Assembly (NCBI GenBank): GCA_046331465.1
Contig: JAXLQV010000003.1
Location: 1,344,420-1,408,419, forward strand
Reading direction: 5' to 3'
Length of the DNA: 64,000 bases
Source of the DNA: Thermoanaerobaculia bacterium
GTDB taxonomy: Bacteria; Acidobacteriota; Thermoanaerobaculia; UBA5066
In this document: positions 1-64,000 of the stretch, one piece after another
How the letters are laid out: each line of letters opens with the position of its first letter
Position numbering within the stretch: the stretch's first letter is position 1
Program-made: the position numbers and the translations under genes
Notes under the pieces: model-generated
Databases searched by the model: none
What the model saw: the letters and a program-made list of their open reading frames with translations, nothing else
What the model was told of the DNA's origin: nothing

Positions 1-1068
1 GCGCACCTCGTGGCCGCGGGCTATCCCCCCGCGGCGCCCGCCGGGGGCCGGATCGTCCTCGCCGCGACGAGCGACGAGGAGGCGCGCGCAGGGTTCCTCC
101 GAGCGGTCGCCGCGGCGCTCGCGGGGCGCGCGAAGACGCCGCTCCCGGCCTGGCTGGCGACGGGCCTCGCCGAGTACCTCTCGACCTTCTCGGCCACCGA
201 GGCGAAGGCGACGCTCGGCCGGCTCGTCCCGGAGCACGTCGCGTCCCTCCGGAACGCGCGGTTCCCCGGGGCGGGCCCGATCCTCTTCCGGGAGACGACG
301 CTCTCGGGACCGGGGGCGACGGGGGCGCTCCTCCGCGCCGAGGCGTGGGCCGTCGTCCACGTCCTGCTCCAGGGAACCCCCGACGGGGAGGAGAGGCTCG
401 GACGCTACGCCGCGCTCCTCTCCGAAGGACGCGAGGCGTCGGACGCGTTTCGCGAGGCCTTCGGCGAGAACGAGCGGGCCCTCCTCTCCCGCGCGAGGGC
501 GCACGTCGTCGATTCGCGTCCGCTCGCGCGCGTCCTGCCCGTCCCCGCCTCGGCGCCGCCCGTCGGCCGCCTCCTGCCGCTGACCCGCGCGGGCGCCGCC
601 GGCGTCCTCGGCGGCGTTCCGAGGGGACGCCGGTCGCCGGAACCCGAGACGCCGGAGCCGGGTGCGCCGCCGGGCGCCGCCCCCGCGGGACCGCCCCTCT
701 CCACGTCCCCCGTGCGGCCGTCCGCCGCGGTCTCGCGCGACGTCCCGGCGGAGGTCGACCTCGTGAACCGCCTCGTCGACGAGGGGCGCGAGGAGGAGGC
801 GCTCGCCCGGCTCGAGGCGCTCCACGCCTCGCTCGGCCGCGACCCGGAGATGCAGCGCGCGCTAGGGTGGGACGTCCAGGAGGTGCGGCGCGTCGTCGTC
901 CACAACCGCCTCGTCCGCCGCTACAACGAGGCGATCGGCCTCCTCAACGCCGGCCGGCTCGACCTCGCGATCCCGATCTTCCGCGAGGTCGCCGCCGCGG
1001 CCGAGGACCCGGGGCTCCGGCGGCTCGCCTGGGAGCGGGCGACGGCGCCCGACGGCGGCCGGCGCTGA
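1..1068 (+). CDS. Hypothetical protein, 5'-partial (runs off window start); possible DUF1570-like putative peptidase domain followed by a helical/TPR-like C-terminal region
   Basis: ORF 10..1068 is in frame with position 1 with no upstream stop; W-L-x-x-G-L-A-E-Y motif (PAWLATGLAEY) resembles the conserved DUF1570 core; stop TGA 1066-1068. Confidence 0.5.
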   Translation, partial: AHLVAAGYPPAAPAGGRIVLAATSDEEARAGFLRAVAAALAGRAKTPLPAWLATGLAEYLSTFSATEAKATLGRLVPEHVASLRNARFPGAGPILFRETTLSGPGATGALLRAEAWAVVHVLLQGTPDGEERLGRYAALLSEGREASDAFREAFGENERALLSRARAHVVDSRPLARVLPVPASAPPVGRLLPLTRAGAAGVLGGVPRGRRSPEPETPEPGAPPGAAPAGPPLSTSPVRPSAAVSRDVPAEVDLVNRLVDEGREEEALARLEALHASLGRDPEMQRALGWDVQEVRRVVVHNRLVRRYNEAIGLLNAGRLDLAIPIFREVAAAAEDPGLRRLAWERATAPDGGRR

Positions 1069-1126
1069 AAGGGCGCCCAACCGCGGGCGCGGGGCGATAC
1101 TTTCCCCGACGACGAGGAGGTGCTCG

Positions 1127-2218
1127 ATGGACGACCACGACGAGGCGAAGAGGGACGGGGCGCTGGAGCGTCGGGACCTCCTGAAGCTCGGGGCCGCGGC
1201 GGCGGCAGGGCTCGTGGCCGGAACGCTCGGGGCGTCGGAGACGGCGGGCACGGCCCCGGCCGCGCCGGCGGCGAAGGGCGTGGCCGCGCACCCGTGGAAC
1301 CCGCGGACGGCGGAGGCGATGCCGACCCGGAACCTCGGGAAGACCGGCTTCCGCGTCGGGATCTTCAGCCTCGGCGGGCAGGCCTCCCTCGAGAAGCCCG
1401 AGAACGACGCCGTCGCCGTGCCGATCATCGAGCGGGCGCTCGACCTCGGCGTGAACTACGTCGACACGTCGGCCCGCTACGGCGGAGAGGCGCGCTGGAG
1501 CGAGCGCTACTTCGGGCAGGTGATGGCGCGGCGCCGGGGCGAGGCCTTCCTCGCCACGAAGACGCACGAGAGGACGCGCGACGGCTCGCTGAAGCTCCTC
1601 GAGACCTCGCTGAAGCTCCTCCGGACCGACCACGTCGACCTCTGGCAGCTCCACGCGATGAGCACGATGGACGACGTCGAGAAGGTCTGCGCGAAGGGGG
1701 GAGCCCTCGAGGCGTTCGCGGCGGCGCGCGAGCAGAAGCTCGTCCGCTTCCTCGGGATCACGGGGCACACCGACCCGGCCGTCCTCGCCGAGGCGATCCG
1801 CCGCTTTCCGTTCGACACGGTCCTCCTCGCCGTGAACGCGGCCGACCCGCACCACCTCCCGTTCGGGAGCGAGCTCCTGCCGCTCGCCGTGGAGAAGGAG
1901 ATGGGGATCGTCGGGATGAAGATCCCGGCGCGCGGCCGGATCCTCTCGACCTGGACCCCGCCGCCGCCCGAGGAGCAGCGGGGGCCGTTCAAGGCGACGC
2001 GCCCGGGGACGCTCACGATGCGCGACGCGATGCGCTACGTCCTCTCGCTCCCGGTCTCCACCGTGATCGTCGGCTGCGACACGATCGGGCAGCTCGAGGA
2101 GAACGTCGCGATCGCGAAGGCCTTCACGCCGCTGACCCGCGAGAGGATGGCCTCGCTCGAGAAGGACGCGGCGCCGGTCGCGAGGCAGGCGCTCTTCTTC
2201 CGGCGCTGGGAGGCGTAG
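1127..2218 (+). CDS. Aldo/keto reductase family oxidoreductase with N-terminal twin-arginine (Tat) signal
   Basis: 363 aa; RRDLLKLGAAAAAGLVAG Tat-like signal; AKR fold hallmarks (GxGxxxxG..., DLWQLH, IVGMK) along length. Confidence 0.85.
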   Translation: MDDHDEAKRDGALERRDLLKLGAAAAAGLVAGTLGASETAGTAPAAPAAKGVAAHPWNPRTAEAMPTRNLGKTGFRVGIFSLGGQASLEKPENDAVAVPIIERALDLGVNYVDTSARYGGEARWSERYFGQVMARRRGEAFLATKTHERTRDGSLKLLETSLKLLRTDHVDLWQLHAMSTMDDVEKVCAKGGALEAFAAAREQKLVRFLGITGHTDPAVLAEAIRRFPFDTVLLAVNAADPHHLPFGSELLPLAVEKEMGIVGMKIPARGRILSTWTPPPPEEQRGPFKATRPGTLTMRDAMRYVLSLPVSTVIVGCDTIGQLEENVAIAKAFTPLTRERMASLEKDAAPVARQALFFRRWEA

Positions 2219-2230
2219 CGGCCCGGACGC

Positions 2231-4888
2231 CTACCGGAAGTACCCGTTCACGTCGAGGATGACGTGGATCGGGGCCGTCGCGTCGTTCCGGACGGTGATG
2301 CGTCCCGCGCCGCCGGTCGTCGAGACGAGGAGCATCGCGTTGTTCGCCCGGGTCTTCCCGGCCCCGAAGGAGATCACCGTCGGGACGGGGAGCGACCCGT
2401 CGGAGGGGTAGACGCGGAGGCTCCCGGCGGCGGTTCCGCCCGTGACCGAGACGTTCGCCGAGACGACCTTCGCGTCCGCCGGGACGCCGCAGGCGGTGAC
2501 GATCGTGAAGACGCGTTCCGCGGGGGACGCCGCGAGGATCGGCCCGGCGAGCGGCCCGTCCGGCGCGTTCCGCGTGTCGAGGACCCGGCACGGGGTGACG
2601 GTGTAGAAGAGGAGCCCGGCGCCCGGCGCGACGTAGGTGTAGGCCAGGCTCTTCGTCCCCGAGGCGCCCCCCGGGTTCGTGACGACGACGTCGACGGTCC
2701 CGGCGGCGCGGGCCCCGGTGACGGCGGTGATCGTCGTGGCGGACGAGACGACGACCGAGGTCGCCGCGGCGCCGCCGATCGAGACCGTCGCGCCCGAGAC
2801 GAAGCCGGTCCCGGTGATCGTGACGGCGGTGCCGCCGGCGGTCGACCCCGTCGCGGGGGAGATGCCGGTCACGGTCGGCGCGGCCGGGCTCGTCGTGATC
2901 GTGAAGGAGGGCCGGCTGATCGCGAAGAAGACGTTCCCGACGCAGGAGACCTTCAGGCGGGCCGTGACGCCCGCGGTCGGGTAGCTCGGGAGCGTGACGG
3001 CTTCGCTGCCGTCGTTCGGCGTCGACGCGAAGAGCGTCGTCCCGAACGTGAGCCCGCCGTCCGTCGAGAGCTCGATCTTCACGTTCGCGCACGAGATCGG
3101 CGCCGCGGTCGTCCCCGCGACGTTCCACGTGACGGTCTGCGTCGAGCCGGCGGGCCAGCTGACGGCGGTGGAGGGGGAGGTCACGGCGAACGCGCTCCCC
3201 GTGTCCGTCACCGAGAGGACGGCGGTGTCGGAGTTCACGCCGCCGCCGCCGGCCCTGTTGTCGCGGGCGGTGAGGCGGAAGGTCAGCGTTCTCGTCGTCG
3301 TCGGCAGCGTCTCGCCGTACGTCGTCGTCCCGGCGAGGACGTCCGCGAGCGTCGGGAAGGTTCGCGTCGGGCTCGTCGTCGGGTCGAAGGAGCGGAAGAT
3401 GGGGCGCGAGCCGTTGTCGGTGAGCGGCGGGCCGGTCGTCCCCGAGCCCGCGTCGAGGTCCATCTCCTCCCAGCCGTACGTCAGGGTGTCGCCGTTCGGG
3501 TCGGTCGCCGAGCCGGTGAGGGCGAAGGGAGTCCTCGCCGGGATCCTGTAGTCCGCCCCGGCGCTCACCGTCGGGGCGGTGTTCCCGGTCGAGGTGCTCG
3601 TCGGGCAGGCGCCGCCGTAGTCCGGGCTCGTGTTGCTGATGTACGTGACGATCTCGTCGAACGAGACGGCGTGGAAGTACGGGTCGCTGTGAGGCTGCAG
3701 GTCCTCGGAGCCGCAGATTCCCGCGTACGCCATGATCGTCGACCCGCTCCCGACCTCGTAGGCCGTCGCGTCGTTCCGGTTCCCGCCTCCGCAGCTGCCG
3801 GCGGTGCCGTCGAAGGTGTGGTTGCCCCCGAACTGGTGCCCCATCTCGTGGGCGACGTAGTCGACCCAGAACGCGTCCCCCGTCGGGCTGGAGCTGCCGG
3901 TCACGCCCTGCGCCTTGTAGCCCGTCCAGCAGACGGCCTCCAGCATGGCAATCCCGCCGCCTCCGGTCGAGAAGACGTGACCGATGTCGTAGTTCGCGCT
4001 GCCGATGACCGCGTCGACGTTCGCCTGGTTCTGCCCGAGCATCGCGCCGCCGTCGCTGTTCGTGTACGGGTCCGTCGAGCCGTTCAGGTAGATGAGGCTG
4101 TCGTTGTTCGCGACGAGCGTCATCCGGACCCCGAGCTCGCGCTCGTAGATCCCGGTGACGCGGTTCACGGCGGTGACGAGCTCGGCGTGGACGAGCGGCA
4201 CGGTGCCGCCGAAGAACGCCGAGTACTCGCCCGTCGTCGCGAGCGCGAGCTTGTACGTCTTCAACGTCCCGCCGACGGTGAGGAGGGGCATCTGCGTCGG
4301 TCCGGCCTCGGTCCTGACCGACGGGAACGGGAGGACTTCCCGGGCGGGTCCCTTTGCCGGCCCCTCGCACCGGAAGGTGTTCTCCGGGTCGCGCAGGGCG
4401 TCGCGCCTGTGGTACGAGCCGACGACGTCGGCCTCGCCGGGCGCCCAGGGGTCGACGTACCAGGCGCCGAACGCCGAGAGGACCATCGCCGAGAAGCCGC
4501 GCGGGGAGACGTCGAACCGGACGGAGGCGGTCGGGTCGTCGATTCCCTCTCCCCGGAAGGTCCGGGTCTCCGGGAACTTCGCCGCGAGCTCCGCGGCCAT
4601 GACGGGCGACTCGATGACCCGGAAGCGGGCGAGGCCGCCGTCGGGGTGGGGGAGCTCGAGGAGCGTCGAGGGAGTCCCGACCTCGTCCGGCTTCTCGACC
4701 GAGACCCCGCGCATCGCGTCGGCGAAGGCCCGGGCGTCGAAGAGGAACGGGCGGACGGCGCGGGCGCGGATCGGGGTCGTGCCGAGGCGCGCCGCCTCCG
4801 CGGAGGTCTCGACCGGCCGGAACGGGCTGGCGGCGTACCCGGGGAACGCGAGGAGGAGCCCGGCGAGGGCGAGGAGGCGGCGAATCAC
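2231..4888 (-). CDS. Secreted zinc metalloprotease, reprolysin/M12B-like (HExxHxxGxxH metzincin motif) with IPT/TIG beta-sandwich domain and C-terminal extension
   Basis: 885 aa; signal peptide MIRRLLALAGLLLAFPGYAA; HEMGHQFGGNH zinc-binding motif; TIG-like segment VTGISPATGSTAGGTAVTITGTGF. Confidence 0.85.
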   Translation of the reverse strand: MIRRLLALAGLLLAFPGYAASPFRPVETSAEAARLGTTPIRARAVRPFLFDARAFADAMRGVSVEKPDEVGTPSTLLELPHPDGGLARFRVIESPVMAAELAAKFPETRTFRGEGIDDPTASVRFDVSPRGFSAMVLSAFGAWYVDPWAPGEADVVGSYHRRDALRDPENTFRCEGPAKGPAREVLPFPSVRTEAGPTQMPLLTVGGTLKTYKLALATTGEYSAFFGGTVPLVHAELVTAVNRVTGIYERELGVRMTLVANNDSLIYLNGSTDPYTNSDGGAMLGQNQANVDAVIGSANYDIGHVFSTGGGGIAMLEAVCWTGYKAQGVTGSSSPTGDAFWVDYVAHEMGHQFGGNHTFDGTAGSCGGGNRNDATAYEVGSGSTIMAYAGICGSEDLQPHSDPYFHAVSFDEIVTYISNTSPDYGGACPTSTSTGNTAPTVSAGADYRIPARTPFALTGSATDPNGDTLTYGWEEMDLDAGSGTTGPPLTDNGSRPIFRSFDPTTSPTRTFPTLADVLAGTTTYGETLPTTTRTLTFRLTARDNRAGGGGVNSDTAVLSVTDTGSAFAVTSPSTAVSWPAGSTQTVTWNVAGTTAAPISCANVKIELSTDGGLTFGTTLFASTPNDGSEAVTLPSYPTAGVTARLKVSCVGNVFFAISRPSFTITTSPAAPTVTGISPATGSTAGGTAVTITGTGFVSGATVSIGGAAATSVVVSSATTITAVTGARAAGTVDVVVTNPGGASGTKSLAYTYVAPGAGLLFYTVTPCRVLDTRNAPDGPLAGPILAASPAERVFTIVTACGVPADAKVVSANVSVTGGTAAGSLRVYPSDGSLPVPTVISFGAGKTRANNAMLLVSTTGGAGRITVRNDATAPIHVILDVNGYFR

Positions 4889-4948
4889 GCGCGGACTCTA
4901 AGCCCGCCGGGCGCCCTGGAAAAGGCTGAGCCTCCGGAAACGGGCATG

Positions 4949-4978
4949 GGCGGGAGGGGGCGGCTGCCCCCTCCCGCC
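4949..4978 (-). terminator. Putative intrinsic terminator hairpin downstream of tricorn protease gene
   Basis: Perfect 12-bp GC stem ggcgggaggggg / ccccctcccgcc with 6-nt loop, 15 bp past the tricorn gene stop (4993); short U-containing tract follows on minus-strand transcript. Confidence 0.45.
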
Positions 4979-4992
4979 GGACGGAGGACTCC

Positions 4993-7900
4993 CTACTTCT
5001 TCGGGTACGCCGGCTGCGGCGGGAAGGTGAACGGCTTCTCGGCGATCTGCTTCTTCAGCACCTCGACCGCCTTCTCGAGCTGGAGGTCCTTCCCGGCCGA
5101 CGCGGAGGCCGGGTCGTTCTCGAGGAGGACGTCGGGGTCCGCGCCGTGGTTCTCGACGAGCCACTTCCCCTCGCGCCCCCAGAACGCGTTGTTCGACTGG
5201 TTCACCGTGCCGCCGTCGACCGTCGCCTGGGCGTTCACGATCCCGACGAGGCCGCCCCACGACGGGACGCCGATGACGGTCCCGAGCTTCGCGGCCTTGA
5301 AGTGCTCGACGAACGCCTCGCCGTCGGAGCCGTTGTACTCGTTCGTCAGGACGGCGAGGTGCGCCTTCGTGGCGCCCGGCGGGTAGGGGAAGGCGTCCAT
5401 GTTCTTCAAGACGTTGAAGGCGGCCACCTTCCGCTCGAGCTTGTCGATGACGAAGTACTCGGTCCAGCCGCCGCCGTTGCCGCGGACGTCGATGACGAGC
5501 CCCTTCCGGTCGTGGAACGCGCGGTAGAAGCGGTCGAACTGGGCGATGTTCTCCGCCCCCATCGCCGTCAGGTGGAGGTAGCCCATCTCGCCATTCGAGG
5601 CCTTCTCGACGTACGCGAGGTTCTTCGCGACCCAGCGGTCGTAGCGGAGGTCGTACTCCGAGCGGAGCGGCTCGACCTCGACGACGCGGCTTCCCGTCCC
5701 GTCGGCCTTCGGGCCGACCGTGAGCCGGACCTTCTGCCCCTTCGCGACCTGGAGGAGGCGGTAGGGGTTCTCGGGCACCTTCAGGTCGACGCCGTCGACC
5801 GCGAGGAGGAACTCGCCGTCCTTCACGTTGACGTCGGGGCGGGCGAGAGGGGCCGGGTGGTCGCCGGTGAAGCCCGAGGGGCGGAAGACGGCGCGGAAGA
5901 CGTAGCGGCCGGAGGCGTCGGCCGCGAGGTCGGCGCCGAGGCGGCCTGTGAAGAGGAGCGGCTCGGGGGCCTTCTTCGGCCCGGTGTCGCCGCCGCCGAC
6001 GTAGGTGTGCGAGACGCAGAGCTCGCCGACCATCTGGGAGAGGAGCCAGTTCAGCTCGTTCCTCGAGCTCAGCTCGGGGACCATGGCGCGGTAGGCGGCG
6101 CCCATCGCCTTCCAGTCGCGGCCGTGCATCCCCGGGTCGTAGAAGAAGTCGCGGTACCAGCGCCAGGCGTCGTCGAAGACCTGCAGCCACTCGTCGCGCG
6201 GGTTCACCTTCACGACGAGCCGGTCGAGGGAGAGCGCCGTCCCGAGCGCCTTCGAGGAATAGAGCTTCTCGAGCGGCGTCGCGTGGTAGGTGGAGCCCTT
6301 CTTCACGACGGCCTGCTCGCCGTTCGGGGAGAGGCGCCAGTCGGAGATCGAGCCTTCGAGGGCGACCTCCTTCTGCGAGGCGACGTCGAAGACGCGCAGG
6401 CCGAGGAGGTCCTTCCCGAACGACGGGGTGAAGAGCTGCTCGATCTCGTCCTCGCCGAACTCCTCGGCGGCGCCCCAGGTCACGTATCCCTTCCCCGCCT
6501 TCAGGTGGAAATACGTTCCGGCCTTGACCGGGAGAGGGAAGAGGCGCGACGAGAGCCCCTCGACGTCGACGACGACCTTCGGGAGGGCGGGCGCGGAGGC
6601 CTTCGGGGCCTCCTTGCCGTCCTTTCCGGCCGCCTTCGCGCCGTCGGGCTTTGGCTCGGCCGGCTTCGCCTCTTCCTTCGGCCCCTTCTCGAACGGCGGC
6701 TTCTGCCCGGCCTTCAGCTGGACGGCGACGGGCATCGCGGGGTTCGGGATGATCGCGTCGTCCTCGAAGGTGTCGACCCTGGGCTCGAAGTGCCGGTAGG
6801 AAAGGAAGTAGAGGAGCTCGCCCTTCGGGTCGAAGGAGGGGTTGACGGAGTGGTAGAAGCCGTCCGTCACCGGCACCGTCTTCCCGGTCGCGACCTCGTG
6901 CAGGAAGATCCGGCCGTTCCGGTTCGGCCCGATCTGCGTGTAGGCGACCCAGGCGCCGTCGGGCGACCAGGCGTAGTCGGAGATCTCCCACGAGAACTCG
7001 TCGTTCGCGAGCTGGCGCGACTCGGCGATCTTCGTCCGCTTCTTCGTGGCGAGGTCGACGACGAAGAGGCGGAGGTCCTTGTCGCCGAAGAGGAGCTTCG
7101 TCCCGTCGGGCGACCACTCGGCGTGGTAGGAGGTACGGTCGAGGTCGGTCGTGATCGCGTCCCAGGGCTTCTCGCCCGTGACGTCCGCGACGTAGAGCTG
7201 GTACTCGCCCGTCCTGTCGGAGAAGAAGGCGACCTTTTTCCCGTCGGGGGAGAAGCGGGGGAAGCGCTCGCGGCTCTTCGGGGCGCGGGTCAGGTTCCGG
7301 GTCGGCCCGTTCTCTTCCGTCGAGACGAGGAAGATCTCGCCGCGGGCCTCGAACGCGGTCCACTTGCCGTCGTTCGAGGCGGCCATCGACTGGATCGTCT
7401 CCTTCGCGCTGACGGCCCGCTCGCCGAGCGCCCAGCGGTCGCTCGGGACGTCGACGTCGACCTTCTCGACCTTCGAGGTCGCGACGTCCATCCGGTAGAG
7501 GACCCCGGCGCGCGTGAAGACGACCGTCTTCCCGTCGGTCGCGGGCATCTGGACGTCGAAGTCCTCGTACGACGTGACGGCCGTCGCCGCCTTCGTCGCC
7601 GGGTCGAGGCGCCAGAGGTTCGCGACCCCCTTCGAGGCGCGGTCCGTGACGAAGAGGAGGCCGCCGCCGGCCCACATCGGGTAGGAGTTCTTCCCGACGT
7701 AGTCGGTGAGCGGCGCGTAGCTCTTCGCGGCGAAGTCGTAGAGCCAGATGTCCTGGTACTGGCCCCCCTTGTAGCGCTTCCAGTAGTACTCCTCGTCGCC
7801 GCGCCGGTTGTAGGCGAGCTTCGTCCCGTCGGGGGAGTACGCGGCGAGGACGCCCCTCTCCGGCGGGAGCGGCTCGGGGAGCTCCCCCTCGGGGGAGACC

Positions 7901-8316
7901 GCGTAGAGCCGTGGGACGGGGCGGAAGGTCGACTCGAAGCCGGAGCGGAAGACGACCTTCTTCCCGTCGGGGGTCCAGGTGACGGGCGAGGCGTTGCCGG
8001 TGTAGGTCAGGCGCTTCGGGACGCCCCCGTCCGCCGGCATCAGGTAGACCTCGTTCGGGCCGTCGTAGGAGGCGCGGAAGGCGACCCACTTCCCGTCGGG
8101 GGAGACCTTCGCGGCCTCCTCGTTGCCGGGGTGCGTCGTCATCCGGACGGCGGTCCCGCCGGCGAGCGGGACGCGGAAGAGGTCTCCCTCCCAGGAGAAG
8201 ACGACGGTCCCGCCGCGGACGTCCGGGGTCCTCACGAACCGCGGGGAGACGGCGGCGGCGGGGAGCGAGACGACGGCGAGGAGGAGGGCGAGGGTGCGGT
8301 ATCGACGGACGTGCAT
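4993..8316 (-). CDS. Tricorn protease homolog (S41 family; WD40/TolB-like beta-propellers + PDZ + C-terminal peptidase domain)
   Basis: 1107 aa; signal peptide; repeated 'SPDGK(W/K)VAF' propeller motifs; C-terminal S41 catalytic region (GNGGGW, VLTNEYNGSDGE). Confidence 0.9.
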   Translation of the reverse strand: MHVRRYRTLALLLAVVSLPAAAVSPRFVRTPDVRGGTVVFSWEGDLFRVPLAGGTAVRMTTHPGNEEAAKVSPDGKWVAFRASYDGPNEVYLMPADGGVPKRLTYTGNASPVTWTPDGKKVVFRSGFESTFRPVPRLYAVSPEGELPEPLPPERGVLAAYSPDGTKLAYNRRGDEEYYWKRYKGGQYQDIWLYDFAAKSYAPLTDYVGKNSYPMWAGGGLLFVTDRASKGVANLWRLDPATKAATAVTSYEDFDVQMPATDGKTVVFTRAGVLYRMDVATSKVEKVDVDVPSDRWALGERAVSAKETIQSMAASNDGKWTAFEARGEIFLVSTEENGPTRNLTRAPKSRERFPRFSPDGKKVAFFSDRTGEYQLYVADVTGEKPWDAITTDLDRTSYHAEWSPDGTKLLFGDKDLRLFVVDLATKKRTKIAESRQLANDEFSWEISDYAWSPDGAWVAYTQIGPNRNGRIFLHEVATGKTVPVTDGFYHSVNPSFDPKGELLYFLSYRHFEPRVDTFEDDAIIPNPAMPVAVQLKAGQKPPFEKGPKEEAKPAEPKPDGAKAAGKDGKEAPKASAPALPKVVVDVEGLSSRLFPLPVKAGTYFHLKAGKGYVTWGAAEEFGEDEIEQLFTPSFGKDLLGLRVFDVASQKEVALEGSISDWRLSPNGEQAVVKKGSTYHATPLEKLYSSKALGTALSLDRLVVKVNPRDEWLQVFDDAWRWYRDFFYDPGMHGRDWKAMGAAYRAMVPELSSRNELNWLLSQMVGELCVSHTYVGGGDTGPKKAPEPLLFTGRLGADLAADASGRYVFRAVFRPSGFTGDHPAPLARPDVNVKDGEFLLAVDGVDLKVPENPYRLLQVAKGQKVRLTVGPKADGTGSRVVEVEPLRSEYDLRYDRWVAKNLAYVEKASNGEMGYLHLTAMGAENIAQFDRFYRAFHDRKGLVIDVRGNGGGWTEYFVIDKLERKVAAFNVLKNMDAFPYPPGATKAHLAVLTNEYNGSDGEAFVEHFKAAKLGTVIGVPSWGGLVGIVNAQATVDGGTVNQSNNAFWGREGKWLVENHGADPDVLLENDPASASAGKDLQLEKAVEVLKKQIAEKPFTFPPQPAYPKK

Positions 8317-8379
8317 CGTGCGAGCCTCGCCCGGACGATACGGGCTTTTCCCCGGAAGGGTTGCGGCTGAGACGAGGCC

Positions 8380-8787
8380 TCAGCCTTTCTCGTATCGGAT
8401 CGCGACCGCGACGATCTGCCGGCCGTAGATCGGCGTGTGGTACCTCACCCACCACCCGCCGGTGACGTAGGTCCCGATCCGCTTCGTCCTGTCCTGGACG
8501 ACGACCGCCGCCTCGGCGCCGAGCTTCGCGGCCTCCTCCCGGAGGGCCTTCTCGATCTCGTCCGTCTTCGCGCCGTCGGACGGGGAGAGGAAGACCTCGC
8601 CGAGCCTCACGTGAGGGCGCTTCGGCTCGCGCCGGAGGATCTCGACCGAGGCCGGGGCCGTCGGGGCGACCTGCGGGACGCCCAGGTAGCGCTCCGAGGC
8701 GACGTCGACGGTCGCGCAGGCGGAGAGGGACGCGGCGAGGGCGGCCGCGAGGAGGGCGAGGGCGCGGCGGGAAGGGGCGGGTTTCAT
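8380..8787 (-). CDS. Small lipoprotein of unknown function
   Basis: ATG at 8785-8787 within ORF 8380..8919; MKPAPSRRALALLAAALAASLSAC lipobox-type signal; 135 aa. Confidence 0.6.
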   Translation of the reverse strand: MKPAPSRRALALLAAALAASLSACATVDVASERYLGVPQVAPTAPASVEILRREPKRPHVRLGEVFLSPSDGAKTDEIEKALREEAAKLGAEAAVVVQDRTKRIGTYVTGGWWVRYHTPIYGRQIVAVAIRYEKG

Positions 8788-8930
8788 GGCGGCCTCCATC
8801 CGGCGGATTGGACGCGCCGGGTGCCTCCGTGGTTGGCAGCGGCCTGCGCCCCGATCGCCCCGGGCGCGGGGAGAGGCGAGAATCCGGGCATGCCTGGATG
8901 CGAAGGCTCCGCGGCGCATCCCCTCGCGTG

Positions 8931-9878
<948 letters not shown>

Positions 9879-9912
9879 GCGGGAGGCCGCCCTCCCTATA
9901 CTCGCGTCTCCC

Positions 9913-12282
9913 ATGCACCTCTCGCCGGGTCTCCGCGTCGGGCCGTACGAGGTCCGCGAGCTCCGGGGCTCCGGCGCCTCGGGGGAGGTCTACCTCGCGC
10001 GCGACACGCGACTCGGCCGGGACGTCGCGCTGAAGGTCCTGGGCCCCGGCGCGCGGGACGGCAGCGCGGGCGCCCTCCTCGAGGAGGCGCGCGCGGCCTC
10101 GGCCCTGACGCACCCGGCCGTCGCGACGGTCTACGAGGCGGGCGAGGCGGAGGCGGAGGGGCGAGTTCTCGCCTACATCGCGATGGAGCTCGTCGACGGC
10201 CCGACGCTCGGCGAGTACGCACGCTCGGGCGCCCCGGTGGCCGACCTCGTCGCGCTCGTCGAGCAGGTGGCCGAGGGCCTCGCGGCCGCCCACGCGCGCG
10301 GCATCGTCCACCGCGACGTGAAGCCGTCGAACGTCCTCGTGGCGGAGGGGCGCGCGAAGCTCGTCGACTTCGGCCTCGCGACGCGCTGCGGCGCGCTCGA
10401 CCAGGACGCCCTCGAGACGCTCACGCCCGAGGAGGCCGCGCGCGTCTCGTCGGCCGGCATCGCCGGGACGGCGGCGTACATGTCGCCGGAGCAGGTCCGC
10501 GGCGAAGAGCTCGACGGGCGGAGCGACGTCTTCGCCCTCGGCGCCGTCCTCTGGGAGCTCCTCGCGGGGCGGCGCGCCTTCCCGGGGGAGACGGTGGGCG
10601 CCGTCCTCGCGTCCGTCCTCGGCCACGAGCCGGAGCCGCTCTCCGGGGCGAACCCCGCCGTCCCGGAGGCGCTCTCGCGCGTCGTCGCGCGGATGCTCGC
10701 GAAGGAGCGAGACCGCCGGTACGCCTCGATGCGCGAGGCGGCGGACGACCTCGCCGCCGCCCGGCGCGGCGAGCTCCCGGCGGTGCGGAGCGGCGGCACC
10801 GGCTCGGGGACGATCGCCGTCGCGCCCTTCGCGAACATCTCTTCCCGTCCCGAGGACGACTGGCTCGGGACGGGCCTCGCCGAGACGCTCGCGGCCGAAC
10901 TCCGGTCCGTCTCGGGCCCGGCCGTCGTCGCCGGGGAGCGGGTCCACGAGATGGTCCGCCGGCTCGCGGCCGAGCGGGGCATCTCGGGCCGCGGGATCGC
11001 CGAGGAGGCGGGGCGCCGCCTCGGCGTGAGGTGGGTCGCCTCCGGTGGGTTCCAGCGGGTCGGGGAGAGGCTCCGCGTCACGGCGCGCCTCGCCGACGCC
11101 GCCACGGGAGACGTCCTTCGCGCCCTGAAGGTCGACGGCGACCTCGCCGACCTCTTCGACCTCCAGGACCGCCTCGCCGACGGCGTCGTCTCCGCGCTCC
11201 GGGAGGTCTCGGGCTTCGCGGCTCCCGCCCCGTCGGCCGCGGCGGAGGAGACGCGGAACGTCGCCGCGTACGAGGCCTACGCGAAGGGCCTCGTCGACCT
11301 GCGCGAGGGGACCGTCGCCTCGCTCGAACGGGCCGCGGAGCTCCTCCGGGCTGCGACGGAGCTCGACCCGCGCTACGCGGCGGCCTGGGTCTCCCTCGGC
11401 TGGGCGATCCAGGACCGCGCCGAGTACCTCGGCCTCACCGCGCCGTCCGAGGAGGCGCTCGCGGCCTTCCGCCGCGCCCTCGAGCTGCGCCCCTCCTCGG
11501 CCGAGACGTACCGCGGCCTCGCCTACACCTACCTCCACCTCCGCCGCGACGACGAGGCGCTCGCCTCGGCCCGGACGGCGCTCTCGCTCGCGCCGGGCGA
11601 GGCCGCCGCGCAGCAGGCGCTCGCGCGTGTCCTCTTCGTGGCGAAGGGAGAGTTCCTCGAGGCGGCGCGCGCCTACGAGGCGGCGCTCGCGCTCAACCCG
11701 CAGGGAGGCTGGATCGCGCTCCAGCTCTCGCACTGCCTCGCCCTCGCGGGGGAGCTCCCGCGCGCCGACGCCGCCGCGCGGATCGCCATCCGGCTCCAGG
11801 ACGAGTCGCTCTCGGGGAAGGAGGGGCTCCGGATCGTCGGCGCGCACGTCCGCCTCGCGCACGTCCACGCCCTCTCCGGCCGCTGGGCCGAGGCCCTCGC
11901 CGAGCTGGAGGCGGAGAGGAGCTTCCTCGAGACCGTCGGCCACGCCCTCGCGGCCCGCGCGCACGTCGAGCTGAACGTCCGCTTCGGAAGCGTGCTCGGA
12001 AAGCTGGGCCGCGACGCCGAGGCCCGGGCGGCGCTCGCGGACGCCCTCGCGCGGTTCCGCGAGCGCCTCGCGAGCGGCGTCGACGACCCCTTCACGCGCT
12101 ACTACGCCGCGCAGGGGTGCGTCCTCCTCGGGGAGACCGAGGCCGCGCTCGACCTCCTCGCCGGCGCGGCGGCGCTGCGCCCCGCGCTCACGCTCCGCCG
12201 CGCCCTCGTCGAACCCGACTTCGCGCCGCTCCGCGCGGAGCCGGCGTTCCAGTCGCTCTCCCGCGCGCACGGAGTCTCATGA
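9913..12282 (+). CDS. Ser/Thr protein kinase with C-terminal TPR repeat domain
   Basis: 789 aa; Hanks kinase motifs (GxGxxGxV, VALK, HRDVKPSNVL, DFGLA, SPEQ); C-terminal half TPR-like repeats. Confidence 0.85.
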   Translation: MHLSPGLRVGPYEVRELRGSGASGEVYLARDTRLGRDVALKVLGPGARDGSAGALLEEARAASALTHPAVATVYEAGEAEAEGRVLAYIAMELVDGPTLGEYARSGAPVADLVALVEQVAEGLAAAHARGIVHRDVKPSNVLVAEGRAKLVDFGLATRCGALDQDALETLTPEEAARVSSAGIAGTAAYMSPEQVRGEELDGRSDVFALGAVLWELLAGRRAFPGETVGAVLASVLGHEPEPLSGANPAVPEALSRVVARMLAKERDRRYASMREAADDLAAARRGELPAVRSGGTGSGTIAVAPFANISSRPEDDWLGTGLAETLAAELRSVSGPAVVAGERVHEMVRRLAAERGISGRGIAEEAGRRLGVRWVASGGFQRVGERLRVTARLADAATGDVLRALKVDGDLADLFDLQDRLADGVVSALREVSGFAAPAPSAAAEETRNVAAYEAYAKGLVDLREGTVASLERAAELLRAATELDPRYAAAWVSLGWAIQDRAEYLGLTAPSEEALAAFRRALELRPSSAETYRGLAYTYLHLRRDDEALASARTALSLAPGEAAAQQALARVLFVAKGEFLEAARAYEAALALNPQGGWIALQLSHCLALAGELPRADAAARIAIRLQDESLSGKEGLRIVGAHVRLAHVHALSGRWAEALAELEAERSFLETVGHALAARAHVELNVRFGSVLGKLGRDAEARAALADALARFRERLASGVDDPFTRYYAAQGCVLLGETEAALDLLAGAAALRPALTLRRALVEPDFAPLRAEPAFQSLSRAHGVS

Positions 12283-13067
12283 CCGGGACGGGTCCCCGGA
12301 CGCCGGGGCCCGGCGCCGGTCCTGACGGGAGGGCACGTGAGGCGCGGGCGCGGCAGACGGGTGGGAGCGGCCCGGGCGCGGAGCCGGTGGCGGCCGGGGA
12401 TGGGGGAGCGGCGAGCATCTACGACCCCGCCGCCTACGGCGACGGATGCGCGCCGTACTACGACCAGCTGTACCCGAACGTGCCCGGCGGCGTCGTGGGC
12501 GCGCTCGCCGCCCTGGCCGGCGGTGGCCGGGCGCTCGAGCTCGGCCTGGCGACCGGCCGGGTCGCGGTTCCCCTCCGTGCCCGTGGCGTCGTCGTCCACG
12601 GGGTCGACGCCTCCCTCCTCATGCTCTCCCGGTTCCGGGCCCGGCCTTTGACCGCGCCGGTCCACGCCGCCGCGGGCGACATCTCAGCGCTCCCCTACGA
12701 GCGCGCCTTTCGCCTCGTCTTCGCGCTCGTCGGGACGCTCGGTCTCCTGCCGTCCGCCGGGCTGCAGCTCCGGTGCCTTCGAGAGGTCGTCCGCGTCCTC
12801 GAGCCCGGCGGCGCCTTCCTCTGCGAGACCTTCGACGAGGGCGCGGAGGCCAGACCGGCCACGCACAGCTACCCGGTCCTCACCCCCGGCGGCCCCGTGC
12901 GCTACGGCGTCACGTTCCTCCCCACGCCGTCCCGGATCCTCGACGAGCTCGCGGACGCCGCCGGCCTCGCCCTCTCCTCGCGCTGGGGGAGCTGGGCGCG
13001 GGCTCCTTTCGTGCCGGGACGGTCCCACTGCATCTCCGTCTACCGGACACCCGTCGCCTCGCCCTGA
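12279..13067 (+). CDS. Class I SAM-dependent methyltransferase
   Basis: ATG 12279 overlaps kinase stop (ATGA); motif I-like LELGLATGR, post-I VHGVDAS, motif II-like LEPGGAF; 262 aa. Confidence 0.75.
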   Translation: MTGTGPRTPGPGAGPDGRAREARARQTGGSGPGAEPVAAGDGGAASIYDPAAYGDGCAPYYDQLYPNVPGGVVGALAALAGGGRALELGLATGRVAVPLRARGVVVHGVDASLLMLSRFRARPLTAPVHAAAGDISALPYERAFRLVFALVGTLGLLPSAGLQLRCLREVVRVLEPGGAFLCETFDEGAEARPATHSYPVLTPGGPVRYGVTFLPTPSRILDELADAAGLALSSRWGSWARAPFVPGRSHCISVYRTPVASP

Positions 13068-13083
13068 CGCGCTGGCCCGGGAG

Positions 13084-13596
13084 TCAGGGCTTCAGCGGGT
13101 ACTCGGCGCCCAGGGGCCCGGCGCCGGCGAGGTACCTCCGCGCCCGGACCAGCTCGGCGACTTGGCGGACGTGGCCGAGGTCGTGGAGCGCCCACTCGTG
13201 GAGCATCTCCGAGAGGGTGATGACGCCGGCCGAAAGGTGCCGCGCCTCGCGGCGGCCGGCGTCGACCGGCAGACCCCGCAGGAGCCCGACGTTCGCCGCG
13301 CGCTCGCTCTCGAACCGGCCGAAGGCCTCGTCGAGGTCGGCGTTCCGGTAGAGCGCGAGATGCATCTGCGCGTCGTCGGGCTCGAGGACCGGCGCCTCCT
13401 CGGCCAGGAAGCGGTCGACGCGGGCCCGGTAGCAGTGCCCCTCGGAGTGCGCGAGGTGCGCGAGGACCTCGGCGATCGAGAACCGGTCGTCCGCGGGCTT
13501 CCACCGGGCGTCCTCCCGGGAGATCTCGCACGTCAGCCCCCGCAGGACGACCGGAGTCGCCGCGAGGAGGTCGAGGCACGGCAGCGCGTCGGTCAT
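13084..13596 (-). CDS. DinB/YfiT-like (DinB_2) putative metal-dependent hydrolase family protein
   Basis: 170 aa; His-rich four-helix DinB signature (HLAHSEGH...HEWALHDLGH). Confidence 0.8.
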   Translation of the reverse strand: MTDALPCLDLLAATPVVLRGLTCEISREDARWKPADDRFSIAEVLAHLAHSEGHCYRARVDRFLAEEAPVLEPDDAQMHLALYRNADLDEAFGRFESERAANVGLLRGLPVDAGRREARHLSAGVITLSEMLHEWALHDLGHVRQVAELVRARRYLAGAGPLGAEYPLKP

Positions 13597-13704
13597 TCCC
13601 CGATCCTACGCGGCCCGACCCGGGGCGTGTGCCGGCCCCCCGGTGGCACACTCGGCCCATCCAGGCCCGGACCCCTCTTCGGAGGGGAATGAAGAGGAGG
13701 CTCG
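13597..13704. promoter_or_regulatory. Divergent promoter region with 7-bp inverted repeat (gtgtgcc-N11-ggcacac) as candidate operator
   Basis: Intergenic between divergently transcribed 13084..13596(-) and 13705..14055(+); inverted repeat at about 13627-13651; GAGGAGG SD before the 13705 ATG. Confidence 0.3.
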
Positions 13705-14055
13705 ATGCCCGGCCACCGCATCTTCACCACGAGCGTCGCGAGCGTCTACCCGCACTACGTGCAGAAGGCGGAACGCAAGGGCCGCACGAAGGCGGACGTC
13801 GACCGGATCATCTGCTGGCTGACCGGGTACAGCGAGAAGCAGCTGCAGCAGCAGCTCGAGAAGGGGACCGACTTCGAGACCTTCTTCGCGAAGGCGCCGG
13901 CCCTCCACCCGAACAGCGCGCTCATCAAGGGCGTCGTCTGCGGCGTGAGCGTGGAGGAGGTCGAGGACCCGCTGATGCGGAAGATCCGCTGGCTCGACAA
14001 GCTCATCGACGAGCTCGCGAAGGGGCGGGCGATGGAGAAGATCCTGCGGACGTAG
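13705..14055 (+). CDS. DUF2200 family protein
   Basis: 116 aa; strong SD (gaagaggagg) 6 bp upstream; matches conserved DUF2200 length/sequence pattern ([25 protein letters not shown]...). Confidence 0.75.
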
Positions 14056-14081
14056 CTGCCGGTCGGGAATGGAGGACGCCC

Positions 14082-14561
14082 ATGGTCGCGAAGAACACGA
14101 TCTGCCTCTGGTACGACGGCACGGCCCTCGAGGCCGCCCGGTTCTACGCCCGCACCTTCCCCGACAGCTCCGTGGGAGCCGTCTGTCGCGCGCCCGCCGA
14201 CTATCCCTCGGGCAGGAAGGGCGACGTCCTGACGGTGGAGTTCACCCTGCTCGGCATCCCGTGCCTCGGCCTGAACGGCGGCCCGGCGTTCCGGCACAGC
14301 GAGGCCTTCTCGTTCCAGGTCGCGACGGACGACCAGGCCGAGACCGACCGCCTCTGGAACGCGATCGTGGAGAACGGCGGCCAGGAGAGCGCCTGCGGCT
14401 GGTGCAAGGACAGGTGGGGCCTCTCGTGGCAGATCACGCCGCGGGCGCTCACCGCCGCGATCGCGGACCCCGATCCCGCGGCGGCCCGGCGCGCCTTCGA
14501 GGCGATGATGCAGATGAGGAAGATCGACATCGCGGCCGTGGAAGCGGCCCGGCGAGGCTGA
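14082..14561 (+). CDS. VOC family protein, PhnB-like (3-demethylubiquinone-9 3-methyltransferase-type glyoxalase fold)
   Basis: ATG 14082 with GGAGGA SD at 14071; ICLWYDG...EAARFY...GWCKDRWGLSWQI typical of PhnB-like VOC proteins; 159 aa. Confidence 0.8.
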   Translation: MVAKNTICLWYDGTALEAARFYARTFPDSSVGAVCRAPADYPSGRKGDVLTVEFTLLGIPCLGLNGGPAFRHSEAFSFQVATDDQAETDRLWNAIVENGGQESACGWCKDRWGLSWQITPRALTAAIADPDPAAARRAFEAMMQMRKIDIAAVEAARRG

Positions 14562-14604
14562 CGCCCGGCGGCGGCCCGCAGAGCGGAGCAACGACAATCG
14601 CCTC

Positions 14605-14976
14605 ATGAGAGCCGTCGGTTCTCTCGAAGAGCTCACTGCGCAGGGCGTCGTCGAGGTCGTGGTGCCCGACCTCGGGGCGGCGCTCGCCTTCTACCGTCGC
14701 CTCGGATTCGCCGTGGAACGAGAGACGCCCACGTTCGTCACCCTGCGCTGGGAGAGCACGTTCCTCTTCGTCGCGCAGGACCCGGACGCCGGCTCCACGC
14801 CTCGCTGGGCAAGCCTCCGGATCGTCGTGGCCGACGTCGATGCCGTCTGGGCGCGTGTCTCGGAGCTCGAGTTTCCGATCGGGACTTCCCTGGCGGACCG
14901 TCCGTACGGGCTCCGCGACTTCACGGTCCGGGACCCCGCCGGCTTCGAGATCCGCTTCGCGCAGGTCATCGGGTGA
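14605..14976 (+). CDS. VOC (glyoxalase/bleomycin-resistance/dioxygenase) family protein
   Basis: 123 aa, two beta-alpha-beta-beta-beta modules; conserved RDFTVRDPAGFEIRF C-terminal motif. Confidence 0.75.
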   Translation: MRAVGSLEELTAQGVVEVVVPDLGAALAFYRRLGFAVERETPTFVTLRWESTFLFVAQDPDAGSTPRWASLRIVVADVDAVWARVSELEFPIGTSLADRPYGLRDFTVRDPAGFEIRFAQVIG

Positions 14977-15036
14977 GCGCACGGCACGCGGCACGGGCCT
15001 TTGGGCCGCTGCCGGGCCTTGCGCTAGCCTCCGGCG

Positions 15037-15540
15037 ATGAACCTCGACCTCGTCCTCGGCGTCGCCGTCGTCGGTGTGGGCGCGACCCTCGTCATGGACC
15101 TCTGGAACCTGTTCCTGAAGGCCGCGTTCGGCATCCCCTCGCTCGACCTCTGCCTCCTCGGGCGCTGGGTCGGGCACATGCCGGCCGGCACGTTCCGGCA
15201 CGAGCGGATCGGAAGCGCCGCGCCGAAAGCGGGGGAATGCGTGATCGGCCGGGTCGCGCACTACGGAATCGGGGTTGGGCTCGCCGCGGCCCTCGCGCTC
15301 CTCACCTCGGGGGAGTGCCTCCTGCACCCCGCAATCCTGCCCGCCCTCTTCTTCGGGCTCGTCACCGTCGTCTTCCCCTTCTTCCTCATGCAGCCGGCCC
15401 TCGGGCTCGGCCTCGCGTCGGCCCGCACGCCCGACCCGGCGCGGGCCCGCGTCAAGAGCCTCATGAGCCACGCCGCCTTCGGGCTCGGCCTCTACGTCGC
15501 GGCCCTTCCCGTCGCCCGATACCTCGGCGCTCACCCGTAG
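15037..15540 (+). CDS. DUF2938 family membrane protein
   Basis: 167 aa, 4 predicted TM helices, sequence pattern typical of DUF2938 (VMDLWNLFL...LLGRWVGHM). Confidence 0.7.
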   Translation: MNLDLVLGVAVVGVGATLVMDLWNLFLKAAFGIPSLDLCLLGRWVGHMPAGTFRHERIGSAAPKAGECVIGRVAHYGIGVGLAAALALLTSGECLLHPAILPALFFGLVTVVFPFFLMQPALGLGLASARTPDPARARVKSLMSHAAFGLGLYVAALPVARYLGAHP

Positions 15541-15575
15541 CGCGGGCCTCCGGGAGGACGAGGTAGCCTCGGCCC

Positions 15576-16097
15576 ATGACGACCGCGGAAGAGTCGGTGT
15601 CGAAGGCCTGGCGCATCAACTGCCGGGCGACGGCGTTCCTGGTCGAGCGCCTCCCGGCGGCCCTCTGGCCCCTGGCGCTCCCGGGCGCCCCGCGGCGGAC
15701 GGTCCGGGGGATGGCCGTTCACCTCCACGACTGCCGCTGCCTCTGGCTGAAGAGCCTCGCGCGGGGCTCGGGCGTCGCCGTCCCGCCGCGCCTCGGCCGC
15801 GGCGACGCCGGGCAGGCCGACGTGCTCGCGGCCCTCGCGACGAGCGAGGACGCCCTCCGGCGCCTCTTCGAGGTCGCCTTCCGGAGCGGCGGCCGCTTCC
15901 CGGGCGTCGCCTCCGCCTTCGTCTACGGAGCCATGCCCCGCGACGCCGTGATGTTCTGCGGTTACGCCCTGTCGCACGAGGCACACCACCGGGGACAGCT
16001 CGTCCTCGCGGCCCGCGCCCTCGGTCACCGCCTGCCGCCGGAGACGGTCCAGGGGCTCTGGCAGTGGTCGTCGCGCCTTCGCGAGAGCGAGGCGTAG
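15576..16097 (+). CDS. DinB superfamily protein
   Basis: 173 aa; conserved His triad context (HLHDCRC...HEAHHRGQL). Confidence 0.7.
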   Translation: MTTAEESVSKAWRINCRATAFLVERLPAALWPLALPGAPRRTVRGMAVHLHDCRCLWLKSLARGSGVAVPPRLGRGDAGQADVLAALATSEDALRRLFEVAFRSGGRFPGVASAFVYGAMPRDAVMFCGYALSHEAHHRGQLVLAARALGHRLPPETVQGLWQWSSRLRESEA

Positions 16098-16196
16098 GGC
16101 CGCCCGATCGTCGCCAGGCTCCGCGAGCAGGGTTCCAGGCGCGTCGAGCACCAGAGTCGACCGCTGCCCCGAGTGCCACGGAACGAGGAGGTCCCG

Positions 16197-17039
16197 ATGC
16201 ACGCAGACACCCGGAAGTACAACGCCGCCCTCGAGCCCGCCGACCGGAAGCTCTGCGAGCTCCTCGCGAAGGAGATCGACCGCGCGCTCCCCGACGCGGA
16301 GAACAAGGTCTGGCACGCCCACCCGGTCTGGTTTCTCGGCGGGAACCCGATCGTCGGGTACGGCAGGCTGAAGGACGGAATCCGCCTCCTCTTCTGGAGC
16401 GGGCAGTCGTTCGCGGAGAAGGGGCTCCGGAAGGAAGGGAGCTTCAAGGCGGCCGAGGCCCGGTACACCTCCGCCAGCGGGGTCGACACGGAGAAGCTCC
16501 GGCGCTGGCTCGCGGAGGCGCGCGAGGTCCAGTGGGACTACAGGAACATCGTCCGCCGCAGGGGCCGGCTCGAGCGGCTGAAGGCGGCGGCTCCCGCCGC
16601 CGCGCCGGCGCCGGGGAGGAAGTCCGCTCCGGCGCCGCCGAGCGCGAAGGCCGGGGAAGGGACCGACTGGAGGGCGCGGGCCCTCGCCCGCGTCCGGGCG
16701 CTCGTCCTCGAGGCCGTCCCGGGAGCCGTCGAGGAGGTGAAGTGGCGGAAGCCGTCGAACCCGGCGGGGGTCCCGGTCTGGTCCTCGGACGGGATGATCT
16801 GCACGGGCGAGACGTACCGGAGCGCCGTGAAGCTGACGTTCGCGAAGGGCGCGGCGCTGCCCGACCCGAAGGGGCTCTTCAACGCCGGCCTCGACGGTGG
16901 GACGCGGCGCGCGATCGACCTCCGCGAGGGCGACACGCTGGACGAGAAGGCCTTCAAGGCCCTCGTCCGCGCCGCCGCGGCCCGGAACGCATCGTCCGCC
17001 CGGCACCGGAACGGGGGCCTGCCCCTGCCGCGCGAGTGA
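16197..17039 (+). CDS. DUF1801 (YdhG-like) domain-containing protein, tandem duplicated domain
   Basis: ATG 16197 with GAGGAGG SD; two DUF1801-like halves (VWHAHPVWFLGGNPIVGY... and KWRKPSNPAGVPVWSSDGMICTGETY...). Confidence 0.75.
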   Translation: MHADTRKYNAALEPADRKLCELLAKEIDRALPDAENKVWHAHPVWFLGGNPIVGYGRLKDGIRLLFWSGQSFAEKGLRKEGSFKAAEARYTSASGVDTEKLRRWLAEAREVQWDYRNIVRRRGRLERLKAAAPAAAPAPGRKSAPAPPSAKAGEGTDWRARALARVRALVLEAVPGAVEEVKWRKPSNPAGVPVWSSDGMICTGETYRSAVKLTFAKGAALPDPKGLFNAGLDGGTRRAIDLREGDTLDEKAFKALVRAAAARNASSARHRNGGLPLPRE

Positions 17040-17089
17040 CGGGGACCACGGAGACGCGGCGGACGCGTGCCTATAGTGAAGACGTGAAG

Positions 17090-17569
17090 ATGGTCTGGCT
17101 CGTGCTGAAAGTCCTCGCGGGAGTCGTGGGTCTCCTCGTCCTCGCCGTCGTCCTCTTCGTGGGCCTCGTCCTCGTCCGGAAGTCGAACCTCTTCGTCCTG
17201 CGCGGCGACCTGGAGCAGATGACGGCCTCGGGGATCAGCCCCGCGGTCGCCTCCGGGATCTGCGGGACGAAGGTCGACATGCTGCGCGGCCTTCGCTGGG
17301 ACGGCCACGGCCCGGAGGACTACTTCCCCAAGGCGTCGGTCCGCTCGTGGCGGCCCTTCTTCCCGATGGAGGGGACGGCGTCCGTTCGGGTCGTGGGCGC
17401 GGGCTTCCACAGCCTTCCCTGGGACCGCGGGGGCGGGAGCGAGAAGGTCACCGGCCGCTGCGAGGGAACCGTCACGTTCCGCTACCGCTTCCACTGGGCG
17501 GACAACGGCCGGGCGGTCGTCCTCGAGAGCCAGTTCCTCGAGGGCCCCACGGTGGTCCGGGACCGCTGA
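17090..17569 (+). CDS. Hypothetical membrane-anchored protein
   Basis: ATG 17090 (GTG 17084 alternative) within ORF 16064..17569; N-terminal TM helix VWLVLKVLAGVVGLLVLAVVLFVGLVLV; non-biased composition. Confidence 0.5.
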   Translation: MVWLVLKVLAGVVGLLVLAVVLFVGLVLVRKSNLFVLRGDLEQMTASGISPAVASGICGTKVDMLRGLRWDGHGPEDYFPKASVRSWRPFFPMEGTASVRVVGAGFHSLPWDRGGGSEKVTGRCEGTVTFRYRFHWADNGRAVVLESQFLEGPTVVRDR

Positions 17570-17585
17570 GCCCGCGCCGCCGGGC

Positions 17586-18476
17586 TCAGCTCCCCCGAAG
17601 CTCCCCGAAGAAGCGCTGGACGAGCCGGACGGCGACGTGCCGGCGGTAGGCGGCCGTCGAGCGGACGTCGTCGATCGGCGAGACGTCGGCGAGGACGGCC
17701 CTCTCGACCTCGGCGTCCGCGATCTCCGCGAGCGGGCTCCGGAGGCCGAGGGCGCGCGTCGCCGGGAGGAGCGCCACGGTCGGCGCGACGGAAGCCATGC
17801 CGAGGCCGAGGCGCGTCGCGCGCCCCTTCTCCACGACCGCCACGCCGGCGAAGGCGACCTTCGAGATCGCCTGCGCCTGACGGGTCCCGACCTTCCGCCA
17901 CGCGAAGGGCGACCCCTCGGGCGGGAGCGCGACCTCGACCGCCTCGATCAGCTCGTCGGCGGCGAGGACGCTCTTCCGGTAGCCCGTGTAGAACTGCGCG
18001 AGCGGGACCCGCCGGGCGCCGCGGAGGCTCCGGAGGAGGAGCATGGCGTCGAGGGCGGCCAGCGCGCAGACGCCGTCGGCCGCGGGGGAGCCGGAGGCGA
18101 GGTTCCCGCCGAGAGTGCCGCGGGCCTGGATCTGGAGCGCGCCGACGTCGCGGGCCATCGCAGCGAGGAGCGGGCACCGCGCGGCGACGCGCGCGTCGTT
18201 TTTCATCTCGAGGTACGAGACCGCGGCCCCGACGCGGAGCGTGTCGCCCTCGAGGGCGATCCGCCGGAGCGCGTCGAGGCGGGAGACGTCGACGAGGAGC
18301 GGGAGCGCCCCTTCCTCTTCCGGCGGCGCGACGTGGCGTTCGACGAACCAGTCGGTTCCGCCGGCGAGGAGGACGCTCTTCTCCCCCTTCGCGGCGCGGG
18401 CGGAGAGCAGCGCGAGCGCCTCGGGGAGGTCGCGCGGGGCGGCGAAGGGGTGGAGGGCGACGCCGGCGAGGCTCAC
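17586..18476 (-). CDS. Xanthine dehydrogenase family / aerobic-type Mo-hydroxylase FAD-binding (medium) subunit (CoxM/XdhB-like)
   Basis: GTG at 18474-18476 overlapping stop of Fe-S subunit (GTGA); 296 aa; FAD-binding motifs (LLAGGTDW, TLGGNLASGSP). Confidence 0.8.
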   Translation of the reverse strand: MSLAGVALHPFAAPRDLPEALALLSARAAKGEKSVLLAGGTDWFVERHVAPPEEEGALPLLVDVSRLDALRRIALEGDTLRVGAAVSYLEMKNDARVAARCPLLAAMARDVGALQIQARGTLGGNLASGSPAADGVCALAALDAMLLLRSLRGARRVPLAQFYTGYRKSVLAADELIEAVEVALPPEGSPFAWRKVGTRQAQAISKVAFAGVAVVEKGRATRLGLGMASVAPTVALLPATRALGLRSPLAEIADAEVERAVLADVSPIDDVRSTAAYRRHVAVRLVQRFFGELRGS

Positions 18477-18943
18477 GGGCGCACCTCCCGCCGCTTCGCG
18501 GCCTCGGTCACGGCGTTCACGATCCGCTGGTAGCCGGTGCAGCGGCAGACGTTCCCCGCGATCGCCTCGCGGATCTCCCCCTCGGTCGGCCTCGGCCGCT
18601 CGCGGAGGAGCGCCTCGGCGGAGAGGAGCATCCCGGGCGTGCAGATGCCGCACTGCGCGCCCCCTTCCGTCACCATCGCCTCCTGGAGCGGCGTCAGGTG
18701 CGCGGCGTCGCCGAGCCCTTCCACCGTCGTCACCTCCCGCCCGGCGCACTGGCCGAGGGCGACGAGGCAGGAGTTCACCGGGACGCCGTCGAGAAGGACG
18801 GTGCAGGCGCCGCACTCCCCCTCGCCGCACCCTTCCTTCGTCCCGGTCAGGCCGAGCCTCTCGCGGAGGACGTCGAGGAGGCGCGCGGCGGGGGGCGCCT
18901 CGAGGGTCACCAGGGAACCGTTGACGGTGAGCGTCACGCTCAT
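18473..18943 (-). CDS. Mo-hydroxylase (2Fe-2S)-binding small subunit (CoxS/XdhC-like)
   Basis: 156 aa; plant-ferredoxin-type CGEGECGAC and second cluster CGICTPG / CRCTGY motifs; ATG overlaps large-subunit stop. Confidence 0.9.
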   Translation of the reverse strand: MSVTLTVNGSLVTLEAPPAARLLDVLRERLGLTGTKEGCGEGECGACTVLLDGVPVNSCLVALGQCAGREVTTVEGLGDAAHLTPLQEAMVTEGGAQCGICTPGMLLSAEALLRERPRPTEGEIREAIAGNVCRCTGYQRIVNAVTEAAKRREVRP

Positions 18944-21144
18944 CGCGCGCCTCCCTTCACGTACGTCTCGTAGAGGTCCTCGGGGAGCATCGGGACGCGG
19001 TCGAGGACGAGCCCCGTCGCGTGCTCGATCGCCGCGGCGACGGCGGGCGCGCCGCCGTCCATCGGCAGCTCGCCGACTCCCTTCGCCCCGCCCGGGCCGC
19101 GCGAGTAGGCCGCCTCGACGAGGACCGTCGTGAACGGCGGGGCGTCGAGGCTCGTCGGGACGATGTAGTTCGTCATCCGCGGGTTCAGGATCTTCCCGTC
19201 CCGCGTCACGAGCTTCTCCGTGAGCGCCCAGCCGATCGCCTGGAGGGTCCCCCCCTCGACCTGCCCGGCGCAGAGCGTCGGGTTGATGACGCGCCCGACG
19301 TCGACCGCGGCCCAGAAGCCGGTCACCTTCGTCTCGAAGGTGTCGAGGTCGACCTCCACCTCCGCCACGTCGCAGGCCCAGCCGTAGGCCGGGTAGGCGT
19401 CGCCCGAGTAGGTCGCGTCGTCCCAGACGACGCCCTCGGGCGGCTCGTACTGGACGAGGGCCGACGCCCGCGCCGGATCGGCGGCGAGGCGGTCCCACGC
19501 GGCCTCGCGCGTGAGGCCGGCGACGGTCGCCTCCTCGCCGACGCGGACCCGCAGCTCCTTCGCGGCGCGGTCGACGATCGAGCCGACGACCATGACGGTC
19601 CGCGAGGCGACGGTCGGCCCCGAGTCGGGAACGACCTTCGTCGACGGGACGGCGAAGTCGACGGCCGCGACGCCGATGCCGAGCGCGTCGGCGGCGATCT
19701 GCCGGAAGACGGTCTCGGTCCCCTGGCCGATGTCCGTCGAGGCGGTCCGCACGCGGGCGCGCCCGCCGGGGAGGAGGTCGACGGCGACCTTCCCCTTCAG
19801 GTACTTCTCTCCCGAGCCGGTGAAGCCGGCGCCGTGGAGGAAGACCGAGGCGCCGATGCCGCGCGCCGTGCGGCCGGAGACGGCCGGGCCGCGGGAGCGC
19901 TTCTCGAGGTACCCGCTCGCCGCGAGCGCCTTCTCGACGCACTCCTCGACGCCGACCGACTCCTTCAGCGTCTGCCCCGTGGCCGTCGTGTCGCCGAGGC
20001 GGAGGAGGTTCTTCCGCTTCAGCGCGACGGGATCGATGCCGAGCGTCCGTGCGACGCGGTCGAGGTGCCTTTCGATCGCCCAGACGGTCTGCGGTGCGCC
20101 GAAGCCGCGGAAGGCGCCGTTCGGCGGCGTGTTCGTCGCGACGGCGAGCGCCTCGACGGTGACGTCCTCCCAGCGGTAGGCGCCGCAGGCGTGGAGCGCG
20201 CCGCGCGAGAGGACGACGGGGGTGAGCGTGACGTAGGCGCCGCCGTCGAAGAGGACGCGGATGGAGACGGCGCGAAGCGTCCCGTCGCGGTCGCAGCCGC
20301 TCGCGATCTCGACGCGCGAGGGGTGCCGCTTCGTCGAGGCCTCGACGTCCTCCTGCCGGCCGTAGACGAGCTTCACGGGGCGGCCCGACTTCCTCGCGAG
20401 GAGGAGCGCGTGGAGCGCGACGAGCGTCGGGTACTCCTCCTTGCCGCCGAAGCCGCCGCCGGTGACGGCCTGCGTCACGTCGACGCCGTCGTCGGGGAGG
20501 CCGAAGACCCCCTTGATCCCCTTCTGGACGTAGAACGGGCACTGGAGCGACCCCTCGACGTGCGCGCCGTCGGCGTCCCAGAACGCGATCATCCCGTTCG
20601 GCTCGATGTAGACGTGCTCCTGCCAGCCGGTCTCGTAGACGCCGCGGACGACGACCTCGCACCCCTCGACGGCGTCGCCGCCGCGCCCCTTCGTGATGCG
20701 GTAGCGCTTGAAGACGTTGTCGGGGGGGCGGATCACCTCCCGCGCCGCGATCGCGTCGTCGATCGTGAGGACAGGCGAAAGCGGCTCGACGCGGAGCGTC
20801 ACGTGCCGGAGCGCCTTCTCGAGGCGGAGGCGGTCCTCGCAGGCGAGGAGCGCGACCGGCTCGTAGGCGTGCCGGATCTCCCCCTTCGCGAGGACGGGCT
20901 GGTCGTTCTCGATGAGCGGGACGGAGTTCACGGGGACGTCGTCGGCGGTGACGACGGTGATCCCGGTCCAGTCGAAGGCGGGGTCGAGGTCGACGCCGAG
21001 GAGGCGGCCGCGGGCGACGTCGCTCCGGACGGTCGCGCCGTGGAGCATGCCGGGGAGGACGAGGTCGTCGACGTAGCGGGCCGAGCCGGCCACCTTGGCG
21101 GGGCCGTCGACGCGCGGTACGGATGATCCGATCGAAGGCGCCAT
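18940..21144 (-). CDS. Xanthine dehydrogenase family molybdopterin-binding large subunit (CoxL/XdhA-like; aldehyde oxidase/xanthine dehydrogenase type)
   Basis: 734 aa; a/b-hammerhead plus MoCo-binding domains (GGGFGGKE, VGELPMDGGAPA); substrate specificity cannot be read from sequence. Confidence 0.9.
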   Translation of the reverse strand: MAPSIGSSVPRVDGPAKVAGSARYVDDLVLPGMLHGATVRSDVARGRLLGVDLDPAFDWTGITVVTADDVPVNSVPLIENDQPVLAKGEIRHAYEPVALLACEDRLRLEKALRHVTLRVEPLSPVLTIDDAIAAREVIRPPDNVFKRYRITKGRGGDAVEGCEVVVRGVYETGWQEHVYIEPNGMIAFWDADGAHVEGSLQCPFYVQKGIKGVFGLPDDGVDVTQAVTGGGFGGKEEYPTLVALHALLLARKSGRPVKLVYGRQEDVEASTKRHPSRVEIASGCDRDGTLRAVSIRVLFDGGAYVTLTPVVLSRGALHACGAYRWEDVTVEALAVATNTPPNGAFRGFGAPQTVWAIERHLDRVARTLGIDPVALKRKNLLRLGDTTATGQTLKESVGVEECVEKALAASGYLEKRSRGPAVSGRTARGIGASVFLHGAGFTGSGEKYLKGKVAVDLLPGGRARVRTASTDIGQGTETVFRQIAADALGIGVAAVDFAVPSTKVVPDSGPTVASRTVMVVGSIVDRAAKELRVRVGEEATVAGLTREAAWDRLAADPARASALVQYEPPEGVVWDDATYSGDAYPAYGWACDVAEVEVDLDTFETKVTGFWAAVDVGRVINPTLCAGQVEGGTLQAIGWALTEKLVTRDGKILNPRMTNYIVPTSLDAPPFTTVLVEAAYSRGPGGAKGVGELPMDGGAPAVAAAIEHATGLVLDRVPMLPEDLYETYVKGGAR

Positions 21145-21204
21145 CGGGGGAGTCTACGCGGGGCGGGGCCTCGGTGGCACGCCCGGGGGTCGGCCGGCGT
21201 CGGC

Positions 21205-22104
21205 TCAGCCCGGCGGGGGGGCGAGGAGGTCGGCGAGGGCCGGCTCGAGGCGCTCGAAGCGGAAGCGGAAGCCGAGGCGTGCGGCCTTCGCCGGGACCGC
21301 CTTCTGCCCTTCGAGGACGAGCGAGGCCATCTCTCCCATCGCGGCCCGGATCGCGAACGCGGGGGCCGGCGCGAACGCCGGGCGGCGGAGGACCTTCCCG
21401 AGCGTCGCGGCGAACTCGCGCATCGTGACGGGGGCGGGGGCGACGGCGTTGACGGGTCCCTCGTAGCGGGAGTCGCCGAGGGCGGCGACGAGGAGCGAGA
21501 CGAGGTCGTCGCGGTGGATCCAGGGCATCCACTGGCGGCCGCTCCCGAGCGGGCCGCCGACGCCGAGGCGGAACGGCAGGAGCATCTTCGCGAGGGCGCC
21601 CCCCTCCTCGCCGAGGACGATCCCGGTCCGCGCGAGGACGAGGCGAACGCCTTCAGGCGCGGCGCGGCGCGCCGCCTCTTCCCAGGCGACCGTCGTCTCG
21701 GCGAGGAAGCCGCGTCCTGCGGGGCTCGACTCGTCGAGCTCCTCGTCCCCGCGGTCTCCGTAGAAGCCGACGGCCGAGGCGTTCAGGAGGACGGCGGGCT
21801 TCGCCCTCGCGGCCCGGAGCGCCTCCCCGACCCGGGCGGCGGCCTCGGCGCGGCTCCCGACGATCCGCGACTTCGCGGCGCCCGTCCAGCGCTGGGCGAT
21901 CGTCTCCCCGGCCAGGTTCACGACGCCGCCGGCGCCGTCGACGACGCCCGGGAGATCGTTCCACGCGACGGCGCGGACGCCGGGGGGAAGCGTCGCCAGG
22001 GACGGGTCGCGGGAGACGACGGCGACCTCGTGCCCGTTTCGCTGGAGAACGGGGAGGAGGGCGCGGCCGAGGAACCCGGTCCCGCCGGTGACGACGACTC
22101 TCAC
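21205..22104 (-). CDS. TIGR01777 (YfcH) family NAD-dependent epimerase/dehydratase-like protein with DUF1731 C-terminus
   Basis: GTG 22102-22104 preceded by GGAGGGGGG; VVVTGGTGFLG Rossmann motif; C-terminal DUF1731-like region. Confidence 0.8.
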   Translation of the reverse strand: MRVVVTGGTGFLGRALLPVLQRNGHEVAVVSRDPSLATLPPGVRAVAWNDLPGVVDGAGGVVNLAGETIAQRWTGAAKSRIVGSRAEAAARVGEALRAARAKPAVLLNASAVGFYGDRGDEELDESSPAGRGFLAETTVAWEEAARRAAPEGVRLVLARTGIVLGEEGGALAKMLLPFRLGVGGPLGSGRQWMPWIHRDDLVSLLVAALGDSRYEGPVNAVAPAPVTMREFAATLGKVLRRPAFAPAPAFAIRAAMGEMASLVLEGQKAVPAKAARLGFRFRFERLEPALADLLAPPPG

Positions 22105-22117
22105 GCTCCCCCCTCCG

Positions 22118-22417
22118 TCACCCCTCCCCGCGGCGGATTCGATCGATCGCCCGGTCGCGGTCCGCCTCGATGCGGGAGCGGTCGATCCGGTACTCCTCCT
22201 CGGCCTTCTCCCGCTCCGCGGGGTCGTGGACCTTCCTGAGGGCGTCCCTGAAGAGGATCTCCCGCTCGGCGAGGCGCGCGGAGGCGACGGCGCGGGCCTC
22301 GGCGATGGACGCCTTCTGGGCGTCCGTGAGGGGGACCTCCTCGACGCCGGCCTCGCGGTCGGCGGCCTTGAGGCGCTCCATGGCAAGCTCGAAAGAGGAC
22401 TTCGGTGCGTTCGACAT
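22118..22417 (-). CDS. Small hypothetical coiled-coil protein
   Basis: 99 aa ORF with normal composition immediately upstream of the YfcH-family gene on the same strand. Confidence 0.45.
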   Translation of the reverse strand: MSNAPKSSFELAMERLKAADREAGVEEVPLTDAQKASIAEARAVASARLAEREILFRDALRKVHDPAEREKAEEEYRIDRSRIEADRDRAIDRIRRGEG

Positions 22418-22455
22418 GCCGCCATCGTACCGTCGCGCGGGAGCGTAGGGAGACC

Positions 22456-23346
22456 GTGGGCCGGCTCCTCCTCCTCCCGCTCTCGGTCTCCCTCCTCGCG
22501 TCCCCGGCCGCCCGCGGGGAGGCCGCCGCGCCCGGCCTCCCGTTCACGGCCGAGGAGCTGGTCCGGAAGGTCGCGTCGGCCCAGCGCCGGGTCGACCGGA
22601 CGCTGACGAACGCCACGTTCGACCAGGTCGAGGTCCGGACGACGTACGGAAAGGACGGCCGCCCGAAGGAGACGCGGCGCCGCCTCTTCCACTACTTCTC
22701 GGGCGACGCGCCGGGCGAGGCGACCCGCGACCTCGTCGAGGTCGACGGACGGCCGGCGACGGAGGACGAGAAGCGGGAGCAGGCGGAGGAGGACGCGAAG
22801 CAGCGAAGGAAGCAGCTCGAGAGGGAGGCCGCGGAGCGGGCCGCGCGGCCGCCGACGGTGACGGGCGACGACGACGACCCCCTCGTCGGCCCGCGCCGCC
22901 TCTCCGACCTCGTTGCCCGGTACGACTACGTCCTCGCCGGGGCGGTCGAGGAAGAGGGGCGGCTCCTCTACGCCCTCGAGTTCCGGCCGAAGCCGGGCCT
23001 CGCGGCGAAGTCGCTCGGCGACCGTGCCCTCAACGCGCTCGCGGGACGGGTCCTCGTCGACGCCGCGGACTTCCAGGTCGCCGCGGCCGACGCGCACCTC
23101 GTCGCGCCGCTGAAGGTCGCCGGCGGGCTCGCCGCGAACGTGAAGGCCGCGGCCGTCGCCTACCGCGCGACGAGGCTTCCCGGCGGGGGCTGGTTCCCGT
23201 GCGTCATAGAACTCCGCCTCGAGGGGAAGCAGGCCCTCCTCTTCCGCCTCGACGCCTCGTTCCGCTTCGAGTTCTCCGGCTTCGCCTCCTTCACGGTCGA
23301 GACGGAGAGCGAGGTCGGGCCCCCCTCCGTACAATCCGCGCCGTGA
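22456..23346 (+). CDS. Hypothetical exported protein
   Basis: GTG 22456 gives signal-like N-terminus (VGRLLLLPLSVSLLASPAARGEA); 296 aa non-biased protein; stop overlaps next gene start. Confidence 0.5.
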   Translation: MGRLLLLPLSVSLLASPAARGEAAAPGLPFTAEELVRKVASAQRRVDRTLTNATFDQVEVRTTYGKDGRPKETRRRLFHYFSGDAPGEATRDLVEVDGRPATEDEKREQAEEDAKQRRKQLEREAAERAARPPTVTGDDDDPLVGPRRLSDLVARYDYVLAGAVEEEGRLLYALEFRPKPGLAAKSLGDRALNALAGRVLVDAADFQVAAADAHLVAPLKVAGGLAANVKAAAVAYRATRLPGGGWFPCVIELRLEGKQALLFRLDASFRFEFSGFASFTVETESEVGPPSVQSAP

Positions 23347-23915
23347 CTCCGAGCAAGCGCCGCACCGTCTTCGCCGTGGCCCTCCTCGCCGCCTTCGCGG
23401 GCTTCTTCCTCGCGTACCGGTCGGCCCTCGTCCCGGCGACCCACGCCGACCACGATCACGGCCTCCTGAGCATCGACGCGGGCGGTCACCTCGACGTCGA
23501 GACCCGGGACGGCCGGGGGCGGAACCTCGTCGGCGCGCCGGGGCACGTCCTCGTCGTCCACTTCGCAGACCCCGACGACCCGGGCGCGGCGGCCGAGCTG
23601 CGCGCCCTCTTCGCGTTCCAGGAGAGCGTGAAGGGGGACGCGGGGACCGAGATCGTCGTCCTCGTGAAGACGCCCACGTTCGCCGAGCTCGACGCCTGGC
23701 TCGCGAAGAACGGCCTCGTCCCTCCCGTCCCCGCCTCGCTCTTCGTCGATCCCGAGGGGGAGACGACGAAGAAGTTCAACAGCAAGAGGCCGCTGGAGAC
23801 GATGTTCTTCGGCCCGGGCGGAAAGCTCGCCTCGCAGGCGCGCGGGCGCCTCGACTGGTCGCTCGACGCCCGGCGGCGGATCGCCGAGGCGGCAGGCGGC
23901 GCCAGCATCGAATGA
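23343..23915 (+). CDS. Hypothetical membrane-anchored protein (thioredoxin-like fold possible, no CxxC)
   Basis: GTG 23343 overlapping upstream stop (GTGA); N-terminal TM (VFAVALLAAFAGFFLAY); 190 aa. Confidence 0.45.
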   Translation: MTPSKRRTVFAVALLAAFAGFFLAYRSALVPATHADHDHGLLSIDAGGHLDVETRDGRGRNLVGAPGHVLVVHFADPDDPGAAAELRALFAFQESVKGDAGTEIVVLVKTPTFAELDAWLAKNGLVPPVPASLFVDPEGETTKKFNSKRPLETMFFGPGGKLASQARGRLDWSLDARRRIAEAAGGASIE

Positions 23916-23989
23916 GTCCCTGGCGGAGGTGAGCCGCCGGATGCGGCGCGGGGAGGGGCGTGGCGAGCCTCCCCGGCCCGCGGCCCGCG

Positions 23990-25750
23990 CTACCGGATCG
24001 TCAGCGGCGGCGCGGAGAGGACCCCTTCCTGCCGCTCCGCCTCCACCTGACGCAGGAGGGGCCGGAGGGGCTCGACGAGCCGCACGAGGGCGGTGAACGA
24101 GCTCTCGCCCTCCTCTTCTCCCGAGATCTTCGCCGCGAGCTCCTCGTACGGCGTCCGCTCCCGCGGGAAGACCGCCACCTTCACCTTCTCGCCCGCCGGG
24201 ATCTTCGCCGCCTCCTTCGCGAGCTTCAGCGCGGTCGGGAAGCCGCCGAGCTCGTCGACGAGGCCGAGCCCCTTCGCGTCCTCTCCGGTCCAGACGCGCC
24301 CCTTCGCGATCTCGAGGACCTTCTCCTTCGGGAGCTTCCGCCCCTCGGCGACCTTCGACGTGAAGTCGTCGTAGATCCGGTCGAGCCAGGCGTTGAAGCG
24401 GGCCCACTCGGCAGGGGAGAAGCTCCTCGACGCGTTCCACATGTTCGCGTTCGCGCCGACTTCGACCTGGTCGAACGTCAGCCCGACCTTCTCCCACATC
24501 GCGGGGGTCACCATCTTCCCGGCGAGGACGCCGATCGACGCGGTGATCGTGCCGGGCTGGGCGACGATCTTCGTCGCCGGTATCGAGACGAAGTAGCCGC
24601 CCGAGGCGGCCACGTCGCCCATCGAGATGATCACCGGCTTTCCGGCCTTCCTCGCGAGGACGACCTCGCGCCAGATCGTGTCGGAGGCGACGTAGGAGCC
24701 TCCGGGGCTCGAGACGCGGAAGAGGATCGCCGCGACGTCGCGGTCCTCGACGGCGGTCCGGATCGCCTTCGCGACCGTCTCCGATCCCATCGTCTGCCCG
24801 CCGGTGACCGGGTTGCCGCTGCTCCGGCCGCGGACGACGTTGCCGACGCCGTAGACGAGGGCGATCGTCCTCTTCCCCTCGGCGTGCGGCCGCCCCTCCC
24901 GCTTCAGGTAGGCCGGGAGTCCGAAGAGCTTCGAGTCCGTGCCCCCCTTCGCCCTGAGCTTCGCGAGGACCTCGTCCCGGTAGGCGAGGCCGTCGACGAG
25001 CTTCGCCTCGAGCGCCTCGGGCCCGAGGAACGGGCCGCGGTCGACGAGCGCGCGGACGTCGGCCTCCGTCATCTTCCGCCCCTCGGCGATCCCCTTCACC
25101 ATCTGCCCGTAGATCGACTCGAGGAGCGTCCTCGTCGCCTCCCGGTGCGCGTCGGTGAACTTCGTCTCCGTGTAGAGGTTCATCGCGTTCTTGAACTCGT
25201 GGCGCTGGCCGAACTCCGGCTTGACGCCGAGCTTGTCGAGCGTGCCGCGCAGGAACGGGCTCTCGCCGACGAGGCCGTTCAGGCCGACGTCTCCCGACGG
25301 CTGGAGCCAGATCTCGTCGAAGGCCGTCGCGAGGTAGTAGGAGCCGTTCCCCGGCGCGAACTCGCCGAACGTCTCCGCGTAGGCGACGGCGAACTTCTTC
25401 TTCGCCCGGAACGCCTTCACCGCGTCGCGGATCTCCTGGATCTCGGCGACGCCGAGCGGCGCGGCGCCGAGGCGCGCGACGAGGCCGACGACGTGCGGGT
25501 CGTCCCCCGCCTTCTCGAGGCCGTCGACGACGTCGCGCAGCGTGAAGGCCTTCTCGCCGCCGAAGACGGCGAAGGGGTTCTCGGGGGCCGCCTCGGGGAT
25601 CGCCCGCTCGAGGTCGAGCTCGAGGATCGCCCTCTTCGGGACCGACGGCTTCGCCTTCCCGGTGAGGAAGACGCCGGCGCCGACGAGGCCGGCGCCGAGG
25701 ACGACGATGACGAGGACGACGACGAGGAGACCCTTCCCGCCCTTGGCCAT
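23990..25750 (-). CDS. sppA: Signal peptide peptidase SppA, 67K type (S49 family)
   Basis: 586 aa; N-terminal TM; duplicated ClpP/crotonase-like S49 domains with SPGGS catalytic-serine motif and GDVAASGGY. Confidence 0.9.
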   Translation of the reverse strand: MAKGGKGLLVVVLVIVVLGAGLVGAGVFLTGKAKPSVPKRAILELDLERAIPEAAPENPFAVFGGEKAFTLRDVVDGLEKAGDDPHVVGLVARLGAAPLGVAEIQEIRDAVKAFRAKKKFAVAYAETFGEFAPGNGSYYLATAFDEIWLQPSGDVGLNGLVGESPFLRGTLDKLGVKPEFGQRHEFKNAMNLYTETKFTDAHREATRTLLESIYGQMVKGIAEGRKMTEADVRALVDRGPFLGPEALEAKLVDGLAYRDEVLAKLRAKGGTDSKLFGLPAYLKREGRPHAEGKRTIALVYGVGNVVRGRSSGNPVTGGQTMGSETVAKAIRTAVEDRDVAAILFRVSSPGGSYVASDTIWREVVLARKAGKPVIISMGDVAASGGYFVSIPATKIVAQPGTITASIGVLAGKMVTPAMWEKVGLTFDQVEVGANANMWNASRSFSPAEWARFNAWLDRIYDDFTSKVAEGRKLPKEKVLEIAKGRVWTGEDAKGLGLVDELGGFPTALKLAKEAAKIPAGEKVKVAVFPRERTPYEELAAKISGEEEGESSFTALVRLVEPLRPLLRQVEAERQEGVLSAPPLTIR

Positions 25751-25913
25751 GGAAACCTCACGGCCGGCCGGCTTCGGCCGGCGCGGCGTCGGCCATTATG
25801 GTCCGCGCCCGCGTGGGGGGCCGCCGCGCGCAGGGGCCGTGCGCCGGCCCGGGCACCCGTGCGAGACTCCTCCCCACGACCCCGGCCCGAACGAGTTCCC
25901 CAGAGGAGGCCGC

Positions 25914-26531
25914 ATGAAACGCGCCCGATGGATGACCCTTCCCCTCGTCGCCCTGGCCCTCGCCCTCCCCGCCCCCGCGGAGGAGAAGCCGGCCGCGAAG
26001 GCGGCGAAGCCCGCCGCCCCGTCGCAGGACGAGATGATGAAGGCCTGGACGGCCTACATGACCCCGGGCGAGCCCCACGCCCGCCTCGCGAAGCTCGCCG
26101 GGAGCTGGACGACGAAGACGAAGTCCTGGATGGACCCGGCCCAGCCCCCCGAGGAGACGACCGGCACGTGCGAGTTCCGGTCGGTCCTCGGCGGCCGCTA
26201 CGTCGAGCAGCGGTTCGAGGGGTCGATGATGGGCAAGCCGTTCTCCGGCATCGGCTTTACCGGCTTCGACAACGTCAAGAAGAGGTACGAGTCGTACTGG
26301 ATCGACACCTCCGGCACCGGGATGATGCTCATGACCGGGGCGCCGGACCCGTCGGGGAAGAAGACCGTCTACACCGGCTCGATGCTCGACCCGCTCACGA
26401 AGAAGGCGGTCGCGATGAAGGCGATCGAGACGAGGGCCGACGACGACAACGTCCAGTTCGACATGTGGGCGGCCGGGCCGGACGGGAAGATGGCGAAGGT
26501 CATGGAGATGACCTACACGCGGAAGAAGTAG
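25914..26531 (+). CDS. DUF1579 domain-containing secreted protein
   Basis: ATG 25914 with AGAGGAGG SD; signal peptide MKRARWMTLPLVALALALPAPA; 205 aa. Confidence 0.7.
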   Translation: MKRARWMTLPLVALALALPAPAEEKPAAKAAKPAAPSQDEMMKAWTAYMTPGEPHARLAKLAGSWTTKTKSWMDPAQPPEETTGTCEFRSVLGGRYVEQRFEGSMMGKPFSGIGFTGFDNVKKRYESYWIDTSGTGMMLMTGAPDPSGKKTVYTGSMLDPLTKKAVAMKAIETRADDDNVQFDMWAAGPDGKMAKVMEMTYTRKK

Positions 26532-26535
26532 GAGC

Positions 26536-28389
26536 TCACGGGGCGACCATCGCCTCCCAGACGGCGCGCGACATCTTCCGCGTCGCCTCGACGACCGCCT
26601 TCCGCCCCTCTTCGTTCGCGCCGAAGTCGGTCGCGAGGAGGACGAGGACGTACTCGCGCCCGTCGGGGAGGCGGACGACGGCCGAGTCGTGCTGCACCTT
26701 CGAGATGGTGCCGGTCTTGTGCGCGACGACGGCGCCCGCCTGCTTCGGGATGCCGGCCGGGATCTGGTCGTTGAACTCCTGCGCCGCGAGGATCTCGAAC
26801 GCGATGCGGCGCGACTCGGCCGAGAGCTTCGGCGTCCTCACGGCGGCCTCCATCAGCGCGGCCAGCCCGTCGGCGTCCGTCTCGTTCGAGATCCCGGCCT
26901 CATAGGCCTTCGTGTCCTCGACCATCCTCCGCACCTTCAGGGTCGGCGCGCCCAGCGCGTCGACGAAGCGCTGGACGTCCTTCGGCGGGCAGAGGCCGAG
27001 CATCAGGTTCGTCGCGACGTTCGAGGAGCGGACGATCATCTCCCGGGCGACGAAGTCGAGCCGCGCCGTCCCGCCGAGGAAGGGCGCGATCCGGTCATCG
27101 CCCCCCTTCTCGAGCTCGACGCGGAACGCGGAGCCGTCGACCATGCTCGGGAAGCAGTCGACGACGGGGACGCCGGTCGAGAGGGAGAGCGACCCCTCGT
27201 CGATCCTCCGGAGCGCCTCGAGGAGGACGGCCGTCTTCATCGTCGACGCCGCGTGCATCACGGTCGCCGCGTTCCGCTTCACCGTCACGCCGGTGCCGAG
27301 GTCCTTCACGACGATCCCGAACGTCGCCTTCGTCCCGGCGGCGATCGCGTCGAGCTCCTTCCCGAGCGCCTCGGCCTTCGCCTTCGTCAGGCCGGAGGGG
27401 CGCGGGGCGCCGGGGAGGGCGGCGAGGCGGCGGGCGTAGCGGAAGCGGGGCGCGAGCCGCTCGCTCTCGAAGGCCGTCTCCTTCGTCGACGGCACGCCGT
27501 ACTGCGTCGCCTGGAGGACCTCGCCGTCGCCCGCCCAGAACGCGACGTGGTCGATCTTCTCGGGAGTGCCGAAGAAGAGGAGGTCGCCCGGGGCGAGCTG
27601 GTCGCGCCGCACGGGGACGAGCTGCGGGTCGCGGAAGCACATCTCGGAGCTGTTGCGGAGGAGGAGGACCCCGTGCCTCTCGAGGACGCGCCAGACGAGG
27701 CCGGAGCAGTCGAAGCCCCACGGCGTCGTCCCGCCCCAGGTGTAGGGGGCGCCGAGGAAGCGGCGGGCCATCGCGAGCCAGGAGGCGGGGTCGAGGACGG
27801 GGGGCGCCTCGCGCGGACGCTCTGGGGCGACGTCGTCCGCCGAGACGAAGCCGTTCCGCCCGTCGGGGAGGAGGACCTCGCGCCAGGCGTGCTTCTCGGC
27901 CTCGAGCGTCCGGAGGCCTCCGAGCCGCGCGCCGAGCGGCGCGGTCGCGAGCGGGGGGGATTTCTCGAAGCTCGGCTCGCGGTAGACGTGCGCGAGGTTC
28001 GACGTCACCTCGAGCGGCTCCGCCGACGGGTCGGGGACCCCGGGGCGGAGGGCCGCGGCCTCGATCCAGCCGCGCGAGCCCGAACGGAGCTTCGCCCAGA
28101 CGAATCGCCCCTCGGCGCGAGAGGTCTCCACGGTCTCGCCGAGGATCGCCTGGTCGTCCACCGGCGCGAGCGTCTCCGGCCGCACGAGGAGGTTCGCGAA
28201 CGGGACGACGACGACCGCGGCGGAGGGGGCGGCCGCCTGCGGGCCGGGAGCCTGAGGGGCTGCGGCCGGAGCCGCGGCCTTCGACGCGGCCGTCGTCGCG
28301 GCCGGTGGCGTCTGCGCCGCGGCGGAGAGGGCGAGGAGGAACGCGAGGGGCGCGGCGAGGTGCGGCCGGGGAGCGCGGCGACGGCTCAT
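26536..28389 (-). CDS. Secreted tri-domain fusion: SH3b-like + NlpC/P60 (C40) peptidoglycan endopeptidase + class-A beta-lactamase-like serine hydrolase domain
   Basis: ATG at 28387-28389 in ORF 26536..29547; signal peptide; NlpC/P60 motifs GAPYTWGG...GFDCSGLV...GDLLFF...HVAF; C-terminal domain with class-A motifs STMK (SxxK), SSNVATN (SDN-like), KTG. Confidence 0.8.
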   Translation of the reverse strand: MSRRRAPRPHLAAPLAFLLALSAAAQTPPAATTAASKAAAPAAAPQAPGPQAAAPSAAVVVVPFANLLVRPETLAPVDDQAILGETVETSRAEGRFVWAKLRSGSRGWIEAAALRPGVPDPSAEPLEVTSNLAHVYREPSFEKSPPLATAPLGARLGGLRTLEAEKHAWREVLLPDGRNGFVSADDVAPERPREAPPVLDPASWLAMARRFLGAPYTWGGTTPWGFDCSGLVWRVLERHGVLLLRNSSEMCFRDPQLVPVRRDQLAPGDLLFFGTPEKIDHVAFWAGDGEVLQATQYGVPSTKETAFESERLAPRFRYARRLAALPGAPRPSGLTKAKAEALGKELDAIAAGTKATFGIVVKDLGTGVTVKRNAATVMHAASTMKTAVLLEALRRIDEGSLSLSTGVPVVDCFPSMVDGSAFRVELEKGGDDRIAPFLGGTARLDFVAREMIVRSSNVATNLMLGLCPPKDVQRFVDALGAPTLKVRRMVEDTKAYEAGISNETDADGLAALMEAAVRTPKLSAESRRIAFEILAAQEFNDQIPAGIPKQAGAVVAHKTGTISKVQHDSAVVRLPDGREYVLVLLATDFGANEEGRKAVVEATRKMSRAVWEAMVAP

Positions 28390-28407
28390 CGTGGGGATAA
28401 TCGTCGC

Positions 28408-29541
28408 ATGACCACGCCGCTGTCGCGCCGCGACCTCCTCGCCGTCTCCGGCTCCGTCGCCGCCTCCGCCCTCCTCCCGCGCCTCGCCGAGGCCGCGGCT
28501 CCGGCTCCCGCCGCCGCGACCGCGGCGACGCTCGACCTCGCGCCGATGCTCCTGAAGCTCCGGCACACCTGGACGATCTCGCGAAACTCCTCGAACGAGA
28601 AGAAGAACGGCCTCCTGACGCTGACGGCGGGCGGGATCACCGGCTACGGCGAGACCGCGGCGAACGTCCGCTACGGCCAGAGCTGGGAGAGCGGCGAGGC
28701 GGCCTTCGCGAAGGTGAAGGCGGCCTGCGCGGGGCTCTCGCCGTGGGAGCACCTCGCCTGGCTCGAGCGGGCCGAGGAGGCCGCGGGGGGCGACTCGCAG
28801 GTCGTCGCGGCGCTCGACATGGCACTCTGGGACTGGAAGGGAAAGGCGGTCGGCCAGCCCGTCTGGAGGCTCCTCGGCATCCCGACGGGGCGGATGGCGC
28901 AGACGACGTTCTCGATCGGCATCGACACGGCCGAGGCGATGAAGGAGAAGGTGAAGGAGGCGGAGCCCTATCCCCTCCTGAAGGTGAAGGTCGGGCTCGC
29001 GAACGACGAGGAGAACGTCACGGCGATCCGCTCCGTCACGAAGAAGCCGATCCGCGTCGACGCGAACGAGGGGTGGAAGAGCGCCGAGGAGGCGCTGAAG
29101 AAGATCGCCTGGCTGAAGACGATGGGGATCGAGTTCGTCGAGCAGCCGCTCCCGGCGGCGAAGAACGCCGAGATGAAGGCGGTGAAGGCCGGGTCGGCCC
29201 TCCCGCTCGTCGCGGACGAGTCGGTCCTCCACGTGAAGGACGTCCCCTCGCTCGTCGGCCTCTTCGACGGCGTGAACGCCAAGCTCGCCAAGTGCGGCGG
29301 GATCACCCGCGCGTACGAGCTCGCCGCGCTCGGCCGGGCGCTCGGCTTCAAGCTGATGCTCGGCTGCATGATCGAGTCGTCGCTCGGCATCGCGGCGGCC
29401 GTCGCCGTCGCGCCGCTCTTCGACTGGCTCGACCTCGACGGGAACCTGCTCGTCGCGAACGACCCGTGGAAGGGGCTGACGCTGAAGGAGGGGCGCTGGG
29501 AGCTCCCGGCGGCGCCGGGCCTCGGCGTCGTGCCGGCCTGA
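28408..29541 (+). CDS. L-Ala-D/L-Glu (dipeptide) epimerase, enolase superfamily (YkfB/YcjG-like), with predicted Tat signal peptide
   Basis: ATG 28408; RRDLLAVSGSVAASALLPRLAEAAAPA Tat-type signal; MR/MLE fold with conserved KVK(V)G, D-x-N-E, E, D, K metal/base residues; 377 aa. Confidence 0.8.
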   Translation: MTTPLSRRDLLAVSGSVAASALLPRLAEAAAPAPAAATAATLDLAPMLLKLRHTWTISRNSSNEKKNGLLTLTAGGITGYGETAANVRYGQSWESGEAAFAKVKAACAGLSPWEHLAWLERAEEAAGGDSQVVAALDMALWDWKGKAVGQPVWRLLGIPTGRMAQTTFSIGIDTAEAMKEKVKEAEPYPLLKVKVGLANDEENVTAIRSVTKKPIRVDANEGWKSAEEALKKIAWLKTMGIEFVEQPLPAAKNAEMKAVKAGSALPLVADESVLHVKDVPSLVGLFDGVNAKLAKCGGITRAYELAALGRALGFKLMLGCMIESSLGIAAAVAVAPLFDWLDLDGNLLVANDPWKGLTLKEGRWELPAAPGLGVVPA

Positions 29542-29560
29542 CGGCACCCGCGACGGCCTC

Positions 29561-31177
29561 CTAGGGGGCCTCGTCCTCCTCCGGCGGCGGGACGAACGGG
29601 CGGAGCTTTTCCGCGAGCTCGAGACCGCGCCGGATCACCTCGTTCCAGGGGAAGAGGGCGCCGGGGTCGGGCTTGCGCCCGGGGGCGACGTGCTGGTGGC
29701 CGGCGATCCAGGGGGCCTCGAGGCCGAGCTGCGCCGTCAGGACGCCGACGACCCGCACGACCGTCTCGACCTGGGCGCGGGTGAAGGGATAGCGGTTTCC
29801 GTCGCCCGTGATCTCGACCCCGACCGAGTCGCGGTTCAGGACGGTGCGGCCGTGGAGGTCCGAGGAGCCCGCGTGCCACGCCCGGTGCTCGAGCGAGACG
29901 AACTGCCAGAGCCGGCCGCTCCTCCCGACGAGGAAGTGCGAGGAGACGAAGCTTGCCGGGTCGAGGAAGAGCGAGATGCACGTCTCGTCCTCGTCCATCG
30001 CGGTGTGGTGGAGGACGAGCGTGTCGAGCGGCCGGATCTTCTCGGGGTGCCACCCTTCCCAGAAGGAGTTCGGCATCGGGACCAGGCAGCCGTCGTTCGG
30101 GTCGCCGCCCGCCCTCTCCCAGAGCTCCCAGAAGAGGCGGTCCGCGGGGCGGAAGACGCGCTCGAGGCCGGGCGCACCTCCCCTCGCCTCGAGCGGCGTC
30201 ACCTCGAGGCGCGCGAGCGCCGGCGCGAGGGGCCGTTCCGCCGAGAGGTCGATGCGGGGGCGGTCGGGGAGGTCCCGCGACCACTCGTCGACGATCTCCC
30301 TCGCGATCTCGCCCATCGCGCGGTTCGCGCTCACGGCGGCGCCGGGCTTGGTCGGGATCCGGTCGGCGAACATCGCGAAGACGAACGTCCCCTTCGGCGT
30401 CGCGAGGACCCCCGAGTCGACCCTCACTCCGCTCATCGTCCCGGTCTTGCCGGCCCAGGAGGTCCCGGGGCGCGAGGCGAGGAGGCGCGGGATCCGGTCG
30501 GCCGTCCTCGGGTTCGCCGCGAGGCGCATCGCGACGCGGCTCGACTCCCTGTCGAGGAGCGTCCCGGTCGCGGCGCGACGCCAGAGCTCGGCGGTGTCGC
30601 GCGGCGTCATCCGGCCGAGGGGCTTCCAGGGGACGTCCTCCTCGGGGGAGCCGAGGTCGGGGATCCGCCCGACGAGCTCGATCCCGGCGAGCCCGAGCTC
30701 CGCCATGCGGCAGTTCACCGCCTCGGCGCCGAAGGCGTCAATGAAGTGGTTCGCGGCGGTGTTGTCCGAGAGCGCCATCATGAGACGCAGGAGGTCCCTC
30801 TCCGTCGGCGCGAGCCACGGCTCGAACTCGTCGAGGACCCCCGAGCCGGCGGCCACGGATCGGGGCGTCAGGCGCCAGCGCTGCTCGAGGTCGAGCGTCC
30901 CCTCGCGCTGCCGCGCGAGCGCCTCGACGAGGAGCGCGAGCTTGACGACGCTCGCCCCCTCGAACGTCTCCGTGTCCCGCCACCGGAGCTCCCGGCCGCT
31001 CTCGACGTGGAGGGCGACGATCCCCATCCGCGCGCCGCTCTCCTCCGCCCGCCGCGCGACGCGCCGGGCGAGCGTCTCGGACGCGGGGCGAACGGAGAGG
31101 CCCGGGGGTGGGGCGGTGGAGCAGGCGGCGAGGAGGAGGAGGAGCGCGGCGAGCGCCGCGGCCGGGCGGCAGGTCAC
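29561..31177 (-). CDS. Lipoprotein fusion: class-A beta-lactamase-like domain + N-acetylmuramoyl-L-alanine amidase (Amidase_2, AmpD/AmiD-like)
   Basis: GTG 31175-31177 overlapping GGDEF gene stop; lipobox LLLLLAACS; N-domain SVVK / SDNTAAN / KTGT class-A motifs; C-domain AmpD signature (HHTA...AWHAG...GVEI...GHQHVAPGRKPDPG). Confidence 0.8.
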   Translation of the reverse strand: MTCRPAAALAALLLLLAACSTAPPPGLSVRPASETLARRVARRAEESGARMGIVALHVESGRELRWRDTETFEGASVVKLALLVEALARQREGTLDLEQRWRLTPRSVAAGSGVLDEFEPWLAPTERDLLRLMMALSDNTAANHFIDAFGAEAVNCRMAELGLAGIELVGRIPDLGSPEEDVPWKPLGRMTPRDTAELWRRAATGTLLDRESSRVAMRLAANPRTADRIPRLLASRPGTSWAGKTGTMSGVRVDSGVLATPKGTFVFAMFADRIPTKPGAAVSANRAMGEIAREIVDEWSRDLPDRPRIDLSAERPLAPALARLEVTPLEARGGAPGLERVFRPADRLFWELWERAGGDPNDGCLVPMPNSFWEGWHPEKIRPLDTLVLHHTAMDEDETCISLFLDPASFVSSHFLVGRSGRLWQFVSLEHRAWHAGSSDLHGRTVLNRDSVGVEITGDGNRYPFTRAQVETVVRVVGVLTAQLGLEAPWIAGHQHVAPGRKPDPGALFPWNEVIRRGLELAEKLRPFVPPPEEDEAP

Positions 31178-32967
31178 GCGGGGGCGTCCTCCTCGGGCGG
31201 GGCGGAGACGATCCGGTTCTTGCCGGTCGTCTTCGCCTCGTAGAGCGCGGCGTCGGCGCGCTTGACGACCACGTCCGCGTGCGGCGCGGCGGGGTGGGTC
31301 GTCGTCGCGACGCCGGCGCTGATCGTGACCTGGAGGCGGAGCCGCTCGGCGGCGCTCCCGTCGCCCGCCGGGAAGCGCGGGAGGTCGTAGAAGGCGTCCG
31401 TCTCGACGGCGTGGCGGATCCGCTCGGCGACGATCGCGGCGCCCGCGGCGTCGGTGTCGGGGAGGACGGCCAGGAACTCCTCGCCCCCCCAGCGCCCGAC
31501 GAGGTCGCAGGAGCGGAGCGCGGAGCGGAGGACGAGCGCCGTCCGCCGGAGCATCTCGTCGCCCGTGTGGTGGCCGTGCTCGTCGTTGAAGACCGAGAAG
31601 TCGTCGATGTCGATCATGACGACGGAGAGGGGCGGCGCCGGCCGCATCTCCTCGGCCTCCCCCCGGGAGAGGGCGAAGGCGCCGGAACGCCGGCGGAGCC
31701 GCTCCCACTCGCGCGCCAGCGCCTCCTCCGTGGCGCGCCGGTTCGGCAGGCCGGTCAGGTAGTCGGTCCTCGCGGAGGTGACGAGCGTCGTCACGTCGTG
31801 GAACGTCGCGAGCTGGAGGAGCCCGGAGGGGAGCCGGACGGCCCGGATCGCCATCTGCACGTCCCTCCGCTCGCCGCCCGGCAGGGCGAGCGCCGTCTCG
31901 AACGCCTCGGGCGACGCCGAGGCGAGGAGCCGCGCGAGGCGCGCCCGCTCGGGGGGCGGGACGAGCTCGAGGAAGAGCCGGCGCCCGACGAGCTCGGCCC
32001 GCGTCGTCCCGGCGAGGCGGACCGCCGCGTCGTTGGCGTGGACGACGAACCCGTCGCGGAGCGTCACGAGGGCCTGCCCGGCGTCGGAGAGCGCCTCCAT
32101 GAGCGCCGTCTTCTCGAGGAGCTCGGCACGGCGGCGCGCCTCCTCGCGTCCCCGCTGGAGCGCCTGGCCCACCAGCGGGGCGAGCGTCCCGAGGAGCTCG
32201 GCGTCGGCCGCGTCGTGCTCGACGCCTCCCGAGGCCCAGACGACGAGGGCGCCGAGGTCCGCGCCGAGCGGGGCGCCGAGCCACGAGGTCGACGGGACCG
32301 GAGCGGAGGCGAGCCGGCCCGCGGCCCGCTCCGCCTCCCAGGCCGCGGGACCGAGGCTGGCCGGCTCCCCGTCCGCGAGGATCCGCCCGGCCACGGCCCA
32401 CATCGCGTCCCGCACGTCCTCCCCGAGGCTCTCGGGAGCCGAGTAGAGGAGCTCGACGCGCGCCGTCTCGGGGTCGAGGCCGACGACGGCGAAGCAGGGC
32501 GCCGGGACGAGCCGCGCGAGGAGCGCGTGCGCGACCGGGAAGAGCTCGGCCGGCGACGGCGACTCGCGGACGCTCCGGAGGAGCGCGAGGAGGCAGTCGT
32601 GGACGGCCGCCGCCCGCCGCTCCGCCGTCACGTCGCGCGCCGCGACGGCGAGCCCTCCCGCCGTCGGCGAGAGAGAGAGCTCGGCGAAGAAGATCGACCC
32701 GTCGACCCGGCGGTGCCGGACGACGCCCTGGAACCCCTCCGCGAGCGGTTCCGGGAGGGGGGGCGGCGCCCCCGGCCGGGAAACGACGAGGTCGCGGAGG
32801 AGGACGTTCCCGAGGGAGCCGTCGGGAGCCCCGTGCAGCGCGTGGAACGCCGCGTTCGCCCACGTGATGCGGCCCGAAGCGTCCGCGACGGCGAGTGCCG
32901 TCCCGGCCGCGGCGAAGGCGCGCGCGAAGACCTCTCCCGCCGTCATCGTTCCGTTCGTCGCGAGCAT
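31174..32967 (-). CDS. Diguanylate cyclase (GGDEF) with N-terminal PAS/GAF-type sensor domains
   Basis: 597 aa; RWGGEEF active-site motif, I-site-like RxxD; stop overlaps downstream amidase start. Confidence 0.8.
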   Translation of the reverse strand: MLATNGTMTAGEVFARAFAAAGTALAVADASGRITWANAAFHALHGAPDGSLGNVLLRDLVVSRPGAPPPLPEPLAEGFQGVVRHRRVDGSIFFAELSLSPTAGGLAVAARDVTAERRAAAVHDCLLALLRSVRESPSPAELFPVAHALLARLVPAPCFAVVGLDPETARVELLYSAPESLGEDVRDAMWAVAGRILADGEPASLGPAAWEAERAAGRLASAPVPSTSWLGAPLGADLGALVVWASGGVEHDAADAELLGTLAPLVGQALQRGREEARRRAELLEKTALMEALSDAGQALVTLRDGFVVHANDAAVRLAGTTRAELVGRRLFLELVPPPERARLARLLASASPEAFETALALPGGERRDVQMAIRAVRLPSGLLQLATFHDVTTLVTSARTDYLTGLPNRRATEEALAREWERLRRRSGAFALSRGEAEEMRPAPPLSVVMIDIDDFSVFNDEHGHHTGDEMLRRTALVLRSALRSCDLVGRWGGEEFLAVLPDTDAAGAAIVAERIRHAVETDAFYDLPRFPAGDGSAAERLRLQVTISAGVATTTHPAAPHADVVVKRADAALYEAKTTGKNRIVSAPPEEDAPA

Positions 32968-33011
32968 TCCCCAAAAGGATACGGCGTCCGGCGGGCAGAC
33001 GGTTCACTAGA

Positions 33012-34154
33012 ATGAATGGGTTGACGGCCGAGACACCTCCCTCCCCGGTCCCCTCCGGCCGGCTCGCCGCCCTCGACCTCTTCCGGGGCGCGACGGTGGC
33101 CGCGATGCTCTTCGTGAACAACCCGGGGAGCTGGTCGCACATCCTGCCGCCGTTCGAGCACGCCGAGTGGAACGGCTGCACCCCGACGGACCTCGTCTTC
33201 CCGTTCTTCCTCTTCATCGTCGGCACGGCCTCGGTCCTCTCGCTCGGGAAGCGCGCCGCTCAGGGGGCGAGCCGCGGGGCGCTCGCGCGGCACGCGGTGC
33301 GGCGGGGCGCGACGATCGTCCTCGTCGGCTGGGCGCTCACCGCCTTCCCGTTCAACCTGCAGCGTCTCCTGCACCTCCGGATCCCGGGCGTCCTCCCGCG
33401 CATCGGGGTCGTCTACGCGCTCGGCGCGCTGCTCCTCGTCGCCGCGCCGGTGCGCCGGAAGGCCCTCTTCCTCGGACTCGCCACGGCGCTCCTCCTCGCC
33501 CTCCACACGGCGCTCCTCTCCCTGCCGGGCTACGACCTGACGATCGAGGGGAACCTCCAGACGGCGATCGACCTCGCGCTCCTGAAGGGGCACCTCTGGA
33601 AGAAGGCGTGGGACCCGGAGGGGGTCCTCTCCACGCTGACCGCCCTCGCGACGATGCTGACGGGAGCGCTCACCGGGCTCCTCCTGACGTCGAAGGCCTC
33701 CCTGAAGGAGCGGCTCGCCGGCCTCGGCGCCGCGGGAGCCGCGGGCGTCGCGGCTGGGCTCGCGTGGCAGGCGCTCGGCCTCCCGCTCAACAAGGGGCTC
33801 TGGACCGGCTCCTACGTCCTCTTCACCTCGGGCGCGGCGTGCCTCTCTCTCCTCGCCGCGATCGCCGTCGTCGACCTCCTCGGCGTGAGGAGGCCCTTCG
33901 CCCCGCTCTTCACGTTCGGGACGAACCCGCTCCTCGCGTTCGTCCTCTCGGGCCTCCTCGCGAAGATCCTCGGCATGGTGAAGGTGGCCGGGGCGGACGG
34001 CCGCGTGTCGCTCACCTCGTTCCTCTACGAGCGGGTCTTCCTCCGCGTCGGCGACCCGTACCTCGCCTCGCATCTCCAGGCGCTCGCGTTCCTCGCGGTC
34101 ATCTGGGCGGTCCTCCGGTACTGCGAGAGGCGCGGCTGGTACTGGAAGGTCTGA
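33012..34154 (+). CDS. DUF1624 / HGSNAT-like (heparan-alpha-glucosaminide N-acetyltransferase catalytic-domain-like; NagX-like) multi-pass membrane acyltransferase family protein
   Basis: ATG 33012; LDLFRG motif near N-terminus, ~10 TM helices, typical of acyltransferase-3/DUF1624 NagX-like proteins found in amino-sugar loci. Confidence 0.65.
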   Translation: MNGLTAETPPSPVPSGRLAALDLFRGATVAAMLFVNNPGSWSHILPPFEHAEWNGCTPTDLVFPFFLFIVGTASVLSLGKRAAQGASRGALARHAVRRGATIVLVGWALTAFPFNLQRLLHLRIPGVLPRIGVVYALGALLLVAAPVRRKALFLGLATALLLALHTALLSLPGYDLTIEGNLQTAIDLALLKGHLWKKAWDPEGVLSTLTALATMLTGALTGLLLTSKASLKERLAGLGAAGAAGVAAGLAWQALGLPLNKGLWTGSYVLFTSGAACLSLLAAIAVVDLLGVRRPFAPLFTFGTNPLLAFVLSGLLAKILGMVKVAGADGRVSLTSFLYERVFLRVGDPYLASHLQALAFLAVIWAVLRYCERRGWYWKV

Positions 34155-34155
34155 C

Positions 34156-35157
34156 TCAGCCGGAGGCGAGGAGCCGGCGCGGCGTCTCCGAGGCGGCGTG
34201 CCGCGCCTCGTCGAACGTCGCCGCGCCGCAGGCAGCGAGCCTCTCCACGCAGTCGTCGAGGAGGGCGACGCTCCCCGCGAGGCCGCCCGAGGCGTTCCGG
34301 ACGGCCCCGGCGGAGACCGTGAGCGTCTCGCCCCAGACGGAGTAGTCCCCGTCGGCGAGGCCGGCGCAGGGCGCCGCGTCGCTGATCAGGACGAACCCCT
34401 CCGGCCCCTTGCAGCGCCGGACGAGGGCGAGCATCTCGGGGGAGAGGTGGTGGAGGTCGGCGATGACGTCGACCGTCGCGCCGTCGCGGAGGAGCCCCCA
34501 GCCGACCGGACCGGCGTCGCGGTGGTGGAGCGGCTTCATCGCGTTGCCGAAGTGGGTCATGTGCCGGGCGCCGCGCGCGAGCGCCGCGTCGAGCGTCGCG
34601 ACGTCGGCCTCGGTGTGGCCGAGGGCGACGACGAAGCCGCGGCGGACGAACGCCGAGACGAGGTCGAGGCCCCCCGGGATCTCGGGGGCCATCGTGACGA
34701 CGGGGCGGCCGGGGAGCTCGCCGACGGCGTCGAAGAACGCGTCGACGACCCGCGGGTCGCACCCGTCGAGGAGGCACGCGCGGTGGAGGGCGCCCGAGCG
34801 GTTCGGCGAGACGAACGGCCCCTCGAGGTGGATCCCGAGCGGCATCGCGCCGCGCCCGTCCCCCTCGCTCCGCGAGCGGACCCACGCGGAGAGGCGCGCG
34901 AGGAGCGGCGCGAGGTCGCCGAGGGGGACCGGGACGAGCGTCGGGACGAAGCCGGTCACGCCGCGCGCCTCGAGGCCGAGGGCGAGGCGGTCGAGCTCGG
35001 CCTCGCCCGCGGTCAGGACGTCGACGCCGAAGGCGCCGTGGATGTGGAGGTCGACGAGGCCGGCGGCGCTCAGGACGGCTCCTCCTCGAGGGCGCGTGCG
35101 ACGTTGCCGTTCCGCGCGGCGATCCACTCGCGCGCCTTCTCGAGAGGGAGGCTCCAC
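34156..35157 (-). CDS. nagA: N-acetylglucosamine-6-phosphate deacetylase (NagA), short-N-terminus variant; start uncertain (GTG 35157 or 35127)
   Basis: Metal-binding DLHIHG...HLEGP...HTEA...HFGNAM...D motifs of amidohydrolase NagA; N-terminal ~25 aa Arg-rich and overlaps murQ 3' end. Confidence 0.75.
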   Translation of the reverse strand: MEPPSREGARVDRRAERQRRTRPRGGAVLSAAGLVDLHIHGAFGVDVLTAGEAELDRLALGLEARGVTGFVPTLVPVPLGDLAPLLARLSAWVRSRSEGDGRGAMPLGIHLEGPFVSPNRSGALHRACLLDGCDPRVVDAFFDAVGELPGRPVVTMAPEIPGGLDLVSAFVRRGFVVALGHTEADVATLDAALARGARHMTHFGNAMKPLHHRDAGPVGWGLLRDGATVDVIADLHHLSPEMLALVRRCKGPEGFVLISDAAPCAGLADGDYSVWGETLTVSAGAVRNASGGLAGSVALLDDCVERLAACGAATFDEARHAASETPRRLLASG

Positions 35158-35915
35158 CGCTCCGAGACGAGTGCCAGGGGGAGCTCCCAGTCGGCCTTAA
35201 CGAGGAGCCGCTCGGCGGGCTCGGGGGGGAGCGCGAGGAGGCGGCCGAGGATGTCGATCGCGCGCCGCTTCAGCTTCGCGTTCGTCGGGCGCATCGCGAC
35301 CATCTCGCCCCGCCAGACGAGGCCGCGCCGCGCCATGACGGCCGTCGAGAGCATGTTGAGGACGAGCTTCTGCGCCGTCCCCGCCTTCATCCGCGTCGAG
35401 CCGCGGAGCACCTCGGGCCCCGTCTCGACGACGAGGGCGAGGTCGGCGATCGACGCGAGCCGCGAGCCGGGCACGCCGACGAGGGCGACCGCGAGCGCCC
35501 CGATTCCCTTCCCCCAGCGGAGCGCGCCGGCGACGTACGGCGTCGCGCCGCTCGCGGCGATCCCGAGGACGACGTCGCGCGCCGTGACGCCCGCCATCTT
35601 CACGTCCTCGGCCCCCTGCGCCTCGTCGTCCTCCGCCCCCTCGACGGCGTGGACGAGCGCCTCGCTTCCGCCGGCGACGATCCCGGTGACGAGGCGGGGG
35701 GGGACGCCGAAGGTCGGCGGGAGCTCCGAGGCGTCGAGGACGCCGAGCCGTCCGCTCGTCCCGGCGCCGGCGTTGATCCACTTCCCGCCGGCGTCGAGGC
35801 GCGCGGCGATCTCGTCGGCGGCGTGCGCGACCTCCGGGAGGATCCTCCCGACGGCGCGGACCGCCTCCAGGTCGGCCTCGTGGATCGCCGCGAGGAGGGC
35901 GAGCGTGTCGGTCAA
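35070..35915 (-). CDS. murQ: N-acetylmuramic acid 6-phosphate etherase MurQ (SIS domain)
   Basis: 281 aa; near-identical core motifs to E. coli MurQ (GAGTSGRLGVLDASELPPTFGV, HAVEGAEDD, RMKAGTAQKLVLNMLST); ATG overlaps kinase stop. Confidence 0.9.
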   Translation of the reverse strand: MTDTLALLAAIHEADLEAVRAVGRILPEVAHAADEIAARLDAGGKWINAGAGTSGRLGVLDASELPPTFGVPPRLVTGIVAGGSEALVHAVEGAEDDEAQGAEDVKMAGVTARDVVLGIAASGATPYVAGALRWGKGIGALAVALVGVPGSRLASIADLALVVETGPEVLRGSTRMKAGTAQKLVLNMLSTAVMARRGLVWRGEMVAMRPTNAKLKRRAIDILGRLLALPPEPAERLLVKADWELPLALVSERWSLPLEKAREWIAARNGNVARALEEEPS

Positions 35916-36847
35916 GGCGTCCCCTCGGCGAGGGCGAGCCGGATCGCGCCGATCTCCGGGACGTGCGCGGGCGGACCGAGGCGCGCCCGCGGCGCGCCCG
36001 CGAGGAGCCGCTCGCGCAGCGGGGCGAGGACGAGCTCGCCCGCGACGAAGACGCCGCCGACGGTCGCCACCGTCACCTCGTCCTGCGCGATGCCGAGCTT
36101 GCGGAGGACGGTGAGCGACGTGAGCGCGAGCTCGCCCGCCGCCCAGCGGAGGATCTCGAGGGCGATCCCGTCGCCGTCCCGGGCGGCGTCGAGGACGACC
36201 GGGAAGTAGGCCGCCACGTCGGTCGGCCCCGCGTCGGGACGGAAGAGCCTCCGCACCATCTCGACGGCCGACCGCGTCCCCTCCGTCGAGTGGAGCCCCT
36301 CGCGCATCTTCGTCCGCGGTCCGCGCCCGTCGACGTCGCGCGCGACGGCGGCGAGGCCGCGCCGCGCGATTTCGGAGGCGGAGCCCTCGTCGCCGATGAG
36401 CGCGCCCCAGCCGCCCGCCCGCTCCTCGAGGCCGTGGGAGTTCCGGCCGAAGCAGATCGCCCCCGTCCCCGCGATGAGGACGGCGCCCGAGTCGGCGACC
36501 GGGTCGCGGAGCGCCCCGGCGAGCGCGATCCGCGCGTCCGTCGTGACCCGGATCCTGCCGGCGCCGTAGACGGCCTCGAGCGCCGAGACGAGGCGCCCCT
36601 TCATCGCCGACGCCTCGACGCCGGCGAGGCCGCAGGAGACGACGGCGACGTCGGCGCGCGCCGCACCGGCCGCCTCGAGGGCATCGTCGACGGCCTCCGT
36701 GACGGACTGGACGAGGCGCGGGACGGGGACGGTCGAGGCGTTCGCGGGGCCCGACGCGCCGCGGCCGAGGGCGAGGAGGTCGGAGGCGGTGACGACGGCG
36801 CGGGTCCGGGTGCCGCCGCCGTCGACGCCGACGTAGAGGCTGGGCAT
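35912..36847 (-). CDS. BadF/BadG/BcrA/BcrD-type ATPase family sugar kinase, predicted N-acetylglucosamine/N-acetylmuramic acid kinase (MurK/NagK-like)
   Basis: ATG 36845-36847; LYVGVDGGGTRTR phosphate-1 motif; ASKHA fold; genomic coupling to murQ. Confidence 0.75.
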   Translation of the reverse strand: MPSLYVGVDGGGTRTRAVVTASDLLALGRGASGPANASTVPVPRLVQSVTEAVDDALEAAGAARADVAVVSCGLAGVEASAMKGRLVSALEAVYGAGRIRVTTDARIALAGALRDPVADSGAVLIAGTGAICFGRNSHGLEERAGGWGALIGDEGSASEIARRGLAAVARDVDGRGPRTKMREGLHSTEGTRSAVEMVRRLFRPDAGPTDVAAYFPVVLDAARDGDGIALEILRWAAGELALTSLTVLRKLGIAQDEVTVATVGGVFVAGELVLAPLRERLLAGAPRARLGPPAHVPEIGAIRLALAEGTP

Positions 36848-36938
36848 GCGGAGATCGTAACGCCGAGGAAGCCGTCTCCGACGCTCCGGAGGAACATCCC
36901 GCGGCGCGCCCGCCGCGACGGCTCTAACATCCGCGCCG

Positions 36939-38795
36939 ATGAGCGCGCGCCGCCACCTCCCGCTTCTCCTCGCGGCGCTGGCGGTCCTCGGCGCCCGGCT
37001 CCTCGTCGTCGCAGCGCTCGGGGACCACCCGCTCCTCCAGCCCGCCGACGGGCTCGACACGGGGGCCTACGTCGCCCTCGCGCGGAAGATCGCGGGCGGG
37101 GACGTCCTCCTCCGCTCCGTCCCGGCGCCGTTCTTCGTCTCGCCGCTCTACGCCTGGTTCCTCGGCGCGGTGCTCGCGGCGACCGGCGGCTCTCTCCACG
37201 CGGTCCTCTGGGTCCAGGCGCTCCTCGGGGCAGCCGCGGCCTGGCTCGCGGGAGACGCGGCGCGCCGCCTCCTTGACGATCGGGCCGCCGTCCCGGCCGC
37301 GGTGTTTCTGGGCCTCACGGGCGTCGTGGCCTTCCACGAAGCGCTCCTTCTTCAGGCCGCGCTCGACCCGTTCCTCACTGCTCTCGCGCTCTGGCTCCTC
37401 GTCCGGGCGCTCGAGGGCGCGCCACGGACACGTGCCTTCCTTCTCGCCGGTCTCGCGCTCGGCGTCCTCTCCCTGAACCGGCCGAACGTCCTCCCGTGGG
37501 CCGCGCTCGTCGTCGCGCTCCTCGTCTTCGCGCGAGGCTTCCGGGCGGGAACGCGCCCCGCGGCGGCTTTCCTCCTCGGCGCGGCACTCGGCGTCCTCCC
37601 CGCGGCGGCCCGGAACCTCGCCGTCTCGGGCGAGCCGGTCCTCGTCTCCTCCCACGGCGGGCTCAACCTCCTCGTCGGGAACGGCCCCGGCGCAAGCGGC
37701 GTCTACCGCTGGCTCGACGGCATCACGCCCGACATCGCCGGCCAGGCGGCGGACGCGAAGCGGGTCGCCGAGGCCGAGGCGGGACGGACTCTCTCCGCGC
37801 GGGAAGTCTCGGCGCATTTCGCGGCGAAGGCGTGGGAGTGGATCGCCGCGAACCCGGGCGCGGCAGCGCGCCTCTTCGCGAGGAAGTGCTGGTACGTCCT
37901 CTCGGGTGACGAGGCGCCGCTCAACTTCAGCTTCCCGTGGTACCGGCGCGAGGCGGGTGTCCTGAAGCTTCTCTTCGTCGGGCCCGGCCTCCTCGTCCCG
38001 CTCGGAGGAGCCGGTCTCGTCCTTCTCCTCCTCGGGAGCGGCCGCCTCCCGCGCCGCGACGCCCTCGTCTGGGCCTCGTTCGCCCCCGCGTACGTCCTCC
38101 TCGTCGCGGCCTTCTTCGTCGCGACCCGCTACCGCCTGCCGCTCTACGTCCCGCTCGCGACGGCGGGCGGGGGCGGGCTCGTACTGCTCCTCGACGCTCT
38201 CCGCGCTCGCGACGTCCGCCGCCTCGCCCTCGCTGGCTCCGTGGCGCTCCCTCTCGCGGCGGTCTCGCTCTGGCCGACCGGCCTCGATGACGGATCGTCC
38301 GAGGAGGAGACGCAGTGGATCCTCGTCCGCGTCGAGCGGGGGGACGTCGCCGAGGCCGTGCGCCGGGCGGAGTCGCTCGCGAAGAGCCACCCGCAGCCGG
38401 GCGTCCTCTGGTTCCGCCTCGGCCAGGCCGAGGCGCAGGCGGGGCGGCTCGACGACGCCGCCGATGCCCTCCGCCGCTCGCTCGGGATCGACGCGGGACA
38501 GGTCGAGACCGAGAGGGTCCTCGCAGCCGTCCTCGAGAGGCGCGGGATGGAACGGGCCGCTGCGCGCGACCTCGCGGGAGCGGCGGCCGACCTCGAGGAG
38601 GTTGCCCGCCTCGACCGCGCAAACGCGACCGTGCGCCTCAACCTCGCGGCCGTCCTCGCGGAGCGGGGCGACCTCGACCGGGCCCGGGTCCTGGCCTCCG
38701 AGGCGCTCGCGCTGAAGCCCGGGTACGGGAAGGCCGAGGCGCTCCTCCGGGCGCTCGGACCCGAGCGGACCGGGCCACCTCCGCGCGGCCGCTGA
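36939..38795 (+). CDS. Glycosyltransferase family 39 (ArnT/PMT-like) membrane protein with C-terminal TPR repeats
   Basis: 618 aa; multiple N-terminal TM helices; GT-C features; C-terminal TPR repeats (AEAQAGRLDDAADALRRSLGID...). Confidence 0.7.
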   Translation: MSARRHLPLLLAALAVLGARLLVVAALGDHPLLQPADGLDTGAYVALARKIAGGDVLLRSVPAPFFVSPLYAWFLGAVLAATGGSLHAVLWVQALLGAAAAWLAGDAARRLLDDRAAVPAAVFLGLTGVVAFHEALLLQAALDPFLTALALWLLVRALEGAPRTRAFLLAGLALGVLSLNRPNVLPWAALVVALLVFARGFRAGTRPAAAFLLGAALGVLPAAARNLAVSGEPVLVSSHGGLNLLVGNGPGASGVYRWLDGITPDIAGQAADAKRVAEAEAGRTLSAREVSAHFAAKAWEWIAANPGAAARLFARKCWYVLSGDEAPLNFSFPWYRREAGVLKLLFVGPGLLVPLGGAGLVLLLLGSGRLPRRDALVWASFAPAYVLLVAAFFVATRYRLPLYVPLATAGGGGLVLLLDALRARDVRRLALAGSVALPLAAVSLWPTGLDDGSSEEETQWILVRVERGDVAEAVRRAESLAKSHPQPGVLWFRLGQAEAQAGRLDDAADALRRSLGIDAGQVETERVLAAVLERRGMERAAARDLAGAAADLEEVARLDRANATVRLNLAAVLAERGDLDRARVLASEALALKPGYGKAEALLRALGPERTGPPPRGR

Positions 38796-38837
38796 GGAGC
38801 CCGTCCCGACGCGACGACCCCGGGGGCGAAAGGGAAA

Positions 38838-38861
38838 GGGCCCGGCGTTTCCGCCGGGCCC
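38838..38861 (-). terminator. Hairpin between convergent genes, likely terminator of TonB-dependent receptor gene
   Basis: gggcccggcg-tttc-cgccgggccc perfect 10-bp stem; U-containing tract (cccuuucccuuu) follows on minus-strand transcript. Confidence 0.45.
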
Positions 38862-38915
38862 TCGAATCGGCCGGATCGTCGGGGCTGCTCTCGGGCAGCG
38901 CCGACGACCGCTTGG

Positions 38916-41666
38916 TCAGAAGCTGAAGAGCGCCGAGAGGGTGAACCGCCGCGGCGAGGTCCAGCTCGTCGCCTGGCCGAACGTCGGGTTCGGCTGCTTG
39001 GTCCCCTGCGGGCCCAGCGTGCTCGCCGGGTTCCCGTCGACGTACGGATCGAGGTACTCGGTAGAGCTGACGCCCGTGACCGTCTGGCTGTCGAAGAGGT
39101 TCTGGACGCGCCCCTCGAGGCGGAGCGAGTTGCCGCCGCCCAGCTTGAAGTTGTAGGCGAGCAGCATGTCGAGGTTCGTCCGGGTCGGGAGGCGGCGCGA
39201 GCCGGCTGGCTCGAGGTAACGGCCGTAGGTGGTGCTCGGCGTGGCGCCGCGGGCCTCCCAGGGGGTCCCGCTCTGGACGCGGAGGTAGCCGCCGAGCGTG
39301 AAGCCGTAGACGTCGTAGCTCGCCATCAGCTTGAAGATGTGCGGCCGGTCCTGGAGGAGCGTGCCGTACCGGTTCGGCTCCGCGCTGTTGAACCCCGGCT
39401 CGTCCTCGAGGTACGACGAGGTGCTGTACTGGCCGGCCGAGAAGTCCTCGTCCCAGTTCCCGCGGAGGCGGCTGTAGGTGTAGCTGACGCTCGCGTACCA
39501 GTTGTCGGCCTGGCGCTTCGTCACTTCGAACGAATAGCCGCGGTAGATGCGGGTCGCGTCCGGGAACGTCTTCGCCTGGAACGAGCCGAAGTAGTTGTTC
39601 GGGTCGACGGGCGTGTCCTCGAACGGGTTGTTGAGGCTCTTGTACTGGTAGTGGACGTCGAAGGAGAGGACCTTGCCGACCGGAGCTTCGTAGCCGAGGA
39701 CGTACTCGTCCTGGGTGGGGGACGTCAGGTCGGACGGGATGTACTTGCCGGACGAGGAGCCGCGGAACGAGGTGGAGATGAAGGCACCGGTGTCCCTGCG
39801 CCAGTAGGTCTGGTTCTCGCGGATCCGGTAGGGGGCGAACGACCGGAGGGTGTTCTTCTGGTCGAGGCCGGCGTACCTCCCGTAGTTCGCGTAGACCTTG
39901 TCGCCCGTCAGGAGCTCGGTGTTGTAGACGATGCCGATGCGGGGCTGGACCTGGTCGCCCCACCGGAAGGTCATGAAGTTGTAGCGCATCTCTTCCGTCA
40001 GCGGCGGGGCGGTCGTGGACTGGCTGCAGACCATCCCCGGCTCGCAGATCTGGGCGAAGTCGTCGTAGTTGAAGAGGACGCCGACCGTCGCCGAGAGGCG
40101 CTTCCAGGTGACCGTGTCCTGGAGGAACGCGGAGTAGGTTCGGGCCTTCCCGAGCTGCTCCGGCTGGAATTCGTAGTAGCGGGCCCGGACGGCCGCGACG
40201 CCCCCCGTCGAGGTGTAGATCAGGGTCCCCCAGCCGTTCGACTGCCGGGCGAAGGTGAGGTCGACGAACTCGGCGCCGCCGCCGACCTTGATCTGGTGCT
40301 GCGTCTCGCCCCAGTCGAGGAACTGGCTCGCGACGAGCTTCACCTCGTCGCGGGTGTAGTTCTCGCCCGTGTTCGTGTACGGGTAGACGCCGGTGTTGCC
40401 GCCGCCCCGCGTCGGGTCGTAGTAGCCGCCGTAGGCGCCCAGGTTCGTCGTCTGGGGGAGCGGGCTCGGCCGGTTCGTCAGGATTGTGTTGGCCTGGACC
40501 GTCGGGTTGTCGGTCGAGTGGACGTACTTGAGCTCGACGAGCGTGTTCTGGCCCGCGAACCAGTTCGCCGCGAAGTTCCCGATGTAGTTCGTGTTGTCCT
40601 GGCCCCAGCCCGCGGAGGCCACGTCGTAGGCATTGTCGAAGCCGTTCGTCGTCTTGGTCGGGAGGCCGCGGAACCCGGCGTTGAAGAGCCAGTGGTCGCC
40701 GGCGTAGGCGGTCAGCTTCCCGAAGTAGTCCCAGTTCGTCGTCTTCGTGTCGGGCTGCGTCGTCGTGACGCCGCTGATCGTCGCCGACTGGCCGCTCGTC
40801 TTCGTGTCCGAGTAGCGGGCCGAGACGTACCCGAAGAGGGTGTCCTTGACGATGGGGAAGCCGAGGCTCGCCGCACCGTTCCAGGTGTCGACGTCGGAGG
40901 AGACTCCGTGCTCGTTCGCGGACTGGAACGACGAGGGGCGCCCCTCGACGCGGAAGCTCCCGTGGAACTCGTTCGTCCCCGACTTCGTGACGGCGTTCAC
41001 GACGGCGCCCGTCGTCCGGCCGGACTCGGCCGAGATGGCGCCCGTCTTCACGTTCACGTCGGCGATGTCGAGCTCGTTCGTCTCGACGCCGAGGTTGCCG
41101 TAGCCCCCGTTCGTGATGTTGACGCCGTCGATGAGGTACTTGTTCTCCTGGCGGGTCCCTCCGGCGACGGCGACGTAGCCGCTGCTGCCGTCGGATGCTG
41201 GGGCGCTCGGGATCAGGTTGAGGAGGCCCTCGTAGCTCCGGGCGACCGGGAGCTGCCGGACGTCCTGAGACGCGAAGTTCGTCGCGACCTCGGTCGACTT
41301 CTGGTCGACGCTCGCGGCCGTAACCTCGACGGTGACCGCGGTCGATCCCTTCAGAACGAGGTCGACCTGGTAGTCGCGGTCGATCTGGACGTCGACGGTC
41401 TTGCTCGCCTGGCCGAGTCCCTGGAGGGCGGCCTCGACGGTGTACTTGCCGGGGAGGAGCCGCTGGAAGTTGTAGGCGCCGTTTGATCCGGTGACGAACG
41501 AGCGGCCCGCCGGGAGCTGGGCTCCCGAGACCTTCACCATGACGCCGGGGAGCGCGCCGCCGTTCGCGTCGGCGACCTTCCCCGAGATGGAGCCCGTCTC
41601 GCCCGCGAACGCCACGGACGCGGCGACGAGCAGGACGACGGCCATCAGAATTCGGAACGACCTCAT
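38916..41666 (-). CDS. TonB-dependent receptor-like outer membrane protein with N-terminal carboxypeptidase-regulatory-like (CarbopepD_reg) domain
   Basis: ATG 41664-41666 preceded by GGAGAGGAGAGG; signal peptide; CarbopepD_reg-type N-terminus (GSISGKV...GALPGVMVKV); C-terminal beta-barrel ending in aromatic residue (F). Confidence 0.85.
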   Translation of the reverse strand: MRSFRILMAVVLLVAASVAFAGETGSISGKVADANGGALPGVMVKVSGAQLPAGRSFVTGSNGAYNFQRLLPGKYTVEAALQGLGQASKTVDVQIDRDYQVDLVLKGSTAVTVEVTAASVDQKSTEVATNFASQDVRQLPVARSYEGLLNLIPSAPASDGSSGYVAVAGGTRQENKYLIDGVNITNGGYGNLGVETNELDIADVNVKTGAISAESGRTTGAVVNAVTKSGTNEFHGSFRVEGRPSSFQSANEHGVSSDVDTWNGAASLGFPIVKDTLFGYVSARYSDTKTSGQSATISGVTTTQPDTKTTNWDYFGKLTAYAGDHWLFNAGFRGLPTKTTNGFDNAYDVASAGWGQDNTNYIGNFAANWFAGQNTLVELKYVHSTDNPTVQANTILTNRPSPLPQTTNLGAYGGYYDPTRGGGNTGVYPYTNTGENYTRDEVKLVASQFLDWGETQHQIKVGGGAEFVDLTFARQSNGWGTLIYTSTGGVAAVRARYYEFQPEQLGKARTYSAFLQDTVTWKRLSATVGVLFNYDDFAQICEPGMVCSQSTTAPPLTEEMRYNFMTFRWGDQVQPRIGIVYNTELLTGDKVYANYGRYAGLDQKNTLRSFAPYRIRENQTYWRRDTGAFISTSFRGSSSGKYIPSDLTSPTQDEYVLGYEAPVGKVLSFDVHYQYKSLNNPFEDTPVDPNNYFGSFQAKTFPDATRIYRGYSFEVTKRQADNWYASVSYTYSRLRGNWDEDFSAGQYSTSSYLEDEPGFNSAEPNRYGTLLQDRPHIFKLMASYDVYGFTLGGYLRVQSGTPWEARGATPSTTYGRYLEPAGSRRLPTRTNLDMLLAYNFKLGGGNSLRLEGRVQNLFDSQTVTGVSSTEYLDPYVDGNPASTLGPQGTKQPNPTFGQATSWTSPRRFTLSALFSF

Positions 41667-41827
41667 AAAGCCTCTCCTCTCCTTCCTTGCCCCGAAATGG
41701 ACCATTAGAAAAACCTTGGAAGATAGACGGTCGGGAGCCTAGCGCCTCGAGGTCAGGAATTCCAGCGGTGAAGTCTCCCGGGCCGATGGCCTTCGGCTGG
41801 GGAAAGGGCTGCCAGAATCGGAACGCG
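41667..41827. promoter_or_regulatory. AT-enriched divergent promoter region (TonB-dependent receptor / GDPD gene)
   Basis: Only markedly AT-richer stretch in window (aaatggaccattagaaaaaccttggaagatagacgg) lying between divergent gene starts. Confidence 0.3.
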
Positions 41828-42619
41828 ATGCCGCCCCCCGCGCCGCGCGAGCCAGGGCCCCCCCCGCCCGGCCTCTCCCTCGCCCTCCCCGGGCGCGCGA
41901 AGCCGTACGTGATGGCCCACCGGGGGAACCGGGTCGCCTGCCCCGAGAACACGCTCGCGTCGTTCCGGCGGGCCGTCGAGGACGGAGCCGACATCCTCGA
42001 GACGGACCTCTACCTCTCGGCCGACGGCACCTTCGTCTGCATTCACGACCCGACCCTCGAGAGGACGACGGACGGGACGGGCCCGGTCGAGGCGCGGACG
42101 CTCGCGGAGCTGAAGTCTCTCTCGGCCTCCTGCGGCCGGCCGGAGTTCGCCTCCGAGCGGATCCCGACGCTCGCCGAGGTGGCGGCGCTCCTGCCGCCCG
42201 ACCGGGGGCTCGCCCTGGAGCTGAAGAGCGACCGGTTCCTCGACCCGGAAGTCGGCCGTCGGCTCGGAAAGGAGCTGAGTGACCTCGACGTCCTCGGGAG
42301 GAGCTTCGTGATCTCCTTCTCCCGTGCCCGCCTCGACGCGACCCGGGTCGGGGCGCCGGGCCTTCCGTCGGGCTGGATCACGCTCAAGGAGGCCCGGCCC
42401 GTGCGGGGCGTCGAGCTCCTCGGCCCGTTCTGGCCCCTCCTCCTCGTGAACCCGCTCTACGTCGTCCGGGCGCACCGGCGGGGGCAGGCCGTGGCGCCGC
42501 TCGACCCGACGCCCGACGGGCGCCTCTGGCTCTACCGGCTCCTCGGCTGCGACGCCGTCCTGACGGACGACCCGGAGAAGACGATCCGGCAACTCGGGCG
42601 CGCCGTCTCCCGTACATGA
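41828..42619 (+). CDS. Glycerophosphodiester phosphodiesterase (GDPD) family protein; start ambiguous (ATG 41828 or GTG/ATG 41909/41912)
   Basis: HRGN...E-x-D catalytic motif (MAHRGNRVACPENTLASFRRAVEDGADILETDL); 263 aa from 41828. Confidence 0.65.
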   Translation: MPPPAPREPGPPPPGLSLALPGRAKPYVMAHRGNRVACPENTLASFRRAVEDGADILETDLYLSADGTFVCIHDPTLERTTDGTGPVEARTLAELKSLSASCGRPEFASERIPTLAEVAALLPPDRGLALELKSDRFLDPEVGRRLGKELSDLDVLGRSFVISFSRARLDATRVGAPGLPSGWITLKEARPVRGVELLGPFWPLLLVNPLYVVRAHRRGQAVAPLDPTPDGRLWLYRLLGCDAVLTDDPEKTIRQLGRAVSRT

Positions 42620-42680
42620 GAAGTGCGCCGGCCCCGGCGCGATAATGAGATTTCCGTTCAATTCGGAGGGAGGATTCCAC

Positions 42681-44864
42681 TTGAAGAAAGCGCTCCGCCT
42701 CACCGTCGTCCTCGTGGCGGCCCTCTGCACCACGCTCCCCCTCGCCGCCGACGAGGGGATGTGGATGCCCCAGCAGATCCCCGACCTCGCCCCCCGCCTG
42801 AAGGAGCTCGGCTTCACGGGCGACGCGAAGATGTGGGCCGACCTGACCGGCTTCCCGATGAACGCGATCGTCTCGCTCGGGGGCTGCAGCGCGTCGTTCA
42901 TCTCGCCCGACGGCCTCATCGCGACGAACAACCACTGCGTCCAGGGGTCGCTCCAATACAACTCGACCCCCGAGCAGAACCTCATCGTCGACGGCTACCT
43001 CGCGCGGACCCGCGAGGAGGAGCTCTCGAACGGCCCCGGCTCCCGCGTCTGGGTCACGGTCTCCGTCAAGGAGGTCACCGACCAGATCACCGGCAAGATC
43101 GACCCGAAGCTGACCGACCGGAAGCGCTTCGACGTCATCGAGCGCCGGGTCAAGGAACAGACCGCGGCCTGCGAGAAGGACGGCCTCCGCTGCCGCGTCG
43201 CCTCCTTCTTCGAGGGGCTTCGCTGGTTCGAGATCGCCCAGCTCGAGATCAACGACGTCCGCCTCGTCTACTCCCCCCCGCAGGGAATCGGCAACTACGG
43301 CGGCGAGACCGACAACTGGCAGTGGCCGCGCCACACGGGCGACTTCTCCTTCTACCGCGCCTACGTCGGCAAGGACGGCAAGCCGGCGGCCTACTCGAAG
43401 GAGAACGTCCCGTACCACCCGAAGCACTTCCTCAAGGTCTCCCCGAAGGGGGCGAGCCCGGGCGAGCTCATCTTCGTCGCCGGCTACCCGGGCCGGACGC
43501 AGCGCCACGAGACGTATGCCGAGGTCAAGGACCGGACGGAGTGGGCGCTCCCGCAGTCGGTCAAGCGCAGCAAGGAGATGATCGCCCTCCTCGAGGAGAC
43601 GACGAAGGGGAACAAGGAGCTCGCGATCAAGGCCGAGCCGAGGATGCGCGGCCTCCTGAACGGCATGAAGAAGAACGAGGGGGTCCTCGCCGGGCTCCTG
43701 AAGGGCGGGATCCTCGCCCGGAAGGAGGAGAAGCAGAAGGCCCTCGAGGCGTGGATCGCCGCCGACCCGCAGCGTCAGAAGGAGTACGGCCCGGTCCTGA
43801 CGGAGCTGGCGGCGATGCAGGCCGAGTCGCTCAAGACGCGCGAGCGTGACACGGCGCTCGCCACGATCGGCTTCGGCTCGACCCTCCTCGGTACCGCCGA
43901 GAACCTCTACCGCCTCTCGCTGGAGCGCCCGAAGAAGGACGTCGACCGCGACCCGGCCTTCCAGGAGCGCAACTGGACGCGGACGAAGGAAGGCCTCGAG
44001 CGGATGCAGCGGACCTACGACCACCGGCTCGACCGCCCGATGCTCCGCTACGGCCTTCTCACGGCGGCCGCCCTCCCGGCAGACCAGCGGATCGCGCCCG
44101 TCGACACGCTCGTCGGCCTCGCCCCCGGGATGGCGAAGGACGACGCCGCGAAGAAGGTCGACGCCTACCTCGACGGGCTTTACGCCGGGACGAAGCTCGG
44201 CGAGAAGGAGTTCCGCCTCGCGCTGTTCGAGAAGTCGACGAAGGAGATCGTCGACACGAAGGACACCGCGATCCAGCTCGCCGTGGCCCTCTACCCGGTG
44301 AACGAGGCGAACCGCGAGAAGGAGAAGGCGAACGACGGGAAGCGCTCGCGCCTCCGCCCGCAGTACATGCGCGCCCTCCTCGCGCAGGGCGGCGGCCTCG
44401 TCGCCCCCGACGCGAACTCCACGCTCCGCGTCACGTTCGGCCGCGTCATGGGCGTCGACCCGCGCGACGGGATGCGCTACCTGCCGCAGACGACGCTGAA
44501 GGGCGTCGTCGAGAAGGCGACGGGCGAGGGCGAGTTCAACGCCCCGAAGCGCCAGCTCGAGGCGATCCAGGCTCTCCGCGCCGGGAAGAAGACCCCCTAC
44601 TTCGACGCGAAGCTCGGCGACGTGCCGGTCAACTTCATGTCCGACGTCGACACGACGGGCGGCAACTCCGGCTCGGCCGTCCTGAACTCGCAGGGCGAGC
44701 TCGTCGGCCTCCTCTTCGACGGGACGCTCGAGACGGTCGCCTCCGACTTCCTCTTCGAGACGGAGAAGACCCGGTCGATCCAGGTCGACACGCGCTACAT
44801 GCTCTGGACCTGGGACGCCGTCGAAGGGGCGAAGAACCTCCTCGACGAGGTCGGCATCAAGTAG
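42681..44864 (+). CDS. S46 family dipeptidyl-peptidase (DPP7/DPP11-like)
   Basis: TTG 42681 with GGAGGGAGGA SD 7 bp upstream (ORF opens at 42645); signal peptide; catalytic motifs NHC (His), D, and C-terminal TGGNSGS (Ser). Confidence 0.85.
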   Translation: MKKALRLTVVLVAALCTTLPLAADEGMWMPQQIPDLAPRLKELGFTGDAKMWADLTGFPMNAIVSLGGCSASFISPDGLIATNNHCVQGSLQYNSTPEQNLIVDGYLARTREEELSNGPGSRVWVTVSVKEVTDQITGKIDPKLTDRKRFDVIERRVKEQTAACEKDGLRCRVASFFEGLRWFEIAQLEINDVRLVYSPPQGIGNYGGETDNWQWPRHTGDFSFYRAYVGKDGKPAAYSKENVPYHPKHFLKVSPKGASPGELIFVAGYPGRTQRHETYAEVKDRTEWALPQSVKRSKEMIALLEETTKGNKELAIKAEPRMRGLLNGMKKNEGVLAGLLKGGILARKEEKQKALEAWIAADPQRQKEYGPVLTELAAMQAESLKTRERDTALATIGFGSTLLGTAENLYRLSLERPKKDVDRDPAFQERNWTRTKEGLERMQRTYDHRLDRPMLRYGLLTAAALPADQRIAPVDTLVGLAPGMAKDDAAKKVDAYLDGLYAGTKLGEKEFRLALFEKSTKEIVDTKDTAIQLAVALYPVNEANREKEKANDGKRSRLRPQYMRALLAQGGGLVAPDANSTLRVTFGRVMGVDPRDGMRYLPQTTLKGVVEKATGEGEFNAPKRQLEAIQALRAGKKTPYFDAKLGDVPVNFMSDVDTTGGNSGSAVLNSQGELVGLLFDGTLETVASDFLFETEKTRSIQVDTRYMLWTWDAVEGAKNLLDEVGIK

Positions 44865-44890
44865 GCCCCGGAGATACCCGGAAGATCGAG

Positions 44891-44930
44891 CGGCCCGCGT
44901 CCCTTCGGGGGCGCGGGCCGCGCTCTTTTT
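44891..44930 (+). terminator. Rho-independent terminator after S46 peptidase gene
   Basis: 9-bp GC stem cggcccgcg / cgcgggccg followed by ctcttttt U-tract, 27 bp after stop. Confidence 0.6.
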
Positions 44931-44953
44931 CGGGCGGGGTCCCGCCCCGGGCG

Positions 44954-46069
44954 TCAGCGCTGGAGGTGCGAGAGGAGGACGAGGAGCGCGATCGCGGCGA
45001 GGACGGCGGCGAGGATCTTCGGGACCGAGAACGGGGCGTTCCCGTCGACCTTCCCGGTGACGCCGTTCACGAGGAAGCGGAACGGCTTGCCGGCGTACTG
45101 GTAGGCCGAGATCCAGACCGGCAGGAGCGCGTTCTTGCACGCGAGGCCGGACCAGGCCGTCGCGACCTGGAGGTTCCGGTAGGTGTCGCCCGGGACCTCC
45201 GCCCCGCAGGCGGCGTAGACCTCGGCCGTCATCCGCTCCTTCGCGACGCCGACGGCCTCGGGGAGGTCGACGGCGTACTCCTCGGCGAGAAAGCCCGAGA
45301 GGTACTGCGGGTCGTACGGGACGAGCCCGCCGGTCGGGAACGGCTCGACGCCGCGCGCCAGGCCCGGCGGAAGCCCCTTCGACGCGGGGACCGGGACGTC
45401 GTCGAACGCCTTCTCCAGGAACCCCGAGGCCGGCTCCCAGCGGGTCCGCGTCTCGGAGCGCATCACGCGCTGCCCGTTCTCGATCGCCTCGACCTGCACG
45501 GTGTAGTGGTAGCCCGCCTCGGCGGCCCAGCGGTTGTGGGTGAGGGCGTCGAACGTCCAGAACGGGACGTAGACCCCCTGCATCTCCGTCACGGCCGACT
45601 TCGCCTTCAGGTCGTTCGGCCGGAACCAGAGGCCGGAGACCCAGCTCCGGAAGCGCTGCGCGGCGCCGTTCCGGTCGATCGCGAACGGGAGGAGACCGGC
45701 CGGGCGGACGTGGTCCGACGCGGCGGGCGCCTCGACGACGGACGGCGTCGCGCAGAACGCACAGCGCGAGGCGGCCAGCCCTGGGTCGAACGTCGTCGTC
45801 GCGCCGCACTTCGTGCACCTCACGCTCTTGCGCTCGGCGCCCCAGCCGAGGTCGCGCGGCGCGCGGAGCGCCTCCTCGAGCGGCCGCTCGACGACCTGGT
45901 CGGAGGAGGTCGGGAGGGGCGTCTCGCTCCCGCAGTAAGGGCACTTCAGCGCCGAGGCGCCGGGGCTCCAGACGACGTCGGCGCCGCAGGCGCCGCACGG
46001 GAACTTCCGGGCCTTCGCGGAGACGGGAGCCCCGCCCGTCTCCGGGCGGGGCGCGTCAGCGGCGGGCAT
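44954..46069 (-). CDS. Zinc-ribbon membrane protein (B. subtilis YdjG-like): two N-terminal CxxC-CxxC zinc ribbons, central conserved domain, C-terminal TM anchor
   Basis: 371 aa; CGACG...CPYCG and CTKCG...CAFC; C-terminal TM ILAAVLAAIALLVLL; 15 bp downstream of SPFH gene, same strand. Confidence 0.65.
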   Translation of the reverse strand: MPAADAPRPETGGAPVSAKARKFPCGACGADVVWSPGASALKCPYCGSETPLPTSSDQVVERPLEEALRAPRDLGWGAERKSVRCTKCGATTTFDPGLAASRCAFCATPSVVEAPAASDHVRPAGLLPFAIDRNGAAQRFRSWVSGLWFRPNDLKAKSAVTEMQGVYVPFWTFDALTHNRWAAEAGYHYTVQVEAIENGQRVMRSETRTRWEPASGFLEKAFDDVPVPASKGLPPGLARGVEPFPTGGLVPYDPQYLSGFLAEEYAVDLPEAVGVAKERMTAEVYAACGAEVPGDTYRNLQVATAWSGLACKNALLPVWISAYQYAGKPFRFLVNGVTGKVDGNAPFSVPKILAAVLAAIALLVLLSHLQR

Positions 46070-46084
46070 CGGGGAGAGCGTCGC

Positions 46085-47263
46085 TCAGCGGGCCGGCGGC
46101 GGGGGAGGGGGCGGCGCCACGCCGGGGTTCGTCGTCTCGAAGCCGGGGTACGTCTGGATCGGAGCCCAGCCGGAGGCACCCGGGTGCCAGGCGAGCGTCG
46201 AAGGAGCCACCTGCCCGGTCGCGATCATCCCCTTCAGCGCCTCGTCGGTGTACGGACCGTACGTCTTCCCGTCGACGGTGAGCGACCAGCGCGGCGCGGC
46301 GGGGGCCGGCGGCGGCGGGGGCGCGGCCGCGCCCGGGGCAGGGGGCGGGGCGGGGGCGTAGGCCGGCGGCGCGGCCTGAGGCTGCATCATCGGCTGGAAG
46401 GCCTGGCCCATCACGCCGCCGATCGCCATCCCGGCGCCGAGGCCCGCTCCGGCGCCGGCGAGGCCGCCGGAGGGGTTCGCGGCGGCGATCTTGATCGCGT
46501 CGGCCGCCTGGAGCTGCGTGTACTGCCCCATCCGGTCGCCGAGGACGCCGAGCTTCGTCCGCTGGTCGATCGCCTGCTCGACCTCCTCGGGGAGGGAGAC
46601 GTTCTCGATGAAGAAGCGCGAGAGCTCGAGGCCGAAGCCGCCGAACTCGGGGGCGAGCTTCTGCTTGCCGAACGCGGAGAGCTCGTCGTACTTGGAGGCG
46701 ATGTCGAGTGCCGGGATCTTCGACTCGGCGATCGCGTCGGAGAGCTTCGAGAGGACGATCGACCGGAGCTGGCCGGTGATCTCGTCCGTCGTCGTCAGCC
46801 CCTGCGTCCCGACGATCGTGTTGAAGAAGACCTTCGGGTCGGCGATCTTCATCGCGTAGGTCCCGAAGGCGCGGATCCGGATCATCCCGAAGTCGGCGTC
46901 CCGCATCATGACGGGGTTCGTCGTCCCCCACTTCAGGTCGGTGTAGAGGCGGGTGTTGAAGAAGTAGACCTCCGCCTTGAACGGGGACTGGAAGCCGTAC
47001 TTCCAGCCGCGGAGCGTCGTCAGGATCGGGACGTTCTGCGTCGTGATCTCGTAGCGGCCCGGCCCGAAGAGGTCCGCCGCCTTCCCCTCGTTGATGAAGA
47101 GGGCAGCCTGGTTCTCGCGCACCGTCAGCTGCGCGCCCATCTTGATCTCCTGGTTGTAGACCGGGAACCGGTAGACGAGCGAGTCGTCCGACTCGTCCAG
47201 CCACTGGATGATCTCGATGAACTGCGAGCCGATCTGCTGCTTGATGTTGTCGAGAAGGCCCAT
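46085..47263 (-). CDS. SPFH/band-7 (flotillin/YdjI-like) domain protein with Pro/Ala-rich linker and C-terminal DUF4339 (GYF-like) domain
   Basis: 392 aa; SPFH core along N-terminal 280 aa; C-terminal WSLTVDGKTYGPYTDEALKGMIATGQVAPSTLAWHPGASGWAPI matches DUF4339 pattern. Confidence 0.8.
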   Translation of the reverse strand: MGLLDNIKQQIGSQFIEIIQWLDESDDSLVYRFPVYNQEIKMGAQLTVRENQAALFINEGKAADLFGPGRYEITTQNVPILTTLRGWKYGFQSPFKAEVYFFNTRLYTDLKWGTTNPVMMRDADFGMIRIRAFGTYAMKIADPKVFFNTIVGTQGLTTTDEITGQLRSIVLSKLSDAIAESKIPALDIASKYDELSAFGKQKLAPEFGGFGLELSRFFIENVSLPEEVEQAIDQRTKLGVLGDRMGQYTQLQAADAIKIAAANPSGGLAGAGAGLGAGMAIGGVMGQAFQPMMQPQAAPPAYAPAPPPAPGAAAPPPPPAPAAPRWSLTVDGKTYGPYTDEALKGMIATGQVAPSTLAWHPGASGWAPIQTYPGFETTNPGVAPPPPPPPAR

Positions 47264-47301
47264 GGACTCCTCCTTACTGGGAAGGGAAACAGTCTATCGC
47301 C

Positions 47302-48570
47302 ATGATACGTAGGACCGGCGAGGGGGTTTGGAGAGTGAGCGACGTCACGGAGACGGACACGACGCCCGGAAGGGGCCCGGAGGACTACCGGGACTTCTGG
47401 CGCGGGACCCTGCTCTCGCCCTACCCGGCGGTGGCGATGCTCCTCGGCGCGGCGTTGACCTGGCTTCTGAACCGGGGCTTCCCCGGGTCCCGGGGGCTCG
47501 GGTTCGGGGCGTTCATCGGCCTCTGCTGCTACCTCCTCTGCGTCGTCGCGGAGCGGCTCCTGCACGAGCCGATCTCCCGCCTCCCGGCGGGCCGCGGAGG
47601 CCTCGTGCGCGGGGTCGTCTTCTGTCTCGCCGGGGTGTCGGGGTTCGTCTTCGGCCAGTCGATCGGGCGCCCGCTCTTCCTCGGGCAGCCGCTGGCCCTT
47701 CCCGACCTGAGAGGGGGCCTCGGCGTCGCGCTCGGCGTCTCGGCGGCGCTCTCGGCCCTCGTCGGCCTCCCGATCAGCGCCTACGAGCTTCTCAAGCGCC
47801 GCCTCGCCGACTCGATCGCGCGACTGAAGGAAGCCGAGTACGCCGAGAAGGAGCTGGAGCTCGCGCGCGCGATCCAGCAGAGGCTCCTGCCGCCCGCGTC
47901 GATCGAGGGCCCCGGCTTCGCGGTCGCGGCCCGCTGCGTCCCGGCGCGGCACGTGGGGGGAGACTTCTACGACGTCCTCCACCTCGAGGAGGGGAAGCTC
48001 GGCCTCGCCGTGGCCGACGTCGCCGGGAAGGGGATGGGGGCGGCGCTGGTCATGGCGAGCGCGAAAGCCGTCGTCCCGCTCCTGGCGACCTCCGGGGACC
48101 CTGCCGCGACGCTCGAGGCCCTCGACGGGAAGCTGCGGAAGGAGCTCGGGAAACGGGAGTTCGTCGCCCTCGCCTTCGCCGTCTACGACCCGGCGAGCGG
48201 CGCGCTCCGCCTGGCGAACGCGGGCCTCCCGGACCCGTATCTCCTGAGGCCCGGCGTGCCGCCGCGATCACTCTCGTGCCCGGGGCCGAGGCTCCCGCTC
48301 GGCCTGAAGGCGGACGTCCGCCGGGAGACGCTCTCCGTGCGGCTCGAGCCGGGCGACCGGGTCGTCCTCTTCTCCGACGGCCTCCCGGAGGCGCCGCGGC
48401 CGGGAGGCGAGCCGCTCGGCTACGCCGCCCTCGAGTCGCTCCTCGACCTCCCCGGGGAGGTTCCCCCCGGGGAGGCGGTGGAGCAGCTCCTCAGGCGTGT
48501 CGCCGCGGCGGCGGGGGCGGGCCCTGAGGACGACGCGACGGTCCTCCTCCTGGAGCGCCGGCCGGCCTGA
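47302..48570 (+). CDS. Membrane-anchored PP2C-family Ser/Thr phosphatase (SpoIIE/RsbU-like)
   Basis: 422 aa; N-terminal TM helices; PP2C metal-binding motifs (GGDFYD, DVAGKG, DGL). Confidence 0.8.
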   Translation: MIRRTGEGVWRVSDVTETDTTPGRGPEDYRDFWRGTLLSPYPAVAMLLGAALTWLLNRGFPGSRGLGFGAFIGLCCYLLCVVAERLLHEPISRLPAGRGGLVRGVVFCLAGVSGFVFGQSIGRPLFLGQPLALPDLRGGLGVALGVSAALSALVGLPISAYELLKRRLADSIARLKEAEYAEKELELARAIQQRLLPPASIEGPGFAVAARCVPARHVGGDFYDVLHLEEGKLGLAVADVAGKGMGAALVMASAKAVVPLLATSGDPAATLEALDGKLRKELGKREFVALAFAVYDPASGALRLANAGLPDPYLLRPGVPPRSLSCPGPRLPLGLKADVRRETLSVRLEPGDRVVLFSDGLPEAPRPGGEPLGYAALESLLDLPGEVPPGEAVEQLLRRVAAAAGAGPEDDATVLLLERRPA

Positions 48571-49921
48571 CGGGAGGGCGCTGCGGGAGCGGGCCTCGCC
48601 GGGCGGCGCCCGCCGCCCGGGCCGCGTCGGCCGCGGCCTGGCGCCGGGCCTTCTCGTCGATGCGGGCCCTCATCTCGGCCTCGTGCTGCCCGCGGCGCTC
48701 GGCCTTCTCCTTCGCGCGGGCCCGTTCCTGAGCCTTGCGCGCGCGGATCTCGGCGATCCGCTCGGCGATCGGGACCTCGAGCCGCTCGGTGGCCCTCTTC
48801 GAGTAGTCGAAGCCGGGGAGCGTGACGCGCGGGAGGCGCCGGCCGACGGCGCGCTCGATGGCGCCGAGGTCCCCCTCCTCGTCGGGCGCGACGAACGTGA
48901 ACGCGTCGCCCGTCGCCTCGGCGCGGGCCGTCCGGCCGACCCGGTGGATGTAGTCGTCGGGGACGTGCGGGACGTCGAAGTTCACGACGTGCGAGAGCTC
49001 CTCGACGTCGATGCCGCGCGCGGCGATGTCGGTCGCGACGAGGACGCGGTACTTCCCGTTCTTGAAGCCGGCGAGCGCCTCGGTCCGCTGCGCCTGCGAG
49101 CGGTTCCCGTGGATCCGCTCGCACGCCACGGCGTGCTTCTTGAGGAAGTCGGCGAGCCGGTTCGCACGGTGCTTCGTCCGCGTGAAGGCGATGACGCTCT
49201 TGATCTCGCCCCTCGAGAGGAGCTCGAGGAGGAGCTGCGACTTCAGCTCCTGCGCGACCGGGTAGACGGCCTGCGTGATGCCGACGGCCGGCGCGGACTT
49301 CCGCTCGAGGTTGATCGTCGCCGGGGCGTGCAGGATGTCGCGCGAGAGCTCCGCGATCGGTCCCGGCATCGTGGCCGAGAAGAGGAGGTTCTGCCGCTTC
49401 GCCGGGATGTGCCGGAGGACCCTCTTGATGTCGGGGAGGAATCCCATGTCGAGCATCCGGTCGGCCTCGTCGATGACGAGGACCTCGAGCCTCTCGAGCT
49501 TCGCGTAGCCGAAGCGGAAGTGGTCGAGGAGGCGGCCGGGCGTCGCGACGATGATGTCGACGCCGGCGCGGAAGGCGTGCTCCTGGGGACCCATGCCGAC
49601 GCCCCCGAAGACGGCGGCGCTCGTGAGAGGCGTGTGGACGGCCAGCTCCCGGGTGTGCTCGTCGATCTGGGCCGCGAGCTCGCGGGTCGGCGTGATGACG
49701 AGGGCGCGCGTGACGCCCCGCGGCTTCGCGATGAGGCGGTTCAGGATCGGGAGGATGAAGGCGGCCGTCTTGCCGCTCCCCGTCATCGCGCAGGCGAGGA
49801 GGTCCTTGCCGGCGAGCGCGGGGGGAATGGCGTCGTTCTGGATCGGGGTGGGCCGGGTGAAGCCCAGCTCCTTGACGCCGCGGAGAAGATCGGGGTGGAG
49901 GCCGAAGGACGAGAAGGGCAT
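48491..49921 (-). CDS. DEAD-box ATP-dependent RNA helicase (RhlE-like) with Arg/Pro-rich C-terminal tail
   Basis: ATG 49919-49921 gives canonical N-terminus MPFSSFGLHPDLL; Q-motif, AMTGSGKT, DEAD, SAT, HRVGRTAR motifs. Confidence 0.9.
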   Translation of the reverse strand: MPFSSFGLHPDLLRGVKELGFTRPTPIQNDAIPPALAGKDLLACAMTGSGKTAAFILPILNRLIAKPRGVTRALVITPTRELAAQIDEHTRELAVHTPLTSAAVFGGVGMGPQEHAFRAGVDIIVATPGRLLDHFRFGYAKLERLEVLVIDEADRMLDMGFLPDIKRVLRHIPAKRQNLLFSATMPGPIAELSRDILHAPATINLERKSAPAVGITQAVYPVAQELKSQLLLELLSRGEIKSVIAFTRTKHRANRLADFLKKHAVACERIHGNRSQAQRTEALAGFKNGKYRVLVATDIAARGIDVEELSHVVNFDVPHVPDDYIHRVGRTARAEATGDAFTFVAPDEEGDLGAIERAVGRRLPRVTLPGFDYSKRATERLEVPIAERIAEIRARKAQERARAKEKAERRGQHEAEMRARIDEKARRQAAADAARAAGAARRGPLPQRPPVRPAGAPGGGPSRRPQGPPPPPRRHA

Positions 49922-50072
49922 TCCGTGTTCACTTTCCGGCGGCCCGAGGCCGCGCGAACTGCACAGCATGTCACGGCGCCCGAGGCAAGTAAAGGCCTGA
50001 CCCCGCGGCGGTTGACCCCTCGGTGGCGACGAGCCCGGAGCCGCGACGGCGCGGGCGGATTCCGTAGGGACG

Positions 50073-51464
50073 TCAGAGTCCGGCGGCCTTCAGGGCGCGG
50101 CCGTTCGCGCACCCGTTCGCATCCTTCTCCTGGCAGGCCTTCACGAAGAGGGCGAGGGCGCGTTTCGGGTCCTTCGCCACCCCCTCGCCGTCGCGGGTCA
50201 TCTCCCCGAGGCGGTTGCAGCTCCAGGCGTGCCCGCCGTCGCAGGCCCGCTCGAACCAGCGCGCCGCCTCCGCCGGGTCGGCCGGCACGCCCCTCCCCGC
50301 GAGGTGCGCGCTCCCGACCATCGCGCACGCCCACGCGCCCTTCGCCTCGCAGGCCCGGGTGAAGAGCGCGAGGGACCTCGGGAGGTCCTTCTCGACCCCG
50401 TCGCCCTCCTGGTACGCCTTCGCGAGCTCCTGGCAGTCGAGGTAGTCGCCGGCCGCGCAGTTGTACTCGCGCTCGGCGAGGCGGACCGGCGCGAACGACG
50501 AGGGCCGCCCTTCCGCGCGGAAGCGGGCGAGCCACGTCGCGCAGGGGCCCCCGGGGGCGAGCGCCGCGGCGAGGCTCTCGCCGGCCTTCACGAGTCCGGG
50601 CGAGGAGCTCTTGCTCCGCGCCGCGACGAGCACGCGGGCGAGCTCCTCCGGGCTCTGTCCCGCGTCGTTCCGGAGCGCCGGGTCGGCCCCCGAGGCGCAG
50701 AGCTCGAAGACCCCCTCCGTGCGGCCGGAACCCTCGGCGCCGCGCACGGCGGAGTGGAGCGACGTGTCCCCGTTGATCGGTATTGCGCCGTCGAGGCGCT
50801 TCATCGTCGTCACCTTCGCGTTCGGGTCGGCACCGGCGAGGAGGAGCGCCTCGAGGAGAACCCCCTGCCGGAAGTACGCGACGAAGTGGAGAGGCGTCTG
50901 CCCCTCGCCGTCCCGCAGCGCCGCCGTGCCGGGCTGCGCGAGGAAGAGGTGGAGGAGCGGAAGCCTCCGGGACTCGTCGCCGCCCTTGTTGAGGAGGGCG
51001 TGGACCGGTGTCCGGCCGCCGTCGTCGAGCGGGTCGAGACGGGCCCCGCGCGAAAGGAGCATCTCCGCGATCCGCACCTCGCTCCCGTCGGCCGCCTCGA
51101 GGCCGGCGACGGCGTGGAGCGGGGTCAGGCGGCTGTCGACACCGGCACGGTTCGGGTCCAGGCCGGCGGCGAGGAGGAGCTCGACGAGCTCGGGCTTCCC
51201 CGAGGAGACCGCCGCCGTCAGCATCGTCCCGATCTCCCGGAAGCGCCCCTTGCGCGGGTAGAACCGGTCGGCGGCGTTCGCGAGGGAGGGGTCCTCCGCA
51301 AGCATCCTCTTCACCTTCGGGAGGTCCCCTGCCTTTGCGGCGGCGATCGCCTCGTCCTCGACGGCGCGTCGCGCGGCCGCGGCCTTCTGCTTCGCGACCC
51401 AGCCGCAGCCCGCGAGGGACGTGACGAGGCCGAAGGCCAGGAGAACCCGTGTCGTCCTGCTCAT
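50073..51464 (-). CDS. Lipoprotein with ankyrin repeats (N-terminal half) and Sel1/SLR repeats (C-terminal half)
   Basis: 463 aa; lipobox LVTSLAGCG; ANK consensus (TPLH.A...G....LL..GAD) x4; Sel1-like repeats with paired Cys. Confidence 0.75.
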   Translation of the reverse strand: MSRTTRVLLAFGLVTSLAGCGWVAKQKAAAARRAVEDEAIAAAKAGDLPKVKRMLAEDPSLANAADRFYPRKGRFREIGTMLTAAVSSGKPELVELLLAAGLDPNRAGVDSRLTPLHAVAGLEAADGSEVRIAEMLLSRGARLDPLDDGGRTPVHALLNKGGDESRRLPLLHLFLAQPGTAALRDGEGQTPLHFVAYFRQGVLLEALLLAGADPNAKVTTMKRLDGAIPINGDTSLHSAVRGAEGSGRTEGVFELCASGADPALRNDAGQSPEELARVLVAARSKSSSPGLVKAGESLAAALAPGGPCATWLARFRAEGRPSSFAPVRLAEREYNCAAGDYLDCQELAKAYQEGDGVEKDLPRSLALFTRACEAKGAWACAMVGSAHLAGRGVPADPAEAARWFERACDGGHAWSCNRLGEMTRDGEGVAKDPKRALALFVKACQEKDANGCANGRALKAAGL

Positions 51465-51513
51465 GAAACCGACGGAGTCTAGGGAAAACCGGGCCGCGGC
51501 AGAAGCCCCGGCC

Positions 51514-52317
51514 TCAGGGCGAGGGGAGCTTCGCCGGGTCGCCGAGGAGGAGGGACGGGTCGACGCGGGCCCCGCGCCACTTGAGGCCGAAGTGGAGGTG
51601 CGGGCCGCTGACGCGGCCGGTCGCGCCGGAGAGGCCGAGGACGTCTCCCCGCGCGACCCGCTGGCCCGCCTTCACCCCGATCTTCGAGAGGTGCATGTAC
51701 ATCGACACGAGCCCTCCGCCGTGGTCGACGAAGACGCTCCTCCCGGCGAAGAAGTGGTCGCCGACGAGGACGACGAGCCCCTTCTCGGTCGCGAGGACGG
51801 GAGTTCCCGTCGCGGCCCTGTAGTCGGCGCCGCCGTGGGGGGAACGGGGCTCGCCGTTGAAGACGCGCCGCATCCCGAAGTTGCGGGGGGCGGGCGCCTT
51901 CGCGAGCGGCGGGGCGAACGGGAGCGAGAAGACCGGCTCCGTCCGGAGGGAGAAGACGGGCGCGATCTCCTTCCGCTCGCGCTCGACGCGGCGCAGGTCC
52001 TTCTCGGAGAGCTTCACCTTCCGCGGGTCGACCGTGACCTTCTCCTCCGCGTAGGGCGGGGGGAGGACGCGGAGCGTTGCCGACTCGCGAACGCCCTGAC
52101 GCTCGCGGTGGATCGCGAGCGTCCCGGCCTCGGTGCCCAGGTCGACCGGGTAGTAGCAGGCGCCGCCGAGCGGCTTCCACGTCTCGCGGGCGTCGCCGCA
52201 GAGCGTGATGCCGTCTCCCGGCCACCGGACGAGCCCTCCCGGCACGACGTCGACGACCCGTTCGGCGCCGAGCGCCGGGGCCGCGAGGGCAAGGGCGAGG
52301 AGGAGGGCGCGCTTCAC
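51514..52317 (-). CDS. M23 family metallopeptidase (LytM/lysostaphin-like)
   Basis: GTG 52315-52317 overlapping radical-SAM gene stop (GTGA); signal peptide; HGGADY...D and YMHLS...GPHLHFG zinc-ligand motifs. Confidence 0.8.
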   Translation of the reverse strand: MKRALLLALALAAPALGAERVVDVVPGGLVRWPGDGITLCGDARETWKPLGGACYYPVDLGTEAGTLAIHRERQGVRESATLRVLPPPYAEEKVTVDPRKVKLSEKDLRRVERERKEIAPVFSLRTEPVFSLPFAPPLAKAPAPRNFGMRRVFNGEPRSPHGGADYRAATGTPVLATEKGLVVLVGDHFFAGRSVFVDHGGGLVSMYMHLSKIGVKAGQRVARGDVLGLSGATGRVSGPHLHFGLKWRGARVDPSLLLGDPAKLPSP

Positions 52318-53942
52318 GACTTGGAGATGAACCCCCACGGCGAGGCCTGGCGGGCCGCGACGTCGAAGACGCCTCGCGCCGCGGCCGGGACGCGCGTCTC
52401 CGGGCGGGCGACGGCGAGAAGCGTCGCGCGGTGCTCCTTGACGAGCCGTCGGACGGGCGAACCCGCGGCCGCCTGAGCGAGGATCGGCCCCGACTCCAGC
52501 CCCATCTTGGCGAGGTAGGCCTCCCAGATCGCCTCGGTCACTGGCATCCCGCGGAACGTGACGTTCGGCATCCCCTTGAACGCCCCCTCGAGCTTCCTCA
52601 TCTTCCGTGCGAGCTCGTCGGGGTCGTCGAGGACCTCGGTCTCGAACGGCGTGTGCGGCTTCGGGATGAAGGCGTTCACGCTCGGGACGAGCGTCGCGAG
52701 CCGGCCGAGCTTCCGTCCCTCCTCGAGCATGACGAGCCGGAGGTCGTCGACCATCCTCACGAGGTCGTCGACGTCCTCCTCGGTCTCCCCCGGGAGGCCG
52801 ACCTGGAGGTAGAGCTTCAGGTTCGTGAAGCCGGCCCGCGCGACGAGCCGCACCTTCTCGCGGAGCATCGCGTCGGAGACCTTCTTGTTGATCGCCCGCC
52901 GGAGCCGCTCGTTGCCGGCCTCGGGGGCGATCGAGAGCGACTTCTCCCCCTGCCGGGCGAGGACGGCGAGGAGCTCCTCGGAGATCGCGTCGATCTTGAT
53001 CGACGAGAGGGCGATGTGGAACCCGAGCGAGGAGAGGCCGTCGAGGATCGGGAGGATCTCGGGATGGTCCGCGACCGCCGTCGCGATGAGGCCGACGCGC
53101 GAGGTGAGGGGGCGGCAGCGCTCCGCGACGGCGAGGATCGACGAGGCGGGGACGCGCACCTGCGGTGCCATGGCGTAGGCCGCCCAGCAGAAGCGGCACA
53201 TCTCCGAGCAGCCGCGCGCGATCTCGATGAGGAGCTTGTCGGAGAGCTCGGTGTGCGGCGTCAGGATCGTCGTGTGCGGGGGCTCCCGCGTCGCCCCCTC
53301 GGCCGCGCGGAGCTGGTCGACGACGACCTTCCCCTCGTCGGCCCCCTCCGCCTGCTCGCCGTGGACCGCAGGGACGTAGAGCCCCTTCAGCGCCGCGAGC
53401 CGCTCGAGCGCCGCCGCGCGCGGGAGCTCGGCGCGGAGGACGTCGGCGATCCCCGGCACGAGCTTCTCCCCGTCCCCCATCGCGAAGGCGTCGACGTACG
53501 GCGTCAGCGGGAGGGGGTTGATCCGGGCGCAGTCGCCCCCGACGAGGACGATCGGGTCGCCCTCGCCCCGCTCGCGTCGGTCGAGCGGGATGCGCGCCGC
53601 CGGGAGGATCCGGAGGAAGTGGACGTAGTCCATCTCCCACGAGATCGAGAAGGCGACGAGCGGGAAGGCCCCGAGCGGCGTCTCGCTCTCGAGCGTCCGC
53701 GGCCCGCGGCCCGCCAGGTCGGCCTCGTCGAAGAAGAAGCGCTCGCAGGAGACGTCGTCCTCGCGGTTCAGGAGGCGGAAGACCCACTGGAAGCCGAGGT
53801 TCGACATCCCGATCTCGTAGGAGTTCGGGAAGCCGAGGGCGACCCGTTGCCGGCCGGCGCGGCCGAAGCTCTCCGTCGCCCTCTCGGCGGCGAGGAGCTT
53901 CTGGCGCCTTTCGGCGGGGCGGGCGGGACGGCGGGGGTTCAT
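52314..53942 (-). CDS. B12-binding-domain radical SAM protein (TIGR03960-like)
   Basis: 542 aa; CSEMCRFC (CxxxCxxC) cluster motif; N-terminal B12-binding-like region. Confidence 0.8.
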   Translation of the reverse strand: MNPRRPARPAERRQKLLAAERATESFGRAGRQRVALGFPNSYEIGMSNLGFQWVFRLLNREDDVSCERFFFDEADLAGRGPRTLESETPLGAFPLVAFSISWEMDYVHFLRILPAARIPLDRRERGEGDPIVLVGGDCARINPLPLTPYVDAFAMGDGEKLVPGIADVLRAELPRAAALERLAALKGLYVPAVHGEQAEGADEGKVVVDQLRAAEGATREPPHTTILTPHTELSDKLLIEIARGCSEMCRFCWAAYAMAPQVRVPASSILAVAERCRPLTSRVGLIATAVADHPEILPILDGLSSLGFHIALSSIKIDAISEELLAVLARQGEKSLSIAPEAGNERLRRAINKKVSDAMLREKVRLVARAGFTNLKLYLQVGLPGETEEDVDDLVRMVDDLRLVMLEEGRKLGRLATLVPSVNAFIPKPHTPFETEVLDDPDELARKMRKLEGAFKGMPNVTFRGMPVTEAIWEAYLAKMGLESGPILAQAAAGSPVRRLVKEHRATLLAVARPETRVPAAARGVFDVAARQASPWGFISKS

Positions 53943-54121
53943 CGCGGCGGGGTCCTGCGAGGACGTCTCATGCTACCCCGCCCGGCGCCGCGGCGCCGGG
54001 CGACCCGGAACGCGGCTTTCCCGTGCGACCGGGCCGTCGGGAGCCGGGCCTTCCGGTACGATTCCACGGCGCGGAAACCTTCTTCGCGCGTTTGACGTTT
54101 CGGTGGGGTGAGAGGCACACG

Positions 54122-54562
54122 ATGTATTACGTCATCGGCGGCGATGGACAGCAGTACGGACCGATCGACGAGGCGACGCTGCGCGGGTGGCTCGGCGAGG
54201 GCCGGATCGCCGCGGCGAGCCTCTCCTTCAAGACGGGCGAGGCCCAGTGGATCCCCCTGCGCGACCGCCCCGAGCTCGCGGACGTCCTCGCGCTGCCGCC
54301 CGCGGCGCGCCCGCCGGCGGGTCCCCCGGCGGGGCCGGTGCCGGTGACGCCCGACACGCCGAAGGACTGGCTCGTCGCCCTCCTTCTCTCGATCTTCCTC
54401 GGGACGTTCGGCGTCGACCGCTTCTACCTCGGCCACATCGGGCTCGGCATCGGCAAGCTCCTCACGTTCGGCGGCTGCGGCATCTGGTGGCTCATCGACG
54501 TCATCCTGATCGCCGTCGGCAACGTCACCGACGCGAAGGGGCGCCCGCTCGTCAAGAACTGA
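54122..54562 (+). CDS. DUF4339 (GYF-like) + TM2 domain membrane protein
   Basis: ATG 54122; N-terminal YYVIGGDGQQYGPIDEATLRGWLGEGRI...AQWIPL (DUF4339 pattern); C-terminal TM2 motif GTFGVDRFYLGHIGLGIGKLLTFGGCGIWWLID. Confidence 0.7.
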   Translation: MYYVIGGDGQQYGPIDEATLRGWLGEGRIAAASLSFKTGEAQWIPLRDRPELADVLALPPAARPPAGPPAGPVPVTPDTPKDWLVALLLSIFLGTFGVDRFYLGHIGLGIGKLLTFGGCGIWWLIDVILIAVGNVTDAKGRPLVKN

Positions 54563-54584
54563 CGGGCGGCCGGCGGGGCGGCTC

Positions 54585-55616
54585 CTACCCGGCGGGCGGG
54601 GCGGCGATCCGCCCCGCGACGAACTCCACCGCGCGCTCCTCCGCCCAGTAGCGGACCCGGAACGGGCTCCTCCCGGCGATGAAGCCGGTGTGCCCGCCGT
54701 GCCGCGTCGCCACGAGGCGGACCGCGCCGGAGGCGTTCGCGGCGACGCGGTCGAGGACCGACGCGGGGAGGAACGGGTCGTCCTCGGCCGAGAGGCAGAG
54801 CGTCGGCGTCGCGATCCGGGCGACCCAGTTCACCGAGCTCGAGGAGTCGTAGTAGTGCTTCGCGCCGCGGAAGCCGTGGAGCGGCCCGGTGACGGCGTCG
54901 TCGAACTCGAAGAAGGTCCGCGCGGTCCGCAGCCGCGTCAGGTCGATCCGCGTCGCCGCCTCGGGGTGCCGCGCCAGGAGCTGGCGCGCCTTCTTCCGGA
55001 GCCCCCGGAGGAACGTCGCGGTGTAGACCGGCCCGAGCCCCTTCTCGAGGTTCCTCGCCCCCGCCTCGAGGTCGAACGGCACCGAGATCGTCGCGGCCGC
55101 GGCGAGGAGCCGTTGCCCGGGGTTCTCGCCGAGCCACTTCAGGAGGACGTTCCCGCCGAGCGAGATGCCGATCGCCGCGTGGAGGACGCCCGGCTCCGTC
55201 CCCGCGACCGTCCTGGCGACGTGGTCGAAGTCGCCCGTCTCGCCGGAGTGGTAGAGCCGCGCGCCGCGGTTCGGGATGTTCCGGTTGAGGGCCGGGAGCG
55301 CTCGGGCGCAGGAGCGGAAGTTGAGGGCGACGGCCCGGAGGCCGCGCTCCCGGAGGAGGGCGAGGAGGCCCTGCATGTAGACCGAGTGGGCGCTCCCCTC
55401 GAGGCCGTGGAGGAGGAAGACGCGCGGCGCGCCCGCGGGCCCGTCGAGGTGGTCGAGGACGAGCTCGTCGCCGTCGGGCGTCGGGAGGACCTCCCTCCGG
55501 AGCGGGACGAGGAGGCGCGGGCGGGTGAGGCGCCCCCAGAACGTCTGGACGTGCCGGTGCCCGAGGGCGGGGGCGGGCTCGAACGAAGGGATCGTCTCGT
55601 CGGGAGGGGTCGACAC
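54585..55616 (-). CDS. YheT-family alpha/beta hydrolase
   Basis: GTG 55614-55616 (ATG 55677-55679 would leave 9 bp to divergent neighbour); HRHVQTFW N-terminal YheT pattern; GISLGG nucleophile elbow; 343 aa. Confidence 0.7.
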   Translation of the reverse strand: MSTPPDETIPSFEPAPALGHRHVQTFWGRLTRPRLLVPLRREVLPTPDGDELVLDHLDGPAGAPRVFLLHGLEGSAHSVYMQGLLALLRERGLRAVALNFRSCARALPALNRNIPNRGARLYHSGETGDFDHVARTVAGTEPGVLHAAIGISLGGNVLLKWLGENPGQRLLAAAATISVPFDLEAGARNLEKGLGPVYTATFLRGLRKKARQLLARHPEAATRIDLTRLRTARTFFEFDDAVTGPLHGFRGAKHYYDSSSSVNWVARIATPTLCLSAEDDPFLPASVLDRVAANASGAVRLVATRHGGHTGFIAGRSPFRVRYWAEERAVEFVAGRIAAPPAG

Positions 55617-55688
55617 GGGAACCTCGGCCGGGCCCGAGTTTAGGCGACGCCGGGACGCCGCCGCCGGGGCGGCTAACATCCGGCCTCC

Positions 55689-56840
55689 ATGCCGCGCCCC
55701 CCCGAGCTGTCGCCCGCCGCCACGTCGATCAAGGGTTCCGTCTACTCGTCGGTTCTCCATCGCCTCGCCAGCTACCACGGGGAGGTCTACCCCCTGAACG
55801 TCGGCGATACCTGGCTGGAGCCGGCGGACGGCTGCCGGATGGAGGACCTGACGGTCGCGGCCCACCCCGGGATGCACAGGTACGCGCCCCCGCAGGGGCT
55901 CCCGCCCCTCGTCGACGCCGTCGTCGAGCGGCTCCGCGCACGGACCGGCGTCCCGCTCGAGCGGCCGAACGTCTTCGTCGCCGGCGGGGCGACGTCGGGG
56001 CTCGCGTGCGTCGTCGGCGCGATCGTCGCGCCGGGCGACGAGGTGCTCCTCCTCGCGCCCCACTGGCCGCTCATCGAGGGGCACGTGAGGATGGCGGGGG
56101 GCGTTCCCGTCGACGTGCCGTTCTTCGGCGTGGCGGAGTCGCCGGAGTCTGCGGCCGCCGCCGTCGAGGCGGCGCTCTCGCCGCGGGCCGTCGCCCTCTA
56201 CGTCAACACCCCGAGCAACCCGACGGGGCGCGTCGTCCCGCGGGCGTGGCTCGAGGCGCTCGTCGACCTCGCGCGCCGGCGCGGCCTCTGGCTCGTCTTC
56301 GACGAGGTCTACGAGGACTACGTCTGGCGTGGCGAGCACGTCCCGGGGATCGCCCTCGCGCCCGAGCGCTCGTTCGCAGTCCATTCCTTCTCGAAGGCCT
56401 ACGGGATGGCCGGGAACCGCGTCGGCTGGGTGGCGGGCCCGGCGCCGGCGGTGGCCGAGGCGCTCAAGCTCTCGACGCACACGGTCTACGCGGCCCCGAC
56501 GGCCGCGCAGCTCGCGGCGCTCCGGATCCTCGAGGGAGCGGGAGACGCCTGGGTCGCGCGGACGCGCGAGCTCTACCGGGGCCTCGGGGAAGCCGCGGCC
56601 GACCGGCTCGGCGTCCCGCGCCCCGACGGCTCGACGTTCCTCTTCCTCGACGTCGCCGCGCGCCTCGACGGCCGGGGCCTGACCGGCTTCCTCGAGGACG
56701 CCGCGGACCGGGGCCTCCTCCTCGCGCCGGGCCCGAGCTTCGGCCCTTATCCGACCCACGTGCGGGTCTGCTACACGGCCGCTCCGCCCGACGTCGTCAC
56801 GCGCGGCGTCGAGGTCCTCGCCGCGCTCCTCGGGCGGTAG
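55689..56840 (+). CDS. Pyridoxal-phosphate-dependent aminotransferase, class I/II
   Basis: 383 aa; SFSKAYGMAGNRVGW PLP-lysine motif; fold-type I pattern throughout. Confidence 0.85.
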   Translation: MPRPPELSPAATSIKGSVYSSVLHRLASYHGEVYPLNVGDTWLEPADGCRMEDLTVAAHPGMHRYAPPQGLPPLVDAVVERLRARTGVPLERPNVFVAGGATSGLACVVGAIVAPGDEVLLLAPHWPLIEGHVRMAGGVPVDVPFFGVAESPESAAAAVEAALSPRAVALYVNTPSNPTGRVVPRAWLEALVDLARRRGLWLVFDEVYEDYVWRGEHVPGIALAPERSFAVHSFSKAYGMAGNRVGWVAGPAPAVAEALKLSTHTVYAAPTAAQLAALRILEGAGDAWVARTRELYRGLGEAAADRLGVPRPDGSTFLFLDVAARLDGRGLTGFLEDAADRGLLLAPGPSFGPYPTHVRVCYTAAPPDVVTRGVEVLAALLGR

Positions 56841-56892
56841 CCGCGCCCGCCCGGTGCTATCGTCCCCGGGCCGATCGGAGGGAGAGGGGACG

Positions 56893-58818
56893 ATGCCTTT
56901 CGGGCCGGGCCGCGACGAGAACGCGACGGCGGCGCACGGCGCGGCCGTCCTCGTCGTGGACGACAACGAGGCGAACCGCGACCTGCTGTCGCGGCGGCTC
57001 GTGTCGGCGGGCTACGCGGTCGCGGTGGCGTCGTCGGGGCCCGAGGCGCTCGCGGCGCTCTCCGAGGGGCGTTTCGACGCCGTCCTCCTCGACGTGATGA
57101 TGCCGGAGATGGACGGCCTCGAGGTCCTCCGGCGCATCCGCGCGCGCTTCGGCGTGAGCGAGCTCCCGGTCGTCATGGCGAGCGCGCTCGGCGAGAGCCG
57201 CGACCTCGTCGAGGCGCTCCGGCTCGGCGCGAACGACTACGTCACCAAGCCGCTCGACATGCCGATCGTCCTCGCGCGCCTCGGCACGCAGCTCGCGCTC
57301 CGCCGGGCGGGCCAGGACGTCGCCCGGCTCGCGGCGCAGCTCCGGGCCGCCCAGGAGCGGATCTCGACGCTCCTCTCGACGGGTGGGGAGGCGTTCCTCG
57401 ACTTCGGCCGCTGGGCCCGCTCGATGGCCGAGGGGGTCGGAGGCACGCTCGGCGCCCGCGAGCTCTCGGTCTGGCTCCTCCAGGAGGAGGCCTTCGTCTC
57501 CGTCGCCGGCGCCTCCGCCGCGCCTCCGGCGCCCGCGGCGGTCGCGCTCCTCCCCGCCGGGGGACCGCTCGCGATCTCCGGCGAGCGCGCCGTCGCGCCG
57601 GTCCGCGGCCCGAGGGGCGACCTCCTCGGCGCGCTCGTGGCCGACGGGAAGCGGGAGTGGGACGACGTCGAGCGGGGGCTCCTCCTCGGCTTCGCGCACC
57701 AGCTCGGCGGGGCCCTCGAGCTGCAGCGGATGAAGGAGCAGCTCGCGGCGGCCCGGCAGAAGTCGTCCCGCTTCCCCGGGACGACGCAGGCCCTCGAGAT
57801 CCTCTACGTCTGCCCGTCGTGCGGCCGCTGCTACGGCCCCCACGAGAAGGCGTGCGCCGTCGATGGGACGCCCCTCTCCGAGCCGCGCAGCCTCCCGCAC
57901 CGCGTCCTCGACCGGTACGAGCTGACCCGCGTCGTCGGGGAGGGGGGGATGGGGACGGTCTTCGAGGCGTACGACGAGAAGCTCGACCGGATCGTCGCGG
58001 TCAAGGTCGTCAAGCCGGAGCATTTCCAGAACGCGACGGTGAGGCGGCGGTTCGTGCGGGAGGCCCACGCGATCGCCGCGATCCGGCACCCGAACGTCGT
58101 CGACCTCTTCGACTCGGGGGACCTCGGCGACGGCTCGATGTTCCTCGTCATGGAACGGCTCGAAGGGCGCGACCTCTCCGACCTCCACCGCCTCTCCGGC
58201 TGCGGCACGCCCGCGCAGGTCGCGTCCCTCCTCCGGCAGGGGGCGGCGGCCCTCGGCGCCGCCCACCGGCAGGGGATCGTCCACCGCGACATCAAGCCCG
58301 AGAACGTCTTCCTCTGCCCGGACGGGAGCGGATTCCGCGTGAGGCTCCTCGACTTCGGCCTCGCCAAGCGGGTCGACGGCGACCGGAAGCTGACGCAGAG
58401 CGGCCTCATCGTCGGGACCCCGGCCTGGATGCCGCCGGAACAGATCTCCGGCCGCGAGGTGGACGAGAGGACGGACGTCTACTCGTTCGCGGCGGTCTGC
58501 TACCTCGCGCTCGTCGGCCGCGGGGTCACGACGGAGTCGGACCTCGACCGGGTCTTCGTCGACGTCGTGAGGAACCCGCCCCCCCTCGTCTCGACGCTCC
58601 TCCCGGGGACGCCGTCCGCGGTGGACGAGTCCTTCCGGGCCGCCCTCGCGAAGGACCCCGCCGCCCGCCCGCGCGACGTGGAGGCGTGGGCAGGCGAGCT
58701 CGCGGAGCGCCTCGAAGGCCTCCCGGCCCGCGGGGCGGGGTGGGTCTTCGCGGAGGCGGGGGCCGGGTTCCGGGGTTCGACGGCGACGACGGTCATCACC
58801 GCCCGTCCCCCCGGCTGA
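56893..58818 (+). CDS. Fusion protein: response-regulator receiver (REC) domain + GAF-like domain + Hanks-type Ser/Thr protein kinase
   Basis: ATG 56893 after GGAGGGAGAGGGGA; REC motifs (VLVVDD, DAVLLDVMMP, phospho-Asp context, K in YVTKP); kinase motifs VAVK, HRDIKPEN, DFGLA, PPEQ in C-terminal 300 aa; CxxC-x11-C element between. Confidence 0.8.
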   Translation: MPFGPGRDENATAAHGAAVLVVDDNEANRDLLSRRLVSAGYAVAVASSGPEALAALSEGRFDAVLLDVMMPEMDGLEVLRRIRARFGVSELPVVMASALGESRDLVEALRLGANDYVTKPLDMPIVLARLGTQLALRRAGQDVARLAAQLRAAQERISTLLSTGGEAFLDFGRWARSMAEGVGGTLGARELSVWLLQEEAFVSVAGASAAPPAPAAVALLPAGGPLAISGERAVAPVRGPRGDLLGALVADGKREWDDVERGLLLGFAHQLGGALELQRMKEQLAAARQKSSRFPGTTQALEILYVCPSCGRCYGPHEKACAVDGTPLSEPRSLPHRVLDRYELTRVVGEGGMGTVFEAYDEKLDRIVAVKVVKPEHFQNATVRRRFVREAHAIAAIRHPNVVDLFDSGDLGDGSMFLVMERLEGRDLSDLHRLSGCGTPAQVASLLRQGAAALGAAHRQGIVHRDIKPENVFLCPDGSGFRVRLLDFGLAKRVDGDRKLTQSGLIVGTPAWMPPEQISGREVDERTDVYSFAAVCYLALVGRGVTTESDLDRVFVDVVRNPPPLVSTLLPGTPSAVDESFRAALAKDPAARPRDVEAWAGELAERLEGLPARGAGWVFAEAGAGFRGSTATTVITARPPG

Positions 58819-58873
58819 CCCCACCCCTGCTAGCCTCGCCGGGGGGCGCGCTCTCCGGGGGGCGCTGTTCGCG

Positions 58874-58962
58874 GCCCCCCGGACCCCCCAGACCCCGTGA
58901 ATCGGCGATCGCCCTCGACGTCTGGCCGGGACACGCGAGACGCAGCCCCCCGGACCCCCCAG
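58874..58962. repeat. Two copies of an 18-bp perfect direct repeat (gccccccggaccccccag) 71 bp apart in the 5' region of the STAS gene
   Basis: Copies at 58874-58891 and 58945-58962, intergenic 58819-59013. Confidence 0.5.
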
Positions 58963-59013
58963 GCCTGGAAAGGGGCCGCACCGTACCCACAGGGCTGCTA
59001 GGATGGTTCCACC

Positions 59014-59370
59014 ATGCACGTCGAGGTCCGAAAGAAGGGCGACGTCGTCGTCGCCGACCTGAGCGGAAGGCTCGTGGGCGGGATCGGGGACGAGATCCTC
59101 CGGGAGGTCATCAACGAGCTCCTGGCCGAGGGGTGGAAGAAGATCCTCCTGAACCTCTCGGGGGTCCAGGTCGTCGACAGCGCCGGGATCGGCGAGCTCG
59201 TCGCGAGCCACAAGCTCTGCCACAAGTTCGGCGCCCAGCTCCGGCTCCTGAGGCTCCCGAAGCGGGTGAAGGAGACGCTCCACCTGGCGGCGCTCCTCCC
59301 CGTCTTCCACGTCTTCGAGGACGAGTCGGACGCCCTGCACGACCTGTCCGTCCCGCCCGCCCAGGCCTGA
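59014..59370 (+). CDS. STAS-domain anti-sigma-factor antagonist (SpoIIAA/RsbV-like)
   Basis: 118 aa; STAS pattern with conserved phosphorylatable-Ser context (VVDSAGIGELV). Confidence 0.8.
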   Translation: MHVEVRKKGDVVVADLSGRLVGGIGDEILREVINELLAEGWKKILLNLSGVQVVDSAGIGELVASHKLCHKFGAQLRLLRLPKRVKETLHLAALLPVFHVFEDESDALHDLSVPPAQA

Positions 59371-59385
59371 CAGGGCTCCCCGCCC

Positions 59386-62300
59386 CTACGGCCCCGCCGG
59401 GCGCTCCGGGACGACGGGCGGGATCCCCGCCGCCGCGAGCGCCGCGTTGAATCCCGAGACCCCTTCGCCGAGCGCGTCGCGCGCGCCCGCCTCGGCGGCC
59501 GCCAGGGTCCCCTTCAGCTCGGCCCAGTAGGCGAGGGCGCCGGCCGTCGGCGGCGCGTCGGCGCTCGCGACCGCGCCGACGAGCCCGACGACCTGGTGGT
59601 CGAGCGCCGGCGGGAAGTTCAGGACGTCCTGCTCGCTCTTCAGCTTCGGGTTGACGAGCTTCTCCTCGGCGGCGAGGAGGCGCCCGTCGAGAAGCGTCGC
59701 CGCGTCGGCGACGGTGGCGGGGGCGCCCGCCTTCTTCGCGCGGGCGGCGATCGCGGCGACCTGCGCCCTGGCGTCGCGGAGCGCGCGGACGGTCTCGTGC
59801 GTCCGCGAGAGGGCCGCGTTCAGCTCGGCGAGGAAGGCCGCCTGCCGCCCGAGCTCCTCGCGGGAGAACGCCACGTTCGGGTTCGGGGCGACCTCGACGG
59901 GGACGGTCCGCGTCTCGCCGAAGGCGGTCAGCCGGACGGCGTAGCGGCCGGGCGCGACGAGCGGCCCCTCCCTCGAGCCCCAGAGGACCGCCTTCGGGAC
60001 GAGCGCCGGCCCGAGTATCCGGAGGTCCCACGAGAAGCGGTTCAGTCCAGCCGTCACGGCAAGCGGCTTCTCGCGGGGGCCGTCCGCCTCCGCGTCGGCC
60101 TTCTCGTCCACCTTCTCGCTCGTGAAGCGGCGGAGGACCTTCTCCCCCTCGAGGACGTCGAGCGTCACGACCTCCTTCTCCTTCGGCGCCTCCTTCAGCC
60201 AGAACGAGACGAGCGCGCCGCCGGGGGCGTTCTGCCCCGCCCCCTTCGGCGGCTTGCCCGAGTCGCCGCCTCCCGGGAATCGGACGGCGACGGGAGGCGA
60301 GAAGAGGTGGACTTTCTCGCCCTCGATCCCGGCCGTCCACTGACGGAGCGGCGAGAGGTCGTCGAGGATCCAGAAGGCCCGGCCCTGCGTCGCGACGACG
60401 AGGTCGCCGTCCTTCACGGCGAGGTCGGTGACCGGAACGACCGGGAGGTTCCGCTGGAACCGGGTCCACCCCTTCCCGTCGTCGAAGGAGACGAAGAGCC
60501 CCGTCTCCGTCCCGGCGAAGAGGAGGCCGCGGCGGACCGGGTCCTCGCGGACGACGCGCGTGAAGGCATCGCGCGGGATCCCGGCGTCGATCCGCGTCCA
60601 GGTGGCGCCGAAATCGACCGTCTTCCAGAGGTGGGGCGTGAAGTCGCCGAGCTTGTAGAGCGTCGCGGCGACGTACGCGGCGCCGGCGGCGTGAGGGGAA
60701 GCCTCGATGGAGTTGACCTGGATCCCCTCGGGAAGCCCCTTCGGCGTCACGTTCGTCCACGTCGCCCCGCCGTCGCGCGTCACGTGGACGAGGCCGTCGT
60801 CGCTCCCGGCCCAGAGGAGCCCCTTCTCGAGCGGCGACTCGGCGAGGGCGAAGATCGTCCCGTAGACCTCGACGCCGGTGTTGTCCTTCGTGATCGGCCC
60901 GCCCGACGACCCCTGTTTCGCCTTCTCGTTCCGCGTCAGGTCGGGGGAGACCTCCCTCCACGTCTGCCCCTCGTCGCGCGACTCGAGGAGGACCTGCGCC
61001 GCGTGCCAGAGGACCTTCGGGTCGTGCCTCGAGACGAGGATCGGCGCGTTCCACTGGAAGCGGTACTTCAGGTCGCTCGCCGGGCGGCCGATCGCGAGCT
61101 GCGGCCAGGCCGTGACCTGCCGCTCCTCGCCCGTCCGGTGGTCGTACCGCGTGATCGAGCCGCCGTAGCAGCCGGCGTAGACGACCTCCGGGTCGCCCGG
61201 CTTCGGCGCGACCCAGCCGCTCTCGCAGCCGCCGACGTCGTGCCACTCCTCGCGGCCGATCTCCCCGCCGCGCGAGCGGCTCGCGATCGCGACCGTCGAG
61301 TTGTCCTGCTGCGCCCCGTAGACGCGATACGGGAAGCGGTCGTCGACGGCGACGCGGTAGAACTGCCCCGTCGGCTGGTTCTCGATCGACGACCAGCTCT
61401 GCGCGCCGTCGTACGTCACGTAGGCCCCGCCGTCGTCTCCCGCGACCATGTGGGTCGGGTCGTCGGGGTCGATCCAGAGGTCGTGGTGGTCGCCGTGCGG
61501 CGTCGGGATCCGCGCGAAGCTCTTCCCGCCGTCGACGGAGCGCCAGAACTGGACGTTCTGGACGCAGACGGTGTCGGCGCTCTTCGGGTCGGCGAAGACC
61601 TCCGTGTAGTACCAGGCGCGCTGGCGGAGGGAGTTCTCGTCGTTCACCTTCGTCCAGCTCCCGCCCCAGTCGTCCGACCGGAAGAGGCCCCCCTTCTCCG
61701 CCTCGACGAGCGCCCAGACGCGTCCGGGCCTCGCGCCCGACGGCGCGACGCCGACCTTCCCCCACGTCCCCTCCGGGAGCCCCTTCGTCAGCCTCGTCCA
61801 GGTGTCGCCGCCGTCGTCCGAGCGCCAGAGGCCGCTCCCGGGGCCGCCCGAGACGAGCTCCCAGGGACGCCGCACGACCTGCCACGTCCCCGCGTAGAGG
61901 ACGCGCGGGTTCGTCGGGTCGAGCGCGAGGTCGCTCGCGCCCGTCGACGCGTCGACGAAGAGGACGCGCGTCCAGCTCTTCCCGCCGTCCCTGGTCCGGT
62001 AGACGCCCCGCTCCTCGCTCGGCCCCCAGACCTTCCCCTGCGCGGCGACCCATGCGACGTCGGGGTCCTTCGGGTGGACGCGGATCGCGGAGATCTGCTG
62101 CGTCCCGGCGAGGCCGACGCTCTTCCAGCTCCGCCCCGCGTCGAGCGACCGCCAGACGCCGTCGCCGTGCGAGACGTTCCCCCGGATCGGTGCTTCGCCC
62201 ATCCCGGCCCAGACGACGTTCGGGTCCGACTCGGCCACGGCGACCGCGCCGACGGAGCCGGTCCGGAAGAACTTGTCCGTCACGGGCTCCCAGCTCGTCC

Positions 62301-62553
62301 CGCCGTCCGTCGTCTTCCAGACGCCGCCCCCGGTCCCGCCGAAGTAGTGGACGTTCCGCTGGCCCCGGACCCCGGCGACCGCGGTGACCCGCCCGCCCCG
62401 GAACGGGCCGATGTTCCGGAACCGCATCCCCTCCATGCGGCTCTCGAACGCCGGCTCCCTCGGCGCGTCCTTGGCGGGCGCGGGAGCGGCGAGCGTCGGA
62501 AGGGCGGCCGCGGCGAGGAGGAGGACGGGAGCGAGTCGTGTGGCGTGCTTCAA
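59386..62553 (-). CDS. Secreted BNR/Asp-box repeat glycosyl-hydrolase-like protein (sortilin/Vps10 or GH74-like twin beta-propeller)
   Basis: 1055 aa; signal peptide; many S-x-D-x-G-x-T-W Asp-box repeats (TTDGGTSW, SLDAGRSW, TRDGGKSW, SDDGGDTW, SVDGGKSF, TRDGGATW, FDDGKGW). Confidence 0.8.
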   Translation of the reverse strand: MKHATRLAPVLLLAAAALPTLAAPAPAKDAPREPAFESRMEGMRFRNIGPFRGGRVTAVAGVRGQRNVHYFGGTGGGVWKTTDGGTSWEPVTDKFFRTGSVGAVAVAESDPNVVWAGMGEAPIRGNVSHGDGVWRSLDAGRSWKSVGLAGTQQISAIRVHPKDPDVAWVAAQGKVWGPSEERGVYRTRDGGKSWTRVLFVDASTGASDLALDPTNPRVLYAGTWQVVRRPWELVSGGPGSGLWRSDDGGDTWTRLTKGLPEGTWGKVGVAPSGARPGRVWALVEAEKGGLFRSDDWGGSWTKVNDENSLRQRAWYYTEVFADPKSADTVCVQNVQFWRSVDGGKSFARIPTPHGDHHDLWIDPDDPTHMVAGDDGGAYVTYDGAQSWSSIENQPTGQFYRVAVDDRFPYRVYGAQQDNSTVAIASRSRGGEIGREEWHDVGGCESGWVAPKPGDPEVVYAGCYGGSITRYDHRTGEERQVTAWPQLAIGRPASDLKYRFQWNAPILVSRHDPKVLWHAAQVLLESRDEGQTWREVSPDLTRNEKAKQGSSGGPITKDNTGVEVYGTIFALAESPLEKGLLWAGSDDGLVHVTRDGGATWTNVTPKGLPEGIQVNSIEASPHAAGAAYVAATLYKLGDFTPHLWKTVDFGATWTRIDAGIPRDAFTRVVREDPVRRGLLFAGTETGLFVSFDDGKGWTRFQRNLPVVPVTDLAVKDGDLVVATQGRAFWILDDLSPLRQWTAGIEGEKVHLFSPPVAVRFPGGGDSGKPPKGAGQNAPGGALVSFWLKEAPKEKEVVTLDVLEGEKVLRRFTSEKVDEKADAEADGPREKPLAVTAGLNRFSWDLRILGPALVPKAVLWGSREGPLVAPGRYAVRLTAFGETRTVPVEVAPNPNVAFSREELGRQAAFLAELNAALSRTHETVRALRDARAQVAAIAARAKKAGAPATVADAATLLDGRLLAAEEKLVNPKLKSEQDVLNFPPALDHQVVGLVGAVASADAPPTAGALAYWAELKGTLAAAEAGARDALGEGVSGFNAALAAAGIPPVVPERPAGP

Positions 62554-62699
62554 GGGGAGCCTCCGCGGGGAACGATACCGGAGCGGGCGAGGCCGGGGCG
62601 CGCCCGATCCCCGCCGGTGGAGGCAAATCCCGCGACGGCCGTAGCGTCGTAAGGGAGGCGAGCGGGGCGGGGAACGCCGCCGCGGGAAAGCGAGACGAC

Positions 62700-62903
62700 A
62701 TGGACGGGACGCCGACGACGAAACCCCGATCGGGAGACGAGGTCGACCGCAGGATCCGCATCGAGTGGGCGGCCCGCCAGGTCCGGAAGGGCTTCATGGA
62801 CCTCCAGGAAGCCGCTCTCGCCGCGCGGGTCCCCGTCACCGCTCTCGCGTCCGTCGTCGGAGCCGACGCCCGGGGCGTCGCCGCCGGGGCGCACGCGGCC
62901 TGA
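62700..62903 (+). CDS. Possible small hypothetical protein (weak)
   Basis: 67-aa ORF with unbiased composition between two minus-strand genes; no homolog recognised. Confidence 0.2.
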   Translation: MDGTPTTKPRSGDEVDRRIRIEWAARQVRKGFMDLQEAALAARVPVTALASVVGADARGVAAGAHAA

Positions 62904-63047
62904 AGCGGTTCGGGGAGGCCCGTCGAGGGCCTCCCGGCGGCGGCAGCGTCGCCTCCCCTCGAGACGGAAACCGGAGACGTATGAGAAGGAAACGGGGGCG
63001 GCGACCGCGACGGCCGCCGCCCCCGTCGGGCTCCGAATCCGGGCGGC

Positions 63048-64000
63048 CTAGGGCTGCAGCTCGGACGTGATGACCGCGCCCCCCATCTGCGGGAGCGTCG
63101 TCGAGGTCTTCACGACCTTCCGGGTCGCCTTGTCGATCCAGAGCGTCGTCGAGCCGGGGTCTCCCTCGGCCGAGGTCAGCTCGACCTTCCACGCCTGGAA
63201 CGTCCCCGCGGCGACCTTCACCTCCTCGGCGCCGGCCACCTTCGCCTGCTTGAGCGCGGGCTTCTGCTTCTGGACGTCGAAGTTCCGGAACGTCACCTGG
63301 TAGCCGTCGGCGAGCGGGAGGCAGCCGATCGCGGCGTGGGTCGCGTTCCCGTCGGCCCAGATCGGGCCGCCGAGGTCGACGGAGACCGGCTTCGGCTCGG
63401 CCCCCATCGCCATCGTCCCGGTCGCCTTGCCCCCCGCGAAGGCGAGCTCGATCGCGGCCGGGCCCTGCTTGATGCTCCGCTTGACCGGGACGAGCGTCCC
63501 CTTCTCGACCGTCGTCGCGTCGGTGGCTTCGCCCATCGGCATCTTCGCCGTGTCGGTGACGACCCAGGTGTTCCCCTCTTCCTTGACGACGCGCGTCGAG
63601 GAAATCTGCATCGTCTGGCCTCCCGCGGAGAGCGACCCGGCGTACGACCAGGTCCCGGCGGCGAGGTCGGCGGCCGGCTTCGGCACGCCGACGGCGGCCG
63701 TGTCGACCTTCTTCGCGAGGACGACCGTCTTCGGGTCGACCGTGATCTCCTTCAGGCGCGCGACGACCTCGGGCGTCCCGCCCACCTGGTGCCGTCCCCC
63801 GAGGTACTTGCCGAGGAACGCCTCGGCCGCGTCCATCATCGCCATGTTGTTGACGGGCCGGGCGAAGCCGTGCCCCTCGTCGGGCGCGCAGATGTACTCG
63901 ACCGGGAAGCCGCGGTCGCGGAGCGCGACGACGATCTGCTCCGACTCGGCCTTCTTCACGCGCGGGTCGTTCGCCCCCTGGACGACGAGGAGCGGCGTCT
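63048..64000 (-). CDS. S9 family peptidase (prolyl oligopeptidase/DPP-type alpha/beta hydrolase) C-terminal part with extra C-terminal beta-domain; 5' end beyond window
   Basis: ORF continues past 64000 on minus strand; catalytic His context DEGHGF plus upstream PRO-oligopeptidase-like sequence; stop at 63048. Confidence 0.7.
   Translation of the reverse strand, partial: TPLLVVQGANDPRVKKAESEQIVVALRDRGFPVEYICAPDEGHGFARPVNNMAMMDAAEAFLGKYLGGRHQVGGTPEVVARLKEITVDPKTVVLAKKVDTAAVGVPKPAADLAAGTWSYAGSLSAGGQTMQISSTRVVKEEGNTWVVTDTAKMPMGEATDATTVEKGTLVPVKRSIKQGPAAIELAFAGGKATGTMAMGAEPKPVSVDLGGPIWADGNATHAAIGCLPLADGYQVTFRNFDVQKQKPALKQAKVAGAEEVKVAAGTFQAWKVELTSAEGDPGSTTLWIDKATRKVVKTSTTLPQMGGAVITSELQP

What the first reader, a model, noticed from the sequence alone, without database searches (positions are those of the whole stretch)
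26536..36847. Composite peptidoglycan-fragment salvage locus: exported murein-peptide processing enzymes next to a cytoplasmic MurNAc/GlcNAc catabolic operon
Within 10 kb the sequence encodes, in order: SH3b-NlpC/P60 + beta-lactamase-like fusion; a Tat-signal L-Ala-D/L-Glu epimerase; a beta-lactamase-like + AmpD/AmiD amidase lipoprotein; a GGDEF cyclase; a DUF1624/HGSNAT-like membrane acyltransferase; then nagA, murQ and a BadF-type sugar kinase with overlapping stop/starts. Established knowledge gives MurK (kinase) -> MurQ (etherase) -> NagA for MurNAc to GlcN-6-P. NlpC/P60 (YkfC) plus L-Ala-D/L-Glu epimerase (YkfB) is the known murein-tripeptide degradation pair in Bacillus. Here every peptide-processing step appears exported, and two steps carry an extra class-A beta-lactamase-like domain. 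This looks like a scavenging system for foreign or own cell-wall fragments rather than the canonical cytoplasmic AmpG/AmpD/LdcA/Mpl recycling route, none of which is present.
Basis: partly seen in the sequence, partly recalled or inferred. Interest (0 to 1): 0.8.

Follow-up and report, generated by a model that had tools for sequence, protein, structure and literature searches.

The report
Acidobacterial cell-wall fragment salvage cluster
A Thermoanaerobaculia (Acidobacteriota) genome carries a conserved gene cluster that most likely takes bacterial cell-wall fragments apart outside the cytoplasm and then burns the sugar N-acetylmuramic acid inside; it is a new variant of salvage routes already described or proposed in other bacteria.

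Summary
All eight genes sit at the stated coordinates and every stated domain was confirmed. The block is not a chance juxtaposition. In 52 acidobacterial species genomes, the core is kept almost always: NagX-like membrane protein, lipoprotein (PBP-A-like domain + AmiD-type amidase), Tat-exported dipeptide epimerase, and SH3b-NlpC/P60 + PBP-A-like enzyme. The kinase-MurQ-NagA operon adjoins the core in 26 of 37 evaluable genomes.

- The "beta-lactamase-like" domains lack Glu166 and are closest to the DD-peptidase PBP-A.
- The NlpC/P60 enzyme lacks the Asp (and apparently the Tyr) that restrict YkfC to free stem peptides, so it looks lysin-like.
- The block is five transcription units, not one operon.
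- A PAS-GGDEF cyclase is a recurrent member.
- A periplasmic route of this logic was already proposed for Bacteroides.
- The absence of AmpG, LdcA and Mpl is shown only for this window.

Verdict: a real, coherent peptidoglycan-fragment salvage locus and a new variant of a known kind. No biochemistry exists, and no cultured carrier was among the genomes retrieved. Own-wall recycling and scavenging of foreign wall cannot be told apart, though the receptor link favours scavenging.

The parts
26536..28389 (-). g1: exported (Sec signal) protein with two SH3b domains, an NlpC/P60 gamma-D-Glu-diamino acid endopeptidase domain and a C-terminal PBP-A-like serine DD-peptidase domain (617 aa)
   Evidence: Pfam. 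PDB sequence hits for the N-terminal half are 3npf, 3pvq and 3h41; for the C-terminal half, PBP-A 2j7v. The AF2 model has pLDDT 77. Its Foldseek best hits are PBP-A (TMt 0.82) and BT_1314. Invariant residues in the family are C228, H281, Q293, N246, S382xxK385, S455-S-N457 and K558-T-G560; there is no conserved Glu166.
28408..29541 (+). g2: Tat-exported dipeptide (L-Ala-D/L-Glu type) epimerase of the enolase superfamily (377 aa)
   Evidence: Pfam finds MR_MLE_N and MR_MLE_C. The best PDB hit is 3iji (B. thetaiotaomicron BT1313), 238 bits over residues 45-375. The KxK, DLDG and Arg motifs are kept. The twin-arginine motif is present in essentially all of 43 homologues. A 100% identical protein is named 'dipeptide epimerase [Thermoanaerobaculia bacterium]' by NCBI.
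28396..28401 (+). GATAAT hexamer 6 nt upstream of the g2 ATG, inside the 18-bp gap between the divergent g1 and g2 starts. It is a candidate -10 element for a leaderless transcript.
   Evidence: (C/G)ATAAT lies upstream of the ATG in 33 of 33 related loci, exactly 6 nt upstream in 30 of them (7 nt in two, 10 nt in one), in genomes of about 73% GC. The function is inferred, not shown. The consensus promoter scan found nothing.
29561..31177 (-). g3: lipoprotein with an N-terminal PBP-A-like serine DD-peptidase domain and a C-terminal AmiD/AmpDh2-type N-acetylmuramoyl-L-alanine amidase domain (538 aa)
   Evidence: Pfam finds Beta-lactamase2 and Amidase_2. PDB hits are 4ewf, LRA-5 and PBP-A for the N-terminal half, and AmpDh2, AmiD and AmpD for the C-terminal half. 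Invariant residues are S76xxK79, S137-D-N139, K244-x-G246, H390/H391, E455, H494, K502 and D504. The lipobox Cys is conserved.
31174..32967 (-). g4: cytoplasmic PAS-GAF-PAS-GGDEF diguanylate cyclase. Its stop overlaps the g3 start (GTGA).
   Evidence: Pfam and NCBIfam. GGEEF and an RxxD site five residues upstream can be read in the translation. The junction was read. Shorter PAS-GGDEF genes are embedded in distant versions of the cluster.
33012..34154 (+). g5: polytopic membrane protein of the HGSNAT/NagX (DUF1624) family. It is either a candidate transmembrane N-acetyltransferase for periplasmic glucosamine-type residues or a MurT-like MurNAc transporter.
   Evidence: Pfam HGSNAT_cat scores 34.7 bits. 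NCBIfam NagX scores 117 bits, below the 480 cut-off. His50 in PF-x-HAEW-x-G-x-TPTD is invariant in 42 homologues. The gene is adjacent to g3 in 43 of 44 evaluable loci. The proposed NagX role comes from PMC9007349.
34156..35076 (-). g6: NagA-like GlcNAc-6-phosphate deacetylase reduced to the catalytic barrel (about 306 aa). The start is uncertain: CTG at 35075 or GTG at 35157.
   Evidence: NCBIfam nagA scores 187.6 bits (cut-off 225.65) and matches profile positions 41-346 of 380. The HxH, HLEGPF, GHT, THFGNAM and SDA motifs are read in the translation. The same short form, 305 aa, was called in L001. The junction was read.
35070..35915 (-). g7: MurNAc-6-phosphate etherase MurQ (281 aa)
   Evidence: NCBIfam PRK05441 scores 328 bits (cut-off 168), PRK12570 scores 315 (cut-off 255), and TIGR00274 scores 289 (cut-off 302).
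35912..36847 (-). g8: BadF-type sugar kinase, MurK-like (MurNAc/GlcNAc kinase) (311 aa)
   Evidence: Pfam BcrAD_BadFG 1e-37. The best PDB hit is 8zo3, 'N-acetylmuramic acid/N-acetylglucosamine kinase', 127 bits over the full length. The TTGA overlap with g7 was read.
36939..38795 (+). g9: PMT_2 glycosyltransferase-like membrane protein with TPR repeats. It lies between the receptor and the kinase operon on the opposite strand and is probably not part of the pathway.
   Evidence: Pfam. It is present in the distant group and in L047, but absent from the close relatives in which the receptor directly abuts the kinase.
38916..41705 (-). TonB-dependent outer-membrane receptor (CarboxypepD_reg type, 929 aa).
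   Evidence: Pfam. It co-varies with the kinase-MurQ-NagA module. Among loci with at least 9 kb of upstream flank, 19 have both, 10 have neither, 1 has murQ only and 0 have the receptor only. In eight relatives a different receptor paralogue ends about 65-280 bp upstream of the kinase on the same strand.

Best explanation
This is a conserved acidobacterial locus for salvage of peptidoglycan fragments, split between the cell envelope and the cytoplasm.

Proposed steps in the envelope:
1. The lipoprotein g3 strips stem peptides from MurNAc with its AmiD/AmpDh2-type zinc amidase domain.
2. The PBP-A-like serine domains of g3 and g1 act as DD-carboxypeptidase/endopeptidase. They trim terminal D-Ala and open cross-links.
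3. The NlpC/P60 domain of g1 cuts the gamma-D-Glu-diamino acid bond. Because g1 lacks the residues that demand a free L-Ala N-terminus, it can probably act before or after the amidase.
4. Either order yields L-Ala-D-Glu. The Tat-exported epimerase g2 converts it to L-Ala-L-Glu, which ordinary dipeptide transporters and peptidases can use.
5. The NagX-like membrane protein g5 either re-acetylates de-N-acetylated amino sugars with cytoplasmic acetyl-CoA or carries MurNAc inward.

Proposed steps for the sugar: it enters through a TonB-dependent receptor, is phosphorylated by the MurK-like kinase g8, loses its lactyl ether to MurQ (g7), and is deacetylated by the NagA-like g6 to GlcN-6-P.

The co-transcribed PAS-GAF-PAS-GGDEF cyclase g4 links the hydrolases to c-di-GMP signalling in an unknown way.

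Shown here: the domain families, conserved catalytic residues, export signals and co-location. Inferred: every substrate, the order of steps, the roles of g5, g4 and the receptor, and whether the wall material is foreign or the cell's own.
For: - Family assignments for all genes.
- Nearest solved relatives are the functionally matching enzymes. g1 matches BT_1314/YkfC and PBP-A. g2 matches the characterised epimerase BT1313 at 238 bits, with KxK, DxD and Arg kept. g3 matches AmpDh2/AmiD. g8 matches a MurNAc/GlcNAc kinase.
- Catalytic residues are invariant across 14-sequence family alignments.
- PBP-A is a DD-carboxypeptidase/endopeptidase (PMC11189452).
- Export signals are conserved: the Tat motif in essentially all of 43 homologues, the lipobox and the Sec signal.
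- Co-location with g3 in 52 acidobacterial species genomes: g5 43/44, g2 46/48, g1 43/45, murQ 26/37.
- The receptor co-varies with the MurQ module: 19 loci have both, 10 have neither, 1 is discordant.
- An analogous periplasmic route, with an amidase fused to a D-Ala-removing hydrolase followed by YkfC and the epimerase, was proposed for B. thetaiotaomicron (PMC4600125).
- Kinase plus MurQ is an established MurNAc route (PMC5790795).
Against: - There is no experimental datum for any of these proteins, and no cultured carrier was found. All loci are from MAGs.
- Unrelated genes are equally syntenic (Epimerase/DUF1731 30/34). Gene order is generally conserved in this clade, so synteny alone is weak evidence.
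- The presence or absence of the MurQ module may reflect only one or two evolutionary events.
- The MurQ module is absent within 10 kb of the core in 11 of 37 evaluable species.
- No glycosidase (NagZ, NamZ, lysozyme), no clear inner-membrane sugar permease, no NagB and no dipeptide transporter is in the window.
- g2 scores higher against the N-acetyl-D-Glu racemase DgcA model (235 bits) than against YcjG (152 bits), and is below the cut-off of every equivalog model.
- g6 is below the NagA cut-off and lacks the small beta-sandwich domain.
- g1's lysin-like residues fit a wall-remodelling enzyme as well as a salvage enzyme.
Confidence: 0.62

Rival explanations
1. The core genes (g3, g1, g2, g5 and the GGDEF gene) are housekeeping enzymes for remodelling and turnover of the cell's own wall. 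They would be autolysins and DD-peptidases for growth, division or shape, under c-di-GMP control. Their position next to the MurQ operon would then be inherited gene order rather than a shared pathway.
For: - g1 has the lysin-type Asn instead of the Asp that limits YkfC to free peptides.
- AmpDh2-type amidases and PBP-A-type enzymes act on polymeric wall (PMC11189452).
- The core persists without the MurQ module in 10 of 30 long-flank loci.
- Unrelated genes are equally syntenic.
- A cyclase is co-transcribed with g3.
Against: - A dipeptide epimerase has no role in remodelling. It only makes sense for consuming L-Ala-D-Glu, and it is kept in 46 of 48 loci with a conserved Tat signal.
- The NagX-like partner points to amino-sugar salvage.
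- Where present, the MurQ module and receptor always sit on the g5 side of the core.
Confidence: 0.2
2. The class A-like domains are true beta-lactamases or beta-lactam sensors. The locus would be an antibiotic defence or sensing system coupled to c-di-GMP.
For: Pfam Beta-lactamase2 and the NCBIfam bla_class_A model hit both proteins. The SxxK, S(D/S)N and KTG motifs are invariant.
Against: - The scores are 87 and 89 bits against a cut-off of 200.
- There is no conserved Glu166/Asn170.
- The nearest structures are PBP-A, a DD-peptidase, and LRA-5. LRA-5 has no meaningful beta-lactamase activity unless Glu166 is introduced (PMC12777564).
- Fusion to wall hydrolase domains and linkage to an epimerase are not explained by this reading.
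Confidence: 0.05
3. g2 is not an L-Ala-D/L-Glu epimerase. It would be an N-acyl-D-glutamate racemase (DgcA-like) or an epimerase for another dipeptide. The exported part of the locus would then handle free D-Glu derivatives or other D-amino-acid peptides rather than murein dipeptide.
For: The best NCBIfam hit is DgcA at 235 bits, against 152 bits for the YcjG model. Both are below their cut-offs. One source names relatives 'L-Ala-D/L-Glu epimerase / N-acetyl-D-glutamate racemase'.
Against: - The best solved relative is BT1313, crystallised with L-Ala-D-Glu and described as a characterised YkfB-like epimerase (PMC4600125).
- The DLDG (DxD) motif is present. To my knowledge this motif binds the free dipeptide ammonium group.
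- The gene sits next to an NlpC/P60 enzyme, as in the Bacillus ykfB/ykfC and Bacteroides BT1313/BT1314 pairs.
Confidence: 0.1

Closest known systems
Proposed periplasmic peptidoglycan recycling route of Bacteroides thetaiotaomicron: BT1087, BT1314 (YkfC), BT1313 (epimerase), BT1086 (Xu et al. 2015, PMC4600125)
   Same: The logic and order are the same. An exported MurNAc-L-Ala amidase is fused to a second hydrolase domain thought to remove D-Ala. A two-SH3b NlpC/P60 gamma-D-Glu-diamino acid endopeptidase follows, then a YkfB-like epimerase making L-Ala-L-Glu for import. g2 is about 45% identical to BT1313, and g1's N-terminal half is closest to BT_1314.
   Different: - The amidase here is a zinc Amidase_2 (AmiD/AmpDh2 type), not an NlpC/P60-type AmiA.
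- The partner domain is a PBP-A-like serine peptidase, not an alpha/beta hydrolase, and it is present twice (also on the endopeptidase).
- g1 lacks the Tyr/Asp pair of recycling YkfCs.
- The epimerase carries an explicit, conserved Tat signal, whereas the BT1313 crystal chain shows no N-terminal extension.
- A GGDEF gene and a NagX-like gene are embedded.
- The genes are clustered with MurK-MurQ-NagA.
Bacillus subtilis ykfABCD (LD-carboxypeptidase YkfA, epimerase YkfB, endopeptidase YkfC)
   Same: An NlpC/P60 endopeptidase is paired with an L-Ala-D/L-Glu epimerase, and a carboxypeptidase activity is associated with them (PMC2954226 listed).
   Different: - No S66 LD-carboxypeptidase is present. 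A class A-like serine domain is fused instead.
- The enzymes here are exported in a diderm envelope.
- The substrate-restricting residues of YkfC are not kept.
Tannerella forsythia murTKQ MurNAc utilisation operon and its adjacent muropeptide-scavenging operon
   Same: A BadF-type kinase and the MurQ etherase are encoded together with a membrane uptake component for exogenous MurNAc (PMC5790795, PMC5388701). One paper states that NagX-family proteins are distantly related to TfMurT (PMC9007349).
   Different: - g8 is closer to the MurNAc/GlcNAc kinase of PDB entry 8zo3 than to TfMurK, which gave no hit at E<=0.001.
- NagA is in the operon here.
- No AmpG is in the window.
- The family assignment of TfMurT is described differently in PMC5790795 (sodium symporter superfamily) and could not be checked here.
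PBP-A of Thermosynechococcus elongatus (class A beta-lactamase-like DD-peptidase)
   Same: It is the best structural match of the C-terminal domain of g1 (TMt 0.82) and among the top PDB sequence hits of the class A-like domains of both g1 and g3. The SxxK, SxN and KTG motifs are kept and Glu166 is absent.
   Different: PBP-A is a stand-alone protein. Here the domain is fused to an NlpC/P60 endopeptidase or to an Amidase_2 amidase. Sequence identity is only about 22-25%. Substrate preference, such as for amidated peptides, is unknown.
E. coli AmiD / Pseudomonas aeruginosa AmpDh2 (outer-membrane lipoprotein amidases)
   Same: g3 has an Amidase_2 fold with zinc ligands and a catalytic Glu conserved, plus a lipoprotein signal.
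   Different: g3 carries an extra N-terminal PBP-A-like domain and a conserved linker of about 80 residues. The AmpD equivalog model scores 106 bits, below the 143 cut-off.
NagX of Shewanella and other chitin/glucosamine utilisers
   Same: g5 has the HGSNAT catalytic domain with a conserved His, and it neighbours NagA and a sugar kinase.
   Different: It scores only 117 bits against a cut-off of 480. The context is muramic acid and peptidoglycan rather than chitin. No NagP permease is nearby.

Membership tests
YkfC / dipeptidyl-peptidase VI (recycling-type gamma-D-Glu-L-diamino acid endopeptidase) | Two N-terminal SH3b domains followed by an NlpC/P60 domain | tested here: met
   The best PDB sequence hits are 3npf, 3pvq and 3h41 over residues 51-294. 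The AF2 model shows two beta domains plus NlpC/P60. Foldseek hits BT_1314 and 3h41.
YkfC / dipeptidyl-peptidase VI (recycling-type gamma-D-Glu-L-diamino acid endopeptidase) | Catalytic Cys-His-polar triad | tested here: met
   C228, H281 and Q293 are invariant in 14 family members.
YkfC / dipeptidyl-peptidase VI (recycling-type gamma-D-Glu-L-diamino acid endopeptidase) | The Tyr (SH3b1) and Asp (Cys+18) that bind the free amine of N-terminal L-Ala. PMC4600125 describes them as strictly conserved in recycling enzymes. | tested here: not met
   The Asp position is an invariant Asn (N246), as in DvLysin. This alignment is ungapped from the catalytic Cys. The Tyr position aligns to Ser/Thr/Asn/Glu; that alignment is less certain.
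L-Ala-D/L-Glu (dipeptide) epimerase, enolase superfamily | MR_MLE N- and C-terminal domains, the KxK and second catalytic Lys, and the metal ligands | tested here: met
   Pfam. The alignment to 3iji, 1jpd and 1tkk keeps KVKVG, VDANEGW, EQP, ADES and NAKLAKCGG.
L-Ala-D/L-Glu (dipeptide) epimerase, enolase superfamily | The DxD motif for the dipeptide ammonium group, and the Arg that binds the Glu side chain (roles recalled from the literature on YkfB/YcjG) | tested here: met
   DLDG is aligned to DLDG of BT1313, YcjG and 4gfi. 'ISR' is aligned to 'IAR' of YcjG. The roles of these residues are from my own knowledge and were not tested.
L-Ala-D/L-Glu (dipeptide) epimerase, enolase superfamily | A score above a curated equivalog cut-off | tested here: not met
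   PRK15129 scores 152 (cut-off 343), A_G_epim_Thtga 116 (cut-off 500), and DgcA 235 (cut-off 400).
Class A beta-lactamase | The SxxK, S(D)N and K(T/S)G motifs | tested here: met
   These motifs are invariant in both the g1 and g3 families.
Class A beta-lactamase | Glu166 (with Asn170) in the omega loop for deacylation, and a score above the family cut-off | tested here: not met
   No conserved Glu is at the aligned position. In g3 it is I172 or D174; in g1 it is C/M489 or V490. bla_class_A scores 87 and 89 bits against a cut-off of 200.
PBP-A-like DD-peptidase | A class A-like fold without Glu166, with DD-carboxypeptidase/endopeptidase activity | tested here: inconclusive
   The fold and motifs match (TMt 0.82). 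The activity cannot be tested with these tools.
AmiD/AmpDh2-type Amidase_2 lipoprotein | An Amidase_2 domain with zinc ligands and a catalytic Glu, plus a lipoprotein signal | tested here: met
   Pfam 1.7e-28. AmpDh2 and AmiD are the best PDB hits. H390/H391, E455, H494 and D504 are invariant and the lipobox Cys is conserved.
MurQ (MurNAc-6-phosphate etherase) | A score above the curated cut-offs | tested here: met
   PRK05441 scores 328 (cut-off 168) and PRK12570 scores 315 (cut-off 255). TIGR00274 scores 289, just under its cut-off of 302.
NagA (GlcNAc-6-phosphate deacetylase) | A full-length match above the cut-off, including the small beta-sandwich domain | tested here: not met
   TIGR00221 scores 187.6 against a cut-off of 225.65 and matches only profile positions 41-346 of 380. 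The metal and catalytic motifs are present in the translation.
MurK (BadF-type MurNAc/GlcNAc kinase) | The BcrAD_BadFG fold and closest similarity to a characterised MurNAc kinase | tested here: met
   Pfam 1e-37. The best PDB hit is 8zo3, 'N-acetylmuramic acid/N-acetylglucosamine kinase', 127 bits. Sugar specificity was not tested.
NagX / HGSNAT transmembrane acetyltransferase | The HGSNAT catalytic domain with the acetyl-carrying His | tested here: met
   Pfam scores 34.7 against a cut-off of 22. His50 is invariant in 42 homologues. The NagX equivalog cut-off is not reached (117 against 480).
Diguanylate cyclase | The GG(D/E)EF active site and the RxxD inhibitory site | tested here: met
   Pfam GGDEF 1.1e-38. 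GGEEF and RSCD five residues upstream are read in the translation.
Single operon | All genes on one strand with short gaps | tested here: not met
   The block is five units on alternating strands. Only g4-g3 and g8-g7-g6 are coupled.

The most novel reading that the evidence does not exclude
The locus, together with its TonB-dependent receptor, is a dedicated 'muropeptide utilisation locus' that lets Thermoanaerobaculia feed on the cell walls of other, dead or living, bacteria. The two PBP-A-like fusions would be a new class of bifunctional wall-dismantling enzymes. They would resolve cross-links and D-Ala termini on the same polypeptide that then cuts the stem peptide or frees it from the glycan. 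The embedded PAS-GGDEF cyclase would couple the availability of wall fragments to c-di-GMP-controlled behaviour.
Probability: 0.25. Interest if true: 0.65.

Novelty: new variant of a known kind. Interest (0 to 1): 0.5.

Why it matters
Peptidoglycan is a large pool of carbon and nitrogen in microbial necromass, and how uncultured soil, sediment and wastewater phyla use it is poorly known.

If the reading is right, a whole acidobacterial class uses an envelope-located route that differs from the E. coli AmpG/AmpD/LdcA/Mpl scheme. It would resemble the route only hypothesised for Bacteroides. That would make the hypothesis testable with a compact gene set.

The locus also offers two uncharacterised fusion enzymes (DD-peptidase + DL-endopeptidase, and DD-peptidase + amidase) and a Tat-exported enolase-superfamily epimerase. 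It shows as well that many 'class A beta-lactamase' annotations in environmental genomes are more likely wall peptidases than resistance genes.

Tried and rejected
- Chance juxtaposition is rejected. The four-gene core is kept in 43-46 of 44-48 evaluable acidobacterial species loci.
- A single-operon reading is rejected by strand layout.
- True beta-lactamase function is rejected as unlikely: there is no Glu166, scores are sub-threshold, and the nearest relatives are PBP-A and LRA-5.
- Strict YkfC identity for g1 is rejected.
- I looked for riboswitches or other RNA families, including c-di-GMP riboswitches, across the window and found none.
- The consensus promoter and terminator scan of 26-42 kb gave nothing above the shuffled expectation.
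- I looked for AmpG, NagZ, NamZ, LdcA, Mpl, AnmK, NagB or a dipeptide transporter among the other predicted genes I scanned in the window (about ten short ORFs were not scanned). None was found, only unrelated genes and several secreted peptidases.
- I tried to read the paper that first described TfMurT (PMC5075041), to settle whether g5 belongs to its family. It is not held. Two held papers disagree on the family.
- A literature search for MurQ or peptidoglycan recycling in Acidobacteria or Thermoanaerobaculia found nothing relevant.
- The third protein search (g2) returned only close relatives. It could not show whether Tat-signal dipeptide epimerases occur outside this clade.
- The genome scan used peptide patterns specific to the g3 family. 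More distant versions of the fusion outside Acidobacteriota would have been missed.

Full report
**What is in the sequence**

The window has about 73% G+C, so raw ORF lists are full of shadow frames. A codon-position GC plot and translations resolve eight genes that fill 26536-36847 exactly:

| Gene | Coordinates (strand) | Length |
|---|---|---|
| g1 | 26536-28389 (-) | 617 aa |
| g2 | 28408-29541 (+) | 377 aa |
| g3 | 29561-31177 (-) | 538 aa |
| g4 | 31174-32967 (-) | 597 aa |
| g5 | 33012-34154 (+) | 380 aa |
| g6 | 34156 to about 35076 (-) | about 306 aa |
| g7 | 35070-35915 (-) | 281 aa |
| g8 | 35912-36847 (-) | 311 aa |

They form five transcription units on alternating strands: g1 | g2 | g4-g3 | g5 | g8-g7-g6. 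Only g4/g3 (GTGA) and g8/g7 (TTGA) have overlapping stop and start codons. At g7/g6 only a CTG overlaps the stop, and the first canonical start of g6 is the GTG at 35157.

**Domain check**

- **g1:** NLPC_P60 plus Beta-lactamase2, with a weak SH3_16 hit.
- **g2:** MR_MLE_N and MR_MLE_C.
- **g3:** Beta-lactamase2 plus Amidase_2.
- **g4:** PAS-GAF-PAS-GGDEF, with GGEEF and an RxxD site.
- **g5:** HGSNAT_cat. NagX scores 117 bits against a cut-off of 480.
- **g6:** nagA scores 188 bits against a cut-off of 226. Only profile positions 41-346 of 380 are matched.
- **g7:** MurQ scores 328 bits against a cut-off of 168.
- **g8:** BcrAD_BadFG.

The export signals are real and conserved:

- g1 has an N-terminal hydrophobic Sec-type signal in all 14 aligned homologues.
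- g3 has a lipobox Cys in all full-length homologues.
- g2 has an S/T-R-R-x-L-L/I twin-arginine motif in essentially all of 43 homologues.

**Source organism**

A protein 100% identical to g2 is deposited as 'dipeptide epimerase [Thermoanaerobaculia bacterium]' on a 1.5-Mb MAG contig. Named homologues of g1 and g3 come from Holophagales, Thermoanaerobaculia, Vicinamibacteria or unclassified Acidobacteriota MAGs.

**Is the block more than chance?**

I aligned g3 with 13 homologues (A1) and scanned one genome per GTDB species. This returned 52 acidobacterial loci with the full PBP-A-like + Amidase_2 fusion. The other hits were the amidase domain alone in other, mostly gammaproteobacterial, genomes, plus one beta-lactamase-domain-only match in a Methylobacterium genome.

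A tblastn of all window proteins against these loci counts how often each gene lies next to g3, among loci with enough flank:

| Neighbour of g3 | Present / evaluable |
|---|---|
| g5 | 43 / 44 |
| g2 | 46 / 48 |
| g1 | 43 / 45 |
| murQ, all | 26 / 37 |
| murQ, g3 at least 70% identical | 11 / 11 |
| murQ, g3 about 55-68% identical | 15 / 26 |

Individual look-ups of g1 homologues agree:

- The whole block is syntenic at 74% identity (L001).
- Epimerase, PAS-GGDEF and g1 occur together at 55% identity (L003).
- One genome has g1 alone (L002).

One caution applies. An unrelated Epimerase/DUF1731 gene is just as syntenic (30/34). Gene order in this region is generally conserved, so synteny by itself is weak evidence of function. 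The stronger argument is that the conserved neighbours are functionally coherent.

The TonB-dependent receptor at 38916-41705 co-varies with the kinase-MurQ-NagA trio. Among 30 loci with at least 9 kb of upstream flank, the counts are:

| | Receptor present | Receptor absent |
|---|---|---|
| murQ present | 19 | 1 |
| murQ absent | 0 | 10 |

In the window and the distant group, an oppositely oriented PMT_2/TPR gene (g9) sits between the receptor and the kinase. In eight closer relatives a different receptor paralogue, 26-35% identical, ends about 65-280 bp upstream of the kinase on the same strand.

The pattern could reflect few evolutionary events. Even so, two receptor lineages in the same position argue for a functional link between outer-membrane uptake and MurNAc catabolism. 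That favours use of exogenous material.

**The GGDEF gene is a recurrent member**

In the window's clade, a 597-aa PAS-GAF-PAS-GGDEF gene is translationally coupled upstream of g3. In distant loci a PAS-GGDEF gene of about 290 aa follows g3 (L022). L037 has a PAS protein with a weak, degenerate GGDEF match after g3 and a clear PAS-GGDEF gene before g1; L003 also has one before g1.

**What the individual proteins are**

*g1.* The N-terminal half is closest in sequence and in predicted fold to the YkfC/DPP VI group: 3npf, 3pvq/4r0k (BT_1314) and 3h41. C228, H281 and Q293 are invariant.

Xu et al. [quoted passage not shown] They strictly conserve a Tyr in SH3b1 and an Asp 18 residues after the catalytic Cys. 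The wall lysin DvLysin has Ala and Asn at these positions.

In g1 the Asp position is an Asn (N246). It is invariant in the family, and the alignment there is ungapped. The Tyr position aligns to Ser/Thr/Asn/Glu, in a less certain alignment. So g1 works like a gamma-D-Glu-diamino acid endopeptidase, but it fails a defining feature of the recycling YkfC subgroup. It may also accept MurNAc-linked peptides or intact wall.

*The two 'beta-lactamase-like' domains.* They keep SxxK, S(D/S)N and KTG, but have no conserved Glu166/Asn170. They score 87-89 bits against the class A cut-off of 200. Their nearest solved relatives are:

- PBP-A of Thermosynechococcus (best Foldseek hit, TMt 0.82). It is a DD-carboxypeptidase/endopeptidase (PMC11189452).
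- LRA-5, which is inactive as a beta-lactamase unless Glu166 is introduced (PMC12777564).

They are therefore best read as DD-peptidase domains.

*g3 amidase half.* It is closest to the periplasmic lipoproteins AmpDh2 and AmiD. The zinc ligands and catalytic Glu are invariant.

*g2.* It is about 45% identical over 331 residues to BT1313 (3iji/3ijl/3ijq). The catalytic lysines, the metal ligands, the DLDG motif and an Arg aligned with that of YcjG are all kept. Its first 44 residues have no counterpart in the crystal chain and carry the Tat motif. It scores below every NCBIfam equivalog cut-off, and its best model is the N-acetyl-D-Glu racemase DgcA. The exact substrate is therefore inferred.

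*g8.* Its best solved relative is 8zo3, an N-acetylmuramic acid/N-acetylglucosamine kinase (127 bits, full length).

*g6.* It keeps the NagA metal and catalytic motifs but lacks the N- and C-terminal segments that form the small domain. The same short form was called in a relative.

*g5.* It keeps the family's acetyl-carrying His, invariant in 42 homologues. NagX has been proposed, from fitness data, to acetylate periplasmic glucosamine with cytoplasmic acetyl-CoA. The same paper says NagX is distantly related to the Tannerella MurNAc transporter TfMurT (PMC9007349). Another paper places TfMurT in the sodium symporter superfamily (PMC5790795). I could not resolve this.

**Most likely mechanism**

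In the envelope:

1. The g3 amidase frees stem peptides.
2. The PBP-A-like domains trim D-Ala and open cross-links.
3. g1 cuts gamma-D-Glu-mDAP.
4. Either order gives L-Ala-D-Glu, which the Tat-exported g2 turns into L-Ala-L-Glu for uptake by ordinary transporters.
5. g5 either re-acetylates amino sugars or imports MurNAc.

In the cytoplasm, the sugar goes through g8 (phosphorylation), then g7 (removal of the lactyl ether), then g6 (deacetylation) to GlcN-6-P. The receptor supplies the outer-membrane step.

Shown: families, catalytic residues, export signals and co-location. Inferred: all substrates, the order of steps, the roles of g5, g4 and the receptor, and whether the wall is foreign or the cell's own.

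Missing from the window are a glycosidase, NagB, a clear inner-membrane permease and a dipeptide transporter.

**Comparison with what is known**

- **Bacteroides thetaiotaomicron.** The closest precedent is the periplasmic route proposed, but not proven, for this organism. An amidase is fused to a putative D-Ala-removing hydrolase (BT1087), followed by YkfC (BT1314), the epimerase (BT1313) and import of L-Ala-L-Glu. The acidobacterial locus has the same logic with non-homologous parts for the amidase and the trimming domain. It also duplicates the trimming domain onto the endopeptidase, has an explicit Tat signal, and clusters with MurK-MurQ-NagA, a receptor, a NagX-like protein and a cyclase.
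- **Tannerella murTKQ.** This is the precedent for kinase-MurQ-based scavenging of exogenous MurNAc.
- **Acidobacteria.** I found no paper describing this locus or these fusions in the phylum.

**Verdict**

The locus is real, coherent and conserved. It is a new variant of a known kind of system and not categorically new. Interest is moderate. The fusions, the exported epimerase, the receptor and the c-di-GMP link give concrete experiments in a phylum with almost no wall-recycling data. Everything functional is still inference.

Noticed in passing
window 28396-28401 (and the same position in L001-L055): A (C/G)ATAAT hexamer lies upstream of the g2 ATG in 33 of 33 related loci, exactly 6 nt upstream in 30 of them (7 nt in two, 10 nt in one), although these genomes have about 73% G+C. 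In the window it sits in the 18-bp gap between the divergent g1 and g2 start codons. This suggests a -10 element driving a leaderless g2 mRNA, and possibly g1 from the opposite strand.
   Followed up: partly
window 34156-35157: The NagA-like gene encodes only the catalytic barrel (profile positions 41-346 of 380). A relative has the same 305-aa form. Its start has no canonical codon at the conserved overlap with murQ: it is CTG in the window.
   Followed up: partly
L037 12470-14782; also L003 5627-7933: In some distant versions of the cluster, a 770-aa protein is inserted between the g3-associated PAS-GGDEF gene and the epimerase. It has no Pfam match in L037. The L003 counterpart has only a weak Spermine_synth hit.
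   Followed up: no
L047 (CAWDOO010000004.1): This MAG is labelled 'uncultured Gammaproteobacteria' but carries the whole locus at 76-95% protein identity to the window, in the same gene order. The label or the binning is probably wrong.
   Followed up: no
window 2231-8316, 23990-25750, 42645-44864, 51514-52338: The window is rich in peptidases: an M12B reprolysin-like protein with a TIG domain, a 1107-aa tricorn/S41-like protease, SppA (S49), an S46 dipeptidyl-peptidase and an M23 peptidase. This fits a protein or necromass-degrading lifestyle.
   Followed up: no
L022 5709-8592; L003 618-3439; L037 5905-8797: Where the receptor-kinase-MurQ-NagA module is absent, a HlyD-like protein, a histidine-kinase ATPase protein and a sigma-54 response regulator lie directly beyond g5 (Pfam-confirmed in L022 and L003; in L037 three ORFs of matching sizes were not scanned). 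The same arrangement recurs in several genomes.
   Followed up: no
window 29561-31177, residues about 300-380 of g3: The linker between the PBP-A-like and amidase domains of g3 is highly conserved (RVF-x-x-x-DR-x-FW-x-x-W-x-x-AGG-x-x-x-DACL-x-P-x-PN-x-W). It has no Pfam match of its own and may be an extra structural or substrate-binding element.
   Followed up: no

Follow-up and report, generated by a model that had tools for sequence, protein, structure and literature searches.

The gene at 26536..28389 on the minus strand of the window (the whole 64,000-nucleotide stretch of Thermoanaerobaculia DNA that was analysed) encodes a 617-aa fusion protein, in which a cysteine peptidase of the SH3b-SH3b-NlpC/P60 type is joined to a PBP-A-like serine hydrolase domain of the class A fold. 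With slightly better than even confidence, we read this protein as a periplasmic bifunctional stem-peptide hydrolase (DD-peptidase and gamma-D-Glu-mDAP endopeptidase) acting in muropeptide catabolism, and the cluster around it, conserved in Acidobacteriota, probably serves the extracytoplasmic degradation of cell-wall fragments. No published account of this fusion was found in a full-text literature search.

The fusion gene is supported by its ORF and translation, by Pfam and by 63 orthologous loci. The ORF runs from an ATG at 28389 to a stop at 26536-26538 with no internal stops (ORF listing and translation), and the layout of the product is a signal peptide, an Ala/Pro-rich linker, SH3b1, SH3b2, the NlpC/P60 domain and the PBP-A-like serine hydrolase domain. 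A first-pass annotation of the sequence had proposed that NlpC/P60 and beta-lactamase-like domains share this one gene, and had quoted motifs for both. All of these are located in the translation: GFDCSGLV at residues 225-232 (containing Cys228) and HVAF at 281-284 in the cysteine domain, STMK at 382-385, SSNVATN at 455-461 and HKTGT at 557-561 in the serine domain. The fusion is confirmed, as the ORF is uninterrupted and both domains have intact catalytic residues. The HMM and structure-prediction checks that the annotation had suggested were run: Pfam matched both NLPC_P60 and Beta-lactamase2, and an AF2 model searched with Foldseek returned a YkfC-type N-half and a PBP-A-type C-half. The objection that the ORF might really be two genes fails, there being no internal stop and a continuous ORF in 63 independent genome loci. 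An assembly artefact was rejected as the source of the fusion, since the ORF is found again, unbroken, in these loci and in >120 protein clusters. The fusion is found in at least 63 species-level genomes, nearly all of them Acidobacteriota; residue statistics for the family are based on 121 fusion proteins. Conservation of the cysteine and serine domains is similar (about 64% and 62% identity, respectively, to Thermoanaerobaculia orthologues).

Inspection of the sequence predicts a Sec signal peptide at residues 1-26 (28312..28389, minus strand), followed by an Ala/Pro-rich low-complexity linker at residues 27-55 (28225-28311, minus strand). The N-terminus, MSRRRAPRPH followed by LAAPLAFLLALSAAA, is Sec-type by eye and its hydrophobic character is kept among homologues, suggesting that the protein is exported to the periplasm. 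In the AF2 model pLDDT is <50 over residues 1-51, and the model holds no reliable information on the mutual placement of the domains.

The two SH3b domains (residues about 56-120 and 121-192; 27814..28224, minus strand) were recognised by phmmer, AF2 beta-strands and Foldseek; the Pfam match to SH3_16 at residues 68-114 is sub-threshold, and the beta-strand pattern of the region is visible in the AF2 model. The NlpC/P60 (C40) cysteine peptidase domain (27415..27801, minus strand) is identified by its invariant columns and by PF00877 (NLPC_P60; residues 213-297, E 7.8e-20, 71.3 bits against a cut-off of 23). Residues 51-294 match 3npf, 3pvq and 3h41 by phmmer, and the N-half matches BoYkfC, BtYkfC and BcYkfC at E 4e-19 to 1e-16. 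Foldseek, using a model that is only moderately confident in the catalytic region, aligns 4r0k, 3npf and 3h41 over about 290-320 columns with TMt 0.67-0.71; the value for 4r0k, which is BT_1314 and the best solved relative of the NlpC half, is 0.70. The catalytic residues are Cys228 (27706-27708), His281 (27547-27549) and Gln293 (27511-27513), all on the minus strand. Cys228 and His281 are present in 121/121 fusion proteins, and the third position is Gln in 114, Glu in six and His in one. Near this active site the AF2 model is weak, with pLDDT <50 over residues 216-225 and 244-253.

BoYkfC, BtYkfC and BcYkfC are proven gamma-D-Glu-A2pm amidases, in which a gatekeeper Tyr (BoYkfC Y80, BcYkfC Y118) binds the free amine of L-Ala and keeps MurNAc out, and an Asp (BoYkfC D221) also binds that amine (PMC4600125). 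Both features are absent from the fusion protein. The position of the Tyr is taken by Ser105 (28075-28077, minus strand) and that of the Asp, which follows the catalytic Cys by 18 residues, by Asn246 (27652-27654, minus strand). Across the 121 fusion proteins the residue-105 column contains S, E, T, N and others, with Tyr in only four distant members, and the residue-246 column is Asn in 117, with Asp only in the same four Tyr-bearing members. DvLysin, whose specificity residues were taken from PMC4600125, has a small residue and Asn at these positions and acts on peptidoglycan, muropeptides and free peptides (PMC4600125). A strict YkfC identity for the N-half was therefore rejected, its Ser105/Asn246 pair being of the kind seen in broad-spectrum DvLysin. 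Since the Tyr/Asp pair is replaced, the module is predicted to accept MurNAc-linked as well as free stems; by the same loss, the cysteine domain could attack intact sacculi as a lysin instead of soluble fragments.

The C-half is a PBP-A-like serine hydrolase domain (residues 341-617; 26539..27369, minus strand), delimited from PF13354, alignments and Foldseek. It matches Beta-lactamase2 (PF13354) over residues 358-585 (E 3.1e-39, 135 bits), and the class A motifs are all present (S382-T-M-K385, S455-S-N457, K558-T-G560). The key residues are Ser382 (27244-27246), Lys385, Ser455, Asn457, Lys558-Thr-Gly560 and Val490 (26920-26922), on the minus strand. All 121 fusion proteins have Lys558 and Gly560, and 120/121 have Ser382, Lys385, Ser455 and Asn457, so the objection that the domain might be degenerate is not borne out. 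However, Val490 aligns with Glu166 of PER-2 and with Leu158 of PBP-A, and the Glu general base at Ambler position 166 is absent. This column is Val in 109 fusion proteins, Leu in eight, Ile in two, and Met and Arg in one each, but never Glu. The domain was numbered on a TEM-1 reference sequence, alongside computed alignments to PBP-A and PER-2. The NCBIfam class A model, bla_class_A, failed, scoring 86.7 bits against a cut-off of 200. Because Glu166 is absent across the family and this model failed, the domain is, judged by its sequence, PBP-A/LRA-5-like and not a beta-lactamase. The first-pass description of a class-A beta-lactamase-like catalytic domain thus stands for the fold and the conserved acylation residues, and falls for beta-lactamase identity.

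The top Foldseek matches of the C-half are the PBP-A structures 2j9o and 2j7v (TMt 0.84), BlaB of Streptomyces cacaoi is also among its fold matches, and the domain is modelled at pLDDT >90. By phmmer the match to PBP-A has E 1e-12 at about 24% identity. The class A fold, the intact acylation residues and a hydrophobic residue at position 166, which together make up the PBP-A-like pattern, are all found in the C-half. PBP-A is a proven DD-carboxy/endopeptidase (PMC11189452), and wild-type LRA-5, which has Val166, is without a beta-lactamase phenotype (PMC12777564). Nevertheless, substrate specificity could differ from that of PBP-A, given the low identity, SSN in place of SDN and an insert peculiar to the subfamily (F-x-S-x-VDGS-x-F, residues 413-422). 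Elsewhere, relatives of the serine domain at 35-44% identity form fusions with NamZ, Amidase_3, M14, DdpX-like M15 and PG_binding_1. The M14 domains among these partners are weakly MpaA-like, and relatives in protein clusters are named only 'serine hydrolase' or 'beta-lactamase class A'. The 14 loci with a match to the serine domain only (L068-L081) are without linked epimerase, amidase or NlpC/P60 genes, and nine of them encode standalone proteins of roughly 280-320 aa.

Divergent from the fusion gene is that of an enolase-superfamily dipeptide epimerase of the L-Ala-D/L-Glu type with an N-terminal twin-arginine signal (28408..29541, plus strand), recognised by Pfam (MR_MLE_N/C and TAT_signal), NCBIfam and PDB matches. 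The best PDB match is 3iji/3ijl/3ijq (238 bits, from query residue 45). The YkfB-type partner that had been proposed is therefore borne out, 3iji being BT1313, a Bacteroides dipeptide epimerase. The twin-arginine motif, SRRDLL, is kept in the Acidobacteriota orthologues compared and absent from a Planctomycetota locus (L059). We infer that the epimerase is TAT-exported; a full-text literature search found no TAT-exported dipeptide epimerase in publications. The spacer between the divergent start codons, initially put at about 18 bp, is exactly 18 bp in the sequence (28390..28407), with the epimerase ATG at 28408. It contains GATAAT (28396-28401), 6 nt upstream of the epimerase ATG, and on the opposite strand GATTAT (28402-28397), 7 nt upstream of the fusion-gene ATG. 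ATAAT is kept 6-7 nt from the epimerase ATG in 21/21 orthologous loci inspected, and a scan of 28150-28650 revealed no consensus sigma-70 promoter or terminator. These conserved -10-like boxes near both ATGs, the sole basis for the idea, suggest back-to-back candidate -10 boxes giving rise to leaderless mRNAs. The earlier argument that the promoters must overlap the coding regions is reasonable.

A second beta-lactamase-like fusion had been noted nearby, and it is real. This lipoprotein (29561..31177, minus strand; Pfam, PDB matches and 33 orthologues) combines a PBP-A/LRA-5-like domain (Beta-lactamase2, E 3.4e-43) with an AmiD/AmpDh2-like Amidase_2 domain (E 1.7e-28). Its serine-domain residues are S76-V-V-K, S137-D-N and K244-T-G, with Ile172 at position 166, and the predicted Zn ligands of the amidase are H390/H494/D504; the catalytic residues are 100% conserved in the 33 orthologues. 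PDB matches are 4ewf, LRA-5 (8eo5), AmpDh2 (4bj4) and AmiD (2bh7). A lipobox, LLAAC, is visible by eye and, together with the Sec-type N-terminus of the first fusion, agrees with the claim that both fusions are on exported proteins. The two serine domains are only about 27% identical and belong to different subfamilies, and a recent local duplication was rejected as their origin on account of this low identity.

NagX-like (33012-34154, plus strand), NagA-like (34156-35157, minus strand) and NagK-like (35912-37060, minus strand) genes were also assigned by NCBIfam, each below the equivalog cut-off. The epimerase gene is adjacent to and divergent from the fusion gene in 43/55 fusion loci and nearby in nine more, with none nearby in the other three. 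A gene joining the beta-lactamase-like and Amidase_2 domains is present in 34/48 fusion loci, and NagX lies upstream in 33 of the 40 with enough flank. Synteny thus supports the murein-peptide processing context that had been suggested for the fusion gene. No S66 (LdcA/YkfA) gene was found in the scanned stretch, about 18.9-44.9 kb of the window.

The bonds that the fusion enzyme cleaves, and the order of its steps, are inferred as follows. The N-half most likely cleaves the gamma-D-Glu-meso-diaminopimelate bond via Cys228, His281 and Gln293, and would do so on stems still linked to MurNAc besides free ones. The C-half would be an acyl-serine hydrolase, in which Ser382, Lys385, Ser455, Asn457 and Lys558 are kept and the deacylating Glu166 is replaced by Val. 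Most likely it is a DD-peptidase, taking the terminal D-Ala off pentapeptides and/or cutting D-Ala-mDAP cross-bridges, and this step would turn cross-linked or untrimmed stems into substrates for the neighbouring cysteine site. Its putative partners are the AmiD-like amidase lipoprotein with its PBP-A-like domain, the TAT-exported L-Ala-D/L-Glu epimerase and NagX/NagA/NagK, and this conserved Acidobacteriota locus would dismantle muropeptides, whether scavenged or derived from turnover of the cell's own wall, for the most part outside the cytoplasm. Of the two-site peptidase on murein peptides first envisaged, gamma-D-Glu-mDAP cleavage with a D-Ala-directed site stays the best reading.

A different specificity of the serine domain, as an LD-carboxypeptidase/dipeptidase at mDAP-D-Ala, is unlikely but deserves consideration. 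The domain would then convert tetrapeptide to tripeptide, or split released mDAP-D-Ala, a role that falls to YkfA/LdcA both in Bacillus (ykfABCD operon) and in the recycling pathway of E. coli. The products of Gram-negative wall turnover are mainly tetrapeptides, which a DD-carboxypeptidase cannot trim, and this, along with the lack of an LdcA/YkfA homologue in the scanned stretch, favours an LD-carboxypeptidase. Moreover, Xu et al. postulated a D-Ala-removing domain fused to an amidase in Bacteroides, and prior trimming of D-Ala is plausible from the MpaA-like character, albeit weak, of the M14 partners, as MpaA uses the tripeptide. However, PBP-A, which is closest among the characterised relatives, is a DD-peptidase, and no SxxK penicillin-recognising enzyme is known to have LD-carboxypeptidase specificity. 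BoYkfC and BtYkfC prefer tetrapeptides (PMC4600125), so the cysteine step needs no trimming. Less probable again is a wall-remodelling or lytic enzyme, an autolysin or a weapon, that makes DD- and DL-endopeptidase cuts in intact sacculi. The exchange of the MurNAc-excluding gatekeeper pair for a DvLysin-type pair in 117/121 family members would suit such an enzyme, as would its predicted export; DvLysin digests peptidoglycan, and PBP-A expressed in the E. coli periplasm damages the peptidoglycan of that host. Yet the tight, widely conserved linkage to the epimerase, the AmiD-like amidase and GlcNAc genes indicates catabolism rather than morphogenesis, the fusion protein lacks the N-terminal c-clip domain of DvLysin, and no cell-division or toxin-delivery genes were found near it.

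It is improbable that the serine domain is non-catalytic, serving as a D-Ala-D-Ala-stem binding module that targets or regulates the cysteine peptidase, or as a beta-lactam sensor. Inactive class-A-fold proteins do exist, BlaB of S. cacaoi being one, and wild-type LRA-5 is inactive on beta-lactams, but the acylation residues are kept throughout the fusion family (120/121) down to 39% identity, and also in independent fusion partner families. Pfam detected no transmembrane or signalling domain in the fusion protein; the beta-lactam-sensing role put forward at first pass is thus unsupported, and the sensor reading was rejected for want of any signalling module whatever. A genuine class A beta-lactamase giving antibiotic resistance is very improbable indeed. 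Although the class A fold with SxxK, SxN and KTG motifs would fit, and JGI annotates homologues as 'beta-lactamase class A', the missing Glu166 and the failed bla_class_A model both argue against it, and PBP-A (Leu158) and LRA-5 (Val166) gain even weak activity only with an engineered Glu.

More speculatively, it is possible, though doubtful, that Glu166-less class-A-fold domains of the PBP-A/LRA-5 kind are widespread modular peptidoglycan-fragment peptidases, driving a complete extracytoplasmic muropeptide-to-dipeptide pathway in Acidobacteriota. If so, their partners would be amidases, gamma-D-Glu-mDAP endopeptidases (NlpC/P60 or M14), NamZ muramidases and D-Ala-D-Ala dipeptidases, the Acidobacteriota pathway would include a TAT-exported enolase-superfamily epimerase, and the 'proto-beta-lactamase' lineage behind class A beta-lactamases would have its long-sought physiological role. 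One of the two domains might even prove to be an SxxK enzyme with LD-carboxypeptidase specificity, the first of its kind. Both domain families are already known, as is the logic of an amidase / DL-endopeptidase / L-Ala-D/L-Glu epimerase pathway, and this is not a new kind of system. What is new is the conserved fusion of a YkfC/DvLysin-type peptidase with a PBP-A-like domain, with a sister AmiD-like amidase fusion in the same locus. The genomic context also allows a concrete proposal of what Val166 class-A-like proteins, LRA-5 among them, do in nature, these having been studied so far only as beta-lactamase precursors, and the natural Tyr/Asp to small/Asn switch in the fusion family mirrors the engineered YkfC/DvLysin specificity switch. 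The whole route, epimerase included, appears from signal motifs to be exported, which bears on wall recycling or scavenging by the abundant Acidobacteriota of soil and sediment. Such genes should not be annotated as resistance determinants.

The YkfC enzymes (BcYkfC, 3h41; BoYkfC, 3npf; BtYkfC BT_1314, 3pvq/4r0k) resemble the fusion protein in architecture (SH3b1-SH3b2-NlpC/P60), in fold, in their catalytic Cys and His, in export and in an adjoining YkfB-type dipeptide epimerase. They differ in their third triad residue (His there, Gln here), in the Tyr/Asp pair that limits them to stems with a free N-terminal L-Ala (Ser105/Asn246 here), and in lacking the C-terminal serine-hydrolase domain. 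DvLysin of Desulfovibrio vulgaris (3m1u) has the core fold and the small residue plus Asn pair in common with the fusion protein, at weak sequence similarity (E 0.0017-0.007), but has no serine domain and carries a c-clip domain at its N-terminus. PBP-A (Tll2115) of Thermosynechococcus elongatus, which matches the C-domain best in both structure and sequence, likewise has the class A fold, a hydrophobic residue for Glu166 and intact SxxK/SxN/KTG. However, PBP-A is a standalone cyanobacterial protein, about 24% identical, with SDN rather than SSN and without the VDGS insert, and it prefers amidated (D-iGln) stems. LRA-5, a soil-metagenome class-A-like protein without a beta-lactamase phenotype whose closest relatives are in Acidobacteria, resembles the C-domain in having Val at position 166. 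It is more similar to the serine domain of the second fusion (64.5 bits) than to that of the first (about 25 bits), and is a single-domain protein, unlike the class A folds here, which form part of peptidoglycan-processing fusions.

The ykfABCD operon of Bacillus subtilis likewise brings a YkfC endopeptidase and a YkfB epimerase together for the catabolism of murein peptides, but D-Ala is removed there by a separate S66 LD-carboxypeptidase, YkfA, which has no counterpart in the cluster described here. The proposed Bacteroides thetaiotaomicron route (BT1087 hydrolase-AmiA fusion, BT1314 and BT1313) follows the same logic: outside the cytoplasm, an amidase fused to a domain that putatively removes D-Ala would act together with a gamma-D-Glu-mDAP endopeptidase and an L-Ala-D/L-Glu epimerase. 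Among solved structures, its endopeptidase and epimerase come closest to the fusion N-half and the epimerase of the cluster, and Xu et al. proposed the gene pair of BT1314 YkfC and BT1313 epimerase as a periplasmic recycling route. The two systems differ in the accessory domain, which is an alpha/beta-hydrolase there and PBP-A-like here, and in the amidase, which is an NlpC/P60-type AmiA there and a zinc Amidase_2 here. Moreover, the endopeptidase of the Acidobacteriota locus also carries a serine domain and its epimerase an explicit TAT signal.

The fusion gene (26536-28389, - strand) is a single ATG-to-stop ORF of 617 codons in a window of ~73% G+C. Pfam matches were NLPC_P60 at residues 213-297 (E 7.8e-20), Beta-lactamase2 at residues 358-585 (E 3.1e-39) and a sub-threshold SH3_16 at residues 68-114. 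All motifs quoted in the first-pass annotation were recovered: GFDCSGLV (Cys228), HVAF (His281), STMK (382-385), SSNVATN (455-461) and HKTGT (557-561). Its caution that two genes or a frameshift might be involved can be set aside, as there is one ORF and the same architecture recurs across many genomes. A protein search with the fusion protein gave 311 matches, and the 120 listed all contain PF13354 and PF00877 (identity 55-92%); those listed with a named source belong to MAGs of Holophagales, Thermoanaerobaculia and Vicinamibacteria, where their label is 'serine hydrolase' or 'C40 family peptidase'. Scanning a single genome of each species returned 371 related stretches, from which 79 distinct loci were kept. 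The NlpC/P60-serine domain fusion was found in 63 of these, nearly all acidobacterial, with one Planctomycetota MAG. In a 50%-identity library the full-length architecture is restricted to roughly six clusters (P0038, P0121, P0123, P0125, P0126 and fragments). With so few clusters recurring in many loci, the family is narrow but deeply conserved. Two MAGs carrying the cluster (L004 and L033, 86% and 55% identity) bear the taxon labels Gammaproteobacteria and Acidithiobacillales; since the distribution is otherwise acidobacterial, mis-binning or mislabelling of the contigs is the probable cause. In several long-contig MAGs (L001/L021, L004, L005, L055, L065, L066) the epimerase, fusion or amidase gene appears as two adjacent tblastn segments, most likely reflecting indel errors of long-read assembly and not true pseudogenes.

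By sequence, the closest solved relatives of the N-terminal half are the Bacteroides YkfC orthologues and Bacillus cereus YkfC (3npf, E 4e-19, residues 51-294; further matches 3pvq/4r0k and 3h41). An AlphaFold2 model (mean pLDDT 80, >90 in the serine domain, weak at residues 216-225 and 244-253) matched BtYkfC 4r0k (TMt 0.70), 3npf (TMt 0.68-0.71) and 3h41 (TMt 0.67). These sequence and fold matches to solved YkfC proteins identify the architecture as SH3b1-SH3b2-NlpC/P60. Cys228 and His281 are present in 121/121 fusion proteins, from which a catalytically intact DL-endopeptidase with a YkfC fold is predicted. In YkfC, the free L-Ala amine is held by a Tyr of SH3b1 and an Asp of NlpC/P60, the Tyr additionally blocking MurNAc, whilst DvLysin has Ala and Asn at these positions and digests peptidoglycan and muropeptides (Xu et al., PMC4600125). 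Although the fusion protein shares the YkfC fold, three independent alignments place Ser105 ('SGSRGW') opposite the Tyr (BoYkfC 'DDYTGW', BcYkfC 'EGYPGW') and Asn246 ('LRNSS') opposite the Asp ('PRDAS', 18 residues past the Cys). As in DvLysin, a small residue and Asn thus occupy the two positions. Across the family, Tyr is kept at its position in only 4/121 proteins, the rest having S/E/T/N and others, and the Asp position is Asn in 117/121 and Asp in 4/121. The two positions (fusion-gene codons 28075-28077 and 27652-27654) co-vary: both gatekeepers persist together in four distant clusters (P0121, P0123, P0125, P0126), which have Glu as third triad residue, whereas the main clade combines Gln with a small or polar residue and Asn. 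The specificity residues of the fusion protein are of the broad-spectrum lysin type, and the split resembles a naturally occurring YkfC-to-lysin switch in specificity.

The first-pass annotation had described the C-terminal domain as class-A beta-lactamase-like. The motifs bear this out, but not an identity as a beta-lactamase. The NCBI class A model scored 86.7 bits against a cut-off of 200, and position 166 (Ambler numbering) is V109/L8/I2/M1/R1 in the 121 fusion proteins, never Glu. In HMMER alignments the residue here, Val490, lies opposite Glu166 of PER-2 and in the column where wild-type PBP-A (2j7v) and its L158E mutant (2j9o) differ; a MAFFT alignment including TEM-1 agrees. Asp492, near this position, is almost invariant among the fusion proteins. 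The low score and the absent Glu speak against a true beta-lactamase, a poorly supported rival. Among solved structures PBP-A matches best (phmmer E 1.2e-12; Foldseek TMt 0.84 at 24% identity); it is a DD-carboxypeptidase and DD-endopeptidase without the omega-loop Glu (PMC11189452). Both have a class A fold and no Glu at position 166; however, the C-domain has SSN in place of SDN, together with a subfamily-specific insert (F-x-S-x-VDGS-x-F). Its Val at position 166 is shared with LRA-5, a soil class-A-like protein with acidobacterial closest relatives, whose wild type gives no resistance unless V166E and Y69Q are engineered in (PMC12777564). Identity across classes is about 62% for the C-domain and 64% for the cysteine domain. 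With the class A motifs kept and conservation equal to that of the cysteine domain, the degenerate fold raised as a possibility in the annotation was rejected, and a non-catalytic binding or sensor domain is likewise poorly supported. The domain is instead predicted to be a PBP-like acyl-serine hydrolase.

Most relatives that share 35-44% identity with the C-domain are exported, standalone proteins of ~300 aa, and many others in that range are fused to peptidoglycan or D-amino-acid enzymes (including clusters P0144, P0184, P0160, P0215, P0180 and P0224). The partners are Peptidase_M14 (four clusters, two with weak MpaA-like matches), an AstE/AspA-type domain, Amidase_3, NamZ exo-muramidase, a DdpX-like D-Ala-D-Ala dipeptidase (M15), PG_binding_1, an amidohydrolase matching NCBIfam PRK09061, class-C-type PF00144 domains, and M1 and S9 peptidases. 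Such varied partners make the serine domain a promiscuous module of peptidoglycan and D-amino-acid peptide metabolism, and one that seems to be uncharacterised. Moreover, independent fusions to two unrelated kinds of amidase (NlpC/P60 and M14) argue that its reaction is functionally coupled to gamma-D-Glu-mDAP cleavage.

A YkfB-type dipeptide epimerase gene (28408-29541, +) lies directly upstream of, and divergent from, the fusion gene. Of the 55 loci with sufficient flanking sequence, 43 share this arrangement, nine have the epimerase farther upstream and three lack it. Its best solved match (238 bits, from query residue 45) is 3iji/3ijl/3ijq, which we take to be the Bacteroides thetaiotaomicron dipeptide epimerase BT1313. 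An N-terminal 40-residue extension (28408-28530, +) has no counterpart in 3iji and contains a twin-arginine motif (S/T-R-R-x-L-L), a hydrophobic stretch and AxA (loci L003-L067). The motif is conserved among acidobacterial orthologues and missing in that of Planctomycetota (L059). A full-text literature search found no description of a TAT-exported dipeptide epimerase, and no exported epimerase of the enolase superfamily seems to have been reported before.

The spacer between the divergent starts, put at about 18 bp in the first-pass annotation, is exactly 18 bp (28390-28407, CGTGGGGATAATCGTCGC). It is conserved and contains overlapping -10-like hexamers on the two strands, GATAAT ending 6 nt before the epimerase ATG and GATTAT (opposite strand) ending 7 nt before the fusion-gene ATG. 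ATAAT was found 6-7 nt upstream of the epimerase ATG in 21/21 orthologous loci inspected, in genomes of >70% G+C, and in Thermoanaerobaculia loci the fusion-gene ATG has a box of its own, TGnGAGAAT or TGGAAT, 6 nt upstream. As boxes 6-7 nt from each ATG fit the expected spacing, this suggests that both genes may be transcribed as leaderless mRNAs, with the -35 regions inside the partner's coding sequence. A consensus sigma-70 promoter scan of 28150-28650 found nothing, so leaderless transcription stays an inference from the spacing.

The second reported beta-lactamase-like fusion is real: a lipobox (LLAAC) precedes Beta-lactamase2 and Amidase_2 domains (29561-31177, -), and the gene lies beyond the epimerase in 34/48 loci. 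Among solved structures, its amidase most resembles AmpDh2 and AmiD, both periplasmic lipoprotein amidases, and its serine domain most resembles 4ewf and LRA-5. Conservation of the SxxK, SDN and KTG residues and of the zinc ligands reaches 100% across 33 orthologues, with Ile at position 166. The stop codon (31174-31176) of the PAS-GGDEF gene upstream directly abuts the GTG start of the second fusion at 31177. NagX-, NagA- and NagK-like genes follow at 33012-37060 (NCBIfam matches below equivalog cut-offs), NagX being syntenic with the fusion gene in 33/40 loci from Holophagales and Thermoanaerobaculia. In two acidobacterial classes this gene set (the Shewanella-type GlcNAc pathway) stays in synteny with the genes for peptide processing; no MurQ, NagZ or AmpG-type genes were seen among those scanned around 33012-37060. 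A DUF1579 protein gene (25914-26531, +), syntenic in Holophagales loci, faces the fusion gene tail to tail, the two stop codons being 4 nt apart, and an S49 (SppA-like) peptidase gene (23990-25750, -) is nearby in most Holophagales loci. A few kb from the cluster are a TonB-dependent receptor with a carboxypeptidase-regulatory-like domain (38916-41705, -) and an S46 dipeptidyl-peptidase (42645-44864, +), which might serve uptake and further peptide breakdown.

The finding is real, and the earlier proposal of a sequential two-site peptidase on murein peptides is reasonable; domain identity, residue conservation and synteny were observed, whereas the bonds cleaved, step order and localisation are inferred. 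Most likely is a stepwise mechanism in which the serine site of the exported protein would act as a DD-peptidase, trimming pentapeptides and/or resolving D-Ala-mDAP cross-links, whilst the cysteine site would cleave the gamma-D-Glu-mDAP bond of stems that are free or still joined to MurNAc. The AmiD-like second fusion would release stems from MurNAc, the TAT-exported epimerase would convert L-Ala-D-Glu to L-Ala-L-Glu, and the Nag proteins would handle the sugars. Beside a DD-peptidase, an LD-carboxypeptidase remains a rival for the serine domain: tetrapeptides dominate wall turnover, and no LdcA/YkfA was seen in the scanned stretch of about 18.9-44.9 kb. The DvLysin-type specificity residues also keep in contention a lytic or remodelling enzyme acting on sacculi.

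On the stepwise reading, the fusion protein is predicted to join two known kinds of enzyme, a YkfC/DvLysin-type endopeptidase and a PBP-A-like DD-peptidase, within a BT1313/BT1314-like pathway. The locus is neither a new system nor a resistance gene. It offers a physiological context for class-A-fold proteins lacking Glu166, displays a natural specificity switch in an NlpC/P60 module and points to an apparently wholly extracytoplasmic route of muropeptide processing in Acidobacteriota. The closest solved structures of the neighbouring proteins agree with the genomic context, and the endopeptidase-epimerase pair is therefore the counterpart of Bacteroides BT1314/BT1313; the periplasmic recycling scheme that Xu et al. 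put forward for the Bacteroides pair includes an amidase fused to a D-Ala-removing domain.

Follow-up and report, generated by a model that had tools for sequence, protein, structure and literature searches.

A putative Tat-exported dipeptide epimerase of the enolase superfamily with a conserved twin-arginine signal in Acidobacteriota and other phyla

In the textbook scheme of peptidoglycan recycling, L-Ala-D/L-Glu epimerization is a cytoplasmic step performed by YcjG or YkfB, and the recycling literature that we found also places this reaction in the cytoplasm; to our knowledge, the enzymes of the enolase superfamily are regarded as cytosolic. A dipeptide epimerase gene from a Thermoanaerobaculia (Acidobacteriota) MAG, located in a 64,000-nucleotide stretch of DNA (hereafter, the window), raises the question of whether this step can occur on the other side of the membrane. 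The reading that we favor, with a probability of roughly 0.6, is that this gene encodes a Tat-exported L-Ala-D/L-Glu epimerase that would act in an extracytoplasmic salvage route for peptidoglycan peptides.

The ORF starts with the ATG at 28408, ends with the TGA at 29539-29541, and encodes 377 aa; its translation begins with MTTPLSRRDLLAVSGSVAASALLPRLAEAAAP and contains the Pfam domains MR_MLE_N and MR_MLE_C, so that the epimerase ORF and the N-terminus quoted in the original prediction were recovered. The identical 377-aa product was called on three Logan contigs and appears in an NCBI record, database record P0001 for this protein being titled "MAG: dipeptide epimerase [Thermoanaerobaculia bacterium]". 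AF2 modeling gave a pLDDT of 91 (above 90 for residues 41-377), and all top 50 Foldseek matches belong to the enolase superfamily, the best ones being dipeptide epimerases. The best matches, 3IJI/3IJQ (target-normalized TM-score, TMt, 0.94; rmsd 1.9 A; 39% identity), represent BT1313 of Bacteroides thetaiotaomicron (PDB 3IJI/3IJL/3IJQ), which is also the closest solved structure in a phmmer search (238 bits), has the same catalytic residues, and was crystallized with L-Ala-D-Glu (3IJI/3IJQ). The metal ligands D218, E245, and D270 and the catalytic lysines, namely K192/K194 of the K-x-K motif after strand 2 and K292 after strand 6, are present, align with the equivalent residues of 3IJI and 1JPD, and are invariant in 107-108 of the 108 homologs. 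D342-L-D344 aligns with "DLDG" of 3IJI and 1JPD, and the D-x-D motif is found in all 106 homologs (out of 108) that are ungapped at this position; the D-x-D after strand 8 binds the alpha-ammonium group of the dipeptide. R59 ("ISRNS"), present as Arg in 102 of 108 homologs, occupies the column of the YcjG Arg in "IARGS" and is replaced by Thr in BT1313; it might be the basic residue of the 20s loop that accommodates the side-chain carboxylate of Glu.

The same MLE-subgroup fold and the same K-x-K / D-E-D / K / D-x-D residues are shared with YcjG of Escherichia coli (1JPD) and YkfB of Bacillus subtilis (1JPM/1TKK), which are ~28-32% identical to the window protein but are cytoplasmic enzymes without an N-terminal extension. 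YcjG and YkfB are the L-Ala-D/L-Glu epimerases of murein-peptide recycling, with ykfABCD-type linkage to YkfC. Because all NCBIfam equivalog cut-offs were missed (YcjG, PRK15129, 152 bits versus 343; A_G_epim_Thtga, 116 versus 500), the window protein appears to belong to a divergent clade rather than to the YcjG equivalogs. Homology and genomic context indicate that the product is most probably an L-Ala-D/L-Glu epimerase.

The region preceding the catalytic domains consists of an n-region containing the twin arginine, the h-region LLAVSGSVAASALLP, and the c-region R-L-A-E-A, followed by a linker. As is typical of Tat substrates, the first ~35 residues include an S/T-R-R-x-F/L-L-type motif where the n-region meets the h-region; an uncharged h-region of moderate hydrophobicity and no fewer than ~13 residues follows, and then an A-x-A site. 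Here, the h-region comprises 15 uncharged residues (L10-P24) with a mean Kyte-Doolittle value of 1.76, versus 2.42 in the neighboring lipoprotein signal, and the A27-E28-A29 site, spotted by eye, suggests cleavage after A29 according to the AxA rule. In the AF2 model, this region has a pLDDT below 50 and forms a single helix at residues 7-27. The Pfam TAT_signal model (PF10518) matches residues 5-24 with E = 0.0072, its 16.7 bits falling short of the 22.7-bit gathering score; at E <= 0.05, it matches 53 of 108 homologs, with a best E-value of 3e-4, and an NCBIfam scan of the epimerase reported no match to a Tat-signal model. The signal was originally described as a textbook one, which holds for the motif, the h-region, and the AxA site but is slightly generous given the subthreshold Pfam score.

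Among the 108 homologs, R7 is invariant and R8 is Arg in 106 and Lys in 2, whereas the flanking residues vary. Because the motif is conserved across phyla while its Arg codons differ synonymously (CGC, CGT, CGA, and CGG), sequence comparison indicates that it is held by purifying selection. In a broader set of 163 distinct N-termini, 157 contain the pattern [S/T]-R-[R/K]-x-[L/F/W]-[L/I/F], and the uncharged run has a median length of 15 residues; 26 of these 157 motifs are the R-K variant, which is, as far as we know, unusual as a natural Tat motif. A six-frame scan of the window for the motif combined with an uncharged run in a plausible gene recovered only the epimerase and one more ORF, other matches being set aside by eye as spurious-looking ORFs. 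This rarity, together with the residue conservation, rules out a chance occurrence of the motif. A tblastn search with TatA sequences produced no match in ~0.8 Mb of the window and related loci, a sample that covers a small fraction of any one genome and is hence uninformative.

In a neighbor-joining tree, the signal-bearing sequences form a single clade of 62 leaves that covers Acidobacteriota, Calditrichota, KSB1, Planctomycetota, Ignavibacteriales, and Zhuqueibacterota, among others. Five orthologs, from Calditrichota, KSB1, and one Cytophagia-labeled MAG, have an added lipobox Cys, an independent hallmark of export. About 120 of the 186 relatives, as well as BT1313/3IJI and YcjG/1JPD, begin at the equivalent of residues 45-49 of the window protein and therefore lack the signal, in agreement with the original claim that characterized dipeptide epimerases are cytoplasmic. 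A separate Bacteroidota-like cluster includes P0128, with a plain Sec signal, and P0162, with a lipoprotein signal, both without a twin arginine. Within this cluster, P0128 has no YkfC neighbor, and P0195 is followed by a gene of the PF00144 beta-lactamase family.

The epimerase gene is flanked by genes for two exported cell wall enzymes (Table 1), as had been proposed for the NlpC/P60 and amidase neighbors. The NlpC/P60 domain of the divergent neighbor is of the YkfC / dipeptidyl-peptidase VI type; in sequence comparison with the PDB, the N-terminal half of this protein best matched 3NPF, 3PVQ/4R0K (B. thetaiotaomicron), and 3H41, and the C-terminal half best matched Tll2115 (2J7V). We take 3PVQ/4R0K to be the BtYkfC/BT1314 of PMC4600125. 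The convergent neighbor, a lipoprotein with a GTG start at 31177-31179 and GAGGAGGA upstream, contains an Amidase_2 domain of the AmpD-like MurNAc-L-Ala amidase type. A YkfC-type gene adjoins the epimerase gene in most of 80 related loci. Of the 52 complete YkfC-type partners, 45 have a hydrophobic signal of the Sec or lipoprotein type, and we saw no conserved RR motif common to these partner signals. The epimerases of the related loci, in contrast, always retain RR or RK and have a less hydrophobic h-region than the YkfC-type partner. Given the conserved twin-arginine signal and the exported cell wall-degrading neighbors, the D-to-L conversion of the dipeptide probably takes place outside the cytoplasm. 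No peptide transporter or dipeptidase that would complete the pathway was found in the locus, and none recurs after the epimerase across 30 distant loci, VanX-like ORFs aside; a D-Ala-D-Ala dipeptidase-like ORF of this kind, named by eye, follows the epimerase in two Calditrichota loci.

Table 1. Coordinates of the epimerase gene, its parts, and other features of the window
Feature	Position	Strand	Basis or remarks
Dipeptide epimerase gene	28408..29541	+	ORF, Pfam, NCBIfam, identity to P0001, Logan gene calls
Predicted signal peptide, residues 1-29	28408..28494	+	Sequence, AF2, Pfam TAT_signal
Twin-arginine motif S6-R7-R8-D9-L10-L11	28423..28440	+	Conservation among homologs
Ala/Pro-rich linker, residues 30-40	28495..28527	+	Alignment, low pLDDT; length and sequence vary among homologs
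Catalytic domains (capping domain and modified TIM barrel), residues 41-377	28528..29538	+	AF2, Foldseek, conservation
In-frame internal ATG, codon 47 (rival start, would remove signal)	28546..28548	+	Rejected
-10-like box GATAAT	28396..28401	+	6 nt upstream of ATG; conserved among related sequences
Divergent YkfC-type neighbor, 617 aa	26536..28389	-	Signal peptide, SH3b domains, NlpC/P60, C-terminal PBP-A / class-A-beta-lactamase-like domain (Pfam)
Convergent lipoprotein neighbor, 538 aa	29561..31179	-	LLAAC lipobox, Beta-lactamase2, Amidase_2 (Pfam, NCBIfam, gene call)
Lipoprotein-like ORF with comparable motif	8380-8787	-	Six-frame scan
Cytoplasmic amino-sugar genes, same island	33012..36847		Gene calls, profile scores
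NagX-like	33012-34154	+	Below equivalog cut-off
NagA-like	34156-35127	-	Below equivalog cut-off
MurQ etherase	35070-35915	-	328 bits versus PRK05441 cut-off 168
NagK-like BadF/G kinase	35912-36847	-	Below equivalog cut-off

The enzyme would be cytoplasmic if translation started at codon 47, the twin-arginine region being untranslated or spurious, or if the signal were a nonfunctional relic. Codon 47 corresponds to the N-terminus of the cytoplasmic family members, and spurious long upstream ORFs arise in high-GC genomes, the reading frame in this case being open upstream as far as 26689. However, the alignment column of Met47 contains Leu in 56 of the 108 homologs (Met in 44 and Val in 3), and GC3 switches exactly at 28408, from 0.72 in the in-frame upstream region to 0.96 in codons 1-46. 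No Shine-Dalgarno-like sequence was seen by eye before the ATG of codon 47. ATAAT begins at -11 from the upstream ATG in 25 of 31 related sequences and lies within -15 to -10 in all 31 (30 of the upstream 40-mers being distinct). In the entire window (73% GC), there are just three occurrences of ATAAT/ATTAT. A strict sigma-70 scan of 28100-29800 revealed no full promoter, so, on the strength of the comparative conservation, we read the GATAAT box as a -10-only element, the probable promoter of a leaderless mRNA. On a cursory reading, the remaining two ATAAT/ATTAT occurrences are also upstream of gene starts. The Leu-rich column, the GC3 switch, and the conserved box, along with the concordant gene calls, rule out the start at codon 47, a downstream start that removes the twin-arginine region having been named at the outset as a threat to the prediction, and comparative evidence places translation initiation at the ATG at 28408. 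A relic signal would not persist across phyla, and here the N-terminal motif is conserved as protein through synonymous codon changes and orthologs bearing a lipobox exist; we therefore consider a cytoplasmic location very improbable. Export via Sec, or retention of the N-terminus as an uncleaved membrane anchor that leaves the enzyme outside, would reduce the arginines to a mere positively charged n-region. This possibility is compatible with the subthreshold Pfam TAT_signal score and with the R-K variants, which are common in Calditrichota and KSB1, and the signals of P0128 and P0162 imply that the fold is apparently exportable without a twin arginine. Nevertheless, Sec n-regions keep no specific hexapeptide, whereas this family retains S/T at -1, R at 0, R/K at +1, L/F/W at +3, and L/I/F at +4 from phylum to phylum, although the remaining signal residues differ; furthermore, the co-located YkfC-type signals are far more hydrophobic, and no shared motif was noted among them. 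Altogether, Tat appears to be the preferred route, and Sec export or anchoring is unlikely.

An exported enzyme could also act on a different substrate, either as an N-acyl-D-Glu racemase resembling DgcA or as an epimerase of another D-amino-acid dipeptide. The N-acetyl-D-glutamate racemase DgcA (NF042940), which comes from the same branch of the superfamily and likewise acts at a D-Glu stereocenter, is the best NCBIfam model for the window protein (235 bits, compared with 152 for YcjG, both under the respective cut-offs); in addition, dipeptide epimerases reportedly have diverse specificities. However, the score is far from the DgcA cut-off of 400, the context consists of peptidoglycan-peptide hydrolases, and the called neighbors of the epimerase (YkfC-type, amidase, GGDEF, and NagX-like genes) include no GNAT-type (DgcN-like) gene; on this score and context, we rejected membership in the DgcA family. 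The alpha-ammonium group bound by the invariant D-x-D motif is absent from N-acyl substrates, the closest structure was solved with L-Ala-D-Glu, and the conserved genomic partner, a YkfC-type enzyme, produces L-Ala-D-Glu. All these features argue for L-Ala-D/L-Glu as the substrate pair and leave another specificity rather improbable.

The closest known arrangement is that of B. thetaiotaomicron, in which BT1313 is encoded next to the YkfC-type BT1314, so that the pair of an epimerase and a YkfC-type enzyme is the same as in the window. The two loci differ in that the 338-residue chain of BT1313 starts 5 residues before the barrel, without a signal, whereas the window protein carries a 40-residue twin-arginine signal and linker, and in that the YkfC-type enzyme of the window, unlike BT1314, is fused to a PBP-A-like domain and transcribed divergently. 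For B. thetaiotaomicron, epimerization by BT1313 has been proposed to precede import (Xu et al. 2015, PMC4600125). With respect to the export route, the likeness of the window epimerase to the amidases AmiA and AmiC consists in the cell wall role and the Tat-type signal, the fold being unrelated and the reaction being hydrolysis. These E. coli proteins are Tat-exported cell wall enzymes without redox cofactors and have signals of the S/T-R-R-x-F/L-L type. Vibrio BsrV, a periplasmic PLP-dependent broad-spectrum amino acid racemase with a Sec signal, provides a precedent for periplasmic stereo-inversion but differs in fold and cofactor and acts on free amino acids.

Under the favored reading, the epimerase would fold in the cytoplasm, be exported by Tat, and act in the cell envelope or periplasm. 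Stem peptides would be released from MurNAc by the AmpD-like amidase, an exported lipoprotein, the terminal D-Ala would probably be trimmed by the beta-lactamase-fold (PBP-A-like) domains, and the YkfC-type endopeptidase would cleave the bond between gamma-D-Glu and the diamino acid, yielding L-Ala-D-Glu. The epimerase would then presumably run in the direction from L-Ala-D-Glu to L-Ala-L-Glu, an ordinary L,L-dipeptide suitable for generic peptide transporters and peptidases, while the products of the neighboring genes, MurQ, NagK, and NagA, would process the sugars inside the cell. A bolder and more tentative version, to which we give somewhat less than even odds, is that the signal-bearing sequences represent an ancient clade of exported enzymes of the enolase superfamily that spans several phyla, that the route from stem peptides to L,L-dipeptides is complete outside the cytoplasm, and that the R-K Tat signal is natural and functional. 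If so, these would be, as far as our searches show, the first members of the enolase superfamily with dedicated Tat or lipoprotein signals, and the S/T-R-K-x-F-L variant of Calditrichota and KSB1 would be a natural functional R-K Tat signal. The route would then also take exogenous peptidoglycan peptides from dead cells, with L,L-dipeptides made before uptake.

Our literature searches turned up no Tat substrate of the enolase superfamily, and no title or abstract in the literature on dipeptide/Glu epimerases, signal peptides, Tat, and the periplasm described an exported epimerase, most matches being considered at the title and abstract level. If the favored reading is true, a Mg-dependent TIM-barrel epimerase would broaden the range of proteins that use Tat, and its signal would offer a simple test system for export. 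The exported epimerase would also lend substance to the step order proposed for Bacteroides (Xu et al. 2015). More generally, the combination of an exported epimerase and an exported YkfC-type enzyme in little-studied soil and sediment phyla suggests that the entire breakdown of stem peptides, including the stereo-inversion that renders D-Glu usable, may occur in the envelope. Epimerization at this location would account for the absence of a dedicated murein-peptide permease in such bacteria and would fit the scavenging of foreign cell wall debris (necromass).

The epimerase protein contains MR_MLE_N and MR_MLE_C domains (Pfam), and the database record of the identical protein reads 'MAG: dipeptide epimerase [Thermoanaerobaculia bacterium]', which assigns the window to an uncultured acidobacterium. 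The nearest solved structures are 3IJI/3IJQ, the Bacteroides thetaiotaomicron dipeptide epimerase BT1313 crystallized with L-Ala-D-Glu, both by sequence (238 bits, phmmer) and by AF2 modeling (target-normalized TM-score, TMt, 0.94; rmsd 1.9 A; 39% identity, Foldseek), followed by further dipeptide epimerases such as YkfB (1JPM) and YcjG (1JPD). The AF2 model, built from a 108-sequence alignment (mean pLDDT 91), has a confident fold that begins at residue 41. Alignments identified the residues K192-x-K194 and K292, the metal ligands D218, E245, and D270, and the D-x-D motif D342-x-D344, all invariant or nearly so in the 108 homologues. The D-x-D motif of dipeptide epimerases binds the dipeptide ammonium group. 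Together with R59, which aligns with the Arg of the YcjG 'IARGS' loop, this residue set supports a predicted dipeptide epimerase whose substrate would have Glu at its C-terminus. The best NCBIfam model was DgcA (N-acetyl-D-Glu racemase; 235 bits vs a cut-off of 400), followed by the YcjG-type L-Ala-D/L-Glu epimerase (152 bits vs 343). Because all equivalog matches fell below the cut-off, we place the protein in a divergent clade within the dipeptide epimerases rather than among the orthologues of YcjG or YkfB.

The N-terminus reads M-T-T-P-L-S-R-R-D-L-L, followed by 13 more uncharged residues and R-L-A-E-A|A-A-P; in the AF2 model, residues 1-40 are of low confidence and form a lone helix (7-27) and a linker (28-40). 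The Pfam TAT_signal model matches residues 5-24 below threshold (16.7 bits vs a gathering score of 22.7, E = 0.0072) and 53 of the 108 homologues at E <= 0.05. Among 163 distinct N-terminal extensions drawn from homologues and related loci, 157 contain R-[RK]-x-hydrophobic-hydrophobic within the first 25 residues. Counted over these 157, position -1 is S or T in 139, position 0 is invariably R, position +1 is R in 131 and K in 26, position +3 is L, F, or W in 154, and position +4 is L, I, or F in 153. After the motif comes an uncharged stretch with a median length of 15 residues, and the remainder of the signal is not conserved. A comparable motif in a plausible gene of the window was found only in the epimerase and in one lipoprotein-like ORF. 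The latter starts MKPAPSRRALALLAAALAASLSAC, in which a signal containing RR is combined with a lipobox; apart from the epimerase, it is the one plausible N-terminus of Tat-like or lipoprotein type that was found in the window.

The original prediction of a Tat-exported epimerase had named a better-supported downstream start codon as a point on which it could fail. An in-frame ATG does exist at codon 47, exactly where signal-less relatives begin: most relatives below 50% identity are ~340 aa long, with the first residue at query positions 42-49, and chain residues 6 of 3IJI and 17 of 1JPD (YcjG) pair with query residues 45 and 52, respectively. Four independent lines of evidence nevertheless exclude it as the start. 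Among the 120 nearest homologues in the database (61-96% identity), 113 have an N-terminal extension with the RR motif, and at residue 47 of the 108-homologue alignment, 56 sequences have Leu, 44 Met, and 3 Val. GC3 reaches 0.96 over codons 1-46 and 0.99 over the remaining codons, compared with 0.72 in the same frame just 5' of the ATG at 28408. Both Arg codons of the motif differ synonymously between relatives (CGC, CGT, CGA, and CGG). The fourth line is an ATAAT box: in a set of 31 related sequences, whose upstream 40-mers include 30 distinct ones, it always begins between -15 and -10 from the upstream ATG, and in 25 of them at -11. The same 377-aa product also appears in the gene calls of three Logan contigs. 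A cytoplasmic enzyme, resulting from an internal start or carrying a relic signal, is contradicted by these four lines and is highly improbable.

The whole 64-kb window (GC content 73%) contains only three ATAAT/ATTAT pentamers, of which the other two were also read as lying upstream of gene starts. A strict scan found no two-hexamer sigma-70 promoter. A -10 box located 6 nt from the ATG is the layout to be expected of a leaderless mRNA with the A of the ATG as its first base, and its conservation suggests that the epimerase mRNA would be leaderless. The starts of the epimerase and the divergent YkfC-type gene are 18 bp apart. GATAAT lies in this gap, with its reverse complement ATTATC 7 nt from the minus-strand ATG, and in the related loci L001-L031 the ATAAT box stands at the same position relative to the epimerase ATG; possibly, two back-to-back leaderless transcripts have one common AT-rich element.

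A one-genome-per-species scan yielded >598 loci. Among the best 80 of these, extension-bearing orthologues were found in Thermoanaerobaculia, Holophagales, Terriglobia, Solibacteraceae, and Bryobacteraceae, in Calditrichota, KSB1, Ignavibacteriales, and Zhuqueibacterota, and also in Phycisphaerae, Pirellulales, and Sedimentisphaerales. Acidobacterial and planctomycete orthologues have the form S/T-R-R-x-L/W-L; in those of Calditrichota, KSB1, Zhuqueibacterota, and some Terriglobia, S/T-R-K-Q/E-F-L/F replaces it (loci L032, L037, L038, L040, L042, L044, L045, L048, L049, L052, L053, L057, L059-L061, L063, L064, L067, L069-L074, L077, and L080). To our knowledge, natural R-K Tat signals are rare, and these orthologues may represent a lineage-specific relaxation of the twin-arginine rule. 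Another gene of L053 encodes a canonical LTRRRFLG signal. Five orthologues, from Calditrichota, KSB1, and one Cytophagia-labelled MAG (L044, L049, L053, L070, and L072), have a lipobox Cys after the h-region, an independent hallmark of export. A rough neighbour-joining tree of 186 mature domains places the signal-bearing sequences essentially in a single clade of 62 leaves, 54 of them scored RR/RK and at least two of the remaining eight with a motif missed by the classifier. About 120 relatives without a signal stand apart from this clade. Another small cluster, Bacteroidota-like, includes one protein each with an RR (P0195), Sec-type (P0128), and lipoprotein-type (P0162) signal. In locus L086, the gene of the Tat-signal epimerase P0195 (PRRAFLK) shares 4 bp with the PF00144 beta-lactamase-family gene downstream of it (class-C / DD-peptidase type). 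Here a predicted exported epimerase is paired, for the second time and independently, with an enzyme of the penicillin-binding fold.

YkfC / dipeptidyl-peptidase VI enzymes are gamma-D-Glu-diamino-acid endopeptidases with L-Ala-D-Glu as the product. The best PDB matches of the divergent neighbour belong to this family: 3NPF, 3PVQ/4R0K from B. thetaiotaomicron (which we take to be BtYkfC/BT1314 of PMC4600125), and 3H41. Its C-terminal domain most resembles the PBP-A protein Tll2115 (class-A beta-lactamase fold), a fusion kept in L001-L031. The exported NlpC/P60 and amidase proteins predicted to adjoin the epimerase are borne out by the signal peptide of the former and the lipobox of the latter. 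In each, a peptidoglycan-peptide enzyme is fused to a domain with the class-A-beta-lactamase fold (PBP-A-like), and SxxK, S-x-N, and KTG motifs are visible in both; the fused domains may be D-Ala-trimming carboxypeptidases. The amidase gene begins with a GTG and overlaps the end of the preceding diguanylate cyclase gene by 4 bp (31174-31179), implying co-transcription of a c-di-GMP synthase and a peptidoglycan amidase. In the amino-sugar cluster, MurQ scored 328 bits vs a cut-off of 168. The 323-aa NagA-like ORF aligns to its model from position 41 onward only and shares 58 nt with the MurQ gene, which may point to a wrongly called start or a truncated gene. Given these neighbours, we interpret the locus as a peptidoglycan and amino-sugar catabolic island, with export signals on the peptide-processing enzymes and none on the sugar enzymes. 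A YkfC-type gene adjoins the epimerase in most of the best 80 of >598 loci. In the Thermoanaerobaculia clade, it is divergent and carries the PBP-A-like fusion; in Calditrichota, KSB1, and Solibacteraceae, it directly precedes the epimerase gene on the same strand. In two Calditrichota loci, the convergent VanX-like ORF would be a further exported D-amino-acid peptide enzyme beside the epimerase.

Coordinates of the epimerase gene, its neighbours, and features of related loci
Sequence	Position	Strand	Feature
Window	8380-8787	-	Small lipoprotein-like ORF
Window	26536-28389	-	Divergent YkfC-type neighbour, 617 aa; signal peptide, SH3b domains, NlpC/P60
Window	28387-28410		Divergent start codons and the 18-bp gap between them, with GATAAT/ATTATC
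Window	28408-29541	+	Dipeptide epimerase, ATG-to-TGA ORF, 377 codons
Window	28546-28548	+	In-frame ATG, codon 47
Window	29561-31179	-	Convergent neighbour, 538-aa lipoprotein (LLAAC), Beta-lactamase2 + AmpD-like Amidase_2
Window	31174-32967	-	PAS-GGDEF diguanylate cyclase
Window	33012-36847		NagX-like membrane acetyltransferase, NagA-like deacetylase, MurQ etherase, BadF/G-type NagK-like kinase
L053	3806-4414	-	Gene with LTRRRFLG signal
L053	7301-7912	-	Signal-bearing VanX-type D-Ala-D-Ala dipeptidase-like ORF, named by eye
L057	7175-7816	-	Signal-bearing VanX-type D-Ala-D-Ala dipeptidase-like ORF, named by eye
L086	1602-3847		P0195 epimerase and PF00144 gene

That the epimerase specifically needs Tat is best argued from the contrast in signal type: two enzymes of the same pathway in the same cells have different signals. 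Of 52 complete YkfC-type partners, a simple hydropathy heuristic assigned 45 to strongly hydrophobic signals of the Sec or lipoprotein type, and no common RR motif was noted among them. The epimerase keeps RR/RK and a weaker h-region than its partner (mean Kyte-Doolittle hydropathy 1.52). Use of Tat appears probable from sequence. A search of the limited DNA of the window and related loci turned up nothing resembling tatA. Sec export or a membrane anchor, which would leave the enzyme extracytoplasmic all the same, is unlikely in view of this contrast. Activity on another substrate, such as N-acyl-D-Glu, for which the DgcA score is the sole point in favor, is quite unlikely, as the D-x-D motif and the genomic context speak against it.

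The analysis establishes the fold, the catalytic residues, the true start codon, the conserved export signal, and a recurring pairing with an exported YkfC-type enzyme; the steps built on them are proposed. Under Tat export of a dipeptide epimerase, the enzyme would fold in the cytoplasm and then be exported, with the signal cleaved after A29. In the envelope, stem peptides would be released by the amidase, D-Ala trimmed by the PBP-A-like domains, and L-Ala-D-Glu released by YkfC; the epimerase would then produce L-Ala-L-Glu, manageable for generic peptide uptake systems. The same order of steps has been proposed for B. thetaiotaomicron, with epimerization by BT1313 and subsequent import by BT1086 (Xu et al. 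2015, PMC4600125). Both chemistry and pathway are already known. Full-text searches, judged by titles and abstracts, in which a passing mention could be missed, found no description of an exported or Tat-dependent dipeptide epimerase or enolase-superfamily enzyme; neither the compartment nor the export signal, nor how widely the exported clade extends, appears to have been described before. Unlike the window epimerase, BT1313 has no signal, and the signal-bearing clade would provide the export signal that the scheme of Xu et al. 2015 (PMC4600125) requires.
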